64,000 nucleotides of DNA from Candidatus Latescibacterota bacterium (GTDB lineage Bacteria > Latescibacterota > UBA2968 > UBA8231). Below, piece by piece: positions 1 through 64,000 of this stretch. The notes under the pieces are model-generated. The model ran no database searches. It saw only the letters and a list, made by a program, of their open reading frames with translations, and was not told the DNA's origin. Each line of letters starts with the position of its first letter. Position 1 is the stretch's first letter. The DNA is taken from positions 2,176,001-2,240,000 of the forward strand of contig OZ241867.1 in NCBI GenBank assembly GCA_965203175.1, written 5' to 3'. A program made the position numbers and the translations under genes.

Positions 1-278
1 AATTCGTTGAGATAGGGCTGGATTTTGGCGTGGACGAGTAGGTCGCGAAAAGGCTCGCAGTGCGGGCGTTCCCATTCCAACATGCCCTCCATCCACTTTT
101 GCTTGTTCGCGCCGCCGAGAACCTTGGAGTTTCCTTCAAGGGTGCGCTCGGTCTGGAAAAAGCGGTCGGCGTGGGCGTCGATGGCGGCGTTGCAGCGGTC
201 CACTTCCTCTTGGCTCAACACCCCTTTGAGGTGGACGAAGCCTTTGAGGTCGAAGAAGAATTTATCGTCGTCGTTCAT
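1..278 (-). CDS. Phytanoyl-CoA dioxygenase (PhyH) family protein, 5' part (runs off window)
   Basis: Not in ORF track. Reverse strand from ATG at 278 reads MNDDDKFFFDLKGFVHLKGVLSQEEVDRCNAAIDAH...WERPHCEPFRDLLVH, a clear paralogue of 297..1073; open to the window edge. Confidence 0.85.
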   Translation of the reverse strand, partial: MNDDDKFFFDLKGFVHLKGVLSQEEVDRCNAAIDAHADRFFQTERTLEGNSKVLGGANKQKWMEGMLEWERPHCEPFRDLLVHAKIQPYLNE

Positions 279-296
279 AGGGCTTTGGGTTAGCTT

Positions 297-1073
297 TTAG
301 CGCGGCGGTCGGAGGAGGGCTTGTTGCTCCGGCGTCATGTCTTGGACGTAGGGCGGATACGATACTTCGGAGATAAGGGGGACGCGGGTTTGGTAGCGCG
401 GGCAGTAGGAATAGAGCAGGGTGCGGCGCTGATGGTCCGCCTGCCAGACTAAGGTGCCGTGAATGGTGGTTTCGGCGAAGATCACCGCGTCGCCGGTGCG
501 CACGTTGACTTCGACGACTTCGTCTTGGAAATCCTCGCAATCGCGCAGTGCTTCGGGAATCGGATAGTTGGCTTTATGGCCGCCGGGAACTACGGCCAAG
601 CCGCCGGCGCCAGGGCCTTCGTCGGCCAGTGGGAATTCCACTAGGGTCAGGCTGTTGTAGATCTTGCCGAATTTCCAGTGATAGGTCAGCGAATAGGACA
701 GCCGATCGAGTTGGCCGCCGTGGAGGTAGTGACCGGCGCAGCCTTTGTCCATCACAATTAGTCGCGGCCGGGTGGCCATGTGATAGTCGCCGATTATTTC
801 GCGCAAGTAGGGTTTGAGGCGAGGGTGTACCATCAATTGGCGGAAGGGTTCGCAGTAGGGGCGCTTCCAGGCGACCATCTCATCGCTCCAGCGCTGCCGG
901 ACGTCGCTGGCTAGGGCCTTGGACTCGCCTTCGAAGCGGCGCTCGTGGACCTCGATCTGGTTGTCGTAGTGATCGATGGCTTCGTTGCAGCGGCGGATGG
1001 TGTCTGGATCGACGACATCTCTGAGGACGAGGTAGCCGTTGAGGTCAAAGAAATACTTTTCGTCGTCTGTCAT
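297..1073 (-). CDS. PhyH-family Fe(II)/2-oxoglutarate oxygenase (HGG variant)
   Basis: N-terminal FFDLNGYLVLRDV, GGLAVVPGGHK, GDAVIF..TIHGT..RR motifs; first iron motif reads LHGG. Confidence 0.88.
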   Translation of the reverse strand: MTDDEKYFFDLNGYLVLRDVVDPDTIRRCNEAIDHYDNQIEVHERRFEGESKALASDVRQRWSDEMVAWKRPYCEPFRQLMVHPRLKPYLREIIGDYHMATRPRLIVMDKGCAGHYLHGGQLDRLSYSLTYHWKFGKIYNSLTLVEFPLADEGPGAGGLAVVPGGHKANYPIPEALRDCEDFQDEVVEVNVRTGDAVIFAETTIHGTLVWQADHQRRTLLYSYCPRYQTRVPLISEVSYPPYVQDMTPEQQALLRPPR

Positions 1074-1223
1074 GCTTTACCCTTGGAAGCTCTTGACACG
1101 CCAATTCTACAGCATCACAAAGAATAGAAGCAAAGTCGGTGCCCAACAAGGCATCCGGCGTTATCGTCCCTGCCATTTGCCGCCGAAGTGAATTGAGAAG
1201 AGGGACTAGGCGGGACTATACCC

Positions 1224-1261
1224 TTGACGGATGCACTAAGGTCATATATCGTGAGATATAT
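1224..1261 (+). promoter_or_regulatory. sigma70-type promoter with overlapping palindromic operator for vapBC
   Basis: TTGACG(1224)-N17-TATCGT(1247); inverted repeat ATATATC-GTGA-GATATAT (1244-1261) over the -10; AGGAGG RBS before ATG 1285. Confidence 0.7.
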
Positions 1262-1284
1262 CATTTTCCTAGGAGGAGAAAACG

Positions 1285-1527
1285 ATGAGTAAAACACCGG
1301 ATTACAAAGGTATTGCCAAGGTGTTCTGGAGCGGTCGCAGTCAGGCCATTCGCTTACCAGCGCCCTGTCGATTCGAAACCTCCGAAGTTGAGATAGTCAA
1401 GGAGGGCAACCAGCTCACCCTGCGTCCTCGTGGAAAAAACTGGCGAGCGTACTTCGACTCTGACTCGCGTGGCTCCTTACCAGCACGACACCAACCGCCG
1501 CTCGATGCGCGGGACGATATTCGCTGA
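1285..1527 (+). CDS. vapB: VapB/AbrB-MazE-SpoVT family antitoxin
   Basis: AKVFWSGRSQAIRLP..RF...EVEI.KEG..L.LRP AbrB signature; TGATG overlap with the PIN toxin. Confidence 0.92.
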   Translation: MSKTPDYKGIAKVFWSGRSQAIRLPAPCRFETSEVEIVKEGNQLTLRPRGKNWRAYFDSDSRGSLPARHQPPLDARDDIR

Positions 1528-1925
1528 TGTACATGCTGGATACCAATATCTGCATCTACGTCATCAACGAGCGGGATGATGCCCTGTGCGTGCGTTTTGA
1601 AGCGCACTCCGCCGAGATCTGCATCTCCTCGATCACGTACGCGGAGCTTTGTTACGGGGTCGCCAATTCGGCACGCATTGCGGAAAACTCGCGCGAGTTG
1701 GAGGCGTTTCGTCTCGATCTTGAGATTCTGCCCTTCGGCGTGGATGCGGCGGCGCATTACGGCGAGATTCGCCACGCGCTCAGGCAGAGCGGTCAACCCA
1801 TCGGCGCGAACGATCTCTTCATCGCGGCACATGCCCGCAGCCTAAATGCGACCCTCGTTACGAACGACCAAGGCGAATTCGGCCGCGTACCAAAACTACG
1901 GGTGGAGAACTGGTCTCGATCCTGA
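1527..1925 (+). CDS. vapC: VapC PIN-domain toxin
   Basis: YMLDTNICIY, SSITYAEL, IGANDLFIAAHA, LVTND..EF.RV..L.VENW. Confidence 0.95.
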   Translation: MYMLDTNICIYVINERDDALCVRFEAHSAEICISSITYAELCYGVANSARIAENSRELEAFRLDLEILPFGVDAAAHYGEIRHALRQSGQPIGANDLFIAAHARSLNATLVTNDQGEFGRVPKLRVENWSRS

Positions 1926-1961
1926 CCTCCCGGACCTTCGACGACCGACTGGACAATCAAC

Positions 1962-2197
1962 TCGCAGTAGGGGGGCTCCCAGGCGACCATCTCGTCACTC
2001 CAGCGCTGTCGGATGTCGTTGGTCAGGGCCTTGGACTCGCCTTCGAAGCGGCGCTCGTGGATCTCGATTTGGCGTCGTAGTGATCGATGGCCTCGTTGCA
2101 GCGGCGGATGGTGTCTGGATCGACGACATCCCTGAGGACGAGATAGCCGTTGAGGTCGAAGAAGTGCTTTTCGTCGTCTGTCATGCTCTACTCTTGG
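1962..2197 (-). pseudogene. Diverged, frameshifted copy of the 5' end of the PhyH gene at 297..1073
   Basis: Aligns with about 850..1087, including start codon and ~14 nt upstream; 1-nt deletion near 2070 (atttggcgtcg vs atctggttgtcg); truncated after PYCE. Confidence 0.88.
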
Positions 2198-2286
2198 TAA
2201 TGAGCTGCTCTGAAAATACAACCCTCGTGCCAGCGTGAGGTGCACGTCGTTGGAGAATTAACGATGAGTAGGGCAAGTGGGTGAGA

Positions 2287-2454
2287 TTAGCCACTCAACG
2301 CCCCCCATATTGCGATGCCGACCACCAGCCCCCAACATAAGAACATAATAGCGAGAAATATCCGCACATCTTTTTCGTCGCGGAGGTGGTCAGATCGCCA
2401 AGCAGTTTTCCAAGGACGCTTCTTGGGTTTGGGAAATCGAGGAGATTTGGACAT
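2287..2454 (-). CDS. Small (55 aa) single-pass membrane protein
   Basis: Below the ORF-track cutoff: MSKSPRFPKPKKRPWKTAWRSDHLRDEKDVRIFLAIMFLCWGLVVGIAIWGALSG*; basic N-terminus then a hydrophobic helix; co-oriented downstream of the DUF2089 operon; weak RBS. Confidence 0.5.
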   Translation of the reverse strand: MSKSPRFPKPKKRPWKTAWRSDHLRDEKDVRIFLAIMFLCWGLVVGIAIWGALSG

Positions 2455-2516
2455 GGTAATTCTTTCGTCGGTTGAAAGTAGCCCACTACCTTACTCTTAG
2501 ATTTTTTCTAGTAAAT

Positions 2517-3008
2517 TCACTCTGGTGCTGGTTGCAAGCTGTCCAGTGCCTCTTGGAGAGCGGTGGTCAGGACCTCGGGCTCATCCGTGCCGATGCGGCA
2601 GGTCTTGCCGCTCTTCATTTTCAGCTCCACCGCCTCCACTCCCGAGACATTGTAGAGCCAGCCGTGGGGAGTCAGGCGGATGCCCAAGCCGTAGATCCAG
2701 GGGTTGCTCACCGGTCGGCAGGTGTCGATTTGATCGAGGGGGAAGCGCTTGCGGATCAGGCCGATGCCAAAGCGGATGCGGAGGTACTCGGCATCGATCT
2801 CGACCGTCAGGCTGGCGAACAGGGCCAAGACTATGGCGAGGAATACCACTATGCTGCCTAGCAGCGCGATGGTGGCTGTTTCGACCATCCACGCGGACGC
2901 GGGCAGGACGGCCAGCGGTATGGCGGCTGAGGCGATGAGGATGACGATGCCTGTACCGATGGTGACGACGATGACCTTGCCGAACTGGGTGTGGCGATAG
3001 GTGTTCAC
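2517..3008 (-). CDS. Two-TM membrane protein with C-terminal bacterial PH-like domain
   Basis: GTG at 3008 overlaps the upstream TGA (GTGA); YRHTQFG, two TM helices, LTVEID..LRIRFGIG, GLGIRLTPHGWLYNVSG..AVEL, RIGTDEPE. Confidence 0.75.
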   Translation of the reverse strand: MNTYRHTQFGKVIVVTIGTGIVILIASAAIPLAVLPASAWMVETATIALLGSIVVFLAIVLALFASLTVEIDAEYLRIRFGIGLIRKRFPLDQIDTCRPVSNPWIYGLGIRLTPHGWLYNVSGVEAVELKMKSGKTCRIGTDEPEVLTTALQEALDSLQPAPE

Positions 3009-4066
3009 TGCATCTGATCCTGCCAGGGCTTGATCCACAGGCCCGTCAGCTTGCCGTCTTGGTCGAGGACAACGCGCACTTCGGGTGATGCGGTACTGTA
3101 CCGGCCTTTGAAGCGGTGGATCAGCAGGTGCGGCTGGCTTTCTATGGAGTGGGTCTCGACGAAGTCTAGGCCCTCAAAGGTGCCGAAGAGTTGCCGGAGT
3201 TGTTGGTAGCTGTGGCGCTGGACCTCCGCGGTAAAAGCTCTGCGAAATTTATCGGTGGCCTCCTCTGGTCCCAAGGCTTCAAAGCTACCCTGCTCGTGGG
3301 CTTGGAGGATCTGGGTGGCCAGTTGTGCAGCCAGATGGTGTTGTTCGGACTCTGTGCGAAGATGTTTCATTTCTGACTCCTCTGGAGTGGCCAGTTGTGC
3401 GGCCAGATGGCGTTGTTCGGACTGGACGGGTGCGCTGGCAACGGTCTGGGAGGTTGCGGTTCCCGGCAGCAGGCGTCCCGCTGCTCCGGTGGCGATCTCG
3501 CCTATGGCGATGGCGGCGATGAATACGGCAATGGCCCGACCACCGGCGACATTGCACGAAACGGCAAAGGCGCGGTACATCAGTAGTACTATCCAGACTA
3601 GCAGCAGTATCAGCACTAGGCCTACCGAACTTAGGAGGGCAAGCTGCGCGATGGAGAGATTCGAACTGCCTTGGGCAATCAAAGCCGTGATAAGGTCGCG
3701 AAAGGGTGGCAACATCACGATCAGGGCTATGAGCAGCCCAGGAGCCCGGGCTAGGGCTTGGGTGCCGAAGACATCGATGGGGCGCACGTGGCTGCGGCTA
3801 ATCAGGCGGCCGCCGATGTAGAGCAGGGCACTGAGGATGGCCCAGGCCATGAGGCCCTGCGCTATGGCGTGCCAGAGCGGGGCTGGGTCCGTGCGCTGGA
3901 AGGAAATCACGCCTGTGAAGCGATAATCGAAGATGCCGCCAAGCCAGGCAGTCAAAACAGTACATGCTAGGCCCCAGGCTAGGGCTTGGCCGCCGGCCAG
4001 GAAGTGAAAGGGATTGAACAGCCACAGGTGCCAAGCTGAGGTCGTGCGGGTTTGGAGAGCGTCCAT
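3005..4066 (-). CDS. Polytopic membrane protein (YIP1-like N-terminus) with DUF3887-like C-terminal domain
   Basis: LFNPF start, 5-6 hydrophobic helices, C-terminal FG.FE...RFKGRY...EVRVVLD.DGKLTGLWIKPW. Confidence 0.65.
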   Translation of the reverse strand: MDALQTRTTSAWHLWLFNPFHFLAGGQALAWGLACTVLTAWLGGIFDYRFTGVISFQRTDPAPLWHAIAQGLMAWAILSALLYIGGRLISRSHVRPIDVFGTQALARAPGLLIALIVMLPPFRDLITALIAQGSSNLSIAQLALLSSVGLVLILLLVWIVLLMYRAFAVSCNVAGGRAIAVFIAAIAIGEIATGAAGRLLPGTATSQTVASAPVQSEQRHLAAQLATPEESEMKHLRTESEQHHLAAQLATQILQAHEQGSFEALGPEEATDKFRRAFTAEVQRHSYQQLRQLFGTFEGLDFVETHSIESQPHLLIHRFKGRYSTASPEVRVVLDQDGKLTGLWIKPWQDQMQ

Positions 4067-4093
4067 GGCGAGCTTCTTTCTATGAAATGCGCG

Positions 4094-4429
4094 TCACTCT
4101 TGCTCGACTTTGCCGAGATCGTCCTTTGGACTTCCCGCCTCCTCCAACGGTCCCAGTTGCTCGACGAGGGCGTCGAGGCGGTTGCGCAGAGTGGGGTAGG
4201 AGACACCGTAGAGTTTGGCCATGTGCTTGAGATTGCCGCCGGTCTGGAGGAAGCAGAGCACAAAGGTCTGGTCCTCTGGGGCAAGGCGGGCCAACGGCGG
4301 CAGGTCAAAACCGCCTAGCACGGCCGTATCGCACTCGGTACAGTCTAGGCGGGCGACCTGCAGGGCCGCGGAACAAGCCGGGCAATGGGTGGGCAAGCGT
4401 GGATTTTGCATTGGATCAGTATGATTCAT
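4094..4429 (-). CDS. DUF2089 family zinc-ribbon/HTH protein
   Basis: CPAC..CTEC zinc ribbon, GGFDLPPLARL..EDQ.FV..F...GGNLK.MAK.YGVSYPTLRNRLD. Confidence 0.9.
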   Translation of the reverse strand: MNHTDPMQNPRLPTHCPACSAALQVARLDCTECDTAVLGGFDLPPLARLAPEDQTFVLCFLQTGGNLKHMAKLYGVSYPTLRNRLDALVEQLGPLEEAGSPKDDLGKVEQE

Positions 4430-4510
4430 TTTTATTCAATTAATTTTTGAATAAGTTAAAATATAATTATATATTACGCAATATAAATTTTGAAATATAC
4501 ATTCAAATGA
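4430..4510 (-). promoter_or_regulatory. AT-rich promoter/operator of DUF2089 operon 1
   Basis: Nearly pure A/T tract in a GC-rich window; TATAAT on minus strand (~4466-4471); inverted repeat TTATTCAA-N7-TTGAATAA (4432-4454). Confidence 0.6.
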
Positions 4511-4691
4511 ATGGCGAGCTATACGCCGCGCTCCGGAAGCAGCAGCGATTCGACAAGGGATCTGTCGCTTACCGGGAAATCCTTGCCACGAGGGTAGGTT
4601 CATGGCATCTTACCCGAACTAGTGAAGTGGCGTCATCTGTAACTGCTACCGCTCCACGCTAATAAATCCCTTGAATCAAGGCTTTGTGACC

Positions 4692-7364
4692 ATGAGGAAG
4701 CTGGCGCTCGTTTTCGTTGCGGTGTTCATGTACGCGCCTTCTCTCCAGGCCCAAGATCAACGGCTCGAACTTCCAACCTATCACCTGACCGTCGATCCCG
4801 CCGACCTGAGTGCCCTCTACCAGTCCCCCTTCAGCGATGTCCGCTATCCCGCCCAATTTTCCTTCGCGGGAGAGGTCCTCGAGTGCGAGGTGCGATTCCG
4901 GGGCGGGAGGGGGTCTCGCAGGGACCCGAAGAAAAGCTGGAAGGTCTGGTTTGAGGATTCATCCAATCCGGTTGGAGTCAGGGAGCTCAACCTCAAGGCG
5001 GAATACTCGGATCTCTCGTTGATGCGCAACGCGCTGGCCATGAGGTTGTATCAGTTCATCGGCCATTCAGCGCCGAATACCGAGCACATCAGCCTGATGG
5101 TCAACGATGACTTCATGGGCGTCTTCGTCCAGATAGAGGAGCCTGAACAGGATCTTCTGCGGCGGTACGACTACGAGCTCGGAAGTCTCTACAAAGCCGA
5201 GGATCACGGTGGGAGTACAGCGCCATTGCTGGATTACGACACCTACCTTTCTTCGTGGAACAAGAAGGTGGGAGGTGAATCCGACTATATCAATGGGCAG
5301 CGGCTATTCAATCAGCTTCTCTATCTGACGTATGAGGATTTTGCAGAGCGGGTTCCCCTCCTGATGGATGTGGAGAATGTGCTGCAATACTTTGCGGTCG
5401 CCTATGCGATCTCCAGTACAGACGCCGTGACGAAGAATATGCTACTCTATTTCGACCCGAGGGGGCGCTTGCAGCAAATCTTCCCCTGGGATCACGACGC
5501 TTCCTTCGGCAATCACTGGACCGGAGAATACCAGCCCTACTTTGAAACGGTCTCCGAATACCCCAATCTGAACCACCATCTTCTATTTCAGAGGTTGATG
5601 GAATACGACGCCTGGCGCGAGTCGTTCTGGAGCAAGGTTAGCTTCGTCATCGAGCACGGATTCGCCGGGGTGGAGGCCGAGATCGATTCAACGTACGAGT
5701 TGATCAAGTCGGACGTTTATCTGGACGGAGCCAAGCTTGGCACTAACGCCGAATTTGACGATGAAATCTCGCGTCTGAAAGGCTTTCTGGCGGCGAGGAG
5801 ATCGTTCCTGATGGATTTCCCCTTTGTCGAAAAGAAAAAGAATCTTCTAGCGGACTTGTACTGCTCCGATCCGTTTCCCTCACCCAATGCCGATGATCGC
5901 GGCGTGGTGTTTCGAGCCACTTCGCGCAGCCCCCAAGCCGTCGTGGTCGAATACATCACGGATTTGTCGTCCTACAAGACACGGGGAGAAGAGATCACGG
6001 TCAAGCAACTCGCGCTGTTCGACGATGGTCAACACGATGATCTACAGGCGGGGGACCTCGTCTACGGCAATCGTCTCGTGCTGCCCAAAAACTACACGGG
6101 CCTCGTGCCCTATTCTTTCAGGGCCGGAGGCTACAGCTATCCCTCCAACGGGCTATACTACATCAATTACAGGGCCACGAAGACGTTCGCTTTGAATGTG
6201 AATCACGCCGGTATCGAGGGGTATCGACACTTGCAGATAGGAGACGTTCATCGGATACGCGATGAATATTTCATCGAGATCATCAATGCCGGTGAGTTGA
6301 ATCTGAACCTTTCCTACTGCAGCTTTGAAGCCGGGGAGTATTTCAACCGCTTCATGTTCCCGCCCGGGACGAACATCGAGGCGGGCACCAGCCTGATCCT
6401 TTCCTCGAACAGAGATGCCGCCGGGGATCTGTTTCCGGACTCGCCCGTCTTCGGCAACCTTTTTTTCGCTGTCTCGCCGGGCGACACGATGAAGCTTTTG
6501 ACGCCCACACTGACGGTGATCACGGCTCGCGTCAACGAGACCTACAGCACTGTCGAGCTTCCGATACCATCCATTGTGATCAACGAAATCAACTATCATT
6601 CAGCGGATGATCTGGATACGGGAGATTGGGTCGAGTTGTACAATCCCAACGATGCTTCCGTCGATCTTTCCGGTTGGAACTTTCAAGACGGCGATGACGA
6701 CCATTCCTTTGTGCTGCCCAGTGGGACGCTCATCGAGCCGCGCGGATTTCTGGTGTTGTGCCGAGATGGTGCGGCTCTCGAATCCCTCCTTGGGATCTCT
6801 TGTGTCGGAGACTTCGATTTCGGATTGAAGAACAGTGGAGAGCTGGTTCGCCTCTCCGACAGCGATGGATTACTGGTCGATTCTGTCACCTACCTAGACG
6901 ACAGTCCGTGGCCGGTGGAGGCGGACGGCGACGGTCCTACGCTGGAACTGCTTCACTATAGCCTGGACAATGCGGACCCCATGCACTGGCAGGCTTCCAT
7001 CCCGGTGGGGGGCACTCCGGGTCGGGCCAACAGCGTGTTGGCGTCACCTACATCTGTCGCGAGCGAGACGGACGAGGGCACACCGCGGTCGTTCAACCTC
7101 TTGCAGAACTATCCCAATCCCTTCAATAGCGAAACCCACATCGCCTTTCACCTACCGCGAACGGAGCATCTTTCTCTGGAAATCTTCAGCGTGACCGGCC
7201 AATTGGTGGCCACCCTGATGGAGGGCGTTTATCGAGCGGGCAGACACCGGATAGCCTGGGACGGCCGGAACGATCGAGGAGAGTCCGCTGGTTCCGGGAT
7301 ATTCTTCTATCGGTTGACGACGGAAACCTTGCAGTCAACGCGAACCATGGTCCTCGTCAAGTGA
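4692..7364 (+). CDS. Secreted CotH-kinase-family protein with lamin-tail domains and C-terminal FlgD/T9SS-like Ig domain
   Basis: Signal peptide MRKLALVFVAVFMYAPSLQA; RFRGG.GSR..PKKSWKV, LNLKAEY.D.SLMRN, PWDHDASFG (CotH); IVINEINY..DWVELYNP (LTD); LLQNYPNPFNSET...WDGRNDRGE..GSGIFFYRL tail. ORF track starts at TTG 4671. Confidence 0.85.
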   Translation: MRKLALVFVAVFMYAPSLQAQDQRLELPTYHLTVDPADLSALYQSPFSDVRYPAQFSFAGEVLECEVRFRGGRGSRRDPKKSWKVWFEDSSNPVGVRELNLKAEYSDLSLMRNALAMRLYQFIGHSAPNTEHISLMVNDDFMGVFVQIEEPEQDLLRRYDYELGSLYKAEDHGGSTAPLLDYDTYLSSWNKKVGGESDYINGQRLFNQLLYLTYEDFAERVPLLMDVENVLQYFAVAYAISSTDAVTKNMLLYFDPRGRLQQIFPWDHDASFGNHWTGEYQPYFETVSEYPNLNHHLLFQRLMEYDAWRESFWSKVSFVIEHGFAGVEAEIDSTYELIKSDVYLDGAKLGTNAEFDDEISRLKGFLAARRSFLMDFPFVEKKKNLLADLYCSDPFPSPNADDRGVVFRATSRSPQAVVVEYITDLSSYKTRGEEITVKQLALFDDGQHDDLQAGDLVYGNRLVLPKNYTGLVPYSFRAGGYSYPSNGLYYINYRATKTFALNVNHAGIEGYRHLQIGDVHRIRDEYFIEIINAGELNLNLSYCSFEAGEYFNRFMFPPGTNIEAGTSLILSSNRDAAGDLFPDSPVFGNLFFAVSPGDTMKLLTPTLTVITARVNETYSTVELPIPSIVINEINYHSADDLDTGDWVELYNPNDASVDLSGWNFQDGDDDHSFVLPSGTLIEPRGFLVLCRDGAALESLLGISCVGDFDFGLKNSGELVRLSDSDGLLVDSVTYLDDSPWPVEADGDGPTLELLHYSLDNADPMHWQASIPVGGTPGRANSVLASPTSVASETDEGTPRSFNLLQNYPNPFNSETHIAFHLPRTEHLSLEIFSVTGQLVATLMEGVYRAGRHRIAWDGRNDRGESAGSGIFFYRLTTETLQSTRTMVLVK

Positions 7365-7547
7365 TGGGGGCGTTAGGATACGACTCACACCGCACGAAGT
7401 TTAGGCCTCCCGTCCGCTGGCTGACAGGCTGCTGACGACCAGTAGCGCGGCTTTCTCCTTATACAGTGAATAAGTGAATGTAGCGCATCAGAGCTAAGTC
7501 CTGATGCTGGCTAGCTCACTAGGGCAACAGTCTGGAGAGGAATAATT

Positions 7548-8366
7548 ATGAACGAACTCGCATTGGCGGATGATTTCCAGTTCGACGCGCAGGGTTTTCT
7601 CATGCTGCGCAACGTCTTTGACGCCGAGCGCTGCCGGCGCTACCTCGAAGAGCTGGAGCGGCTGTTCGAGCGTAAATACGATGACCCTTGGCTGCACGAC
7701 GGGGTGCGCGGGCAGACGACGGTGCAGATCTCGGAAGGCCAGCGGCGGATCAACGGCCTGCCGCTGTGGACGGAAGTGTTTGACGAGGTCATCAGCTTTG
7801 CGCCGGCGGTGGAGCGCCTGCAGCGTTGGATGCAGCATCCCCAGCTCGTCAACACGTGGGCCATTGAGAAGACGGAGGGGACGCCTTGGGGCGGGTGGCA
7901 CCGGGGGTTAAATCCAGATGATTACACCGTGCGCCGGGGGCAGATCCGCACGCGCATGTTGAATTGCGTGTACTTTCTGACGGACAACGATGAAGAAGAC
8001 GGCTGCCTAACGGTGGTGCCCGGGGCGCACAAGTCGGAGATCGATCTGCCCATGGCCGAGTACCGGGGCCGCGATTTGCCCGGGGCCGTGCGGATCACTG
8101 GGAGGGCGGGGGATATGGTCATGTTCTCGGAGACGCTGCTCCACACCGGCGCGACAAAGAGTTCATCCCGCCAGCGCACGAATCTCTATTTCAATTACAT
8201 CGACGCCACCTACAACCCGGCGATGCGGGAACTGCTGGCGGGGAATCAAGGCAATGTGAATCACTACGTGTTCCCACCGGCAGTGCGCTCTCGCTTCGAC
8301 GAGACTCAGCGCGAGCTTACGGCGTGGATGGAGTGGCAGCGCACGGCACCGGCGTCGAGCAAGTGA
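7548..8366 (+). CDS. PhyH-family Fe(II)/2-oxoglutarate oxygenase (HRG variant)
   Basis: FDAQGFLMLRNV, VYFLTD..DGCLTVVPGAHK, AGDMVMFSETLLHTG..R; GAGGA RBS; first motif WHRG. Confidence 0.88.
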   Translation: MNELALADDFQFDAQGFLMLRNVFDAERCRRYLEELERLFERKYDDPWLHDGVRGQTTVQISEGQRRINGLPLWTEVFDEVISFAPAVERLQRWMQHPQLVNTWAIEKTEGTPWGGWHRGLNPDDYTVRRGQIRTRMLNCVYFLTDNDEEDGCLTVVPGAHKSEIDLPMAEYRGRDLPGAVRITGRAGDMVMFSETLLHTGATKSSSRQRTNLYFNYIDATYNPAMRELLAGNQGNVNHYVFPPAVRSRFDETQRELTAWMEWQRTAPASSK

Positions 8367-8391
8367 TTAACAGACGATAAAGGGGAATCAC

Positions 8392-9771
8392 TTGACGAAT
8401 ATACCACCTTCCTCGCCAGAGGAAGTCTTGGCCGAAGGGGAAGTGCAGGAACGACGGGACGCGCTCCGGCGCATGGTTCAAGAAGCCTTTGCGGCCGAGG
8501 ATTTAGGCACCCTGCGTCTCATTCTCAACGATCATCATCCCACGGACTTGGCCGATTTGTTCCGCCATCTAGACGATGAGGAGCAACCCGTAGCATTGCA
8601 GACCTTGGCCGAGCCGCTGGCCGCTGCGGTCTTGGCTGAGATGGACGCGGATATCCTACGCGAGGTGGCTGAAGATCTGCCCGCTGACGATTTGTCGGGA
8701 TTGGTCGATGAAATGGCCCCCGACGATGCGGCCGATGTTTTGGGCGACCTGTCCGAGGAGCAGAGTGCCGAAGTCCTCGATTTGCTCGAAGGCGAGGAAG
8801 CGGGGCAGGTGCGCGATTTGTTGGCTCATCCCGAGGATACGGCTGGCGGGCTGATGACTTCGCGCTTTATCGCTGTGTCCGAGGATATGAGCGCAGCCCA
8901 GGCCACAGAGCAGGTGCGGGCTTGGGCCGAAGACGAAGACGAGGTGTTCTATCTCTATTTGACCGATCAAGAGGGGCTACTGAGTGGCTTGGTGCCGCTC
9001 AAACGGTTGTTGTTGGCCGCGTCCGACGCGCCGGTTGGCACCTTGGCCAATCGCAGTCCGATCGCGGTGCGGAGCGATATGGACCAGGAGGAGATTGCCT
9101 ATATCTTCGCCGAGTACGATTTGTTGGTATTGCCGGTGGTCGATGATGCAGGACGCTTGGTGGGCGTGGTGACTGTGGACGACATCTTCGACGTGATCGA
9201 AGAGGAGACCACCGAGGATATGTACGAGATGGCGGCCATTCCCTCGGAGGAGCGCACGGATCGCCCGGCTGTGGGCGTGGTGCGTCTGCGGTTGCCGTGG
9301 CTGTTGGTTTGCTTGGGGGGCACTTTGCTCGCGGGCGCGGTGATCGAGGGCTTTGACGATACCCTTTCCAAGGTTCTTGCCCTGTCTTTTTTCGTGCCGG
9401 CGGTCATGGCTATGGGCGGCAATACGGGCATCCAGACTGCCACGGTGACTGTGCGTAGCTTGGCTGTTGGTCAGGGGCAATGGGGTTTGGTGGGCCGCGA
9501 ATTGCGGGTGGCTTTGGGTTTGGGGAGTATTCTGGGCGTTTTGTCTTGGGGCGTGGCTAGCTGGTGGACTGGCGATGCGCTTTTGGGGGGATGTGTGGGA
9601 GCGGCGATGGGTGCGGCGGTGGTGTTGGCGGCGGTGATGGGTGCTGTGGTGCCGTTGGTGTTCCGCCGCATTGGGGTCGATCCGGCTGTGGCTTCGGGGC
9701 CGCTGATCACGACGCTTAACGATGGGTTGTCGCTGCTGCTTTATTTTGGGATTGCGGCGTTTTTCTTGTAG
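8392..9771 (+). CDS. mgtE: Magnesium transporter MgtE
   Basis: MgtE N-domain, PEDTAGGLMT, CBS pair, RLPWLL, MAMGGNTGIQT, DPAVASGPLITTLND. Confidence 0.96.
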   Translation: MTNIPPSSPEEVLAEGEVQERRDALRRMVQEAFAAEDLGTLRLILNDHHPTDLADLFRHLDDEEQPVALQTLAEPLAAAVLAEMDADILREVAEDLPADDLSGLVDEMAPDDAADVLGDLSEEQSAEVLDLLEGEEAGQVRDLLAHPEDTAGGLMTSRFIAVSEDMSAAQATEQVRAWAEDEDEVFYLYLTDQEGLLSGLVPLKRLLLAASDAPVGTLANRSPIAVRSDMDQEEIAYIFAEYDLLVLPVVDDAGRLVGVVTVDDIFDVIEEETTEDMYEMAAIPSEERTDRPAVGVVRLRLPWLLVCLGGTLLAGAVIEGFDDTLSKVLALSFFVPAVMAMGGNTGIQTATVTVRSLAVGQGQWGLVGRELRVALGLGSILGVLSWGVASWWTGDALLGGCVGAAMGAAVVLAAVMGAVVPLVFRRIGVDPAVASGPLITTLNDGLSLLLYFGIAAFFL

Positions 9772-10342
9772 GGGTGATGGGGGCATATTCTCTCGCTTAG
9801 TAGTGAGTTGATCCTGATGCGAGTTGATAGGGAACAAACCGTGCTCCGGACACTCTTGAGGACTTGCAAACGATCATCGGGGTTTTACCTGATCTTTGCG
9901 TGCGCTTAGCGCCTCACATTTTACCGGTATGATCCAACGCAATTATTGAGGACAGCGCATGTGAGCAAATCTTCACACTCCTGTGTACTGTCCAACCCAT
10001 TTCATAGAGCGAGTTCACACAAGTACATCAGAGGTGGGAACCGGTGGCCCGCAAATTGCAGTGGAACCGGCACCATGCCGAGAGGCACACTATCTGCATG
10101 CCTGCGTACCGGAAAAGGAGCCACTCACGTGCCACCTAGTGTACCCGTGCTCTATGAGCGGTCAACTCGCATTGTCTGAGGTGGTCGACCTTGCTCACCC
10201 GAGTGTTTTCCGCCGATCTGTCATCCGAGTACTGTCGAGGGACATGCAGAAGACCATCAAGGGCCTTACTGCACCTTTGCAGGCGCTCAGCGTCTTGACA
10301 GAGAATCCCAAAAGGGGCCTTATTTTACCTAATACGTTAGTT

Positions 10343-11791
10343 ATGCAACCTAGGCAGCTTTCTCTATTCCCCAAACCGCCAGCCATCATGCCAGGCACGA
10401 TCCGTGAAAAACTTATCGCGCTGCTCGCTGATGATCTCGATTTCCATTCGGCCAACAGCAATTATGCGTCGCATCAATTTCATTCATTTCCAGCCAAATA
10501 TCCGCCTCAACTGCCCCAGAAATTCATCGCCGCGTTAACCGAACCTGGGGATGCGGTGCTTGATCCTATGATGGGGTCCGGCACGACACTGGTCGAAGCA
10601 TTATTGGCAAAACGTCAGCCTATCGGTTTTGACACAGACCCCTTGGCCGTTAGGATCACGAAGGTAAAGACGACACCGCTCGATAAGCGGAAAGTCCTGG
10701 AAGCAGGTAATGCGCTTCTTAGTAAGGCGCACTTGCTGTCTCACGATCAACGTCGTTTGCTAAGAGAGGAATATCATCAAGATTGGGATGTCAATACCTC
10801 TAAGTTTGTCGAGTATTGGTTTGATAAGGAGACTCAGAACGATCTGTGCGTACTCATGAGAGAGATTCGTCGAATATCGGGTGAGTCCGACATTCAGTTG
10901 AGTCCCGCCGAAGCTCTGGTGGCATTTTTCGAGATCGTATTCTCCGCGATTATAATCACGAAGTCAGGCGGTGTTTCCTTGGCGCTCGATTTAGCCCACA
11001 CCCGACCACACCGAGCGAAGATTATATACAATATGAAAGGTGATCTTCTGTGGGGAAAAGAACAATTACATCAGCAGTGCTCCCGGCTCCAATTCATATC
11101 AAAGAAATTGCGGTCAGTATTTGACGAATTTTCCGACCGATTTCAGAGAAATGTTGCCAATCTACCACTCCCGGAGCCTGATTATCTACGACCCGTTATC
11201 GAATATGGTGATGCGCAGAGATTACCTTTATCCGACGATTGCATCGATTTGATTGTTACCTCTCCACCATATGCGTCCAATGCGATTGACTATATGCGCG
11301 CCCACAAATTTTCTCTGGTTTGGATGGGGTTTTCGGTGAATGACCTTGGCAAAAGGCGGAGCCAAACGATTGGTGGCGAATCAACCGCCGGTGTAGTTTT
11401 CGACGATTTGCCTTCTGATACCCTTAAAGTTGTAGAGGAAGTTGCCAAGCTCGATGCCAAGAAAGGGAAAGTGTTACACCGGTATTACTCTGAGATGACC
11501 CGTGTGCTACGTGAGATGCATCGTGTTCTCAGGCCCGGGAAGGCTGCAATTGTAGTAGTAGGAAGTTCAGTCATGCGTGGGCGCGATACCGAAACGGGTC
11601 ATTGTTTAGCCGACATCGGACGCGCGATAGGGTTTGATGTTCCCGCTATAGGGATCAGAAATTTGGATAGAAACCGTCGCATGCTCCCGGCTGGCGCTAC
11701 GCTCAATCAGTCTTCTCAGATTCAACAGCGTATGCATCAAGAGTATGTCATCGGATACATAAAACCCCAAAGGTTGAAATCTGATGGATGA
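10343..11791 (+). CDS. Amino-type (probably N4-cytosine) DNA methyltransferase
   Basis: FHSFPAKYPPQL, VLDPMMGSGTT (motif I) before DLIVTSPPY (motif IV), alpha-class order; start uncertain (ORF track extends to 9983). Confidence 0.85.
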   Translation: MQPRQLSLFPKPPAIMPGTIREKLIALLADDLDFHSANSNYASHQFHSFPAKYPPQLPQKFIAALTEPGDAVLDPMMGSGTTLVEALLAKRQPIGFDTDPLAVRITKVKTTPLDKRKVLEAGNALLSKAHLLSHDQRRLLREEYHQDWDVNTSKFVEYWFDKETQNDLCVLMREIRRISGESDIQLSPAEALVAFFEIVFSAIIITKSGGVSLALDLAHTRPHRAKIIYNMKGDLLWGKEQLHQQCSRLQFISKKLRSVFDEFSDRFQRNVANLPLPEPDYLRPVIEYGDAQRLPLSDDCIDLIVTSPPYASNAIDYMRAHKFSLVWMGFSVNDLGKRRSQTIGGESTAGVVFDDLPSDTLKVVEEVAKLDAKKGKVLHRYYSEMTRVLREMHRVLRPGKAAIVVVGSSVMRGRDTETGHCLADIGRAIGFDVPAIGIRNLDRNRRMLPAGATLNQSSQIQQRMHQEYVIGYIKPQRLKSDG

Positions 11792-12638
11792 AATCGTAAA
11801 ACTACGTGAGCAATTTCAACGAGCAGTCTGTCTAGAGGTGATATTTTTGAAGGATTCGAAGGATGGTCAAGCACCTAGCATTGCCGATATCGATAGCAAT
11901 CTTAGCCGCTCATTGGCACGTAGTATTACTAATGCATTAGGTTACCCCGTTAGCACTGACAAAATCAAACCTCAGACTGCTGGCCGTAATTTCGAAACAG
12001 CCGTCAGAGATTATGTTCAATCGGCTATGAGGGTCCTTGCCCATCTGCGTCCGGCCGACTGGATCTATTCTGTCCATAGCGATATATCGGAATTTTTCCA
12101 ATATCGGCATTTAGCCACGCTGAAGGAATTGGTCGAAAAAAATAAGGACGTTTATACAGCGTTGGGTGATTATGTAGTCAAACCGGATGTTCTTGTCGCG
12201 CGTAGGCCTGTTACGGATGAGACGATTAACCAATATGACGAGGTTGTAAATCAGAAAGATATAGCGTACTTAACGCCATTACGTCAGACGAATCATCAGA
12301 TTCCTACTCCGATATTGCATGCTAGTATTTCATGTAAGTTGACAATCCGCAGTGATCGGTCACAGAATGCTCGTACGGAAGGCTTAAACTTGATCCGGAA
12401 CCGCAAAGGGAACACCCCCCATATCGTTGTGGTGACAGCCGAACCGATGCCGACACGGATTACATCTCTGGCATTAGGGACTGGTGATATTGACTGTGTC
12501 TACCATTTTGGCCTTAATGAACTTATGCAGGCCGCTAAGGACAGTAAAAACGAAGCTGTGCAAGACTCTTTGGATACAATGGTGGAAGGTGATCGCCTGC
12601 GCGATATAGCCGATTTACCTTTCGATCTGGTCGTTTAG
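11784..12638 (+). CDS. NgoMIV-family type II restriction endonuclease
   Basis: QTAG.NFE, KPDVLV.R, LHASISCKLTIRSDRSQNAR.EGLNLIRNRKG.TPHIVVVTAEP.P.RI.SLALGTGDIDCVYHF, RLRDIADLPFDL. Confidence 0.92.
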   Translation: MDEIVKLREQFQRAVCLEVIFLKDSKDGQAPSIADIDSNLSRSLARSITNALGYPVSTDKIKPQTAGRNFETAVRDYVQSAMRVLAHLRPADWIYSVHSDISEFFQYRHLATLKELVEKNKDVYTALGDYVVKPDVLVARRPVTDETINQYDEVVNQKDIAYLTPLRQTNHQIPTPILHASISCKLTIRSDRSQNARTEGLNLIRNRKGNTPHIVVVTAEPMPTRITSLALGTGDIDCVYHFGLNELMQAAKDSKNEAVQDSLDTMVEGDRLRDIADLPFDLVV

Positions 12639-12640
12639 GC

Positions 12641-12787
12641 TGGCGGCGGTGATGGGCGCTGTGGTGCCGTTGGTTTTCCGCCGCCTCGCGATTGATCCGG
12701 CCGTGGTTTCGGGGCCGCTGATCACGACGCTCAATGATGGTTTGTCCCCGCTGCCCTATTTGAGGATCGCCACGTTTTTCTTATAGG
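12641..12787 (+). pseudogene. Diverged duplicate of mgtE 3' end
   Basis: Aligns to 9626..9772 (AAVMGAVVPLVFRR..IDPAVVSGPLITTLNDGLS...FL*), starting 2 nt after the REase stop. Confidence 0.9.
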
Positions 12788-12810
12788 TTCAGCGTGGAGG
12801 ACACGTACCA

Positions 12811-12981
12811 ATGAACAAAAATTATACTGGCAAAATGCGCGACCGAACGAATCTGAAGAGGCTGGATAGCCTCACCGACGAAGAGATTGAACAGGCGGCT
12901 CGGTCCGATGCCGATACCTTGCTGTTGGAAGAGTGCGATATGGCGTCGCTAGAAGTCCAACAACGCCAAAAAGAGGTCTGA
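12811..12981 (+). CDS. Short BrnA-antitoxin-like protein (N-terminal half only; possibly truncated)
   Basis: GGAGG RBS; MNKNYTGKMRDRTNLKRLDSLTDEEIEQAARSDADTLLLEE... resembles the TDW.RLDAMTDEEI...A.SDPD N-terminus of BrnA-type proteins; no RHH C-terminus; 56 aa. Confidence 0.5.
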   Translation: MNKNYTGKMRDRTNLKRLDSLTDEEIEQAARSDADTLLLEECDMASLEVQQRQKEV

Positions 12982-13019
12982 GTATCAAGGCTGGGGCGCG
13001 TATTCCCCCGCTTGTCTGA

Positions 13020-13304
13020 CTACGCCACTGTCGATATCCGCTCGACCTTGATTTGGTCAGCCTGTTTCATCGCTTGGGCTAAGTCATAGGCCGCTTGCAA
13101 TCGGTGCCACATGCTCGCTCCGCCGCCGAATGCCTTGTCGAGGCGGATCGCCATCTGCGGCGAGATCCCCGAATGACCATTAACGACATCGGATAGCTGC
13201 TTCCGGCTGACTCCAAGTTTCTTTGCCGCTTCCTTCACGGTTAGCCCCAATGGCTCTAGGCAATCGTGACGAATGGATAGTCCCGGATGGGGTGGGTTCT
13301 TCAT
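13020..13304 (-). CDS. higA: HigA family addiction-module antidote (HTH-XRE)
   Basis: [50 protein letters not shown]...W.RLQ.AYDLAQA; no intact higB upstream. Confidence 0.9.
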
Positions 13305-13423
13305 CTGGAGATCGTTGTGTCGAAAGCGGCCAATCATTCTTGAAATGTAACCTGTCACTTCCCAGTTTGCCATTCTTCTTGGGCTGCCGGCCCTGCCCCG
13401 GAGGTGGTGCTAGTGATTGATAA

Positions 13424-13542
13424 TTTTCACTTAAATCAGGATTTTCGCTGTTTGATGAAATCTACTGAAACAGTGAAATTATTGACTTTTTCACTAAAAA
13501 AGCTATTTTCAACGAATGATGCAATCCGTTGAAACAGTGAAA
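13424..13542 (+). promoter_or_regulatory. Tandemly duplicated 55-bp operator/promoter upstream of AbiEi-like gene
   Basis: Units 13424-13478 and 13488-13542 (period 64), each TTTTCACT...ATTTTC...TGATG.AATC...TGAAACAGTGAAA with inverted ends; TTGACT-N16-TATTTT overlaps unit 2. Confidence 0.7.
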
Positions 13543-14583
13543 AAGCTAGATATCATGGCAGTAGATGCTGTCCGCGACCTGCTCGGCCATGTGCCGAACT
13601 TGGAGATCGGTTCAGGCGGACGCGACTACCCAATCGATTTACGGATCGCTTTGAGCCGTGGCGGCGTCAATTACGCACTCATCATCACGGTGAAAGCGAA
13701 TGGGGCACCGCGCTTTGTCCGTTCTGAGGTTTATCAGCTTAGAGACTACGTGGCGCATGTGGATACTGACCAGCGTTTGATCCCGATGCTTGTCAGCCCC
13801 TATCTGTCTCCAGAGTCGCGGGCGATCTGCACCGATCACAATGTCGCGTATCTCGATCTTTTTGGGAACGCCCATCTCGCTTTCGATGGTGTCTATATTG
13901 ATCGAGCCGTCGCCGATAAGCCGAAAGCCGAAAGCCGCGCGCTGCGGTCGATCTTCACCCCGAAGGCGGCCGCTATTTTGCGCGTTATGCTGCGCGAGTC
14001 AGATCGCGCATGGCACGTCACTGACTTGGCCGAAAAAGCCAATGCGAGCCTTGGTCATGTGAGCAATGTTCGCAAAGCTCTGCTCGAACGGGAATGGATC
14101 GAAAAACAGGCTAACGGCGTCGTCCTCGTCCAGCCGGATGCGCTCTTAAAAACGTGGCGTGAGAACTATCGCCGTCCATCCGGCCATCGCATCACCGGAT
14201 ATACGCATCTCCACGGCAAGCAGCTCGACGAGCGATTGTCGGGAGCACTTAATCCACAGCGCCCGCGCGCGATTTACTCGTTGCATTCCGCTGCCCAGTG
14301 GTTCGCGCCCTTTGGCCGGGACGGCACACATATTTTCTATGCTGATGAATCTGGTGCTCAATTTTTGCAAGAAGCGTTGAAACTAACACCTGTCCCAAAA
14401 GGAGCGAATGTCGTCCTGCACATCCCCAATGATGAGAGTCTGTTCGACGATGCTATTGAGCCAGCACCAGGCATATTCTGTACCAGTCCGATCATCACGT
14501 ATCTCGATCTATGGAACGGCAATGACCGCGACCGTGAAGCTGCCGAATATGTAGCCAGAGAGTTCTTCCCATGGCTAGAATAG
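13516..14583 (+). CDS. Type IV TA AbiEi-family antitoxin / MarR-HTH regulator (DUF2186-like)
   Basis: KANGAPRFVR, LVSPYLSPESR.IC....YLDLFGNA.L, FTPKAA.ILR.ML, DLAEKANASLGHVSNVRK.L, PDALL..WR, SPIITYLDL...DRDREAAE. Confidence 0.8.
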   Translation: MMQSVETVKKLDIMAVDAVRDLLGHVPNLEIGSGGRDYPIDLRIALSRGGVNYALIITVKANGAPRFVRSEVYQLRDYVAHVDTDQRLIPMLVSPYLSPESRAICTDHNVAYLDLFGNAHLAFDGVYIDRAVADKPKAESRALRSIFTPKAAAILRVMLRESDRAWHVTDLAEKANASLGHVSNVRKALLEREWIEKQANGVVLVQPDALLKTWRENYRRPSGHRITGYTHLHGKQLDERLSGALNPQRPRAIYSLHSAAQWFAPFGRDGTHIFYADESGAQFLQEALKLTPVPKGANVVLHIPNDESLFDDAIEPAPGIFCTSPIITYLDLWNGNDRDREAAEYVAREFFPWLE

Positions 14584-14685
14584 GACCGCGATCCGCCAAT
14601 GCTTAGCTTGTAGAGCTTGGTTGAGAAATCCATGACACGGGTTGTAGGTCGTTTGCAATAGGTATCTCAGAGTAAATAAATCACA

Positions 14686-15369
14686 GTGAAACTAATCGTC
14701 ACCAACGACGACGGCATTGAAGCAGAGGGCCTGCAGACCTTGGTCCGTCTGGCGTCGCGGTGGGGTGAGGTCGTCGTTGTCGCGCCGGCCGAGGCTCAGT
14801 CCGGCATTGGACATCAGTTGACAACCGATAGACCCATTCGCGTGGATAAACTGGTGGAAGAACGCTACAGGATATGGGGCACGCCGGCCGACTGTTCCCG
14901 TCTGGCGCTCAACTGTCTAGCGTCCGACGGGGACTGGGTGCTCTCCGGGATCAATCACGGAGGCAATCTCGGGGTGGATGTGTACGAATCCGGCACGGTA
15001 GCCGCCGCCAGAGAGGCTGCTATTCACGGTTGTAAGGCCGTCGCCCTGTCTCACTATACCGTAAAGGGACGGTCGGTCGACTGGCCGCTGGCCGCCGAAC
15101 GGCTGCGTCCGGTTTTGGACGACGTGCTGAACGGGACGCTGGATGCCGGATATTTTATGAACGTGAACCTGCCTCATCCTGAACACGACCGGACGTGTTT
15201 GGAAACCAAACATGCCCCGGTGGATACGAGCCCCCACAGAACCACATTCTCGCAGACCGGCGATGGCTTTCTATACACTGGAATCTATCAGGAGCGCTGG
15301 CGGCAACCCGGCAGTGACGTGGATCTCTGTTTCAATGGTCATATTTCGCTGTCGAAAATCGCCGTTTGA
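14686..15369 (+). CDS. surE: 5'/3'-nucleotidase SurE
   Basis: LIVTNDDGI.AEGL, VVAP..AQSGIG, GTPADC, VLSGINHGGNLGVDVY.SGTVAAAREA, NVNLP. Confidence 0.93.
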   Translation: MKLIVTNDDGIEAEGLQTLVRLASRWGEVVVVAPAEAQSGIGHQLTTDRPIRVDKLVEERYRIWGTPADCSRLALNCLASDGDWVLSGINHGGNLGVDVYESGTVAAAREAAIHGCKAVALSHYTVKGRSVDWPLAAERLRPVLDDVLNGTLDAGYFMNVNLPHPEHDRTCLETKHAPVDTSPHRTTFSQTGDGFLYTGIYQERWRQPGSDVDLCFNGHISLSKIAV

Positions 15370-15411
15370 ATGGGTTGCACTTTAATCGACAAAATACGAC
15401 GGAGCAGATCG

Positions 15412-16584
15412 ATGAAGATAGCTGACGTTAGAGCATTCCCGCTGCGGATCGGTAAGTCGGAAGAGGCGTCGCAAGCGCCGACGGTCGATGGCGGCGATTA
15501 TCACGTGGATCATTCGCGGTCTATCACGATCTACTCGCCCCATCACGAGACCACCGTTATCAGGATTGAGACGGATAACGGGATCGTCGGGTGGGGCGAA
15601 GCGCAGTCGCCAGTGTCGCCGAATACCACCGCGACGATCGTGCGCGAATTGGTGCGGCCGTTGGTGATGGGGCGCGATCCATTCGACATTGAGGCGATTT
15701 GGACGTGCAACTACGATGCGATGCGGGAGCGCGGCCACCTGACGGGGTTCTACATCGATGCTCTCGCCGGGACGGACGTCGCGTTGTGGGATATCGTGGG
15801 AAAGGCTATTGGGAAGCCGGTGCACAAGATTGCGGGTGGGCGGTATCGCGATGAGATCTTGCTCTACGCAGGGATCGGTGGCACGGACCCAGTGAAGGTT
15901 GCGGATGCGGCTGAGGAACATGTGGGCTTAGGGTACCAGGCGTTGAAGTTGCACTTGCTGTTGGATGTGGCAGGCGTCGCGGAGATTTGCCGCGCCGTGC
16001 GGCAGCGCGTCGGGCCGGACATTATGCTGATGGTCGATACGCACATGCGGCAAACGGTCGCAAGCTCGATCATGCTGGGGCGCGAACTGGAGAAGCTAAG
16101 TTTTACTTGGCTGGAGGCACCGATCATACCGGACGATATCCCGGGTCAGGCTGAGATAACCCGGGCGTTGGATATGGCGGTGGCGATAGGGGAGTGGACG
16201 CGCACTCGCTACGAGATGCGCGAGCAGTTCGAGCGCCGGGCGTACGACATCTTGATGCACGACATCGCACGGACGGGGATTACCGAGGGGCATCGGATTG
16301 CGACGCTGGCCGACACCTACAACATCCCCGTCGCGCCGCACATCGGAGGTGGTGGGATCTTGGCGGTGGCGGCGACCGTCGAGTGGTCGGCGTCGTGTCC
16401 GAACTTCATGATCATGGAGCACGCCCATCACGCCAACGCGATGAAGAGTCAGATACTCAAGGAGCCGTATGAACCCGAAAACGGCTATTATAAGGTTACG
16501 GATCGGCCGGGGTTAGGTGTTGAGGTGGATGAGGCGGCGTTGGAGACGTACGCGTTTCCGGGGGTTGAACCACCCGGCGATTGA
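15412..16584 (+). CDS. Mandelate racemase/muconate lactonizing enzyme family protein
   Basis: IETDNGIVGWGE, DVALWDIVGKA.GKPV, LMVD.H, WLEAP, AIGE, RPGLGVEVD. Confidence 0.92.
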   Translation: MKIADVRAFPLRIGKSEEASQAPTVDGGDYHVDHSRSITIYSPHHETTVIRIETDNGIVGWGEAQSPVSPNTTATIVRELVRPLVMGRDPFDIEAIWTCNYDAMRERGHLTGFYIDALAGTDVALWDIVGKAIGKPVHKIAGGRYRDEILLYAGIGGTDPVKVADAAEEHVGLGYQALKLHLLLDVAGVAEICRAVRQRVGPDIMLMVDTHMRQTVASSIMLGRELEKLSFTWLEAPIIPDDIPGQAEITRALDMAVAIGEWTRTRYEMREQFERRAYDILMHDIARTGITEGHRIATLADTYNIPVAPHIGGGGILAVAATVEWSASCPNFMIMEHAHHANAMKSQILKEPYEPENGYYKVTDRPGLGVEVDEAALETYAFPGVEPPGD

Positions 16585-16600
16585 GCAAAGGAGCAATGCC

Positions 16601-17503
16601 ATGCGTTTGCAGGGCAAGGTGGCCCTGATCACTGGGGCCGGCAGCAATATTGGACGGGCCATGGCCCGGTTGTTTGCCCGCGAGGGAGCGGCGGTGGTGG
16701 TTGGCGATACGGACGAGATCGGCGGCGGCGAAACCGTGCGGCTCATTGAAGCGGCCGGGGGTCGGGCCTGTTCGGTCGCTGGCGATGTCAGCACGACGCA
16801 GGGCCTGCGTCAGAGCATCGACGGAGCGGTGGAGACGTATGGGCGGCTCGATATCTTCTTGAGCAATGCCAATTCCGGGGCCTCAGGCACCATTGCCCAG
16901 TTCGACAGGGCCGGGGCCGAAAAGCTGTTGATGGTCAACCTCATGGCGCTGATGGAAGGGGCCCACTACTGCCTGCCTCACATGCAGCAGGCCGGTGGCG
17001 GTGCGATTGTCGCTACCTCCTCGGTGCAGGCTCTGGTGGGCGTGCCTGGGCATCCGGCCTACGGGGCGGCCAAGGCGGGTATTTTGGGGGCGGTGCGCAG
17101 TATGGCGGTGGAATTGTGGCCCTACAAGGTGCGGGTCAACGCCGTGTGTCCGGGTGGTACTGAGGGCAAGACCTGGACCGTGATCGACGAATTGGGCGAA
17201 GAGTATTTGCCCGAATTCGAGGCGCGCTTTGGCAGGGAGATGCGCCATTTGCCCCTGCCCGTGCCCACGGACCCAATGGCCATTGCCCAGGCCGCGCTGT
17301 TTTTGGCCTCGGATGAAGCCAGTTATATCACCGGCCAGCATCTATCGGTCGACGCGGGCTTGGGCATGTTGCGCTACAGTGTCTTCCACGGACCGGAGCC
17401 GCTCGACACGCCGCAGGCCAGAAGCCAGCGGCACAGCGAGTTGCAAGCCGAATTCGAAGCGTGGTTGGCCGCGAAGAAGGAAGAGCGGGCGAGAGAGCCA
17501 TAA
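16601..17503 (+). CDS. Short-chain dehydrogenase/reductase
   Basis: LQGKVALITGAGSNIG, SSVQ, YGAAK, VRVNAVCPG, LFLASDEASYITG; AAGGAG RBS before ATG 16601. Confidence 0.92.
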   Translation: MRLQGKVALITGAGSNIGRAMARLFAREGAAVVVGDTDEIGGGETVRLIEAAGGRACSVAGDVSTTQGLRQSIDGAVETYGRLDIFLSNANSGASGTIAQFDRAGAEKLLMVNLMALMEGAHYCLPHMQQAGGGAIVATSSVQALVGVPGHPAYGAAKAGILGAVRSMAVELWPYKVRVNAVCPGGTEGKTWTVIDELGEEYLPEFEARFGREMRHLPLPVPTDPMAIAQAALFLASDEASYITGQHLSVDAGLGMLRYSVFHGPEPLDTPQARSQRHSELQAEFEAWLAAKKEERAREP

Positions 17504-17561
17504 GTCGCCCTAGTACTCAATGTGAGTGTGTTAGCGCTCCTGCTTGTCGGCGGTCAGTGCC

Positions 17562-18278
17562 TCAGCCGTTGGGAACCCCGCCGAGATAAATCACCTGCCC
17601 GGTGACCGCTTCGCTTTCCCGCCGCAAGAAGAAGTCCAGCACGTTTGCGACATCGGTAAAGGTCCCTAGCCGCCTGACGACCATGGGGTCGATAAGTTGC
17701 TCGATTTTGTCTTTTGGCACCCCTCGGATCATGTCGGTCTCGATCGGGGACGGGCCAATCACGTTCACGGTGATTCCGTACTCCGCTAGTTCTCTAGCCA
17801 TGACCTGCGAAAGGCTTTCCACCGACGCCTTTGACGCGGCGTACGCCGATTGACCGGCCAGCCGCATGGGAACCGCCAGTGAGCTGAAGTTGACGATGCG
17901 CCCGTACTGGCGTTTTCGCATCAGCTTCGCTGCTTCGCGGCTGACTAGAAATGTGCCCACGACGTTGGCGCTCAGCATCTTTTCGATGGAAGCCGCTGGC
18001 GTCAGCAAGAAGTGGTTCATCGAGGCGACTGCCGCGTTGTTGATTGCAGCGTCTAGCCGGCCGTAGCGCCGTTTGATCTCGCGAAACAGGGATTTGACCT
18101 GCGGTTCGTCGGAGACGTCGGCCTGCAGGTGCAGGAATCCCTCTGCCTCCCAGCCCGCGTCGCCACGGCTGCAGCCGACCACTTGGTAGCCGCAGCCGAG
18201 CAGATGCTCGACCAAGGCCCTGCCGATTCCCTTGCTGGCTCCAGTCACTAGCGCCACTGGGTTCGATTCGCCGTTCAT
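17562..18278 (-). CDS. SDR / 3-oxoacyl-ACP reductase-like (CmlJ-like position)
   Basis: VALVTGASKGIG, NNAA, YGRIVNFSS, YAASK; last gene of the ligase-halogenase-ACP operon. Confidence 0.88.
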   Translation of the reverse strand: MNGESNPVALVTGASKGIGRALVEHLLGCGYQVVGCSRGDAGWEAEGFLHLQADVSDEPQVKSLFREIKRRYGRLDAAINNAAVASMNHFLLTPAASIEKMLSANVVGTFLVSREAAKLMRKRQYGRIVNFSSLAVPMRLAGQSAYAASKASVESLSQVMARELAEYGITVNVIGPSPIETDMIRGVPKDKIEQLIDPMVVRRLGTFTDVANVLDFFLRRESEAVTGQVIYLGGVPNG

Positions 18279-18290
18279 GGGATGGCCTGC

Positions 18291-18617
18291 CTATTCGCTG
18301 ACAGCTTTCAGGGCATCGTCTGCCGGGGCACCGGACAATTCCAGGATGTAGTCCGCCAGCGCGTCAATCGTGCGGAAGGGGCTCCGTCGGCGGGAAAACG
18401 CGTCCTCGCTGACCAGTGTTACGTCGATCTGGTGCTCTTCTTCGAGAATCGACTCGACGCTGGTAATGAGGGTCACCAGCCCCATGGAGTTGATAATGGC
18501 CTCGGAACCCAACAGCGGTGAGTCGCGGTTGACCTGCACGGACTCTTCCACGCCTTCTTCTTCAAGGGCGTCAGCCGCTAGGCCGATCATCAGCTCGATT
18601 AGCTCGTCTTTCTGCAT
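18291..18617 (-). CDS. Acyl carrier protein
   Basis: Acidic 108-aa protein, PLLG....INSMGLVTLI..VE (Ser attachment site in NSM), SPFRTI.ALADYI; AAAGGA RBS. Confidence 0.85.
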   Translation of the reverse strand: MQKDELIELMIGLAADALEEEGVEESVQVNRDSPLLGSEAIINSMGLVTLITSVESILEEEHQIDVTLVSEDAFSRRRSPFRTIDALADYILELSGAPADDALKAVSE

Positions 18618-18642
18618 GTTTTTTCCTTTTGTTGAATTAGTC

Positions 18643-20367
18643 TCAGGAGATGTCGTCCTCGGCACCAACCCCGCCAAAGCGCAAGGCCGCGCGAATCTTT
18701 ACCAGATCGCCGTTCTGGTCAAATCCCCGCAGGAAGTCGCCCTCAATCAGTCGGCCGATGACCTGCACGGGCGTGCCTTGACCCTTTAACTCCTTCAACT
18801 TCCCGGCCAGCTCTCGATAGCTCAGAGGATGGCTCTTCAGGCTCGCGAAGAGCCGGCGGTGGTTTTCGGTAAGGGCGTAGGTGGTCATGGTCCGACCGTG
18901 CTCGTCAGCGATGAAATGCTGACGCTCGAGCGCGAACGAAGTCGGATGGACCTTGAAGGATGGCACTAGCCGCACCTCGTCGGCAACCCAGGTGATGCGG
19001 ACCATCCGCCCGAAATCCTTCATCAGTTGGCTGGCCCAGCGCACCCGGCGCAGCGAGAGTTCGGTCTCGTCGAAATGGTCGGTGACCTCGTTTTTGTTGT
19101 GTTGCCAGAGGTCGGCCAAGGTAGCAGCGCGCGCCTCCAGCTCTTCAACGCCCTGTGCGCCAGCGTCCACCTGCTGGCCGGAGAGCGCGGTAAACCACTC
19201 CTTGCCAGCGAACCGGCTGTCTTCCGCCCCGGCGATTTTGCGCTGCCGCCAGAACGTGGAATCGAGTGCGGAGTTGGCAGAATAGAACGCGGCTAGAAAT
19301 TGGTGATAGCGGTTGTAGGCCTCTCGATAGGACTGTTCGTACCACTGGTGGATCTCGTCGGCGTCCTGGGGATTGCGGTACAAGTGATCAATACCGGCCG
19401 CGGCCATCATTGCCGAGTAGGTCGCCAGATGTACGCCCTGTGAGAACAGCGGGTCGATGAAGCAGGCTGAGTCGCCGCAGAGAAAGGCGCGGCCCAGCGA
19501 CAGCGAGGAGGCATCATAGGCCCACTCGCGTATAACCCGCACGTCTTCGCAGCGCGTGGCATTTTCTAGGATTTCCATCGCCAGTGGACACATCTCCAAG
19601 CACTGCTGGTAGAACGTCTCGATCCCGCTGTCGCGCATCCGGGCGCTGGCGGACTTGTCGGTTACTACCCCCACGCTGTAGATGTCGTCCTGCAATGGTA
19701 TGATCCAGATCCATCCTTCCGCGAACGCAACTGAGAATATGTTGCCGTCTAGGTCGCCTTGGAACCGCTTGCCGCCCTTGTAGTAGGACCAGACCGCCAT
19801 GTTCTGGAAGTACTGGTCGAACTGCCGCATTTTCAGCTTCTTGGCGATGATGCCACGGGACCCGGAGGCGTCGATGATGAAATCGCCCTCCAGCGTGCCA
19901 CTGGAGTCGCTGTTTTTCCAGCTCACGGCGACGGGACTGCCGTTGCCGTCGGTCTGTATGTCGGTGACTTCGTGCTCCTCGCGGACATCGGCACCGCGCT
20001 CGCGGGCGGCGTTCAGTAGGATCTGATCGAATTCAGCGCGGGTTACTTGGTAGGCGTGGTCGTACACCCAAGGAGCGGTCTTGGGCGTTGAGAAAGTGAA
20101 GGTCCAGGGAGTCTGCTCTGGGCCCCAGATGAACGTCGCGGCCCGCTTCTCGACGAAATTCGCCGCCTTGATGCGGTCCATCACCCTCAGCCGGGTCAGG
20201 ATCGCCATGGTTCCGGGCAGCAGCGATTCTCCCACTCGATAGCGGGGAAACTTCTCCCGCTCGAACACGACCACATCGCGTCCTAACTTCCGCAGACAGA
20301 GCGCGGCGATGCTGCCAGCGGGTCCGCCGCCGACGATCACAACCCGCTGCACTTTGTTATTTGACAT
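18643..20367 (-). CDS. CmlS-like FADH2-dependent halogenase
   Basis: GGGPAG, FPRYRVGESLLPGT, PWTFTFSTPKTAPWVYDHA.QV.R.EFD, WIWIIP, GDSACFIDPLFSQGVHLA and C-terminal LRFGGVG; end-to-end resemblance to chloramphenicol halogenase CmlS as recalled. Confidence 0.9.
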   Translation of the reverse strand: MSNNKVQRVVIVGGGPAGSIAALCLRKLGRDVVVFEREKFPRYRVGESLLPGTMAILTRLRVMDRIKAANFVEKRAATFIWGPEQTPWTFTFSTPKTAPWVYDHAYQVTRAEFDQILLNAARERGADVREEHEVTDIQTDGNGSPVAVSWKNSDSSGTLEGDFIIDASGSRGIIAKKLKMRQFDQYFQNMAVWSYYKGGKRFQGDLDGNIFSVAFAEGWIWIIPLQDDIYSVGVVTDKSASARMRDSGIETFYQQCLEMCPLAMEILENATRCEDVRVIREWAYDASSLSLGRAFLCGDSACFIDPLFSQGVHLATYSAMMAAAGIDHLYRNPQDADEIHQWYEQSYREAYNRYHQFLAAFYSANSALDSTFWRQRKIAGAEDSRFAGKEWFTALSGQQVDAGAQGVEELEARAATLADLWQHNKNEVTDHFDETELSLRRVRWASQLMKDFGRMVRITWVADEVRLVPSFKVHPTSFALERQHFIADEHGRTMTTYALTENHRRLFASLKSHPLSYRELAGKLKELKGQGTPVQVIGRLIEGDFLRGFDQNGDLVKIRAALRFGGVGAEDDIS

Positions 20368-20386
20368 GGCGGCTAACTCTCTCCTC

Positions 20387-21730
20387 CTAGCGTCGGATCT
20401 TTTTGAAGCGGTAATTAACCTGTCCTTCGGTGACCACTTTGACCTTCACCGGGAGCATGAACGGCTGCAGGCGTCCCTTGCAGTAATCGGCAATCTGCTT
20501 GCGCATTTGAACTCCTGACACTGTTTCTTCCATCTGTACAGTAGCAGTGACGACGTGGCCCATAAGCAGGTGTTCCTCGCCCTTTACGGATACGTCGATG
20601 ACCCCGTTCATCTCGGCGATGACCTGTTCCACCTCTGCGGGGTACACCTTCTGGCCACCGACGTTAATAATGTCCGACTGCCGCCCTAGGATGCGGTAAT
20701 AGTCGCCCTCCCGGATCACCGAATCTCCAGTGTCGAACCACCCGTCCGCGTCGAATGGACTGGGCGCGTTCAGGTATCCCAGCATCGACGATTGGGCTCG
20801 GATCTGCAGCCTGCCGTCCACAACTCGGGTTTCGTAGTCCTCACCGCCTATCTTCACCAGCAGCGAATCGCTGGATGCGGACTTGGAGCGCAGGATGCCG
20901 AGTTCGCTGAGGCCGTAGGTCTGTAGGAAGCGCGCTTGCGGAAACGCTTCGTTGGCCATCCTGAGCGTGTGCTCCGGCATCACCTCGGTGCCGTAGGTGA
21001 TCAAGCGGAGCGACGAAAGGTCGTGCGATTTGTGTGCCTCGGACAGCAGCATGAGGTTCAGGAACGACGGCGATGTCGGCAGCAGTTCCACTCGGTGTTT
21101 CTCGATGGTCCGGCAGACGCTGGCAATGCTGTGGTCGGCCGCCACCACCACGCAGCCAAGGTTGGCCAGGGTGTAGCAGAGCGTGTTGAATCCGCCGATG
21201 TGATCGAATAGGAGAAACGCGAGCGTCCTGTAGCAGTGTCGGGGTTTGCGGAACTTGTTGAGCAGTTCCGGCAAGCTGTGTAGAATCGCCTTCGGTTTGC
21301 CGGTGGAGCCGGAGCTAAAGAGTACCAGTCCCGCCTTGTCTGCCGCCCGTAGTTGCTCCATTAAGGGGTGGTTGCGCTGGTTTTCGAGCTTGATCGCGAT
21401 GCCTTGATCCTGCCTGTCTATCTCTACGCGATGATCGAGCTCGGCGATCTTGAAAAACTCCTGATGCTGGTCTTGCGACTCCCACGAAAGCGGCACGAGG
21501 ATGCAACGCATCTTCAGCAACGCCAGCAAGCAGGACACCGCGCCCGGCGAGAAGTCGGCTAGCACCCCCACCGAGTCCCCGGCGCGGATACCCGCCGCCT
21601 CTAAGTGGCTGAGCCACTGCTCGTAGCGATCAGTCAGCTCGGAATAGGTACAGGCGCGATCGCGCCAGATGATGGCCGGACGATCCCCGCCTTCCCGGAA
21701 ACGCCGTAGCTGCCAGTCGATATGCTCCAT
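20387..21730 (-). CDS. AMP-dependent acyl-CoA/acyl-ACP ligase (CmlK-like)
   Basis: LFSSGSTGKPK, TYGLSE, WFDTGD, GR.SDIINVGGQKVYP.EVE, terminal K(K).R. Confidence 0.88.
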   Translation of the reverse strand: MEHIDWQLRRFREGGDRPAIIWRDRACTYSELTDRYEQWLSHLEAAGIRAGDSVGVLADFSPGAVSCLLALLKMRCILVPLSWESQDQHQEFFKIAELDHRVEIDRQDQGIAIKLENQRNHPLMEQLRAADKAGLVLFSSGSTGKPKAILHSLPELLNKFRKPRHCYRTLAFLLFDHIGGFNTLCYTLANLGCVVVAADHSIASVCRTIEKHRVELLPTSPSFLNLMLLSEAHKSHDLSSLRLITYGTEVMPEHTLRMANEAFPQARFLQTYGLSELGILRSKSASSDSLLVKIGGEDYETRVVDGRLQIRAQSSMLGYLNAPSPFDADGWFDTGDSVIREGDYYRILGRQSDIINVGGQKVYPAEVEQVIAEMNGVIDVSVKGEEHLLMGHVVTATVQMEETVSGVQMRKQIADYCKGRLQPFMLPVKVKVVTEGQVNYRFKKIRR

Positions 21731-22182
21731 CCGTTAGGCCCCGCCGGAAATAAGCACAATCTGTGCCAATTTTTACAGCAAATGGCCAACTCTCTGCGGA
21801 TGAAGGAGTTAGGGGATATTTGGAAACCACAGTAGATTTTTGGGGTGTTGCAGAATGTGGCTGCCAACCGCTCAGGCGACCTCTTTTTCTGAGGAGGATA
21901 GTCTGCAACTGATTGTTTATTAAGGGTTTTATAAGGGAAGCAGAGCGTGCGGTGCAATTTGTAGCGCATGTTGCGTTTTGCAACGAATTATAAGGGAACT
22001 TGTCTGCGGACACTGGTGCAGGATATGCGCTATCCAGCCTCACTCGTCGCGGAGGAGTGCTTTCGTTCCCGCGAAGTCTTGCCGTTTTTTATTTCGCCTC
22101 TGTGTACGATATTAAGACCTTAACAGCGTCTCCTCCCAAGACGCCTTATTATGCCCATGACTAGGAACACCAAAAGACTTCC

Positions 22183-23223
22183 ATGAATAGCATGGATGAG
22201 CTGCCAGCGTTTCCCGAGGGATGGTATTTCGTCGCAAGCCGTGAATCCATTCTGCGAGAGAAACTGATCGAGAAGAAATGGCTGGGCGAGGAAATCGTCG
22301 TCTGGTGCGACGAGGCAGGCCGCGTCTGCGTGGCCGACGCGGTATGCCCGCACCTAGGCTCGCACCTAGGGCCGGAGGCCGGCGGTCAGGTATGCAACGG
22401 TCGCCTCGTCTGTCCGTTTCACGGGTTTGAGTACGATACGACCGGCCAATGCGTTGCGACTCCGAATGCCCCGGCACCTAAAGCAGCGAAACTGAAGGTA
22501 TACGAGACGCGAGAGATCCTCGGCATGGTCTTCGCTTGGTGGGGAAGCGGAGGCCGGCCCTCGCAGTGGGACCTGCCAACCGAGCCAACCACTGGACAAG
22601 AGTGGTGTGAACTAGGATTCAACGTACTCCGGTTCCGTGGACATCCCCAGGAAACAACCGAGAACTCCGTGGACCTGGGACACCTGCGCTACGTGCATGG
22701 TTACGACAATGTAAATCTAGTCGGTTCGGTAACGGTGGACGGCGCCTACCTGAAGAGTTGCTTCGACTTCAGACGGGTTCGAAAAATTGCCGGGACGAGC
22801 AGTATGTACGATTTATCGGCCGTCACCCATGTTTACGGACTGGGCTACTCCTTCGTCGAAATCCACGAGAAGACTATCGATATGAATGCGAGATTGTGGG
22901 TACTCGCAACGCCTATCGACCGCGGGCTGGTCGAGATGGTACTGGTGAGCCAGATGCGGGAAATCCGCAGGCCCCGGCGATTCATCTCAGGCTTGGGGTT
23001 TCTGCCGATGAAGCTGCGCCACAGGCTGATGAATCGCATTTGGATGTCACAACAGCAACGGGATGTCCTGCAGGATGTGGTGATCTGGGAACGGAAGCGG
23101 TATCGGCCTACCCCTAGGCTGTGCCGCGCCGACGGCCCCATAGGGAAATACCGTCGATATTGTCGGCAGTTCTATCCTGATCCGACGATTGCGACGGGAA
23201 GTGGGGAATCGATCGCCGACTAG
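22183..23223 (+). CDS. Rieske [2Fe-2S] oxygenase/desaturase, KshA/Neverland (sterol-acting) type
   Basis: FPEGWY, CPHLG..CPFHG, ENSVDLGHLRYVHG (D-x2-H-x4-H), QDVVIWERK.Y...P.LC.ADGPI..YRRY..QFY. Confidence 0.88.
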   Translation: MNSMDELPAFPEGWYFVASRESILREKLIEKKWLGEEIVVWCDEAGRVCVADAVCPHLGSHLGPEAGGQVCNGRLVCPFHGFEYDTTGQCVATPNAPAPKAAKLKVYETREILGMVFAWWGSGGRPSQWDLPTEPTTGQEWCELGFNVLRFRGHPQETTENSVDLGHLRYVHGYDNVNLVGSVTVDGAYLKSCFDFRRVRKIAGTSSMYDLSAVTHVYGLGYSFVEIHEKTIDMNARLWVLATPIDRGLVEMVLVSQMREIRRPRRFISGLGFLPMKLRHRLMNRIWMSQQQRDVLQDVVIWERKRYRPTPRLCRADGPIGKYRRYCRQFYPDPTIATGSGESIAD

Positions 23224-23244
23224 GCGGCGGGCGACGACGGTGCG

Positions 23245-25272
23245 TCAGACGGGCAGTTGGCGCTTCTGTTCGGCGATGTGAAACTTCAGCTTCTTGCTCG
23301 GTTTCAGCGATGGAAGCGGGCTGAACCGGAGCTTGTAGTTGGCGGGGGACACCTCGAGCGTAAAGTAATGCGCGATCAGCAGCACGTTGACAGCCAGTTG
23401 CAGTTCCATCCACCGCGAGCCGAGGCATGTGTGCGTGCCCAATCCGTACGGCGCGTACCCGGGACTGCGGTGCTCATTGCGTGGAGGCCGATAGCGATCA
23501 ATATCGAATGTGAAGGGGTCTGGGAAGACGTCGTCCATGTAATGGGGGGCCGTCTGGGCAATGTAGACCCGCGACCCCACTGGTAGTTCGTAGCCCTCGA
23601 CCACACACAAATTCATCACGTCGCGCATAGACATCGGGACAATCGGGTACATGCGCATGCACTCCATGAGGAAGCGGTGCGTGACGTCGATGGCGGATGG
23701 GGTGAAGGCTTCGCCATCTGGATCGCCGTTTTCAAACAGGGCATGGGCTTCACGGCGGATTCGGTCGTAGAGCGCAGGCTGTGAGGCCATGGCGTAAACG
23801 GCGAAGCTAAACGCATCGCCAAGGTACACGCTGGCAATCAGCGCGGCAGATAGGGCGAAGCGCAGGTTCGACTCCGGCACGAACTGCGGATCGCTCGCGT
23901 GTAGGCTTAGCCAGTCATCGGCAAGGTTGCGCGGGCAACCAGCCCGCTGGGTGGGCGTATGGACACTCTGGATCCGTTCCAGCAACGTGTCCACGGCTTT
24001 CGCCCGGCGTTTCATTCCCGGGGTTTTCAGCATGAATTTGGGCAGGGCCTTAACGACGTGCGTGCTGAGTGCTCGTTCCTTGTATTTTATTAGATCGTCG
24101 ATGATATCCTGCGTATCAACGCTGACGGAGAGGGGTGAGATTTGCGCGTTGATCATTAGTCGGCACAAGCGCGTTGCAGAGAAGGTGTCCCCAACCTTCC
24201 AATCCGCCATGTAACTACGGGCGTGATGGTAGAGTTGATCCAGCTGCGCTACCAGTCTCCCGCGTGAGTACGCCGGCCCCATAGCCTTGCGCAGCCGGAA
24301 GTGATCCGCGCCATCTAGAGAAGGCAATACTCCAGACGCACCATAGACTTTCTCGAAGTCGGCAAAGTAGTCCCGGGCTCTCAGATACATCCGCCCGTGC
24401 CGATGCACCCAGTGGTTTATCTGTGGCCCGGCGATGAAGATCATGGGTTTGGCAAACGGCGGACGGATCTCAAACACTGGGCCATACTTTTGTGTAAGCT
24501 CTGCTAAGAGCGCGGGAACGTTGCCGTCTCGCACATGGGGATTGAGCAGCAACTGACGTAGCGGGATAGCTGGAATTTGCTTGGTTAGGTGGGAACGTTG
24601 CAGTAACGGGCTGGCGATGTTTTGCTCGACCGCCTCGGCTATGGAGCGGCCGATCAAGTCCATCTGGCAGATGGACTTGATTCGCTCTTCGGCTTCGTCA
24701 TCAAGTTGGAATATGAAGCGAAAGACGTCGCACGTATTGACGAGGCAAATAACGATGATGTCTCTCGGAGTGGGTATCGCGTCGGTAAAGATATACCTCA
24801 TGATACGCAACTTGATAAACTCACCTGCTGTATCTTCTATGGAGTTGCTGTACAGTTCCGTCTGCCAGCCGGTACGAGCCAGCGTATAGAAATCGCCGTC
24901 GTGGTGATCCAGGATCTTCAGGCGAACCAAGCGGTCCAGTGTCAAATCAATGACTGACTCCGCACGGGGGGCGAGCCGTTCAATCCAGTACTGGGTGTTC
25001 TGTTGAACGGGTTCGCTTGCAATTTCTTTCAGAATGGGGTCTAAGACGGGGTTGCCCGTTTCGGTCTGGTCCACGAGGAACAGGGATTCCATGTCCGTGT
25101 CGATGCGCGACAGGAGGGAGAGCTCCGCGAGTACTGCGCCGACGACAGCGCAGTTCAAATCCCAGCCGGGTACTTGGTGAAAGTAGCCGTTCTCCTCGTT
25201 GAGGAGCAGCAGGATGAGCTCTTCGGGCAAACTGAGCGATTGGGTCGTCGAACTCTCTTTAGTAGCAGCCAT
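23245..25272 (-). CDS. GPP34/GOLPH3-domain - cytochrome P450 fusion
   Basis: N-terminal LSLPEELILLLLNEE.G...GAVLAELSL..RI...TGNPVLD.IL..I...WI.RL (GPP34); C-terminal ECMRMYP (ExxR), FDIDRY, YAPYGLGTHTCLG (heme Cys). Start at 25272 preferred over 25467, which overlaps the RND gene. Confidence 0.82.
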   Translation of the reverse strand: MAATKESSTTQSLSLPEELILLLLNEENGYFHQVPGWDLNCAVVGAVLAELSLLSRIDTDMESLFLVDQTETGNPVLDPILKEIASEPVQQNTQYWIERLAPRAESVIDLTLDRLVRLKILDHHDGDFYTLARTGWQTELYSNSIEDTAGEFIKLRIMRYIFTDAIPTPRDIIVICLVNTCDVFRFIFQLDDEAEERIKSICQMDLIGRSIAEAVEQNIASPLLQRSHLTKQIPAIPLRQLLLNPHVRDGNVPALLAELTQKYGPVFEIRPPFAKPMIFIAGPQINHWVHRHGRMYLRARDYFADFEKVYGASGVLPSLDGADHFRLRKAMGPAYSRGRLVAQLDQLYHHARSYMADWKVGDTFSATRLCRLMINAQISPLSVSVDTQDIIDDLIKYKERALSTHVVKALPKFMLKTPGMKRRAKAVDTLLERIQSVHTPTQRAGCPRNLADDWLSLHASDPQFVPESNLRFALSAALIASVYLGDAFSFAVYAMASQPALYDRIRREAHALFENGDPDGEAFTPSAIDVTHRFLMECMRMYPIVPMSMRDVMNLCVVEGYELPVGSRVYIAQTAPHYMDDVFPDPFTFDIDRYRPPRNEHRSPGYAPYGLGTHTCLGSRWMELQLAVNVLLIAHYFTLEVSPANYKLRFSPLPSLKPSKKLKFHIAEQKRQLPV

Positions 25273-25355
25273 CAGCTTTGGCTTCCCTGCATTATACCTC
25301 AATACAATAAGGCCATATTCCCTTATATAACTTTCCGGCTTAGGGGAAGCAAGTC

Positions 25356-28300
25356 TTATTCTGAGTTGAAACCAGAACTGCCGCGCGAAGCAATCAGACG
25401 CAGATGGATGGTCGAAAGAGCGGGAACGACCATCATAAGTATGGCCGTGACAAAGAGAATGCCGCAACCGAGCGATGCGGCAAAGGGGATCAGGAACTGG
25501 GCCTGAATGGCGCGTTCTAGAATGAGGGGTGTGAAGCCGAGGAAAGTAGTCACGGAAGTGAGCATAATCGGACGAAAACGTCCCTTAGCGCCCTCTATGA
25601 TCGCAGTGCGCACCGGGGTGCCTTCCCTGAGTTTCTGATCGATGAAGTCGATCATGACCAGGGAATCGTTCACTACCACGCCGCTTAGGCCGAAGATACC
25701 CATAAAGGATACCGCGCTCAGGGCTACTCCGAGGACCCAGTGCCCTAGGATCACTCCGATGAACCCGAATGGGATGACGGCCATGATGATGAACGGTTTG
25801 GTATAGGAGCGGAGAGGGATGGCAAGCAGCACGAAAATCATGATCAGGGCAATCGCAAATCCGCGACGCAGCGCACCTAGGGACTCGAGTTGCTGTTGTT
25901 GTTCACCGCCAAATGTATATGTCAGGTCCGGGTGCAAGGCGGTCAAGTCCGCGAGGATCGAATTGGCCAGGATGCTGTTGGCTTCGTCGCCGGAAATCAC
26001 GGAAGGGTCCACGTCCGCGGTGACCGTGACGACGCGCTGACCATCCTTCCGGGGAATGGCCGGCGGCGACATGCCCGAGTTGAGCGAGGCCACACTCATA
26101 ACCGGGACCTCGGCCCCGCTCGGCGTACGGAGTAGGTACCCTTCGACATCGGTGATGGAATTCCGCTCATCAGCGGGCAGGCGCACGTAAACCCGGACCT
26201 CTTCCCGGCCGCGCTGCACCCGGACGGCCTCTGCGCCGAAGAACGCGGCACGCGCTTGTCCGGCCAACTCTTCAAGCGTGAGACCGAGGGTCCGCGCCTC
26301 CGGTCGCAGTTCGAGCTGAACTTCTGGGATGCCCGGGGTGTGATCCGAGCGCACGTCGTAGACGCCTCCTATTCCACGGAGACCATCGACCACGGAGTCC
26401 GCGATCTGGACGAGGCGCTCCGGGTCTGGATGGGAAAGCACGGCCTCGACAGGGTTGCCTAGGTCGATGACTTTGCCGCTGAAGGTGATGCCGCGCACGT
26501 AGGGCAGCACACCCACTTCCTCCCGCCATGCCTGCGCGAAGTCTACGGTGGAGATCTCTCTTTGCCGCGCGCCTAGGAGCTTGAATTCGATGGTGGCGAC
26601 ATTGGCTTCCGGATTGAGGGTTGGCTCCGGATTAAGCCCCCCGCCCTGGACTCTTGGCCGCTGTCCGACGATCGCGGTTACACCGGTCAGCAGCGGAGGC
26701 GCATCTTCGGGCCGGTTGCGCGAAATTCGTTCGATAACCCGGTGGCCTGCGGCCTCCAGTTCTTTCGCCACCTCGTACGTCTGCGGCGCGGTCGCCCCAT
26801 CGGGCATCTCCAGAGTGACCGTTGCGAAATCCCCCTCGACGTCAGGGGCCAATGTAGTAGGGACGATACCCGCCCAAATCAGGGAGATACTCAACACGAG
26901 TATGCCCACGGCCCCCGCCATCGTTACCACGGGCTGGTCCGTCGCGAACCGCAGCGCCCGATCTAGAGGGCCTTGCACGAACCTGTTTAGCAGCACGTCC
27001 ACGCGACCCTGGATTCGTGCGAAGAACCGATCGAAAGCGTTTGTTGGCACCCATTCCGGGCCGTGCAAATGGGACAGGTGGTTGGGCAATACCAGCAGCG
27101 ATTCGACCAGAGAAATTAGCAGGATGGCGATCATGATGATCGGTAGTGCCCGCCATGACTCACCGATACCACCGGGGATGAACAGTAGCGGGACGAAGGC
27201 CACCACCGTAGTGAGGACTGCGAATGTCAATGGGACTTTTATCCGACGTGCGCCGCGGACCGCAGCCACGATCCCGGGTGTTCCCCGCTTGCGTTCGTAT
27301 TGGATGTGCTCGGCTACGACGATGGCATCGTCGACGATAATACCTATGGCGAGGATAAACGATAACAGGCTTTGGGCGTAGATCGCGACGTCGAGTACCA
27401 ACATGGCCGCCAGGGCGCCGATGCCCGAAACGGCGAGGCCGACGGCGACCCACAGGGCAAGCCGGATTTCGAGAAACAAGCTAAGTGCGATCAACACCAG
27501 CAACAGGCCCAGAATACCGTTCTTGAGCAGAATATCGGCGCGTTCCTCGTAGTCTTGGGATTCGTCATTCCAAATGGTGATGCCTACCCCGTCTGGCAGA
27601 GCCGGGATTACCTCGTTCGCCAAGTGCTCTCGGACGGTTGTGGCGACATCCATCACATGTTCACCATCAGCCCGGTAGACCTCGACGAATACCGCGGGAT
27701 GGTTCTGATGCCGGACAATCAGGTCGGTTTCCTGAAAACCGTCGCGAACCTCGGCGATATCGCCAAGGCGCAAAACCGTGCCGTCAGTGCCTGTGAGAAG
27801 GACGATCTCTTCGAAATCCTGTTGGTCGTAGTTCTGGCCGAGGGTCCGGACCCGCACTTGGGATTCCCGGGTATCGATACTGCCGGCAGACAAATCGAGG
27901 GAACTGCGACGAATCGTGTTGGCGATGTCGGTGAGTGTAAGTCCAAGGGCTCTTAGCCGATGGAGCGGCACCTCGATAGAGATTTCGTATTTCCGCACTC
28001 CACTGACCTCGACCTGGGACACGGAGGGAAGCGCCGTCAGTTCATCCTCGATCTGGTGCGCCAATTCCTTCAGCGAGCGCTCAGATACATCGCCATAAAC
28101 AATAAGCCGTATCATGCTCTGACGATTGGTCATCTCCTTGAATTGGGGACGTTCGGCTCTGGCTGGGAAAGACTGTATGCGATTGACGGCAGACTCGATA
28201 TCGTCCAACGCCTGCGCCATGTCCGTACCGGAATCCATTTGAATTCGGACGGATGCTATACTTGGTGCCGCTACGGACTTGACCGCCTTTACGTCATCCA

Positions 28301-28553
28301 ACCCGCTGACCTGGTCCTCGATCTTGACGACGATCGACTCCTCCACTTCCTCTGGTGTGGCACCGGGATAGGCCATCGAAACTTCAATGTGGTAGAAAGG
28401 GACCGTCGGCCATGCTTCGCGCTCTAGGCCGGTCAGCGACACCAGCCCGGCGGCGATGATAGCCCACATCAACAGATTGGCGGCTACACTGTTGCCCGCC
28501 ATGTAGGCGATCGGGCCGGATGGTTCCTTGTGATTGCCGTTGTCAGAGCTCAT
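25356..28553 (-). CDS. RND efflux transporter permease (AcrB/AcrD/AcrF family)
   Basis: VAANLLM, YPGATPEEVEE, GIIVDDAIVVAE, GVVVNDSLVM, RFRPIMLTSVTT. Confidence 0.95.
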   Translation of the reverse strand: MSSDNGNHKEPSGPIAYMAGNSVAANLLMWAIIAAGLVSLTGLEREAWPTVPFYHIEVSMAYPGATPEEVEESIVVKIEDQVSGLDDVKAVKSVAAPSIASVRIQMDSGTDMAQALDDIESAVNRIQSFPARAERPQFKEMTNRQSMIRLIVYGDVSERSLKELAHQIEDELTALPSVSQVEVSGVRKYEISIEVPLHRLRALGLTLTDIANTIRRSSLDLSAGSIDTRESQVRVRTLGQNYDQQDFEEIVLLTGTDGTVLRLGDIAEVRDGFQETDLIVRHQNHPAVFVEVYRADGEHVMDVATTVREHLANEVIPALPDGVGITIWNDESQDYEERADILLKNGILGLLLVLIALSLFLEIRLALWVAVGLAVSGIGALAAMLVLDVAIYAQSLLSFILAIGIIVDDAIVVAEHIQYERKRGTPGIVAAVRGARRIKVPLTFAVLTTVVAFVPLLFIPGGIGESWRALPIIMIAILLISLVESLLVLPNHLSHLHGPEWVPTNAFDRFFARIQGRVDVLLNRFVQGPLDRALRFATDQPVVTMAGAVGILVLSISLIWAGIVPTTLAPDVEGDFATVTLEMPDGATAPQTYEVAKELEAAGHRVIERISRNRPEDAPPLLTGVTAIVGQRPRVQGGGLNPEPTLNPEANVATIEFKLLGARQREISTVDFAQAWREEVGVLPYVRGITFSGKVIDLGNPVEAVLSHPDPERLVQIADSVVDGLRGIGGVYDVRSDHTPGIPEVQLELRPEARTLGLTLEELAGQARAAFFGAEAVRVQRGREEVRVYVRLPADERNSITDVEGYLLRTPSGAEVPVMSVASLNSGMSPPAIPRKDGQRVVTVTADVDPSVISGDEANSILANSILADLTALHPDLTYTFGGEQQQQLESLGALRRGFAIALIMIFVLLAIPLRSYTKPFIIMAVIPFGFIGVILGHWVLGVALSAVSFMGIFGLSGVVVNDSLVMIDFIDQKLREGTPVRTAIIEGAKGRFRPIMLTSVTTFLGFTPLILERAIQAQFLIPFAASLGCGILFVTAILMMVVPALSTIHLRLIASRGSSGFNSE

Positions 28554-29764
28554 GGTGTCGGGTCAACTTCCGTCAGGACGCGCATGCTTTCTGTGGCAAA
28601 CAGGATACCACCGGTGATGACGGCTTGGCCGCTTGCGAGTGTGCCGGTCACGTATACCTCGTCGTTGGTGCGTTGTAGGACCTGTACCGGAACGATACTC
28701 ACCACGCCGCCATCATTCACGATCCAAACCTCGTTGCCGGGTCGCAGCGCCGCTCGCGGCACCTGATAGTATCCATCCAATTCAAGACCCTCTATTTCCA
28801 CCTCGACGAATTTACCAACCAGAAGCGGGGGACTGCCGTCAAGAGGAACGGTTCCGTCCATCGGGCTACCTGAATGAATTGGGTCCGGTACGCGCACGAT
28901 CACGTCGATGGTGCGCGTTTGCTTGTCCAAGGATGCCTCGCCACGGTCCACGTAACCTTCCCAGGCATAAGTTCCGTCGCCGTACCGAGCAACTACGCGC
29001 ACTGCCACGGTCCGATTCCCGTCTCCCGCCGAAAGTGACCACAGCCCCGGGATCAAAGCCGCATCGGAATCGGACAAGGGGACGATTACTTCCACGGCAT
29101 CCGCGGCGAAAATCCGCGCGACGGGCTGGCCGGCCGCCAGGATTTGTCCCACATCCACGGATTCTTCCTGCACAAAACCAGCAAAGGGAGCAGTTACCTT
29201 GGTTCTGGAGAGGGCGAGATTAGCATCGGCGAGCCTGGCCTCGTCGCGGTTAAGCGCGGCCTGAGCCGCGTTCAACTGAGGTTCCCTTAGCGCGAGAGGA
29301 TTCGCTGTGGACGGCGAAGCTTCATCCCCTTGTCGCCCTGAGTAAAGTTCGTACTGTGCACGGGCAATCGATGCCTGTTCCTGCTCTTTAAGTAAAGCCA
29401 CTCGGCTGGCCGCGAGATTGGCCTCTGCTTCCTGCACCCGGTATTGATAATCGACCTCTTCGATGCGGAAGATCGTTTGGCCCGCCGCTACCCGTCCTCC
29501 GCTTTGAAATCCCGGATCCACCCAGACGATCTTGCCACCCACTTGCGGAACGATATCGATCTCCGCGCTGGGCCTCACGGTACCGGAGCCAAATACCGGT
29601 ATGGGTCCCGTACCGGCTGTAACTAGGCTAGTCTGCACGAACGGTACTTGGGGAGGCTGTTCGGTGCGGGTCGGTTCGGGTGCCAGTGAAATCAAAAAAG
29701 CAGCCAAACCAACGGAAACCACGATAATGACGCCGGCAATTATAAAACTGGATATGCGGGACAT
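28550..29764 (-). CDS. RND periplasmic adaptor (membrane fusion protein)
   Basis: N-terminal TM, PQVGGKIV, coiled hairpin, LSRTKVTAPFAGFV...VDVGQ, VPRAALR. Confidence 0.93.
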   Translation of the reverse strand: MSRISSFIIAGVIIVVSVGLAAFLISLAPEPTRTEQPPQVPFVQTSLVTAGTGPIPVFGSGTVRPSAEIDIVPQVGGKIVWVDPGFQSGGRVAAGQTIFRIEEVDYQYRVQEAEANLAASRVALLKEQEQASIARAQYELYSGRQGDEASPSTANPLALREPQLNAAQAALNRDEARLADANLALSRTKVTAPFAGFVQEESVDVGQILAAGQPVARIFAADAVEVIVPLSDSDAALIPGLWSLSAGDGNRTVAVRVVARYGDGTYAWEGYVDRGEASLDKQTRTIDVIVRVPDPIHSGSPMDGTVPLDGSPPLLVGKFVEVEIEGLELDGYYQVPRAALRPGNEVWIVNDGGVVSIVPVQVLQRTNDEVYVTGTLASGQAVITGGILFATESMRVLTEVDPTP

Positions 29765-29770
29765 GGCGAT

Positions 29771-31288
29771 TTACTCCGTGGAAGTCGAAAGAATACTCGA
29801 CCGGGCGCTCTGCTGGAGGGCTTCCCTTTCGTTGGCGGTCCACGCGCCGCCCAAGGCGCGGTGCAGCGCAAGACGCGCATACCCCAGATCACGCGCTGCC
29901 GTTGCCAGTACGGATTGCGTACCTAGGAAGGTGTGCGTCGCCGTCAGGAAAGACTCATAGTCCCCCACTCCAGAGACATACCGCTGCTCCTGTAACGCAG
30001 CTTCTGCCTGAGCCTCTTCCACTAGGGAAGCGAGTAACGAATAACGGCGGTGCCTGGCTTCCAGCCCCACAAGGGCGGCCTCAACCTCGTTGACCGCGGT
30101 TACCACCGAACGTCCGAAGGCGGCGGCAGCTTCATTTAGGCTGGCTTCGGCAAGCGCAACATTGCTGCGCAGCCGTGAACCTTGGAATACGGGGCCAAGC
30201 AGGTTCAGGCTCAGATTCCGGAACCATTGATCCGGATTAAACAGCTCACCTGACTCCGTACTTTGCAGCCCGATAGAACCAGACAGGGACAATTTCGGCA
30301 GCAAATCCGCGCGGCGGGCCCCAACTGTGTAGCGGGCCGCTTCCACCCGCTGCCTTGCCGCGCTGACGTCAGGCCGCTGCACCAGGAGATCGGCTGGAAT
30401 GCCTGCCGGAACGGGGTCGAGGGCTGTGGAAGATGTCAGGGAATCGGGCAGCAAATCCGCGAGGTCTGCGCGGTACCCTCCCAGAAGCACCCAAAGTCGC
30501 CCCTCGGCATCCGCCAGCAGCGCTTCGATTTGCGGCAACTCGGCTTGCGCATTGCGCAGATTCTGCCGTGCCGTAAAGAGGCCGCGCGTATCGGTCAGCC
30601 CGCGGTCATAAAGAGAATCGGCCAACGACTTCCGGTGCTGAAAGATTTCCACGATTTCGCCTGCTAGCCTCTGCTGATGGCGCAGGTTGACGATCTCCAA
30701 GTAGGTTCGCACGGTTTCGGCCAGCACCCCCATGCGGGCCGTCAGGTAGTCCGCTTCCGAAGCCAGCCGCTCGGCTCCGGCGGCGCGCGCGTCGTTGCGA
30801 TTGCGGCCCCAGAAGTCGAGTTCGTAGGCGAATTCCGCGCCAAGGGTGTAGGTAGTCAGGCCGAGCCGGTCGGGGATAGTTATACCGGAGGCGCTCAGGG
30901 CGTCTGAGCCCAGACCAACCTCTTCTAGTTGCGCTCCGATGCCCGCATTCGTGGGCGCATCGAAGTCGTTGACACCAACCGAAGGTTGAAGCAGTGGAAA
31001 CGCCGAGGATTTGGCGATGCGTTCCCGCGCCCTAGCCTGATCGACCCGGGCGACCGCCCCGGCTAGGTCGAAGTTCGAGGCAAGCACTGCTTCGATTACT
31101 TGGTCGAGAACCGGGTCAGCAAATGATTTCCACCACTCCAGCGGCTCGTATGAGCCGGCAACTTCACTGCCGGCAAACTCGTTGGGTAACTCCGCAACCG
31201 ATGCGGGAATCGGGGGAGGCTTCAGTGTAAGGGAACAAGCGGAGATGAGAGAGCCGACGATTACCGAAAACAGCAGTCTGATTGGCAT
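29771..31288 (-). CDS. Outer-membrane efflux lipoprotein (NodT/OprM family)
   Basis: Lipobox LISAC, WWKSFADPVLD..I, YELDFWGR, GIPADLL.QRPDV.AA, LHRALGG.W. Confidence 0.94.
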   Translation of the reverse strand: MPIRLLFSVIVGSLISACSLTLKPPPIPASVAELPNEFAGSEVAGSYEPLEWWKSFADPVLDQVIEAVLASNFDLAGAVARVDQARARERIAKSSAFPLLQPSVGVNDFDAPTNAGIGAQLEEVGLGSDALSASGITIPDRLGLTTYTLGAEFAYELDFWGRNRNDARAAGAERLASEADYLTARMGVLAETVRTYLEIVNLRHQQRLAGEIVEIFQHRKSLADSLYDRGLTDTRGLFTARQNLRNAQAELPQIEALLADAEGRLWVLLGGYRADLADLLPDSLTSSTALDPVPAGIPADLLVQRPDVSAARQRVEAARYTVGARRADLLPKLSLSGSIGLQSTESGELFNPDQWFRNLSLNLLGPVFQGSRLRSNVALAEASLNEAAAAFGRSVVTAVNEVEAALVGLEARHRRYSLLASLVEEAQAEAALQEQRYVSGVGDYESFLTATHTFLGTQSVLATAARDLGYARLALHRALGGAWTANEREALQQSARSSILSTSTE

Positions 31289-31605
31289 ATCGCTGACCTG
31301 GCAAAATTTAACTTGATGCTTTCAATTGAGAAGGCATCATCACAAATGCGACCACATCGGCTTGAGTCTTATCGGCAATAGATGAGGGGCAACCGTCAGT
31401 CGCAAGCACGTGGCCCTAGGATGTTCGATTTTACTCTAAGAAAGTCAGCCCGTCAACCCGCAAAAGGGGTGTTTCAGTTCCCACAAAGCCTTGCGCGCTA
31501 TTTCAACATTTTGACAGATTATCGCCAAAAGGTGTCTTATTCTGTCCATGCGTTAGCTGATAGACCGGAGCAGTGCTTCGCCTGTGCCGAAGCGGAGGGA
31601 AAACC

Positions 31606-32409
31606 ATGACCGATCTCACTCTGAGTGCCGAACAGATTAGCGAGTTTGAGGAAGACGGCTACCTCATCCTCGAAAACCTCTTGGACCGGGAGGACGCCGA
31701 GCGGATTCTGCGCATCGCCCGCTGCGACCCGCAGTTGGCCGCCGACGCCAAAGGCAACCAGAACTACGAGGGCGAAGGACTCGATACCCGGTTGGCCTAC
31801 CGTCCTGGCCTTGCCGACGATGTGTACAGCGCCTTGGCTCGCAGCCGCAGAATCGTCGAACCGCTCGAACAGTTGTTCGACGACCGGGTGCGCTACTACT
31901 ATCAGTTGCAAATGCTGAAAGATCCCCAGACCGGCGGGTGGCAGTATCACCAGGACTACGGCTACCACTACCAGCAATTCTTCTACCCTGCGTTCGCCAG
32001 TGTTATGGTCGCCCTCGATCCGGCCACCCGCGCCAATGGCTGCCTGAAAGTGGTCCGCGGCTCCAACCGCCTAGGTCGGCTCGAACACCAGTCCTCCGGC
32101 TCCCAGCTCATCGCCGATCCCCAGAGAGTTGCAATGGCGCTGCGAGAAATGGAGGAAGTACACTGCGAACTGGTGCCGGGGTCGGTCCTATACTTTCACG
32201 GCAACACCCTGCACGCCTCAGAGCCAAACCTCAGCTCGCAGCCGCGTTGGTCGCTTATCTACGCGTACGTGGCTGCCTCCAATACGTACGTCCTACCCGA
32301 CTGGCCCGACGACCAGTGTCCCCTGATAGAAAAGTGGGACGACTCCGCAGTGGACGCCGCTGCCCGGCGGCACTGGGAGTCCGTGGCGGCAACCAACAAA
32401 GGAATATGA
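31606..32409 (+). CDS. PhyH-family dioxygenase (canonical HxD)
   Basis: FEEDGYLIL, WQYHQDYGY, ANGCLKVVRGS, FHGNTLHASEPN...RW; GGAGG RBS. Confidence 0.92.
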   Translation: MTDLTLSAEQISEFEEDGYLILENLLDREDAERILRIARCDPQLAADAKGNQNYEGEGLDTRLAYRPGLADDVYSALARSRRIVEPLEQLFDDRVRYYYQLQMLKDPQTGGWQYHQDYGYHYQQFFYPAFASVMVALDPATRANGCLKVVRGSNRLGRLEHQSSGSQLIADPQRVAMALREMEEVHCELVPGSVLYFHGNTLHASEPNLSSQPRWSLIYAYVAASNTYVLPDWPDDQCPLIEKWDDSAVDAAARRHWESVAATNKGI

Positions 32410-33182
32410 GTATGGAGCATTCGAGAGCGAGCGATGCAATTGTTTCAATAGTTGTCTTTGCCTGCTGCGTTATCCGCGTCGTTCCTGGGGTGGCGCAGCC
32501 GGTTGATAATGAGAGAAAGGTGTACGTCGGCACTATGGTAGGCTTCTCTTTCGCCCAGGATCTGCACCATCAAACTTCTTTTACCGTCTTTAATACTGAA
32601 ATGACGGCTTCGGGCGATGTGGAAATGGGGTACGGAATTGGGTTCGCGGCCGTTGCGGGAAAAGAAATTTCCGATTATGTGGCGCTTGAACTTGCCGGTT
32701 CTTGGTCAAAACTGCCATGCGATCTGGTAGTTTCCCTGCCCGCCCTCTTGACGCAGACCCTTTCCGAAAGCGATTTTGGGCTGCCTTCCAGTTTCAGCTA
32801 TGATGGGAATGTAGTGTCACTTCAGTCGAAGATCGATCTGCTGGTTTACCCTACAAAGATGGCCGCGGGTTCCGACGGCGGCGCGAAGCCTTACTTGGGA
32901 GGCGGCGTGGGAATCGTGCGGTCGGATATGGACCTGGATATTGAAAAGGATGAGCCGACGCAGGCATTCATCGAGACGTTGGAGGAGGTGGGTTTTGCGG
33001 CACTGTTGCCGCAAAAGATAGACGAAAAAGGAACGGATATGCAGTTGAGCCTGCGCGCGGGCGTGAACGTGCCTTTCAACGGAATAGATTTGGATTTGGG
33101 ATGGCAGTTCTATAGAACGTACGTCGAAGGAAAAGACAATAATTCCCACGTGGCAGCCGGCATCCTGAAGTACGCGTTTTAA
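32406..33182 (+). CDS. Outer-membrane beta-barrel protein (OmpA/OmpW-like)
   Basis: ATGA overlap with the upstream stop, signal peptide, KPYLGGGVG strand, C-terminal ILKYAF beta-signal. Confidence 0.75.
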   Translation: MSMEHSRASDAIVSIVVFACCVIRVVPGVAQPVDNERKVYVGTMVGFSFAQDLHHQTSFTVFNTEMTASGDVEMGYGIGFAAVAGKEISDYVALELAGSWSKLPCDLVVSLPALLTQTLSESDFGLPSSFSYDGNVVSLQSKIDLLVYPTKMAAGSDGGAKPYLGGGVGIVRSDMDLDIEKDEPTQAFIETLEEVGFAALLPQKIDEKGTDMQLSLRAGVNVPFNGIDLDLGWQFYRTYVEGKDNNSHVAAGILKYAF

Positions 33183-33229
33183 GTGGCTGCGATCTTGCTG
33201 GCTACATGGACCGGTGCGCTCTCAGTGCT

Positions 33230-33258
33230 TTGACAGATTATTGATATGTGCCTATACG
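33230..33258 (+). promoter_or_regulatory. sigma70-type promoter of the LacI gene
   Basis: TTGACA-N17-TATACG. Confidence 0.55.
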
Positions 33259-33335
33259 TAAAGTAGCTCGTCGAGATTCGTCGGCCCTTCCGACGAAGTT
33301 GTCGCCTCATACGCCTTAATTAGTGATAGGATCAG

Positions 33336-34379
33336 ATGATGAAAAAAAAGCAAGCTACCATCAAAGACATTGCACGGGAGTTAAAGATTTCACATTCAAC
33401 CGTCTCGCGGGCACTATCTGAGGATCAAAAGGTGTCGGCATTGGTGGCTGAGAAGACTCGAAAACAGGTGCAACAAAAAGCCGCTGAGTTGGACTACAGT
33501 CCCAATTTGATGGCGCAGGGGTTTGTAACGGGGAAAACGGGTACTTTGGGTCTGCAGGCCTACGGGATTTCCGGGGAGACATATGGTGCTCAAACCGATC
33601 AAATTCTGCGGGCGGCTGACACGCATAATTATCAGATCCTAATAACCTTGACCTATCCCCAGAGTGGGTTTCATACAGCACAGACCGACCAGGATCAGGG
33701 GCGCGAGATCAAGCAGTTGCTTTCTCGGGGCATAGACGGACTGTTGATTCATACGCGGGGCACCAAAGGAGAGTCCGAGCGTATTTTGGATACCGTGCGG
33801 GGACGAGTGCCCGTGGTGACTTTTCCCTACCCAACTCAAAACCTGAGTGGGGTTGTGGAAGACGCTATGGCGAATTTTTGCGCGGCTACCGAGCATTTGA
33901 TCCGGTTGGGTCACGAGCGGATTGGGTTTATCGGAGCGGACTGGAATAAGAACGCCGTGGGTTCGGGCAAGGCCAAGGGGTATTTGCTGGCGATGCAAAA
34001 GCACGGCCTGACGCCCAAACGCATACCTGGCAGAACCTTTCCTAGAAAACCGACGCATCGCATGGGGAAAAGGCTCGCCGACAGGTTTACGGCTCTTGTG
34101 TGCCGGGATGATTACACGGCTATAGGCGTTTGTCGAGGGCTACGGAAAGCAGGTTTTCGCGTACCCGACGATGTGGCCGTGATAGGAAGCGGCAATATAG
34201 AGGTGGCCGAGTATGTGACACCAGCCCTGACCACCTTGGCGATCCCCTATGAGGCGATTGCCCAGGCGGCGATGGAGCTGATGCTGGAACAGCTTGAGGG
34301 GGAGGAGACGCCTCGGCAGATAATCGTGAGATCGCCTCTGGTCGTGCGAGAATCCTGTGGGGCGAAAAGTAGGAAATAA
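33336..34379 (+). CDS. LacI family transcriptional regulator
   Basis: ATIKDIARELKISHSTVSRAL HTH, LDYSPNLMAQ hinge, HLIRLGHERIGFIG, VPDDVAVIG, PALTTL, LVVRESCG. Confidence 0.95.
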   Translation: MMKKKQATIKDIARELKISHSTVSRALSEDQKVSALVAEKTRKQVQQKAAELDYSPNLMAQGFVTGKTGTLGLQAYGISGETYGAQTDQILRAADTHNYQILITLTYPQSGFHTAQTDQDQGREIKQLLSRGIDGLLIHTRGTKGESERILDTVRGRVPVVTFPYPTQNLSGVVEDAMANFCAATEHLIRLGHERIGFIGADWNKNAVGSGKAKGYLLAMQKHGLTPKRIPGRTFPRKPTHRMGKRLADRFTALVCRDDYTAIGVCRGLRKAGFRVPDDVAVIGSGNIEVAEYVTPALTTLAIPYEAIAQAAMELMLEQLEGEETPRQIIVRSPLVVRESCGAKSRK

Positions 34380-34607
34380 TCGGCATTGTGCGACTCAAGG
34401 CCGGACGCAGCCCTAGGCCCTAACTGCCCCGTCCCGGCTGTTTCCAAATACTAGCCGGACCAAATTATCACCATATTATCATAAAAACAGGCCGTAGAAT
34501 CACTGTATTGTCACAGCATTTTTTTAGTATATAGCTGTGGCAAATCAGAATCAGACTGAGTCACTCCCCTTGACTTGACAGCGTAGCGGGAGAGCAGATA
34601 TATCTGA

Positions 34608-35492
34608 ATGCAAACGTATGAATATATGACGACGCAGAGAATTGTAACGGAGGGGGCGGGTACTTTAGGTCTGCTGACCTACCAAATTTCCCGGGAGACC
34701 TTTGGCCGTCAGACCGATCAGATTCTGCGGGCAGCTTACGAGGAGCAATATCAGGTTGTGATTAGCCTGGCCGCTCACCGGACGCCTCTGGCTCCAATGG
34801 ACGATCAGGCCATGCAGATCAATCAGTTGCTTTCCCGAAGCATAGACGGACTCTTGATTAATACGCGAGGCGACGAAGAAGAGTCCGAGCGCATAGTGAA
34901 CACCGTACAGGAGCGAGTACCGGTGGTGACGTTTCACTATCCGACTGCAAACCTGAGCGGGGTCGTGTTGGACAATGCAGCGGATTTTTTCGCGGCCACC
35001 GAGCATTTGATTCGATTGGGTCACGAGCGGATCGGGTTTATCGGCCCGGACTGGGATGAAGCCAGCCCGGTTTCAGCCAAGGCCAAGGGATACTTACTGG
35101 CGATGCAAAAGCATGGCCTGCCGCACGAATTCGTCCCAGCCTTGGGCATCTATGCGAAGGGGGGACATCTACAGGGAAAAAGGCTCGGCTATCGGTTTAC
35201 GGCTTTTGTGTGCCGGGATGATTATACGGCCATGGGCGTTTGTCGTGGGCTGGAGGAGTTAGGTCTTAGCGTCCCCGAAGAGGTGGCTGTGGTGGGTAGC
35301 GGCGATATCGGTGTGGCGGCGATTGTGACACCGACGCTGACGACATTGGCAACTCCCTACGAGGCGATTGCCGAGGCGGCGATGGAGCTGATGCTGGAAC
35401 AGCTTGAGGGGAGGCAGGATGAGCCTCGGCAAATAACTTTGAAATCGCACCTAGTCGTGCGGGAGTCCTGCGGGGCGAACAAGAAAAAATGA
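34608..35492 (+). CDS. LacI-type effector-binding domain lacking the HTH (diverged partial duplicate of 33336..34379)
   Basis: Similarity begins at the hinge (IVTEGAGTLGL vs FVTGKTGTLGL) and runs to LVVRESCG with no stop or frameshift; no HTH coding sequence upstream. Confidence 0.75.
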   Translation: MQTYEYMTTQRIVTEGAGTLGLLTYQISRETFGRQTDQILRAAYEEQYQVVISLAAHRTPLAPMDDQAMQINQLLSRSIDGLLINTRGDEEESERIVNTVQERVPVVTFHYPTANLSGVVLDNAADFFAATEHLIRLGHERIGFIGPDWDEASPVSAKAKGYLLAMQKHGLPHEFVPALGIYAKGGHLQGKRLGYRFTAFVCRDDYTAMGVCRGLEELGLSVPEEVAVVGSGDIGVAAIVTPTLTTLATPYEAIAEAAMELMLEQLEGRQDEPRQITLKSHLVVRESCGANKKK

Positions 35493-35560
35493 TCGAAAGG
35501 GCGCGCATTGCCCCGAGTGAGGGCGTGCCCTATATTGTAGAGACATTGAGTATATAGCTT

Positions 35561-35640
35561 CCGTTGGGGGTGGCCCGGTAGCGGGCCTGAGATTGAGACC
35601 CTTCGAACCTGAACTGGATCGTGCCAGCGTAGGGAAACGG
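35561..35640 (+). ncRNA. TPP riboswitch
   Basis: P1 CCGTT/AACGG, GGGGTG..CTGAGA..ACCCTTCGAACCTGAACTGGATCGTGCCAGCGTAGGGAA core; upstream of TBDR and thiN. Confidence 0.95.
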
Positions 35641-35663
35641 ATGCCGTACGCACCGCGTACGCA

Positions 35664-35695
35664 CCGCTGGCCCATTCAGGGCGGGCGGTTTTTTT
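35664..35695 (+). terminator. Intrinsic terminator (riboswitch expression platform)
   Basis: CCGCTGGCCC-ATTCA-GGGCGGGCGG followed by T7. Confidence 0.8.
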
Positions 35696-35744
35696 GTGCC
35701 CCTCGACGGATTTTTCCGCAAATGCAAGACGAGGGAGCAAATCT

Positions 35745-38096
35745 ATGCGAATTTCACTATCGTCGGCTAGCTTGCTGGCCGGTTTATTGATGCTGTCGGC
35801 GTTGTCTGGGGCGCAGGCCGAAGAAGTGCCTGGCCAAGTGCTGGACGCGGCCACGGGCCTCCCCTTGGAAGGGGCCAACGTGCGGGCCGGGGATAGGGCT
35901 ACCACTACGGATCCTCAGGGTCGCTTTAAGGTGGAGGCAGCCTTGGGCGACTCTCTAGACATTTCCTTTATCGGCTACCAGAGCGCGCGGGTAGCGGTAG
36001 TCTTGCCGCTAGTCGTGGCTTTGGAGCGCGCGATTTTGCAAGCGCCGGAGGTGGTGGTGGAAGGCGGTTTGGTGCGCCAGCGGCTCGACCGCTTGGCCGC
36101 CAGCGTCACGGTAGTGGATGGGGATCGTTCTCGGGCCAGCGGGGCTGGGCACTTGCAGGACGCGACCCATGCGGTGCCCAATTTGAATTGGGCTGGCGGC
36201 TCGTCCCGGCCGCGCTATTTCCAGATTCGGGGCATTGGCGAGCGCAGCCACTACGCCGGCGAAGGGCCGCCCAGTTTTTCGGTGGGATTCGTCATGGACG
36301 ATGTTGACTTAAGCGGCATGGGCACGGCCGGATTGCTCTTTGACGTCGATCAGGTCGAAGTCTTCAAAGGCCCTCAGTCAACTATTTTTGGCCCCAACGC
36401 TTTAGCCGGTCTGATCAATTTGCGCTCGGCCGATCCCCAGCCAGGGTTTGCCGGAGCGGGCAGCGCCGAGATGGGCAGTGATGGTTTAGGGCGTTTTTCC
36501 GGGGCGGTGAATCTGCCGGTAGGGAGCGATCTGGCGCTGCGCGTGGGGTTCGAGAACGGTCGTTCCAACGGCTTTCGCTCCAATGCCTTTCTCGATGCCG
36601 ATGACACCAACGGCCGACGCGAGCAGTTGCTGCGCGCTAAGGTCGGCTGGACCCCGGCGGCTGGTTCCGAGGTATTGGGTACCTTCTTTTGGGCCGATAT
36701 GGACAACGGGTACGACGCTTGGGTGCCCGACAACAACGAGGATTTGACGACCTATTCCGACAAGCCGGGCAAGGACCGCCAGCAGACGACCGGGGCCTCG
36801 CTCAAGAGCACTTGGGGGCTGGGCGCGAGCGGTGTTGAATTGGTGACCATTACCGCGTTTTCGCGCAGCGAATTGGAGCACAGCTACGACGGCGATTGGG
36901 GCAACGACGAGTACTGGCTAGCGGAGTATGGATTCGACCCGGATGTCGAGGGGTGGAGCTACGACTTTTTCGACCGCAATGTGCGCGACCGCACGGTTGT
37001 GAGCCAAGAGGCCCGGCTCTTGGTCGAGGAACTGGTGGTGGGAGCCTATTGGAAGCGGCTCGAAGAGGAGGACAATGCCGCAGGATATTTGTTCGGCGGC
37101 GACGCCACGGACCTGAACGGGCGCTACGAGATCGACAACCTAGCTTTTTACGGCCAGTACGGGCTGGCCTTGAGCGAAAAAGTGCGGCTGGAAGTCAATG
37201 CGCGGCTCGACCGCAACGATACGGCCTATGAAGGGACGACGGCGAATTATGGGGCCGATAGCACTAGCACCGCGTTTGCCGTCGACCAATGGTTGGGCGG
37301 TGGCAAAGCATCCCTTAGTTACGACTGGCGTCCGGGCCAGACCCTGTACGCTTCGGCCTCGCGCGGCTACCGCTCCGGTGGGGTCAACCAGCACCCGTAC
37401 TTAGCCGCGGAAAACCGCCCCTACGACCCTGAGTACATCGTCAATCTCGAACTCGGCTGGCGGGTCAGCGGACCGCGCTCTTCCATTGGACTGACCCTGT
37501 TCCACGCTCTGCGCTCGGACCAGCAAGTCGAGTTGTCGAGCCAGCAGGATCCGGGCGATCCCAACAGCTTTTTTTACTTCACGGCCAATGCCGTCAAAGG
37601 CCGCAACAGTGGCTTGGAATGGGAGCAGACCGTCCGCCTCCTACCCCAGGTCGAACTCTTCGGCTCGGTGGGTCTGCTCGCTACTCACATTGATACGTAC
37701 ACCTTCCCCATCGCGGAAGACGAGGAAGCGACGCTGGGGGACCGGGCCGCAGCTCATGCCCCCAACTACACCTTTAGCGTAGGCGGCGAATACCGCCATC
37801 CGTCGGGCTTGGGGGCACGGCTGGCCCTAATCGGCATGGACCAATTCTTCTACTCCGATGGCCACGACCAAGTCTCAGAGCCTTATCGATTGGTCAACGC
37901 CCACATCGCCTACCAATGGGAAGCATGGTCCGTGCAACTGTGGGGCCGCAACCTGCTCGACGAACGCTACGGGGTGCGGGGCTTCTACTTTGGCCTAGAG
38001 CCGCCGGATTACGCCGACAAGCTGTACAAAACCTACGGCGATCCGCGCCAAGTGGGCGTGCGGCTGACGACGCAGTTTTCTTCTTTTGGAGACTAA
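35745..38096 (+). CDS. TonB-dependent receptor, probable thiamine uptake
   Basis: Signal peptide, carboxypeptidase-regulatory-like N-domain, IRGIG plug, QVEVFKGPQSTIFGPNALAG.IN, GRNLLDE.Y, PRQVGV; under a TPP riboswitch. Confidence 0.9.
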   Translation: MRISLSSASLLAGLLMLSALSGAQAEEVPGQVLDAATGLPLEGANVRAGDRATTTDPQGRFKVEAALGDSLDISFIGYQSARVAVVLPLVVALERAILQAPEVVVEGGLVRQRLDRLAASVTVVDGDRSRASGAGHLQDATHAVPNLNWAGGSSRPRYFQIRGIGERSHYAGEGPPSFSVGFVMDDVDLSGMGTAGLLFDVDQVEVFKGPQSTIFGPNALAGLINLRSADPQPGFAGAGSAEMGSDGLGRFSGAVNLPVGSDLALRVGFENGRSNGFRSNAFLDADDTNGRREQLLRAKVGWTPAAGSEVLGTFFWADMDNGYDAWVPDNNEDLTTYSDKPGKDRQQTTGASLKSTWGLGASGVELVTITAFSRSELEHSYDGDWGNDEYWLAEYGFDPDVEGWSYDFFDRNVRDRTVVSQEARLLVEELVVGAYWKRLEEEDNAAGYLFGGDATDLNGRYEIDNLAFYGQYGLALSEKVRLEVNARLDRNDTAYEGTTANYGADSTSTAFAVDQWLGGGKASLSYDWRPGQTLYASASRGYRSGGVNQHPYLAAENRPYDPEYIVNLELGWRVSGPRSSIGLTLFHALRSDQQVELSSQQDPGDPNSFFYFTANAVKGRNSGLEWEQTVRLLPQVELFGSVGLLATHIDTYTFPIAEDEEATLGDRAAAHAPNYTFSVGGEYRHPSGLGARLALIGMDQFFYSDGHDQVSEPYRLVNAHIAYQWEAWSVQLWGRNLLDERYGVRGFYFGLEPPDYADKLYKTYGDPRQVGVRLTTQFSSFGD

Positions 38097-38769
38097 AGCT
38101 GTGGGCAGTCAGTTCGCTTTAATCATCGGCAATGGCGAGCCGCCTTCCCGAGAATTATTTACCGCTTGCGCTCGGGAAGCCGAGCTGATTCTGTGCGCCG
38201 ATGGCGGAGCTAATACCGCCTCGGCGTACGGGTACGCGCCCGATTACGTCGTCGGCGACCTCGACTCGGTTAGCCGCCAGAGTAAGGCTGCCCTTGCCGC
38301 CGACCGCCTCGTCCTCGTTGATCCTGAGGGCAATGTGGGCACGGATGGTCAAAAAGTCCTCAATCACGCCGTTGCACTAGGTGTAACTGAAGCCGTTTTA
38401 CTCGGTTTTACGGGACGGCGCACCGATCATCTGCTGGGCAATTTGAGTCTGCTCAAAACCTTTGCCGACCGCCTCGCTTTGCGAATAGTGGACGACTACT
38501 GCGACATCCGTCTCATCGACCAATGCATTCGCTTCCGCGCTGTTATTGGCCAGAAAGTTTCCCTGTGCCCGCTCGACGGCGCGGCAGAAGGCATTATCAC
38601 AGAGGGGCTGAAATGGGCCTTGCGGTCCGAGAGCCTCATCCCGGGCGTGCGCGACGGTATCTCCAACGAGGTGGTGGATAATCCGGTCGAAATTCGGGTG
38701 GAACGCGGCGATCTGCTGTTGTGCGTGCAGCGGGAGAGTGCGTCCGGGCAGATCGAATTGCTGGATTAG
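38086..38769 (+). CDS. thiN: Thiamine diphosphokinase
   Basis: ALIIGNG, LCADGGAN, PDYVVGDLDS, TDGQK, G.RTDH.LGNL, EGLKW.L, GISNE. Confidence 0.92.
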   Translation: METKAVGSQFALIIGNGEPPSRELFTACAREAELILCADGGANTASAYGYAPDYVVGDLDSVSRQSKAALAADRLVLVDPEGNVGTDGQKVLNHAVALGVTEAVLLGFTGRRTDHLLGNLSLLKTFADRLALRIVDDYCDIRLIDQCIRFRAVIGQKVSLCPLDGAAEGIITEGLKWALRSESLIPGVRDGISNEVVDNPVEIRVERGDLLLCVQRESASGQIELLD

Positions 38770-39720
38770 TCAGGCCGAGCAGCTAGCGCCCCCGAGGACG
38801 CAGAATTGGGCGCAGTGCGGGTGATTGAGCTGCACTGGGCCCCAGGTTTCGGCTAGGGTCCGGCCCATCTCAAAGGCCGCGTCATACGGCAGTAGGGTAC
38901 AGGAGAGCACAACCGGAGAATCCGCGCCCTTGCGCTTGACGACCATGCGCGAGGAGGCGCACATGATGTCGTTGGGCGATTGGCCGAGAATGTCCCAGCA
39001 GCCAGTGGTGATCTCGGGGACATCGACGGAGGGATTCATTTCCGGGAAGATAACGAGTTGGCTGGGGTCGTCCGCATCAATGCGCACGCCGAGGTCGGCG
39101 AAAAGGCGGGCGAAGCCGGTGCGCAATTCGCTTTCTTCGTCACCCCAGAGCGTGCGGCCAGCGGCTGTTAAGCGAAAGCCGCAATCGGAAAGCCAGCGCA
39201 AGCCCGCGATCATCGGTGCCCAGGAGCGCTTGCCGCGCTCCTCCTCGTGCAGCACCGGATCGCAGTGGTCAATGGAGACGCGAATCGTCAGCCGGTCGCC
39301 GTGCGCTTCGCGCAGCCGCAGCAGGTCGTCGTCGCATTTCATCATCGGTCGCATGGCGTTGGTCAACACTAAACTCTCGAAACCCCGCTCCAGCACGTCT
39401 TCGAGCATGTCGAGCATTTCGGGATTCATAAAAGGCTCGCCGCCGGTGAAGCCGATCTCGCGCGTGCCCAGCCGGTCGCGCTCGATCTCGTCGAGATAGG
39501 CTGCCACTTCTGCTGCCGTGAGGTACACTAGACGGTCATTGCGCGGGCTCGATTCGATGTAGCAGTTGGCGCACTCTAAGTTGCAGAGGGTACCGGTGTT
39601 AAACCACAGGGTTTCCAGCCGCGTCAATGCTACGCTAGCTCGCTCTTCTCCGTCGGCGGTGACGTCGGGGTCTTGGAACTTGCGCGGGTCTAAATGGGGT
39701 GGGGCTTGCACTTGTGTCAT
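38770..39720 (-). CDS. Radical SAM protein
   Basis: WFNTGTLCNLECANCYIESSP (CxxxCxxC), FTGGEPF, Cys-rich C-terminus HPHCAQFCVLGGASC; GGAG RBS before ATG 39720. Confidence 0.9.
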   Translation of the reverse strand: MTQVQAPPHLDPRKFQDPDVTADGEERASVALTRLETLWFNTGTLCNLECANCYIESSPRNDRLVYLTAAEVAAYLDEIERDRLGTREIGFTGGEPFMNPEMLDMLEDVLERGFESLVLTNAMRPMMKCDDDLLRLREAHGDRLTIRVSIDHCDPVLHEEERGKRSWAPMIAGLRWLSDCGFRLTAAGRTLWGDEESELRTGFARLFADLGVRIDADDPSQLVIFPEMNPSVDVPEITTGCWDILGQSPNDIMCASSRMVVKRKGADSPVVLSCTLLPYDAAFEMGRTLAETWGPVQLNHPHCAQFCVLGGASCSA

Positions 39721-39937
39721 GCTGTCTCCTGCGGCGGTCTGGGTCTCGTCGTCCAAGACGATGGAGATGTGGATGTTGACCGCTTGGGCGTCGTGCGGCT
39801 GCAAAGAAGCCGATAACTTAATAGACTGTCAAGGTAAATTGCAGTTCTGGAAGCCCTGTGTGTACAGCAGAAAAGAGGCTCTGGCGGAGTTTTAGTGGGA
39901 TGAGTAGGTTGTCTGCTGCATAGAAAGGAGAACCACC

Positions 39938-41014
39938 ATGCAGAAGCACACAGTAGCTATCATCGGCCTCGGCCGTATGGGCAGCACCATTGACGACGAA
40001 GGGCACGGCGACGTGCCCTATTCGGTCGCAGCCGCGACGAGGGCGAGCGAGCGGCTGGAGCTCGTGGCTGGAGCGGATCTCTTGCCGGATAAGCGCGATG
40101 CGTTTCAAAGCCGCTGGGGAACAGCCGTGTACGAGGATTTCCGCGACATGATCGACCGCGAAAAGCCCGATCTCGTGGCCATCTGCACCGCGGCCTGTTT
40201 GCCCAAGCCCGCCAGAGAGGCCCCGGACGCGAGTTTTCGCGGCGACTCGCACGCCGACCTAGCGGTGGCAGTGGCCGATCTGGGCGTGCCGATGATCTAC
40301 CTCGAAAAGGCCATGGCCAGCTCGATGGAGCGCGCCGACGAGATCCGCGATGCCGTAAAGCGCAACAATACGCTCTTCAACACGGGCGTCCTGCGCCGCT
40401 TTGACAACCGCTACGACGTGGTCAAGGACGCGGTCGCTGCCGGTCAGGTCGGCGAGGTGCGGGCCGTGATTCACTACGCCAGTTCCAGCCTGATGCACGG
40501 GCACATCCATTCGATCGACACGGTGTCCTATCTCATCGGCGATCCGGCGATTGAAGCTGTGCGCGGCGAGCTTTTGCCTCGCGGCTTGCAAGTCGAGGGT
40601 AATCACATTTCGTCCGATCCCTCGGCCACCTATCAACTGCGCTTTGCCAACGGCGTCGAGGCCTGGTCCATTCCAACGGCCCCGTGGGAGTTCGAGGTCA
40701 TCGGTTCGGAGGGGGCGATTCGTTCGTGCAACAATGGGGCCAACGTTTTACTGCGTCAGCCCGGTACCGTGCAAGGACGGAAAACCTTGTGGGAAGAGGT
40801 GCCTGTCGATCCGGTGGCACCGCGCAGTACGACGCAGTGCTGCTTGGAGGATTTGGCTGCGGCGCGCGAATCCGGCCAACCCACGCGCGGCCACATCGAC
40901 GTGACGCACCACATCACAGAAGCTACCATCGCCGTTGCCGAGAGCCACCGCCAGGGCGGCGCTTGGGTGGAATTGCCGCTGCCTGAGCGCGACCTATACA
41001 TTTTTCACGTCTAG
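39938..41014 (+). CDS. Gfo/Idh/MocA family oxidoreductase
   Basis: VAIIGLGRMG, EKPDLVAICT, YLEKAMA, HGHIHSID. Confidence 0.9.
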   Translation: MQKHTVAIIGLGRMGSTIDDEGHGDVPYSVAAATRASERLELVAGADLLPDKRDAFQSRWGTAVYEDFRDMIDREKPDLVAICTAACLPKPAREAPDASFRGDSHADLAVAVADLGVPMIYLEKAMASSMERADEIRDAVKRNNTLFNTGVLRRFDNRYDVVKDAVAAGQVGEVRAVIHYASSSLMHGHIHSIDTVSYLIGDPAIEAVRGELLPRGLQVEGNHISSDPSATYQLRFANGVEAWSIPTAPWEFEVIGSEGAIRSCNNGANVLLRQPGTVQGRKTLWEEVPVDPVAPRSTTQCCLEDLAAARESGQPTRGHIDVTHHITEATIAVAESHRQGGAWVELPLPERDLYIFHV

Positions 41015-41165
41015 GGGACATCTACCTCCATCTACTTACTACCTGACGTTACGCAGTCGCTCTATATCTTGCGGATTATCGAAGCCTGTTGACCCAAGAT
41101 ATTGGGGCGAAATTGAGTATTTTCTGGAAAACTGCGTAACATCAGTTACTACTAAAAGGATACAT

Positions 41166-41951
41166 GTGCTAAAAGCAGGCATATTCCTCGACATGGAGAA
41201 TCTCAACCGCTGCGGCGGCTACGCCATTCGCTTTCGCCAGATCAAGGCCCTAGTGGAGGCGCAGCAGGCGGTTGTGGTGCGGGCCAATGCCTATATGGCC
41301 GTGGACCGTGAGCGCGAAAACATGGATGTAGAGTACCGCCAAAAAAGGGAAACGTATCGCAATCGAGCACGGCGAGAGGGCTACCACCTGATACTCAAAG
41401 AAGTGCGGCGCTATCGCAATCCGGACGGCGAGACCATCGTCAAGGCCGACGCCGATCTAGAGCTGGCGATAGACGCCCTATTGCAGTCGGACAACTTGGA
41501 CTACGTGCTGTTGGGCAGCGGCGATGGCGATTTCGTGCGCTTGGTGCGCGCCCTGCAAAACCGGGGCAAACGGGTCGATTTGCTGTCTTTTATGCACACC
41601 AGTACCGAGTTACGCCAAGAGGTAGATCACCACTTTTCCGGGTACTTGGTGCCCGGCATTCTGTTTTCTGAGCGAGGTCTAACCCAGCGCCTGCGCGGCA
41701 TCCTACACGCGGTCAACGAGGAGAAGGGCTACGGCTTCTTGACTGTGCAGACCGACTTGGGCATGGACAGTATACGCGAAGATATTTTTCTGCACATCAC
41801 CGACTTGCGTACGGTGCGGGGTGGGGTGGTGTCCAACGCGGACTTTGCCTATCTCAAGGTGCGCGAGGCGATCATCGAGTTTGAGGTGGAGGACGATGGA
41901 GATCGGAAAAAGGCCGTCAACGCCATAGAATTTCGACCGGAGCTGCTGTGA
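41166..41951 (+). CDS. NYN (LabA/DUF88) domain protein with C-terminal cold-shock/OB domain
   Basis: GIFLDMENL, KADADLELAIDAL, LLGSGDGDFVRLV.ALQ.RGKRV; then GILHAVNEEKGYGFL...DIFLHITDL...EFEV...KKAVN; AAAGGA RBS before GTG 41166. Confidence 0.85.
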   Translation: MLKAGIFLDMENLNRCGGYAIRFRQIKALVEAQQAVVVRANAYMAVDRERENMDVEYRQKRETYRNRARREGYHLILKEVRRYRNPDGETIVKADADLELAIDALLQSDNLDYVLLGSGDGDFVRLVRALQNRGKRVDLLSFMHTSTELRQEVDHHFSGYLVPGILFSERGLTQRLRGILHAVNEEKGYGFLTVQTDLGMDSIREDIFLHITDLRTVRGGVVSNADFAYLKVREAIIEFEVEDDGDRKKAVNAIEFRPELL

Positions 41952-41952
41952 G

Positions 41953-42693
41953 GTGATGACGATGAAGAAAGATTGGTGCGCCGAGGAGTTTCGCTGCATG
42001 GTCGCCTTTGGCGAGAGCACCACCGCTGGCGGCTGGAGCACCGCTCCTGATCGCTGTTGGGTGCCTCTGCTGGGCGCGCTCATCAACGACTTTCAGACCA
42101 CGCCTATGCAGGTTGTCAACTCTGGAATCGGTGCCAACCTCATCGCCAGGCGCAGCCCGGCGTACGAGGAGAGCGGAAAGCCGGCGGCCGACGAGCGCCT
42201 CGACAAACACGTCCTCTCCCACAATCCCGACCTGCTCGCGATCTCCTACGGCCTCAACGACGCCCGGGGCGGTACGCCATTGGCCCAGTTTTGCGAGGAT
42301 CTCGTCCTGCTCGTGGGGCGCGTGCGCCAACGCGGGAATCCGCTCATCCTGTTGCTTGGCCCCTACTTCATGACCGACTTCACCGTCGGGGGGAAGACCT
42401 GGAGCCACGCCGATCTGCCCCTGTTCAGGCGCTTCAACGCGGCCACGGCCGAGGTGGCGGCACAACTCGACTGTCTGTACGTCGATCTGCTGGCTGCGAG
42501 CGGTGAAGCGCCTTGGATGGTCCACTACGACGGCGTGCACCAGAACGACCTCGGCCACCAGATCGTCGCCAACCGCATCTTCGAGGTGCTTGCCCAGAAT
42601 TGTTCCTGCTTGGCGAAGCGAACCCGGCAGTCCGAGCAGACCAGTCCGAGGTGGAGGGACGAGTCGGTGCTGAAGTCCGACTATGGCTTCTGA
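41953..42693 (+). CDS. SGNH/GDSL hydrolase
   Basis: VAFGESTTAG, NSGIG, YGLND, DGVHQN..GH. Confidence 0.88.
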   Translation: MMTMKKDWCAEEFRCMVAFGESTTAGGWSTAPDRCWVPLLGALINDFQTTPMQVVNSGIGANLIARRSPAYEESGKPAADERLDKHVLSHNPDLLAISYGLNDARGGTPLAQFCEDLVLLVGRVRQRGNPLILLLGPYFMTDFTVGGKTWSHADLPLFRRFNAATAEVAAQLDCLYVDLLAASGEAPWMVHYDGVHQNDLGHQIVANRIFEVLAQNCSCLAKRTRQSEQTSPRWRDESVLKSDYGF

Positions 42694-42708
42694 CTCGGGA
42701 AAGGAGAT

Positions 42709-43743
42709 ATGAGCGCCATGATTCGCGTCGCTATCGCCGGCTGCCACCGCCAGGTCCTGCGCAAACCGACGAGCCACAACTTCGCCGCCGCCTTCTGCTC
42801 CCATCCCGACGCGGAAGTAGTCGGTGTTTTCGACTACGGCGAACGAGAACGCGCAGAATTTGTCGAGTGCTGGCGGGATGTGTGGGGAGAGGTGCCGACC
42901 TTTGACGACTACGAGGAGCTTCTCAAGGAGGTTACTCCCGACATCGTCTGCATTGCCACTCGACAGACGATGCACGCCGACCAGATCGAAAGGGCAGTGG
43001 CCGCCGGCGTCCGCGGGATTCTAAGCGACAAACCGCTGGCCACGACCCTCGCCGAAATGGATCGCATTGTCGCGGCCTGTGCGGAGATCCCCCTTGCCTT
43101 CGCCCTCGACCGGCGCTGGGACTCCGCCTATCGAGCGCTAAGCTCGGCCCTCGCTGGCGGCCTGATCGGCGAGGCGACCAGTTTGGTGGCATACGGCATC
43201 CCGAATACAATCAATCACGGCTGTCACTGGTACGACGCCGTGCTCGCGCTGTTGGGAGATCCAGAGCCCGCATGGGTCAGCGGTTTTGTCGACTCCAGCG
43301 ACTCCGCGGATGAGCGCCGCCGGATGGATCCGCCCTGCCGTGCGCAGATTGGGATGGACAACGGCGCTGTCGCCTATGTAACCTGCGACGGACCCAAAGG
43401 CCCCGCCTTTGAGATTGCGGGCGATGGTGGACGGATTTCCGTATTCGCCGACGCGAGCGCTGCCCGCATCTGGAGGGGCGATTCTGAAGAGTTATTTCCC
43501 CTGCCGCCGAAGGCGGAGGGCTGGCCGGCTGGCATGAACATGGTAAGCGACCTAGTCCGCGCCGTCAAAGAGGGTGGCCGCACTGCGTGCGACATCTCCG
43601 AGGCCCGACGCTCCACTGAAATCGGATTCGCCATCTGCTCTTCCTCGGAGCGGGAAGGCGTCCGGGCTGCGCTGCCCGCAGCAGATCGCTCCCTCCGCGT
43701 CGAGTCGTATCCGTGGGGGAACGAAGCTCCGAATGCGGTCTAA
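42709..43743 (+). CDS. Gfo/Idh/MocA family oxidoreductase
   Basis: IRVAIAGC, PDIVCIATRQTMH, DKPLATTLAE, NHGCHWYD. Confidence 0.9.
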   Translation: MSAMIRVAIAGCHRQVLRKPTSHNFAAAFCSHPDAEVVGVFDYGERERAEFVECWRDVWGEVPTFDDYEELLKEVTPDIVCIATRQTMHADQIERAVAAGVRGILSDKPLATTLAEMDRIVAACAEIPLAFALDRRWDSAYRALSSALAGGLIGEATSLVAYGIPNTINHGCHWYDAVLALLGDPEPAWVSGFVDSSDSADERRRMDPPCRAQIGMDNGAVAYVTCDGPKGPAFEIAGDGGRISVFADASAARIWRGDSEELFPLPPKAEGWPAGMNMVSDLVRAVKEGGRTACDISEARRSTEIGFAICSSSEREGVRAALPAADRSLRVESYPWGNEAPNAV

Positions 43744-43770
43744 CCCAATCCATGCGACAAGCTGGGTGAA

Positions 43771-44613
43771 TCACCCCCGCGATGGCTCGGCGTTTTCCCG
43801 CCGATGGCGCTGATGCACCTCCACCATCTTGAAGTCGTTGTCTATGACCTGCTGCAAATGCACCATGCGCTCTGGTCCGGCAGTGCGCAACATGGCTTCG
43901 CCGTGGATGCGGTCAATCCAGAACCGCCCCTCATTGGCCAGCGCGTTCTGGAAGTCCTCTAGGCGCTCGTCGGGCACGTGTTCGTAGAAATTCATGGTGT
44001 ACATGCGCCGCCGCTGCGAGCCGCCGAAAGCGGCGTGTTTGGTATTGTGCCAAAATACGACAATGTCGCCCGGCTGGGTCTCCACCACTTGGCACGGCAC
44101 TTGGTCGGGTGCCACCCCCCACGCTGCTTCGCTGTCGGGCAGAGCCTCTTGTAGGCCGTCGGCATAGGCATCGCCGCAGTGATGACTGCCCGGAATGATG
44201 CGCACTGCGCCCGTGTCTTGGGTCAGCGGATCTAGGTAAAAAGCGATCTTAATGCTGGGGATGCGGTCGCCGTTGTACCCATCCGAATGCCAACGCGTAT
44301 CGCCGACGTAGAAATTGCCGTCGCCGCTGGTGTAGTTGAAATCATCGCCCAAAATGCTGGCGGCAATATCGTGGATGCGCGGGTCGTCAAGCAAGCTGCT
44401 CAGGTATTCGCTCTGGTCGGGAAAGGGCACAATGCACGAGCGCGCCCGGCCTTCGTGCCCCTTGCCGTGATGCCCCCCGCCGTGCGCGGCCCACACGGCC
44501 TCGAATTCTTCGATAATGCGGTCGATGCAATCGGCCATCAGACCGGGAAAATACAGATAGCCGAAGGTGTTGAAGAAGTTGAGTTGCTGCTGTGTCAAGC
44601 GCGTCTCGGACAT
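43771..44613 (-). CDS. PhyH-family dioxygenase (canonical HxD)
   Basis: FFNTFGYL.FPG, RWHSD, IKIAFYLDPL...GAVRIIPGSH, PGDIVVF...KHAAFGG..RR. Confidence 0.9.
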   Translation of the reverse strand: MSETRLTQQQLNFFNTFGYLYFPGLMADCIDRIIEEFEAVWAAHGGGHHGKGHEGRARSCIVPFPDQSEYLSSLLDDPRIHDIAASILGDDFNYTSGDGNFYVGDTRWHSDGYNGDRIPSIKIAFYLDPLTQDTGAVRIIPGSHHCGDAYADGLQEALPDSEAAWGVAPDQVPCQVVETQPGDIVVFWHNTKHAAFGGSQRRRMYTMNFYEHVPDERLEDFQNALANEGRFWIDRIHGEAMLRTAGPERMVHLQQVIDNDFKMVEVHQRHRRENAEPSRG

Positions 44614-44748
44614 GTTCTCTCCTTCAGATTATTCCCACGGGTCCGCATGAGGTTGCCGTGATTCAGAATCGCGGCCTGGCGACCGCTGACAATCCTCCCT
44701 TGATATCCGGTACCAGACCGACGGAGAAGTGGCGGGCTTCAGGGGGAC

Positions 44749-45711
44749 TTATCCGGTCGCCTGATACACCTCGTCGAGCCAGACTACCATCTCAGCCGTC
44801 GCGTCGTTGCTCGGAGTACCTTCCGATCCGGTCATCGCCCACCAGCCGCTGGCGCGCTGCTGATCGACGATGTTGCCGGCCACCTTGATCGCCATGTCGC
44901 GGTACAAGCTCTCCCGGGTCAGAGTCCACAGCAGCGACGCCGCCCACATCACTTTTCCGGCGCGCAGCAACCGGCAGAGGTGGTCCGTGGCGGTCTCGGC
45001 GAAGCGCATGTACTCCCTAGCCAGCGCAAGCCACTGCTCGTCGCCGGTGGCCTGGTAGAGGCGAGCGAGAAAGCCACCCGCGATGCCCGGGTGGAAGAAG
45101 TACTGATCCCCCTTGGCGGCATTGACCAGTACGTAGCGAATCGGGTCCGTGGGGTCGATGTCGGTTACGAGCCCGCCAGCCGGCGTGGCGACGGTGTACA
45201 TCTCCTCCGGGTAGTTCGGCTGCTCATCCATCATCCGCTGCATCCAGCGTCCCACACCGCAGGCGATGTCGAGGCGGTTGGTGTACAGAGCGGCATGACC
45301 GCAGCCACTCGTGACCCACAAGTCCTGCGGAGTGTCCGGCTGACGCTCGCTCGGGTGGGACCAGAACCCGCCGCTGCCGTCGTAGAAGCCCATCAAGAAG
45401 TCCATGCCCTTCTGCGCGATGTCGAACTGTGCGAGCCGGGCTGCGCCGATGACGACCCAGGTGTTGAAGTAAGCGTAGTAGTAGCCGTTGGTGAATTCGG
45501 TTCTGGGGCCAAAGTCGCCATCTGAGGTCATACCGTTGCGGCGCACCCAATCGAGCAGGCGGTTGGCCGCATGGGTCTCGCCGCAAACCTGGAACGCCGT
45601 CGGCACCTTGTAATACTCTGCGACAGTGCCATTGCCGAAGCTGCCGTCTGCACAAAGGTGTTGCAGCAGGTACTCGCAGCCTCTGTCGCGGGCTTGGCGA
45701 AAGGTGTTCAT
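44749..45711 (-). CDS. Hypothetical protein, probable (alpha/alpha) toroid fold
   Basis: Repeated helix-QW-like segments (YLLQHLCADGSF, IVDQQRASGWW), LARLYQATGD..WL..A. Confidence 0.65.
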   Translation of the reverse strand: MNTFRQARDRGCEYLLQHLCADGSFGNGTVAEYYKVPTAFQVCGETHAANRLLDWVRRNGMTSDGDFGPRTEFTNGYYYAYFNTWVVIGAARLAQFDIAQKGMDFLMGFYDGSGGFWSHPSERQPDTPQDLWVTSGCGHAALYTNRLDIACGVGRWMQRMMDEQPNYPEEMYTVATPAGGLVTDIDPTDPIRYVLVNAAKGDQYFFHPGIAGGFLARLYQATGDEQWLALAREYMRFAETATDHLCRLLRAGKVMWAASLLWTLTRESLYRDMAIKVAGNIVDQQRASGWWAMTGSEGTPSNDATAEMVVWLDEVYQATG

Positions 45712-45922
45712 TTGGTTCTATAGCGCTGCGGCCATGAGTTCATTGCCCGCATGTCCTTCTGTAAAAAGGCCGGTTCCATCGCGGTTAAGATGTGGACATT
45801 ATAGAGAGCTTTGGGGGGCCTGGTCAAGGAGTAGCACATGCGGTCCCCTTTTCAGAATTGCAGCGCGGAGACCACTTCCCGGGCGAAGGCGCAACCTCAA
45901 GTCAGCGGACCAGGTGCCCGAG

Positions 45923-46408
45923 TTAGTTGGAACTCGCAGGGGGATTTGGATCGGGGTGGATCGGATCAATCCAATACACTTCTTCGGGTTCTTCAACAGC
46001 CAGAATGTCCAGATTCACGACCACGGGCTCCTGATCGCTGCGCACCAGCACGCATTCCAAAGGTTCATCCCGACTGGCATTGATCTCCTGATGCGGCACG
46101 TAGGGCGGCACGTAGATAAAATCACCTGGCCCTGCTTCTGCCACGTACTCCAATTGATTGCCCCACCGCATTCGCACCTTGCCGCGCACCACGTAAATCA
46201 CGCTTTCCAAGGCCCCGTGATGGTGCGCTCCAGTCTTTGCATTGGGATGAATCTCAACCGTACCTGCCCAGAGCTTTTCGGCGCCCGCACTTGCGCGATT
46301 GATCGCCGCTGCACGCGTCATCCCCGGCGTCTGTGGCGTATTGAAATCCAACCGCTCACTCGTCACCACCCGCACCCCGTGATTCCGCCAGTCCTTTTTG
46401 TCGTCCAC
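45923..46408 (-). CDS. Cupin domain protein
   Basis: TGAHHHG.LESVIYV..G, GDFIYVPPYVPHQEIN. Confidence 0.92.
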   Translation of the reverse strand: MDDKKDWRNHGVRVVTSERLDFNTPQTPGMTRAAAINRASAGAEKLWAGTVEIHPNAKTGAHHHGALESVIYVVRGKVRMRWGNQLEYVAEAGPGDFIYVPPYVPHQEINASRDEPLECVLVRSDQEPVVVNLDILAVEEPEEVYWIDPIHPDPNPPASSN

Positions 46409-46457
46409 GATACGGCACTCCTAAAATGAGAGAATGGAAGTCGCGTTTGAGAAGTTC

Positions 46458-47216
46458 CTATAATGAAAGGATCTCCCGCACCAGCACCAGGATACTCGCG
46501 ACGGCGATGACGCTGACGACCGCTTGGCGAAAGACCTTTTCGTTCATCCGTCCGGTCAGGCGGACCGATAGCCAGTACCCGAGAATCATCCCCGGGACTA
46601 CGGCAACTATCAGGATGAGGCGTTCTGCCGTAAGCAGTCCTTGCGCGACGTAGCCGATGGCGGCCGTGCAGTACATGGTAGTGAAGAAGAACGCCATGGA
46701 AGACCGGACGCCCTGACGTTCCATGCCGCGTCCGATGAAAAACAGGACGAGCAGTGGGCCGCCGATGGCAAGCCCGGTGACCATGGCGGCCACCCCAAAG
46801 CCCAGCATCGGACCGGTGATCTGTGGTTTGGGAATGCGCCACTCGGTCTTGACCACAACGAGCACCGTGAGCATCAGAACGAGCGCGCTTATGGCGATTC
46901 GTAGCGCCGACGGGTCCAGGGAGGCGAGGGCGTACGCCCCGATTGGCGCGCCGAGAGCACCGGCGACGGCTGTTGGGGCGAGTTCGCGATAGGGGACGTG
47001 GTCGCGGGTTTCGATGAGAACGAGCCCGAACGCGACGACGGCCACGGCATTGATCGTAACTACGACCGTCTGCGGATCGAGGAACAGAAGCAGGACCGGT
47101 GTAGTGGTGAGACCGAAGCCAAAGCCAACGGCACCGATGGCGAACCCAGCGACGATCAGCACCAACGCCGCTATGGCGATCTCAATCGGGATCGGTATCA
47201 GGGACTGTCCCACCAT
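46458..47216 (-). CDS. Sulfite exporter TauE/SafE family protein
   Basis: AGF..GAVGFGFGL...P, about 8 TM helices, IGGPLLV. Confidence 0.88.
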   Translation of the reverse strand: MVGQSLIPIPIEIAIAALVLIVAGFAIGAVGFGFGLTTTPVLLLFLDPQTVVVTINAVAVVAFGLVLIETRDHVPYRELAPTAVAGALGAPIGAYALASLDPSALRIAISALVLMLTVLVVVKTEWRIPKPQITGPMLGFGVAAMVTGLAIGGPLLVLFFIGRGMERQGVRSSMAFFFTTMYCTAAIGYVAQGLLTAERLILIVAVVPGMILGYWLSVRLTGRMNEKVFRQAVVSVIAVASILVLVREILSL

Positions 47217-47252
47217 ACCATGTCGTAGTCGCCGAGAGCATCCCGGTTTTCC

Positions 47253-50021
47253 CTACAGGCTCCGCTCTAGCCCAGCCTCCAGCGCCGCTTCGATCCGCGC
47301 CCTCGTTTCATCGAGGTGGGCCCGGCTGTACGCGTCCAGGCCGCCGCCGTCCAGCCGCGCCTCGATCCCTGCAGCGATGGTCTGCAAATCCGCCCGGGCC
47401 AAGGTGCGGGCGTCTTCGGGCGTGCCGTAGGCGGGCCTGAGCACCAGACCGATTAGTTTTTGTAGCTGTGCCCGCTGCAAGTTGCGGCGAAAGCTGTCGA
47501 TGGAGTCGCCCGTCTCCAACTCCGCCCAGATGGCCTGCCGCAGTCCGGTGAACAGATCAACCATCCCGAAGGTCTCGTCGCCTTCGTAGCGCAGTTCCAG
47601 ATCCTGTAGCCGGCTCAACAGAGTTGGATCGTAGAACCGGTCGAGTGGCTGCCGTTGGATGCTCAGCACCCTATCGTGGATAGGATAGTCGATCCGCCGC
47701 ACGTCGAACACCGACCAAGTGAAATCGACCCAGCGCTCTGGTGCCAGCTTGTTGAGCAGTTCCGGCGACCAGCGGAAGGCGTCCGGCCCGAACACGTGTT
47801 CCACCAGAAAGTCGAGCGCCTCCCGCTGCCGGGCAGGCGGCACTGGCTGTAGGGGGAGTCGTCCATCGCCCACGTGGTCGCGGTAGTGATAGATACCACC
47901 GATGTAGCGGCTGACATTGCCCGCCCCCGAAAAGTAGGGCCTAAAGCCCCAGCCGAATACCCGCCGCAGGGTTTGGTAGCGCTCGCCCTTCTGCTCGAAT
48001 TTGTCTTCCACTTTGGCCCACAGTTCTTTTGACAGGGCGATCTGGTCGCGGTAGTGGGCAATTGGGTCGTCGCGCAAATCCCAGCGCGCTGCGCTCGGGT
48101 CGATTCCCCGAGTCCAGTATAGGGCGTCTTCGTCCGTGCCGTAGGCTAGATCTTTCTCTGCGACTTGGCTGGCGATCTTGTCCAGTTGGGCCCGCTCGCT
48201 TGCAGGACTGTCTGTCTCTACTGGCCGGTAGGCGTATTCAATAGCCCAGTAGTCGTACGGCCCCAGCGTCGTCTGATAGTACTCGCCCTGCTCGTGGCCC
48301 TCTGGGGCGATGTTGACCGGGTTGTAGTCCATTACCGAACTGGAGATGCCCTCTTTGTCGGTGACGCGGCGGTCGTGTAGCTCGTCGAGCGCGTGGATAG
48401 TGCTGCCTTTGAAATTGTGCCGCAGGCCGAGGGTGTGGCCCACTTCGTGTGCTATCAACTCGACGATTAGCTGACGGATGAATTCCTTTTCGTCCACCTC
48501 GCCTCCACCGGCTGCGGCCCGCGCTTCCAGCAAGTGCCACCCGAAAGCGGCCTCCTGCCTCAGCCCGTCGGCCATATCGCAGAATCCTCTGTTGTGCCCC
48601 ATAGCTGCGGCGGGCGAAGGCGCAGTGAAGTCCCCGCTGGCCCAAGGTCCCCGGTCTACAGGATCGACGAGTTCGGTGAACTCTAAGTAGGCGTAGCGCA
48701 CAAAATCCGCGCTGATGCGGATATCGGCGTCGAAAATCTCGCCGGTAAAGGGATTGGTGCGCGATGGGCCTACTGCGTACCCTTGGCCGGGCTGCACCAT
48801 CCAGCGCACCACGTTGTAGCGCGCATCGGCCGCGTCCCACTCGGCGTCGTCCGGCTGCTGCTTGGCCTCAATCGCTCCCTCAAAGCCGAGTGGCTCGAAC
48901 GCCTTGTTCCACACTAGGATCCCCTCCCGCACGGCGTCTCGGTACTCTGGTGGAATCGTGTTTTCCAGCCAGAACACAATCGGCTTTTTGGGCGGCGACT
49001 GGTCGAATTTGGGCTCGGCTTTCTCTAGGTGCCAGCGATTGACGTAGCGCACGTACGGGTCGTCATTGAGCACTGAGGTGTAGTCTTGGTGCAAGGTGGT
49101 GAAGTGCCCCACTCGGTCGTCGGCCAAGCGCGGGCGGAAATCCGATTCGGGTAGGCTGGACAGGCTGTAGTGGTAGATGTGCTGGAAACTGCGCGTATCT
49201 GCTAGGGTGGGGATGTCCATTCTGGGCGAATTGGATTTAAAGTGTAGCACCACGTCGATCTCAGTATTGTGCGGAAAATTCTTTAGCGCGCCGAAATAGC
49301 TGTTGTCGTTGTCGAAGCTATACGAACCCTCTTTGAGGTATCTGCTGAAGAAGGAACTTACCGAGGCGATGTCCTGAACGAAGAAATCGTTTGGGTCCAC
49401 CAGCACCGCGCCGGTCTCGGGATGGGGCTGCCCTTCAATGCTGCCGACGCCGAGGATCGAGTCGGACAGGCCTCGGTCCACGGCTCGGTGGATGGCAGCG
49501 TCTGGCTCGGCCCGGTAGTACACATTCTTGTGGGCGAAGAATACTTTTTTGCCGACTCGCTGAAAGACAAAGGGAAACGTGCCCCAGCCTCGACCGATGG
49601 AGACTAGCGAAGCCGAATCAAAGAAGTAGCCGTCGCCCTGCGTGCGCGTGATGCTGCACAGGTAGATCTGGTCGAACTGATCGGGCCGAATGGCCAAGAA
49701 CACTTTGTTCTCCTCTGGATCCCGGTACAGCTCGAACAGGCCTTCGATCTTGTCGAAGTCCTTGATTACTTTTGAAAATTTGGGGCCTTTGTCTTCTTCG
49801 TCTTCTTCGTCTTCTTCGTCCTCCTTGTCCTCTTTGTCCTTTTCGTCTTCTTCGTCCTTTTCCTTGTCGGCGGCCTCTTCCTCGACGGTTTCCTCTTTTG
49901 CTTCCTCCGCCCAGACGGTCCCCGTCCCCCATAAGCCGAGGATGGCGACCAGCAATATCCATTTGAATGCGCGCACAGTATTACTCAGTTCCATCTCAAT
50001 GCACCTCGCGGTTTGGATCAT
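47253..50021 (-). CDS. Secreted zinc metalloprotease (DUF5117/DUF5118/DUF4953, MMP-like)
   Basis: Signal peptide, acidic low-complexity linker, PRLADDRVGHF, AHEVGHTLGLRHNF (HExxHxxGxxH), SSVMDY Met-turn, GPYDYWAIEYAY; start may be 49994. Confidence 0.92.
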   Translation of the reverse strand: MIQTARCIEMELSNTVRAFKWILLVAILGLWGTGTVWAEEAKEETVEEEAADKEKDEEDEKDKEDKEDEEDEEDEEDKGPKFSKVIKDFDKIEGLFELYRDPEENKVFLAIRPDQFDQIYLCSITRTQGDGYFFDSASLVSIGRGWGTFPFVFQRVGKKVFFAHKNVYYRAEPDAAIHRAVDRGLSDSILGVGSIEGQPHPETGAVLVDPNDFFVQDIASVSSFFSRYLKEGSYSFDNDNSYFGALKNFPHNTEIDVVLHFKSNSPRMDIPTLADTRSFQHIYHYSLSSLPESDFRPRLADDRVGHFTTLHQDYTSVLNDDPYVRYVNRWHLEKAEPKFDQSPPKKPIVFWLENTIPPEYRDAVREGILVWNKAFEPLGFEGAIEAKQQPDDAEWDAADARYNVVRWMVQPGQGYAVGPSRTNPFTGEIFDADIRISADFVRYAYLEFTELVDPVDRGPWASGDFTAPSPAAAMGHNRGFCDMADGLRQEAAFGWHLLEARAAAGGGEVDEKEFIRQLIVELIAHEVGHTLGLRHNFKGSTIHALDELHDRRVTDKEGISSSVMDYNPVNIAPEGHEQGEYYQTTLGPYDYWAIEYAYRPVETDSPASERAQLDKIASQVAEKDLAYGTDEDALYWTRGIDPSAARWDLRDDPIAHYRDQIALSKELWAKVEDKFEQKGERYQTLRRVFGWGFRPYFSGAGNVSRYIGGIYHYRDHVGDGRLPLQPVPPARQREALDFLVEHVFGPDAFRWSPELLNKLAPERWVDFTWSVFDVRRIDYPIHDRVLSIQRQPLDRFYDPTLLSRLQDLELRYEGDETFGMVDLFTGLRQAIWAELETGDSIDSFRRNLQRAQLQKLIGLVLRPAYGTPEDARTLARADLQTIAAGIEARLDGGGLDAYSRAHLDETRARIEAALEAGLERSL

Positions 50022-50440
50022 TCACAGTAAACTCGGACCTTGTCGTCCCCGTCGTGGATATTGACCTCGATCTCGCTTAGAGCGTCGATTAGCTGCTCTA
50101 GATCCTCAGCTCGCAGGTTGTCAATGTCAACGTTGATGCCGCTTTTCTTCATCTTCTTCTTGATTCCTTTCTCCGCCTTTTCCGGGAGCAAGGTGTGTAG
50201 CTTGACTCCGGCCTTGATCAACGCCAGCGGCACTCGGACGTCGATGTGCTCATCATCGTCCGAGTCGATGGTGACTCTCAGATACCGCCGGGCTGATCCC
50301 ACGCTTGGGGATGCTAGCGGCTGCATCGCTGTGGTCTCCTTTGGCTCCTCGTCAACGAGGGAGAGCAGGCGCTCGGCCTCATCGACGGACACCTTGCCCT
50401 CTGATAGCATCTCAAGTACGCGTCTGCTGTTTTCGTTCAT
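50018..50440 (-). CDS. SHOCT-like/YvlB-N domain protein
   Basis: RRVLEMLSEGKVSVDEAERLL, RYLRV.I, VRVPLALI, VRVYCE. Confidence 0.82.
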   Translation of the reverse strand: MNENSRRVLEMLSEGKVSVDEAERLLSLVDEEPKETTAMQPLASPSVGSARRYLRVTIDSDDDEHIDVRVPLALIKAGVKLHTLLPEKAEKGIKKKMKKSGINVDIDNLRAEDLEQLIDALSEIEVNIHDGDDKVRVYCE

Positions 50441-50464
50441 GGTTGTTCTCCTTTTTGTGTCTGG

Positions 50465-51553
50465 CTATTGAATTGTAACGGAGCCGTTCACGGTTTTGGC
50501 GCTCAGTCCGGCCTCGCCTTCGCCCACTGCCCCCTTGAGTATTTGGCGCTTTTCGACCGACGCGACGAAGCCTGGCACCTCGCAGCGGACTCGCCCGTTG
50601 ACCGTTGCAGCCGTCAGCTTGAGGCTCGGGTCGTCGTCCAGAGCTACTTTGATATTGCCGTTTGTGGTGTATAGTGTGCTGCCGTCTCCGGGCTCGATGC
50701 TCCCCTGAAGCTTTATCGATCCATTGGTCGTCCGCGCATCGAAGCGGCCATGTGCGTCCTCAATGGACACGCGGCTGTTCGAGGTATAAAGCTCTGCCGA
50801 GCCGGAGAGCGTCTTGACCGTGATCGGGGCGTTCTTGGTCGTCGCTTTTAGGTCGCCCTTGAATTGTTCGACCCTTATAGGCCCGTTCTTGGTATGCACC
50901 GTCCCACTGCTTGCCGTTCCTTGGAGTTCCACCGGACCGTTGCCCGTTGCCAAGTCAACGCTAGTCGCGACGGGTACAGTAACCTCAATGTTTGCTCCGG
51001 CGTGCTGGCGAGAGAATCCGCGTAGGAATTCCTCGGATTGCTTATGCGGCTGATACGGCTTGGCCTCGACCGTGACGAGGTCGCCTTCCTGCACGGCGCT
51101 GTACTTGATTTCGTGGGGTTTTTTCAGCCTCGTCCGCACGCGAATCGAGCCGGGTTCGCCGGCGCGGACCCGAATGCGGCCGTTGAAGCCGCGCACTACG
51201 AGGCGCGGGTTGTCACCCACGGCGAACGTGTCGTCGCGCATGGAGGTCTTGCCGTCTTCGTCGCGGTCGCTGTCTTCGCTCTCTGACCACCCGGACAGAG
51301 ACTCTTCAAGTCCTGCGAGTCCTTCTTCGAGTCCTTTTTCGATTTCTTCACCGAGTCCTTCGAGGGAGTCTTGCAGCGCCTCAACGCCAGGTATCGGAGA
51401 TATCGGATCATTAATTCTACGCCTTCTGCGCTTCTTGCGAGTTTCGGCGCGGTGGGAGTCTTGCAGCGCCTCTAGGAGACGCTCAGCCTCTTCTACGGTG
51501 ACCTTCCCCGCCGAAAGCATGTCGAGGACTTTGCGTCGTTCTTCAGTCATCAC
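50465..51553 (-). CDS. SHOCT-like + DUF4097 (toastrack) beta-strand repeat protein, LiaX/YvlB-like
   Basis: EERRKVLDMLSAGKVTVEEAERLLEAL; repeats T.NG.I/V (TGNGPV, TKNGPI, TTNGSI, TVNGSV). Confidence 0.88.
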   Translation of the reverse strand: MMTEERRKVLDMLSAGKVTVEEAERLLEALQDSHRAETRKKRRRRRINDPISPIPGVEALQDSLEGLGEEIEKGLEEGLAGLEESLSGWSESEDSDRDEDGKTSMRDDTFAVGDNPRLVVRGFNGRIRVRAGEPGSIRVRTRLKKPHEIKYSAVQEGDLVTVEAKPYQPHKQSEEFLRGFSRQHAGANIEVTVPVATSVDLATGNGPVELQGTASSGTVHTKNGPIRVEQFKGDLKATTKNAPITVKTLSGSAELYTSNSRVSIEDAHGRFDARTTNGSIKLQGSIEPGDGSTLYTTNGNIKVALDDDPSLKLTAATVNGRVRCEVPGFVASVEKRQILKGAVGEGEAGLSAKTVNGSVTIQ

Positions 51554-51559
51554 ATCCTC

Positions 51560-51835
51560 CTAGTCGATTGAAATGAACACGCGATCCTCGCCAGAGGCTA
51601 CGTCGCAGCGCAGGCCGCGCAGCGAGGCAAGCACGTATAGGAGCAAAGGGCCAGCCAGCAGGACGGAACGGCTCCGAGCGCGATGCCCCGAGCGCGCCGC
51701 TACTAGTAATGCAACAGGTGTCCCTAGCAGCACCACGACGACAACGAGCGGCCATAGCACTATGAGCGGGATCCACAGCCGAATGCGGCGCTTGTCGCCT
51801 TGGACTCGCAATCTCAGGAACATGGGTGGCAGCAT
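51560..51835 (-). CDS. Small membrane protein of the DUF2089 operon
   Basis: PPMFLRLRV...IRLWIPLIVLWPL, LRGLRCDV; overlaps the DUF2089 stop. Confidence 0.75.
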   Translation of the reverse strand: MLPPMFLRLRVQGDKRRIRLWIPLIVLWPLVVVVVLLGTPVALLVAARSGHRARSRSVLLAGPLLLYVLASLRGLRCDVASGEDRVFISID

Positions 51836-52224
51836 TAGGAGAGCCTCCGCAGCGCCTCTTCGACGTCAATTTCGCCGCGTTCCAAGCTGTCGAGTACTAC
51901 CGCTGATTGGGGATTCGAGCGCGGAGTGCTAGCCGATTCCGCGGTTTGAGTCACCGTCTCGACCAACGGTAGCTGCTCGGCAATGGCATCCAGTCGGTTT
52001 TTGACCGTCGGATAGCTGATGCCAAATATGCGCTCCATTTCCTTGATTGAGCCGTGGATTTGGACGAAGGCCATTACGAATACTTGGTCCTCGGCGGAAA
52101 GACGCGCCAGAACGGGCGGCTCGAATTGCCCTTCGATCGCGATGGCGCTGTCCGGCAGGGAAACCCGCTCTACCACGATACGCGCCCCCTTCGTCAGATC
52201 GGTTAGCTCTTTCCAGTCTTTGAT
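51835..52224 (-). CDS. DUF2089 family HTH protein (Cys-less variant); probable ATC start
   Basis: IEGQFEPPVLARLSAEDQVFV.AF...GSIKEMERIFGISYPTVKNRLD; in-frame ATC at 52224 lies 7 nt after GGAGG. ORF track starts at GTG 52176. Confidence 0.85.
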   Translation of the reverse strand: MKDWKELTDLTKGARIVVERVSLPDSAIAIEGQFEPPVLARLSAEDQVFVMAFVQIHGSIKEMERIFGISYPTVKNRLDAIAEQLPLVETVTQTAESASTPRSNPQSAVVLDSLERGEIDVEEALRRLS

Positions 52225-52236
52225 GGCAAAACCTCC

Positions 52237-52322
52237 AAATGGTTAAATTTAGACGTAATTATAGCTATATTTTTAAAAAAATCAATAATAAAATTGAAAA
52301 AATTAACTTTCTTAAAAGAATA
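52237..52322 (-). promoter_or_regulatory. AT-rich promoter/operator of DUF2089 operon 2
   Basis: A/T tract; minus-strand TTGATT-N16-TATAAT (52285..52258); TCAAT-N6-ATTGA inverted repeat. Confidence 0.6.
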
Positions 52323-52347
52323 GACAGGAATCGGAGAGGTTTTGGAG

Positions 52348-53460
52348 CTATTCTTCCACGGCTGCGGACACCGCATTGGAAACCCGCCGCAGCAAGCTTC
52401 CGTTGGCGACCATTTGGTTGGTCAGTACCACGCAGCTTAGTTGGTGCTCTGCGTCCGCCCACGCCACCGTGCCAGTCGCCCCGGTGTGGCCGAAGGTGTG
52501 CTGCGACACCAGATCGCCCCAAAAGGCCCACACCCGCGCCCCGCACACGCCCCACCCAAGGCCCCACGGTGCATTGAGCGTGCCATTTTGATCCCTCGTC
52601 ATCGCTGCGACTGCGGCCGGGCTAAAGATGCGGTGGTCGCCGTATGCGCCGCGGTTGAGCATGGTTTGCAAGAGGATCGCCAGATCGCGTCCGGTGCTGT
52701 GCATGCCGCCCCACGGTGCTCCGAAATCGCGCCAGTACGGGGAATTCCACCCCCAGCTCCGCAATTCGTCGTCCTCTTCGGTGTCCGTCCCGCACCACAC
52801 GGTATCTTCAATAGCCCAATCGCCTATGCCCAATGCGCTGCGCTCCATGCTCAGCGGCGCGAAAATTTCCTCGCGTTCAAAATCGCGCAACCGCTGGCCG
52901 CTAACGCGCTCGACGATTGCGGCTGCCAGCAGGATGCCCTTGCTCTGGTAGCGGAAATCGGTCGCTGGTTTGTAGAGCAGGGGCGTCTGCATGGCCCGCT
53001 CGACAAAGACCTCTACCGGCTCGTGTGCCCGCCGCAGGCTGGTGTTCTCCGGTAGCATGTCGGGCATACCCGATATGTGCGATAGCAGGTGGCGGACCTT
53101 GATGTCGGGCCGGTCGCCGCCTGTGAACTCGGGCAGGTAGTCGATGGCTGGGTCTTCGAGTGAGATCAGGCCGCGGTCGACGAGGATCATCAGCGCGCAA
53201 GCGGTGACCGGTTTGGTGATCGACGCGAGGAGAAAGATCGAATCCGCATCGACCGGCTGGTCTGCGTTAGGTTTGCGCTGGCCAGCCCCGCGTGCGAAGA
53301 CCTCTTTGCCGTGCCGCGCTACTGTCAGGGAGGCCGCGCTGATCTGGCCCGCTTCGATAGCAGCCGTGAGCAGGCCGAAGGCGCGTTCGAGTTGCTCAGC
53401 CGACATGCCGACAGCCGCTGGGTCGCCCGTTTGCAAAACCGTTCCGTCTGTTGCCATCAT
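52348..53460 (-). CDS. Serine hydrolase, beta-lactamase (class C-like) family
   Basis: ASITK (SxxK), LLSHISG, FRYQS, GGMHST.RDL, FGHTGATG. Confidence 0.92.
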   Translation of the reverse strand: MMATDGTVLQTGDPAAVGMSAEQLERAFGLLTAAIEAGQISAASLTVARHGKEVFARGAGQRKPNADQPVDADSIFLLASITKPVTACALMILVDRGLISLEDPAIDYLPEFTGGDRPDIKVRHLLSHISGMPDMLPENTSLRRAHEPVEVFVERAMQTPLLYKPATDFRYQSKGILLAAAIVERVSGQRLRDFEREEIFAPLSMERSALGIGDWAIEDTVWCGTDTEEDDELRSWGWNSPYWRDFGAPWGGMHSTGRDLAILLQTMLNRGAYGDHRIFSPAAVAAMTRDQNGTLNAPWGLGWGVCGARVWAFWGDLVSQHTFGHTGATGTVAWADAEHQLSCVVLTNQMVANGSLLRRVSNAVSAAVEE

Positions 53461-53492
53461 GTTCCCTTTCTTTAGGTATATAAGGCGCAACA

Positions 53493-54212
53493 TTAATCAA
53501 CTAATCCGACCACTTCCCTCAACCCCGTCACCACTTGCACCCCGTCCTCTATCCATGCTGGCGGAGAGCTATCCGCGCCGAGCGACCGACGAATCAACAC
53601 CGGCCTGAGCCCCGCTGCCCTAGCCCCTGCTACGTCGTCTTCCGGTGAATCGCCGACAAAGAGCGCCTCGTCCGTCGCCAACCCCGTCTGCTCCAGTGCC
53701 GGGGCAAAGATCGCCGGGTCGGGCTTTTTGACGCCGACATCGCCGGAGACGACCACTGCGTCGAAAAAGGGGCGCAACGCCAGTTCGTCTAGCAAGCGAT
53801 GGACGTGCGGCGGATGGTCGAAGTTGGAGATCAGTGCCAGCTTGTAGCGGCCTTGCAACTCGCCGAGCACGCTTTTGGCCTCTGGGTCGAGCGGCGTATG
53901 TGCGTGCCACGCCGCTATGCTCGCCTCGCTGATCCGTCGCAATTCCTCCACTTCCAACTCCACTTCCAACTCCCCGACCAACAAGCGCATGCGACGCTCG
54001 TACACTGTCAGTCCGTCGTCCTGCACCGGCGGCTCGGGTTGGAGCAAGAATTCCTCGCATACTCGGATCAATGTTTCTTCGTCAAACGCACGGCCACTAG
54101 CGACCAACTCGCGGCGTATGGCATGGAACCAACTCTCTCCCGCAGCTTCCATATTGCCGTAGCACAACAGGGTGCCGTATAGATCGAAGAATACTCCTCG
54201 TATTTCAGTCAT
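53493..54212 (-). CDS. HAD-superfamily hydrolase
   Basis: FFDLYGTL, LISNFD, KKPDPAIF, FVGDSPEDDV.GA. Confidence 0.92.
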   Translation of the reverse strand: MTEIRGVFFDLYGTLLCYGNMEAAGESWFHAIRRELVASGRAFDEETLIRVCEEFLLQPEPPVQDDGLTVYERRMRLLVGELEVELEVEELRRISEASIAAWHAHTPLDPEAKSVLGELQGRYKLALISNFDHPPHVHRLLDELALRPFFDAVVVSGDVGVKKPDPAIFAPALEQTGLATDEALFVGDSPEDDVAGARAAGLRPVLIRRSLGADSSPPAWIEDGVQVVTGLREVVGLVD

Positions 54213-54284
54213 TGATGTCTTTCTAATTCGGCTTAGGGCGGATTTGCCCGCGTCCCGCAATTAGATAGCGTCTGCGCGGCGCAA

Positions 54285-54920
54285 TCACAACTGTTTCCCC
54301 ACCCACAGGGCACCTCGGCGCACCACTTCTTGGAAGGAAGGGTTTTCCAGCACTGCGTTGTCGTGGCCCAAGGCAAAGAAGAACACTCGGCCCCGACCAT
54401 AGGTGTGATGATAGGCCATGACGTGGGTCTCGTCGCGGCCGGGGTCATAGGCGTGTATGAGGTGATGCGAGCGGCTTGGATCGTGCTTGAGGTAGTGCAA
54501 TTCGTCGGTCACGGCAAAGTCTTTGAGGCCGGCGGCAATGGGATGGTCGGAGTCGGAGATGGCGACGGTGAAATCCATGTACGGGCTGTGGCCGTTGAAA
54601 AAGCCGTTGAGCATTTGGTGATAGCCGGCATTGTCGCGGAAGGAAGCGTCTGCGGTGTGCAGGCCGAAGAACCCGCCGCCGCGTTCGATAAAGTGCAAAA
54701 GCCCCTGTTCCTGGGCTTGGGTGAAGAGGCCGACATCGGTGAAGAAGAGGGTGGTGTCGTACGCGGCGAGGCCGTTGGCCATGACCTCGTAGTCGCGCGA
54801 GAAATCGGCCTCGATCTGGGCGTCTTGGTTCAGCAGGTCGGTTAGAAATCGGCCCTGGCCTTCGTGGTCGTGGTAGATGCCTTCGGTGCCGACGAATACT
54901 AATAGTTTAACGGGAGCCAT
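54285..54920 (-). CDS. ThuA-domain (trehalose utilisation/glutamine amidotransferase-like) protein
   Basis: HDHE, GGGFFGLH.A, F.GH, HPI, DELH, YGRGRVFF.ALGHD. Confidence 0.88.
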   Translation of the reverse strand: MAPVKLLVFVGTEGIYHDHEGQGRFLTDLLNQDAQIEADFSRDYEVMANGLAAYDTTLFFTDVGLFTQAQEQGLLHFIERGGGFFGLHTADASFRDNAGYHQMLNGFFNGHSPYMDFTVAISDSDHPIAAGLKDFAVTDELHYLKHDPSRSHHLIHAYDPGRDETHVMAYHHTYGRGRVFFFALGHDNAVLENPSFQEVVRRGALWVGKQL

Positions 54921-54947
54921 GACGGGTTCCTCCTTTTAGTCTTAGGG

Positions 54948-55550
54948 CTAATCGGGAGCGGCCGCGGATTTTTCCCAGGGCCGGATAAAGGATTCAGGCT
55001 CGACGCCCAAGGCGTCTGCCACGCGGTTGATATAGTTGAAAAAGCCGATGATCTGGACGGCGTCGTGGATGCCGCGATCGTCAAAGCCGTGCTGACGCAA
55101 TTGGTCGATGTCCTCAGCGGTTGAGTCATGGGGGCGCTGGGTCAGTTTTTCGGCAAAGACGCATAGGGCATGGTCGGCTGGCGATAGATCGGCACGGCGC
55201 CAGTCCGCAGATAATTGGTGTACCAGCCGATCGGCCGGGGTTCCTTCTTCAATGGCAAAATCGCGAGCGACCTCAGCCCGGAGGTCGTGGGCGTGGGAGC
55301 GTAGTCAGTACACGCAATGGTTCGCGGCCGAAACGACCACGGCCAGCATTTCGCGCTGGCCTCGGCTCAGGGGTGAAGGGCCGTACATGAGGGTCTTGTA
55401 AAAATCCATTGATACCCTCATGGCCCGGGGGTTGGGGCTCATAATGGAGACAATGCCCCAAATGCGCCCGGCCCGAGCGAGGGCGGCTTCGTACTGCTTT
55501 TTGAGTAGGCCGGTGGCCCGTTTTAGGGGAATGATGTCTATATAGGGCAT
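54948..55550 (-). CDS. AhpD/CMD-like peroxidase-related selenoprotein (CxxU)
   Basis: ORF-track 55305..55550 ends LSRGQREMLAVVVSAANHCVY-TGA; the frame continues LRSHAHDLRAEV...FAEKLT..P...DIDQLRQHGFDDRGIHDAVQIIGFFNYINRVADALGVEPE to TAG at 54948; SECIS-like hairpin follows the TGA. Confidence 0.85.
55268..55287 (-). promoter_or_regulatory. Bacterial SECIS element
   Basis: mRNA: UGA + 17 nt + CGACCUC-CGGGCU-GAGGUCG (7-bp stem, G-containing loop). Confidence 0.7.
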
Positions 55551-55715
55551 TTGCTGATCACCTCTGCGAGGACGTAACTACGCATTTGGCTGCCATGGCA
55601 AAATTTGTGACATTGTTGCGAGTTTTCAGCTTGCAACTGGAGATCACTACCGCGTCGAAAAAGGGACGCAACGCCACCTAGCGCAACAACGCGCCATATA
55701 GAAGGAGCCGTTTCC

Positions 55716-64000: not shown

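What the first reader, a model, noticed from the sequence alone, without database searches (positions are those of the whole stretch)
17562..21730. Stand-alone chloramphenicol-type halogenation cassette (CmlK-like ligase, CmlS-like halogenase, ACP, SDR)
Seen: a tight four-gene operon of AMP ligase, flavin halogenase, ACP and SDR. Established: CmlS is the unusual flavin halogenase linked to aliphatic dichlorination, and with CmlK and the SDR CmlJ it is tied to the dichloroacetyl group of chloramphenicol. The halogenase here resembles CmlS end to end, including the C-terminal FGGVG tail. No p-aminophenylalanine genes, NRPS CmlP, CmlH or CmlI are in the window. Inference: a portable module making a dihaloacyl-ACP or small halo-acid/haloalkane that is handed to a different acceptor or released, i.e. 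an uncharacterised organohalogen pathway.
Basis: partly seen in the sequence, partly recalled or inferred. Interest (0 to 1): 0.78.

Follow-up and report, generated by a model that had tools for sequence, protein, structure and literature searches.

The report
Stand-alone CmlS-type halogenation operon
A compact four-gene operon related to the part of the chloramphenicol pathway thought to make its dichloroacetyl group sits alone in this probably host-associated bacterium, and the same module turns out to be widespread outside chloramphenicol producers, so its product is an unknown small organohalogen.

Summary
Window 17562-21730 (minus strand) holds four intact genes 12-25 nt apart. They are an AMP-ligase (447 aa), a flavin-dependent halogenase (574 aa), a 108-aa carrier-like protein and an SDR (238 aa).

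- **Halogenase.** It matches CmlS end to end (PDB 3i3l, 596 bits; the next hit, CndH, scores 302). It carries the CmlS_C domain and the FGGVG tail.
- **Other three genes.** They are homologues of CmlK, CmlM and CmlJ (38, 36 and 43% identity to a Streptomyces cml cluster).
- **No chloramphenicol genes.** No CmlA/P/H/I/T relative is in the window.
- **The module is widespread.** All four genes travel together in all 80 best related loci, apart from three that are cut at contig ends. Only 13 of the 80 are chloramphenicol clusters, and these form a small twig nested in the halogenase tree.
- **The window's clade.** It consists of MAGs labelled Latescibacterota, Gemmatimonadetes, Acidobacteria and Binatia, and has its own gene order (K-S-M-J).
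- **The unit that moves.** Nucleotide similarity to the other-phylum MAGs L005-L008 (82-83.5%) covers exactly the four genes.

Product and substrate are inferred, not shown. The likely mechanism is a small acid loaded on the carrier and halogenated at an activated alpha-carbon. The nearest relatives differ from CmlS at the covalent-flavin Asp position (Glu here). I rate it a new variant of a known kind, of moderately high interest.

The parts
20387..21730 (-). K: CmlK-like acyl-AMP ligase (447 aa), first gene of the operon
   Evidence: Pfam AMP-binding 1.3e-39 and AMP-binding_C 1.6e-06. The motifs SGSTGKPK, YGTE, GWFDTGD and GRQSDIINVGGQKV and a C-terminal Lys are seen in the translation. It is 37.7% identical over 454 aa to the CmlK of the chloramphenicol-type locus L048. 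The best PDB relatives are MenE and 4-chlorobenzoate-CoA ligase, at about 90 bits only.
18643..20367 (-). S: CmlS-type flavin-dependent halogenase (574 aa)
   Evidence: PDB 3i3l CmlS scores 596 bits over residues 7-572. Pfam Trp_halogenase plus CmlS_C. NCBIfam halo_ClmS scores 723 bits, below the 900 cut-off. GGGPAG, GWIWIIP, K74, E47, Y354 and the FGGVG tail are conserved in 76 family members. E281 aligns with the CmlS flavin-linked Asp.
18291..18617 (-). M: CmlM-like carrier protein (108 aa), probable phosphopantetheine site Ser44
   Evidence: Ser44 is invariant (= CmlM Ser50) in a 31-member alignment. The AlphaFold2 model has pLDDT 78 with four helices, and Ser44 sits at the start of helix 2. 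The Foldseek top hits listed are almost all carrier proteins (PltL, MacpD, ACPs, DltC; TM 0.46-0.58; E 0.04-0.5). BLASTP to L048 CmlM gives E 5e-11. No Pfam, NCBIfam or PDB sequence hit.
17562..18278 (-). J: CmlJ-like short-chain dehydrogenase/reductase (238 aa), last gene
   Evidence: Pfam adh_short_C2 3.5e-49. The best NCBIfam models are FabG-type 3-oxoacyl-ACP reductases (160 bits, below their cut-offs). TGASKGIG, NNAA, Ser and YAASK are visible. It is 42.6% identical to the CmlJ of L048.
21731..22182 (.). Divergent intergenic region between K and the Rieske oxygenase gene; presumed promoter region of the operon
   Evidence: 452 nt without a listed ORF of 70 aa or more that is not an overlap. 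The consensus sigma-70 scan found nothing above shuffles, so the promoter is inferred from position only. Cross-phylum nucleotide similarity stops at about 21731-21735.

Best explanation
This is a self-contained, horizontally exchanged four-gene module of the same kind as cmlK-cmlS-cmlM-cmlJ of the chloramphenicol cluster, here working outside any chloramphenicol pathway.

Proposed mechanism, in order:

1. K adenylates a small carboxylic acid and loads it as a thioester on the phosphopantetheine arm of M (Ser44). The acid is most plausibly a beta-hydroxy or beta-keto acid such as 3-hydroxybutyrate or acetoacetate, or malonate.
2. J, a FabG-like SDR, sets the beta-carbon oxidation state, interconverting beta-hydroxy and beta-keto.
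3. S uses FADH2 from a reductase encoded elsewhere, O2 and Cl- or Br-. With its conserved Lys74/Glu47 pair it halogenates the activated alpha-carbon, probably twice.
4. C-C cleavage or decarboxylation then leaves a dihaloacetyl-type thioester on M.
5. The operon encodes no off-loading enzyme. The acyl group is therefore either hydrolysed, giving a free halo-acid or halo-ketone, or passed to an acceptor by an enzyme encoded elsewhere.

What is shown: the homology of all four genes, their universal co-occurrence, the intact catalytic motifs, the carrier fold and the absence of cml-specific genes in the window.

What is inferred: the substrate, the order of steps, the number and kind of halogens, and the fate of the product.
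For: **Homology**
- S matches CmlS over its full length at 596 bits, twice the next structure, and has the CmlS_C domain.
- K, M and J are 37.7%, 36.4% and 42.6% identical to the K, M and J of a chloramphenicol-type Streptomyces locus.

**Module integrity across the 80 best related loci**
- K is next to S in 78 loci and J in 77.
- M is next to S in 79 loci: 73 found with the window query and 6 more with the CmlM query.
- Every absence coincides with a contig end (L022, L023, L032).
- In all-against-all clustering of 1390 flanking ORFs, only these four families are universal.

**Catalytic residues**
- In 76 halogenases, Lys74 is present in 76 and Glu47 in 75 (the remaining row has a gap). The WxWxIP, FxDPxFSxG and Tyr354 positions are conserved in all 76.

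**Carrier protein**
- The model shows a carrier fold with Ser44 invariant in 31 of 31 members.
- Complex prediction of S with M gave weak support: ipSAE 0.43 (runs 0.37, 0.43, 0.47) against a best control of 0.00. The runs agreed in at least 81% of contacts and partner pLDDT was at least 77. That mark was reached by 116 of 157 solved complexes and 2 of 215 mismatched pairs. At 0.60 or under it was reached by only 18 of the 157 solved complexes and by both of the mismatches that passed.

**Independence from chloramphenicol**
- No CmlA/P/H/I/T relative is in the window.
- 13 of 80 loci carry all four of CmlA/P/H/I, 3 more carry only a CmlH-like or CmlP-like gene, and 64 carry none.
- The 12 chloramphenicol loci that entered the tree sit inside a 15-row subclade of a 76-row tree.

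**Mobility of exactly this unit**
- blastn similarity to L005-L008 (82.0-83.5%) spans window 17562/17568 to 21731/21735. Similarity to L015 (74.9%) spans 17573-21730. No flank aligns in any of these.

**Chemistry, from papers**
- cmlM, cmlJ, cmlK, cmlS and cmlT are assigned to dichloroacetylation 'partly by a process of elimination' (PMC4249514, passages read).
- Gem-dichlorination of a 1,3-dicarbonyl followed by hydrolytic C-C cleavage is the route cited for chloramphenicol (PMC13625728, passage read).
- A malonyl enolate stabilised by a tyrosine is the alternative cited (PMC8407142, passage read).
- Related loci carry different off-loading candidates next to the module: GNAT, alpha/beta-hydrolase, FeeM-like acyltransferase, or amidase plus NRPS. 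This fits a generic acyl-donor module.
Against: - No substrate or product is known for any member of the family. For CmlS itself the role rests on in vivo work (PMC8407142 passage), and one review table lists it as acting on free substrates.
- The window's halogenase is only 45-47% identical to the named CmlS proteins and scores below NCBI's equivalog cut-off (723 against 900). The substrate may therefore differ.
- The position aligned to the CmlS flavin-linking Asp is Glu here. It is Glu in 24 of 29 members of clades a and b, so cofactor handling may differ.
- K's closest solved relatives are aromatic-acid ligases (MenE, 4-chlorobenzoate-CoA ligase). The original authors speculated about an aromatic acid substrate (PMC4249514 passage).
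- Among the 49 ORFs scanned, the window encodes no PPTase, flavin reductase, thioesterase or acyltransferase. The pathway as drawn depends on genes not seen.
- The S-M complex prediction is only weak support.
- Sequence models do not recognise M as a carrier protein.
Confidence: 0.6

Rival explanations
1. The operon is the dichloroacetyl branch of a complete chloramphenicol-like pathway, and the aminophenylalanine, NRPS, amidase and N-oxygenase genes lie elsewhere in the genome.
For: Only 64 kb of the genome is visible. All four genes are homologous to the cml genes.
Against: In the 13 chloramphenicol-type loci the cml-specific genes lie directly beside the cassette. None is in the window, nor within up to 10 kb of any of the 32 loci of clades a and b (L001-L032). 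The window's clade is separated from the chloramphenicol subclade by the longest inner branches of the tree. The cassette moves between phyla as a four-gene block without partners.
Confidence: 0.04
2. The module halogenates an aromatic or heteroaromatic acid tethered to the carrier, as in the PltF/PltL/PltA or Bmp systems. The result would be a small halogenated aromatic of the kind known from marine invertebrates.
For: K's best solved relatives are aryl-acid ligases (MenE 90 bits, 4-chlorobenzoate-CoA ligase 87 bits). Piraee and colleagues speculated that CmlK adenylates an aromatic acid (quoted in PMC4249514, passage read). The best fold match of M is PltL. A 2026 preprint treats halogenase plus AMP-ligase clusters in sponge microbiomes as candidates for brominated alkaloids (10.64898/2026.08.03.742642; abstract and section 14 read).
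Against: The halogenase scores 596 bits to CmlS but 148-155 to PltA, Mpy16 and ChlB4 and about 109 to Bmp2. It keeps the whole CmlS_C domain and tail. As I recall from the CmlS structure paper, which I could not read, this domain closes the site to a small substrate. No prolyl-carrier dehydrogenase or aromatic-acid-forming enzyme lies in the operon. A FabG-like SDR has no obvious role in such a route.
Confidence: 0.13
3. The module works on a longer beta-ketoacyl chain and, together with the neighbouring Rieske oxygenase and GPP34-P450 genes, makes or modifies a halogenated lipid or sterol-like compound.
For: K's best NCBIfam model is a long-chain fatty-acid-CoA ligase subfamily (172 bits, below its cut-off). 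J resembles FabG. The Rieske and P450 genes lie directly upstream in the window and in L009.
Against: The Rieske and P450 genes accompany the cassette in only 1 of the 5 closest loci (L009; absent in L001-L004) and in no other clade. They are divergently or oppositely transcribed. Cross-phylum similarity ends at the cassette borders.
Confidence: 0.1
4. The flavoenzyme is not a halogenase here. It would be a hydroxylase or other monooxygenase acting on a carrier-bound acid, so no organohalogen is made.
For: The second-best NCBIfam model is the flavin monooxygenase QhpG (189 bits). The Asp-to-Glu change at the flavin-linking position shows some divergence from CmlS.
Against: The halogenase-specific features are all kept: Lys74 and the WxWxIP block are invariant in 76 of 76 and Glu47 in 75 of 76 with one gap. 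The similarity to CmlS is nearly four times that to QhpG in bits (723 against 189).
Confidence: 0.05

Closest known systems
cmlM-cmlJ-cmlK-cmlS of the chloramphenicol gene cluster (Streptomyces venezuelae sven0925-0928)
   Same: The same four protein families sit adjacent and co-directional. CmlM is also 108 aa with the same Ser (S50 = S44 here). The halogenase aligns end to end, including the C-terminal domain and the FGGVG tail (PMC4249514 passages).
   Different: - Gene order is K-S-M-J instead of M-J-K-S.
- Identities are only 36-46%.
- No CmlA/P/H/I/T is present.
- No cmlL-type PPTase or cmlN-type antiporter was found in the window among the 49 ORFs scanned.
- Glu replaces the flavin-linking Asp.
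- The lineage differs (Latescibacterota-like MAG relatives).
Stand-alone CmlKSMJ-type modules of soil Gemmatimonadota and Acidobacteriota (clade b) and of Sorangium, Pseudomonas, Bradyrhizobium and many actinomycetes (clade c without cml genes)
   Same: The same four genes occur without the chloramphenicol-specific genes.
   Different: These loci carry extra genes that the window lacks:
- a GNAT between K and J (12 loci);
- a PPTase and a Na+/H+ exchanger (21 and 20 sources);
- a hexapeptide transferase, a Ser_hydrolase and a FeeM-like acyltransferase.

I found no paper describing any of them.
CndH (chondrochloren) and carrier-dependent halogenases PltA, Mpy16 and Bmp2
   Same: They share the flavin-dependent halogenase fold, the catalytic Lys and use of a carrier-protein partner.
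   Different: They score far lower (302, 148, 153 and 109 bits). They align only over the N-terminal ~380 residues and lack the CmlS_C domain. Their substrates are aromatic or pyrrolic.
'Halo_AMP' pseudoclass of sponge-microbiome gene clusters (Loureiro et al. 2026 preprint)
   Same: The class is defined by an FADH2-dependent halogenase plus an AMP-binding enzyme. 9% of its families are assigned to Latescibacterota, and the figure legend lists ACP and 'ACP reductase' genes (abstract and section 14 read).
   Different: The preprint's main text mentions neither CmlS nor chloramphenicol and aims at brominated peptidic alkaloids. I could not tell whether this exact cassette is among its families, because the preprint's supplements are closed.
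Gem-dichlorinating flavin halogenases acting on 1,3-dicarbonyls (fungal AoiQ; recalled: CtoA of chlorotonil)
   Same: They follow the same proposed chemical logic: double halogenation of an activated methylene, followed in some cases by C-C cleavage (PMC13625728 passage; AoiQ reference seen in reference lists only).
   Different: They act on free polyketide substrates, are not part of a ligase/carrier/SDR module, and were not shown to be related beyond the halogenase superfamily (not tested here).

Membership tests
CmlS-type flavin-dependent halogenase | Flavin-binding GxGxxG, the WxWxIP block and the FxxPxxSxG motif of flavin-dependent halogenases (motif names recalled) | tested here: met
   GGGPAG (13-18), GWIWIIP (218-224) and FIDPLFSQG (303-311) are present. 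The checked positions are invariant in 76 family members, apart from one gapped row at the N-terminus.
CmlS-type flavin-dependent halogenase | Catalytic Lys and nearby Glu (K71 and E44 in CmlS; numbers recalled, positions derived from the 3i3l alignment) | tested here: met
   K74 is present in 76 of 76 members. E47 is present in 75 of 76, with one gap.
CmlS-type flavin-dependent halogenase | C-terminal CmlS_C domain with the FGGVG tail | tested here: met
   PF22045 scores 98.2 bits against a cut-off of 27, covering residues 444-559. The F-G-G-V-G tail is at 564-568. The second position is G in 29 of 29 members of clades a and b, and D in 32 of 47 members of clade c.
CmlS-type flavin-dependent halogenase | Covalent flavin-aspartate bond (the Asp is given in the title of the structure paper; residue number 277 is recalled) | tested here: not met
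   The aligned residue is Glu281. It is Glu in 24 of 29 members of clades a and b, and Asp in 45 of 47 members of clade c. Whether Glu can form the same link cannot be tested here.
CmlS-type flavin-dependent halogenase | Score at or above NCBIfam's equivalog cut-off for 'chloramphenicol-biosynthetic halogenase CmlS' | tested here: not met
   NF033113 scores 723.2 bits against a cut-off of 900. It is still by far the best model; the next scores 189 bits.
CmlS-type flavin-dependent halogenase | Halide- and FADH2-dependent halogenation of an aliphatic activated carbon | not testable with these tools
   This needs enzymology. In the papers I read it was not reported in vitro even for CmlS (PMC8407142 passages).
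Chloramphenicol biosynthetic gene cluster | NRPS CmlP, amidase CmlH, N-oxygenase CmlI and beta-hydroxylase CmlA beside the halogenation genes | tested here: not met
   tblastn of the S. venezuelae proteins against the window gave a best E of 0.5. They are present in 13 of 80 related loci, none of them in the window's clade.
Chloramphenicol biosynthetic gene cluster | p-aminophenylalanine genes (cmlB/C/D, papABC) | tested here: inconclusive
   No query sequences were on hand. Pfam scans of 49 window ORFs showed no chorismate-utilising or prephenate dehydrogenase family. The rest of the genome was not seen.
CmlK/S/M/J four-gene module | Ligase, halogenase, CmlM-type carrier and SDR encoded side by side on one strand | tested here: met
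   The gaps are 19, 25 and 12 nt. Reciprocal similarity to the L048 genes holds. The genes co-occur in 80 of 80 loci where contigs allow.
CmlK/S/M/J four-gene module | Gene order M-J-K-S as in Streptomyces | tested here: not met
   The order here is K-S-M-J. This order is shared by 16 loci (L001-L015, L030). Clade b has S-M-K-(GNAT)-J.
Acyl/peptidyl carrier protein (PF00550 PP-binding) | Match to the PP-binding sequence model | tested here: not met
   0 of 31 family members match, even at E<=10. No NCBIfam hit. No PDB sequence hit. The Atlas's nearest named cluster is PP-binding at only 0.89, with 23% of its members carrying the family.
Acyl/peptidyl carrier protein (PF00550 PP-binding) | Four-helix carrier fold with the modified Ser at the N-terminus of helix 2 | tested here: met
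   The AF2 model has pLDDT 78.4, helices at 3-20, 44-62, 71-75 and 84-95, and an invariant Ser44. The Foldseek list is dominated by carrier proteins, with TM 0.46-0.58 normalised to the query and up to 0.75 normalised to the target, but no hit reaches E<=0.001.
Acyl/peptidyl carrier protein (PF00550 PP-binding) | Phosphopantetheinylation of the Ser | not testable with these tools
   No PPTase gene was found among the 49 window ORFs scanned. PPTase genes lie beside the module in 21 of 81 sources.
Carrier-dependent pyrrole/aryl halogenation systems (Plt, Bmp, Mpy) | Halogenase of the PltA/Bmp2 type plus a prolyl-carrier dehydrogenase | tested here: not met
   PltA scores 148, Mpy16 153 and Bmp2 109 bits, against 596 for CmlS. 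No acyl-CoA dehydrogenase family gene lies in or beside the operon.

The most novel reading that the evidence does not exclude
The four genes may be a complete generator of dihaloacetyl (or trihaloacetyl) thioesters from central metabolites, with its product simply released. Uncultivated bacteria would then be making dihaloacetate, halo-ketones or haloforms enzymatically and on purpose. These bacteria are the host-associated Latescibacterota, Acidobacteriota and Gemmatimonadota here, and the soil Gemmatimonadota and Acidobacteriota of the sister clade. That would give a dedicated flavin-dependent source for natural haloacetic acids and haloforms. In the one soil paper I read, these compounds are attributed to unspecific haloperoxidases (PMC4926216 passages). 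Chloramphenicol's dichloroacetyl branch would then be a late recruitment of this older module.
Probability: 0.2. Interest if true: 0.85.

Novelty: new variant of a known kind. Interest (0 to 1): 0.62.

Why it matters
CmlS is usually presented as a one-off enzyme of chloramphenicol biosynthesis. How the dichloroacetyl group is made has stayed unresolved since the genes were found. In the papers I read, the roles of cmlM, cmlJ, cmlK and cmlS are called 'obscure' (PMC4249514) and the enzyme is only 'implicated through in vivo studies' (PMC8407142).

This analysis changes the picture in three ways.

- **The cassette is the common form.** The four-gene module is conserved and mobile, and chloramphenicol is one specialised user of it.
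- **It offers a clean test system.** A minimal operon with no other pathway genes around it is the simplest setting in which to reconstitute the chemistry and identify the substrate.
- **It points to unknown products.** Small halogenated metabolites would be made by uncultivated bacteria of several phyla, with different off-loading enzymes in different lineages (GNAT, hydrolase, FeeM-like transferase, amidase plus NRPS).

If the product is a released halo-acid or haloform, the finding also bears on natural organohalogen budgets.

Tried and rejected
- **Sequence searches for the carrier protein.** Pfam, NCBIfam and PDB sequences all returned nothing. Only fold comparison and family alignment identified it.
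- **Protein Atlas look-up of M.** The nearest clusters are unnamed. It gave only a weak PP-binding lead (0.89).
- **Search for longer proteins carrying a CmlM-like domain.** I hoped for fusions to a ligase, halogenase or transferase. It found one protein of 561 aa with an MFS transporter domain, which is no useful link. The tool itself says finding few is weak evidence.
- **Promoter and terminator consensus scan of 17300-22400.** Counts were no higher than in shuffles, so nothing is claimed from it.
- **Base composition.** The cassette (GC about 0.58-0.62) does not stand out from the window, so composition gives no sign of recent transfer. The transfer argument rests only.
- **Literature.**
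  - Searches found no paper describing CmlS-type cassettes outside chloramphenicol producers, and no in vitro substrate for CmlS.
  - Search 55 (CmlS + D277) returned only unrelated papers.
  - The CmlS structure paper is not held. Residue numbers K71, E44, D277 and Y350 and the 'small closed pocket' argument are therefore recalled, and were checked only for consistency against the 3i3l alignment.
  - Search 63 gave the forest-soil survey used as context.
- **Neighbouring genes.** I considered SDR2 (16517-17503) and the MR_MLE dehydratase (15370-16584) as parts of the system and rejected them. They accompany the cassette only in the closest five loci, are convergently transcribed, and look like sugar-acid catabolism.
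- **Left unchecked.**
  - The metagenome and viral contig collections, which were closed.
  - The supplements of the 2026 preprint, which were closed.

Full report
**What is there**

On the minus strand of window 17562-21730 lie four intact genes, separated by 19, 25 and 12 nt.

- **K (20387-21730, 447 aa)** is an adenylate-forming ligase. It matches Pfam AMP-binding at 1.3e-39 and AMP-binding_C. The usual core motifs are visible in the translation.
- **S (18643-20367, 574 aa)** is a flavin-dependent halogenase. It matches Trp_halogenase at 2.1e-48 and the CmlS C-terminal domain PF22045 at 98 bits against a cut-off of 27.
- **M (18291-18617, 108 aa)** starts at the ATG behind an AGGA-type site. 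The longer listed ORF starts at a TTG inside S.
- **J (17562-18278, 238 aa)** is a classical SDR. Its best NCBIfam models are FabG-type 3-oxoacyl-ACP reductases, all below their cut-offs.

Upstream of K is a 452-nt gap, followed by a divergently transcribed Rieske oxygenase gene. Downstream of J a second SDR gene converges on the operon. The operon is therefore exactly four genes.

**Is the halogenase CmlS-like?**

Yes, and clearly so.

- Against all PDB sequences the best hit is CmlS (3i3l), at E 5.8e-178 and 596 bits, covering residues 7-572 of 574.
- CndH follows at 302 bits and aligns only over the first ~380 residues.
- The carrier-dependent pyrrole and aryl halogenases score much lower: ChlB4 155, Mpy16 153, PltA 148 and Bmp2 about 109 bits.
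- The tail reads RFGGVGAEDDIS, against HFGGVGVEYEV in CmlS.
- In an alignment of 76 family halogenases several features are invariant apart from one gapped row. These are the flavin-binding glycines, the WxWxIP block, Lys74 and Glu47 (the positions of the CmlS catalytic Lys and Glu by the 3i3l alignment), Tyr354 and the F-x-G-V-G tail.

Two features separate it from CmlS proper.

- It scores 723 bits on NCBI's CmlS equivalog model, whose cut-off is 900.
- The residue aligned with the Asp that links the flavin covalently in CmlS is Glu281. That position is Glu in 24 of 29 members of the window's two clades and Asp in 45 of 47 members of the clade that contains CmlS. The Asp is named in the title of the structure paper. 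Its number, 277, is recalled, because the paper is not held.

**The 'ACP'**

No sequence model recognises M.

- Pfam gave nothing for it or for 30 relatives, even at E<=10.
- NCBIfam gave nothing.
- PDB sequences gave nothing at E<=10.

It is nevertheless the counterpart of CmlM (sven0925). That protein is likewise 108 aa and was called an ACP on Phyre2 evidence, with Ser50 as the modified residue (PMC4249514, passages read).

- In a 31-member alignment that Ser (Ser44 here) is invariant. So is a family-specific S-x-x-x-S-P-F block.
- An AlphaFold2 model built on that alignment (mean pLDDT 78.4) has four helices, with Ser44 at the start of helix 2.
- Almost every structure in the Foldseek list is a carrier protein (PltL, MacpD, ACPs, DltC). 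TM is 0.46-0.58 normalised to the query and up to 0.75 normalised to the target. No hit reaches E<=0.001.
- A complex prediction of S with M gave weak support only. The ipSAE was 0.43 (runs 0.37, 0.43, 0.47) against a best control of 0.00. The runs shared at least 81% of contacts and the partner's pLDDT was at least 77. That mark was reached by 116 of 157 solved complexes and 2 of 215 mismatched pairs. At 0.60 or under it was reached by only 18 of the solved complexes and by both of the mismatches that passed.

**Relatives and synteny**

A protein search found 3989 relatives among 8000 scored candidates.

- The closest (94-60% identity) come from metagenomes. Where they are named, the names are 'NAD(P)/FAD-dependent oxidoreductase' of Gemmatimonadetes, Gemmatimonadaceae or Vicinamibacterales.
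- Proteins named CmlS appear only from rank 100, at 45-47% identity.

A scan of one genome per species found 586 encoded relatives, of which the best 80 loci were kept. In these 80:

- K lies beside S in 78 and J in 77.
- M lies beside S in 79: 73 found with the window query and 6 more with the CmlM query.
- The missing cases (L022, L023, L032) are all cut by a contig end.

Clustering 1390 flanking ORFs showed that only these four families are universal.

Three gene orders occur.

- K-S-M-J: the window and 16 loci.
- S-M-K-(GNAT)-J: 15 loci of soil-type Gemmatimonadota and Acidobacteriota.
- M...J-K...S, with variants: 48 loci of actinomycetes, Sorangium, Pseudomonas, Bradyrhizobium and others.

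**Relation to chloramphenicol**

I used S. venezuelae CmlA, CmlP, CmlH, CmlI and CmlT as queries.

- 13 of the 80 loci carry all four of CmlA/P/H/I directly beside the cassette.
- Three more carry only a CmlH-like or CmlP-like gene.
- 64 carry none.
- The window has no match better than E 0.5. None of the 49 window ORFs scanned with Pfam belongs to an NRPS, amidase, aminodeoxychorismate or prephenate dehydrogenase family.

I built a maximum-likelihood tree of 76 halogenases (quick search, midpoint root; five loci were left out because their ORFs were short or broken).

- The window sits in a fully supported six-row group with L001-L004 and L009.
- That group lies inside the K-S-M-J clade (14 rows), which is sister to the soil clade (15 rows).
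- The 12 chloramphenicol loci in the tree (L078 was one of the five left out) are nested in a 15-row subclade of the 47-row third clade.

Chloramphenicol is thus one user of a much more widespread module.

**Mobility**

At nucleotide level the window is collinear with L009 (a Latescibacterota chromosome record) at 93% over 15.4 kb. It is also collinear with L004, L001 and L002 at 88-92%. The window therefore comes from a close relative of those MAGs.

Against MAGs labelled Vicinamibacterales, Acidobacteria and Binatia (L005-L008), similarity is 82.0-83.5%. It runs from window 17562/17568 to 21731/21735 and nowhere else. L015 aligns at 74.9% over 17573-21730. The unit shared across these lineages is exactly the four genes. 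MAG taxonomic labels are as given in the records and may be imprecise.

**What surrounds the module elsewhere**

Accessory genes differ by lineage.

- A GNAT lies between K and J in 12 soil-type loci.
- A polysaccharide-deacetylase-family gene, a PPTase and a Na+/H+ exchanger lie upstream in many loci. The PPTase occurs in 21 sources and the exchanger in 20 sources, out of 81.
- An alpha/beta-hydrolase lies before K in 8 K-S-M-J loci.
- A SulP anion transporter follows J in three loci.
- The third clade has a hexapeptide transferase, a PF06821 serine hydrolase, a ~295-aa weakly GNAT-like protein and a FeeM-like N-acyl amino acid synthase. In Bradyrhizobium these sit beside an SbnA/SbnB-like pair.

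The PPTase and antiporter mirror cmlL and cmlN of S. venezuelae. Deleting either of those lowers chloramphenicol titre to about 40% (PMC4249514, passages read). The window and its five nearest relatives have none of these genes next to the operon.

**How it most likely works**

Shown here:

- four-way homology to the cml genes;
- strict co-occurrence of the four genes;
- intact catalytic and carrier residues;
- a carrier fold for M;
- no cml-specific genes in the window.

Inferred from the literature on chloramphenicol:

1. K loads a small acid on holo-M.
2. J sets the beta-carbon oxidation state.
3. S halogenates the activated alpha-carbon, probably twice.
4. C-C cleavage or decarboxylation leaves a dihaloacetyl-type thioester.

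The cited routes are gem-dichlorination of a 1,3-dicarbonyl followed by hydrolytic cleavage (PMC13625728 passage) or halogenation of a malonyl enolate held by a tyrosine (PMC8407142 passage). Neither has been demonstrated in vitro according to those texts.

The varied off-loading candidates in other lineages fit a generic acyl-donor module. Here the acyl group must either be hydrolysed or be taken by an enzyme encoded elsewhere. Which halide is used is open; one review table lists Cl and Br for CmlS (PMC8407142).

**Rivals**

- A split chloramphenicol pathway is very unlikely, given the nesting and the compact cml clusters.
- An aromatic-acid route has some support. K's nearest solved relatives are aryl-acid ligases, and the early authors speculated along this line. 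It fits poorly with the CmlS-type enzyme and with the SDR.
- A link to the neighbouring Rieske and P450 genes is weak. They accompany the cassette in only one of the five closest loci.
- A non-halogenating role is unlikely, because the halogenase-specific residues are kept.

**Known or new**

Six full-text searches found no description of CmlS-type cassettes outside chloramphenicol producers.

A 2026 preprint defines a 'Halo_AMP' class of halogenase-plus-ligase clusters in sponge microbiomes. 9% of its families are from Latescibacterota, and ACP and 'ACP reductase' genes appear in its figure legend. Its main text mentions neither CmlS nor chloramphenicol. Its supplements, which might list this cassette, are closed.

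I therefore file the operon as a new variant of a known kind. It has the same four-gene module but a different order, clade, flavin-linking residue and context, and an unknown product.

**Limits**

- Substrate, product and halide are not determined.
- The rest of the genome was not searched.
- The tree is midpoint-rooted and has no outgroup.
- The residue numbers for CmlS and the argument that its C-terminal domain encloses a small pocket are recalled.
- My reading of the related MAGs and of the window as host-associated (probably sponge-associated) rests on recall of isolate-name series and on three large ankyrin-repeat genes in the window, not on a call.

Noticed in passing
window 9983-12638: A DNA methylase (602 aa, N6_N4_Mtase) and an NgoMIV-type restriction enzyme (284 aa) sit in a stretch of GC 0.49, against about 0.58 around it. 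The otherwise collinear locus L004 lacks about 3 kb here, so this looks like an inserted restriction-modification island.
   Followed up: partly
window 23245-25467 (-) and 22183-23223 (+): A single ORF combines a GPP34 (GOLPH3-like) domain with a cytochrome P450 domain. It is conserved at 89% in L009. Beside it lies a KshA-type Rieske oxygenase with a weak hit to a bacterial 4beta-methylsterol monooxygenase model. This may be a sterol-type oxidation pair, and the domain fusion is unusual.
   Followed up: partly
window 56663-63817 (-): Three large ankyrin-repeat proteins (738, 690 and 782 aa) lie in a row, and AT skew there is strongly negative (-0.38 to -0.48). Eukaryote-like repeat proteins of this kind suggest a host-associated lifestyle.
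   Followed up: no
window 297-1073, 7548-8366, 31573-32409, 43771-44613: Four separate PhyH-family (phytanoyl-CoA dioxygenase-like) genes occur in 64 kb.
   Followed up: no
window 4671-7364 (+): An 897-aa protein combines a CotH kinase domain, a lamin-tail domain, a FlgD-Ig domain and a weak Por secretion tail.
   Followed up: no
L018 7944-9955, L021 7845-9952 and 19-20 further loci: A PPTase gene and a Na+/H+ exchanger gene recur beside the four-gene module in soil Gemmatimonadota and in actinomycetes. This parallels cmlL and cmlN of S. venezuelae. Why an ion exchanger travels with a halogenation module is unexplained; halide or pH handling is one guess (PMC4249514).
   Followed up: partly
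L005 12830-14500, L006 5664-7370, L007 12786-14474: A SulP-family anion transporter with a STAS domain directly follows the SDR gene in three K-S-M-J loci. It is a possible halide or product transporter.
   Followed up: no
L076 11726-16199 (Bradyrhizobium sp. ARR65): The module is followed by an ornithine-cyclodeaminase-like gene, a PLP-dependent enzyme and a FeeM-like acyltransferase. From recall, the cyclodeaminase-like and PLP-dependent pair resembles SbnB/SbnA, which make diaminopropionate. This hints at an N-haloacyl amino acid product in that lineage.
   Followed up: no
L078 8462-11703 (S. venezuelae ATCC 10712 strain L12 record): In this assembly cmlK and cmlS each appear split into two overlapping ORFs, probably through assembly frameshifts. 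I therefore used L048 as the clean chloramphenicol reference.
   Followed up: partly
protein P0122 (561 aa): This is the only longer protein found that carries a CmlM-like domain. The domain is joined to an MFS transporter domain. It may be a gene-calling fusion or a real carrier-transporter fusion.
   Followed up: no
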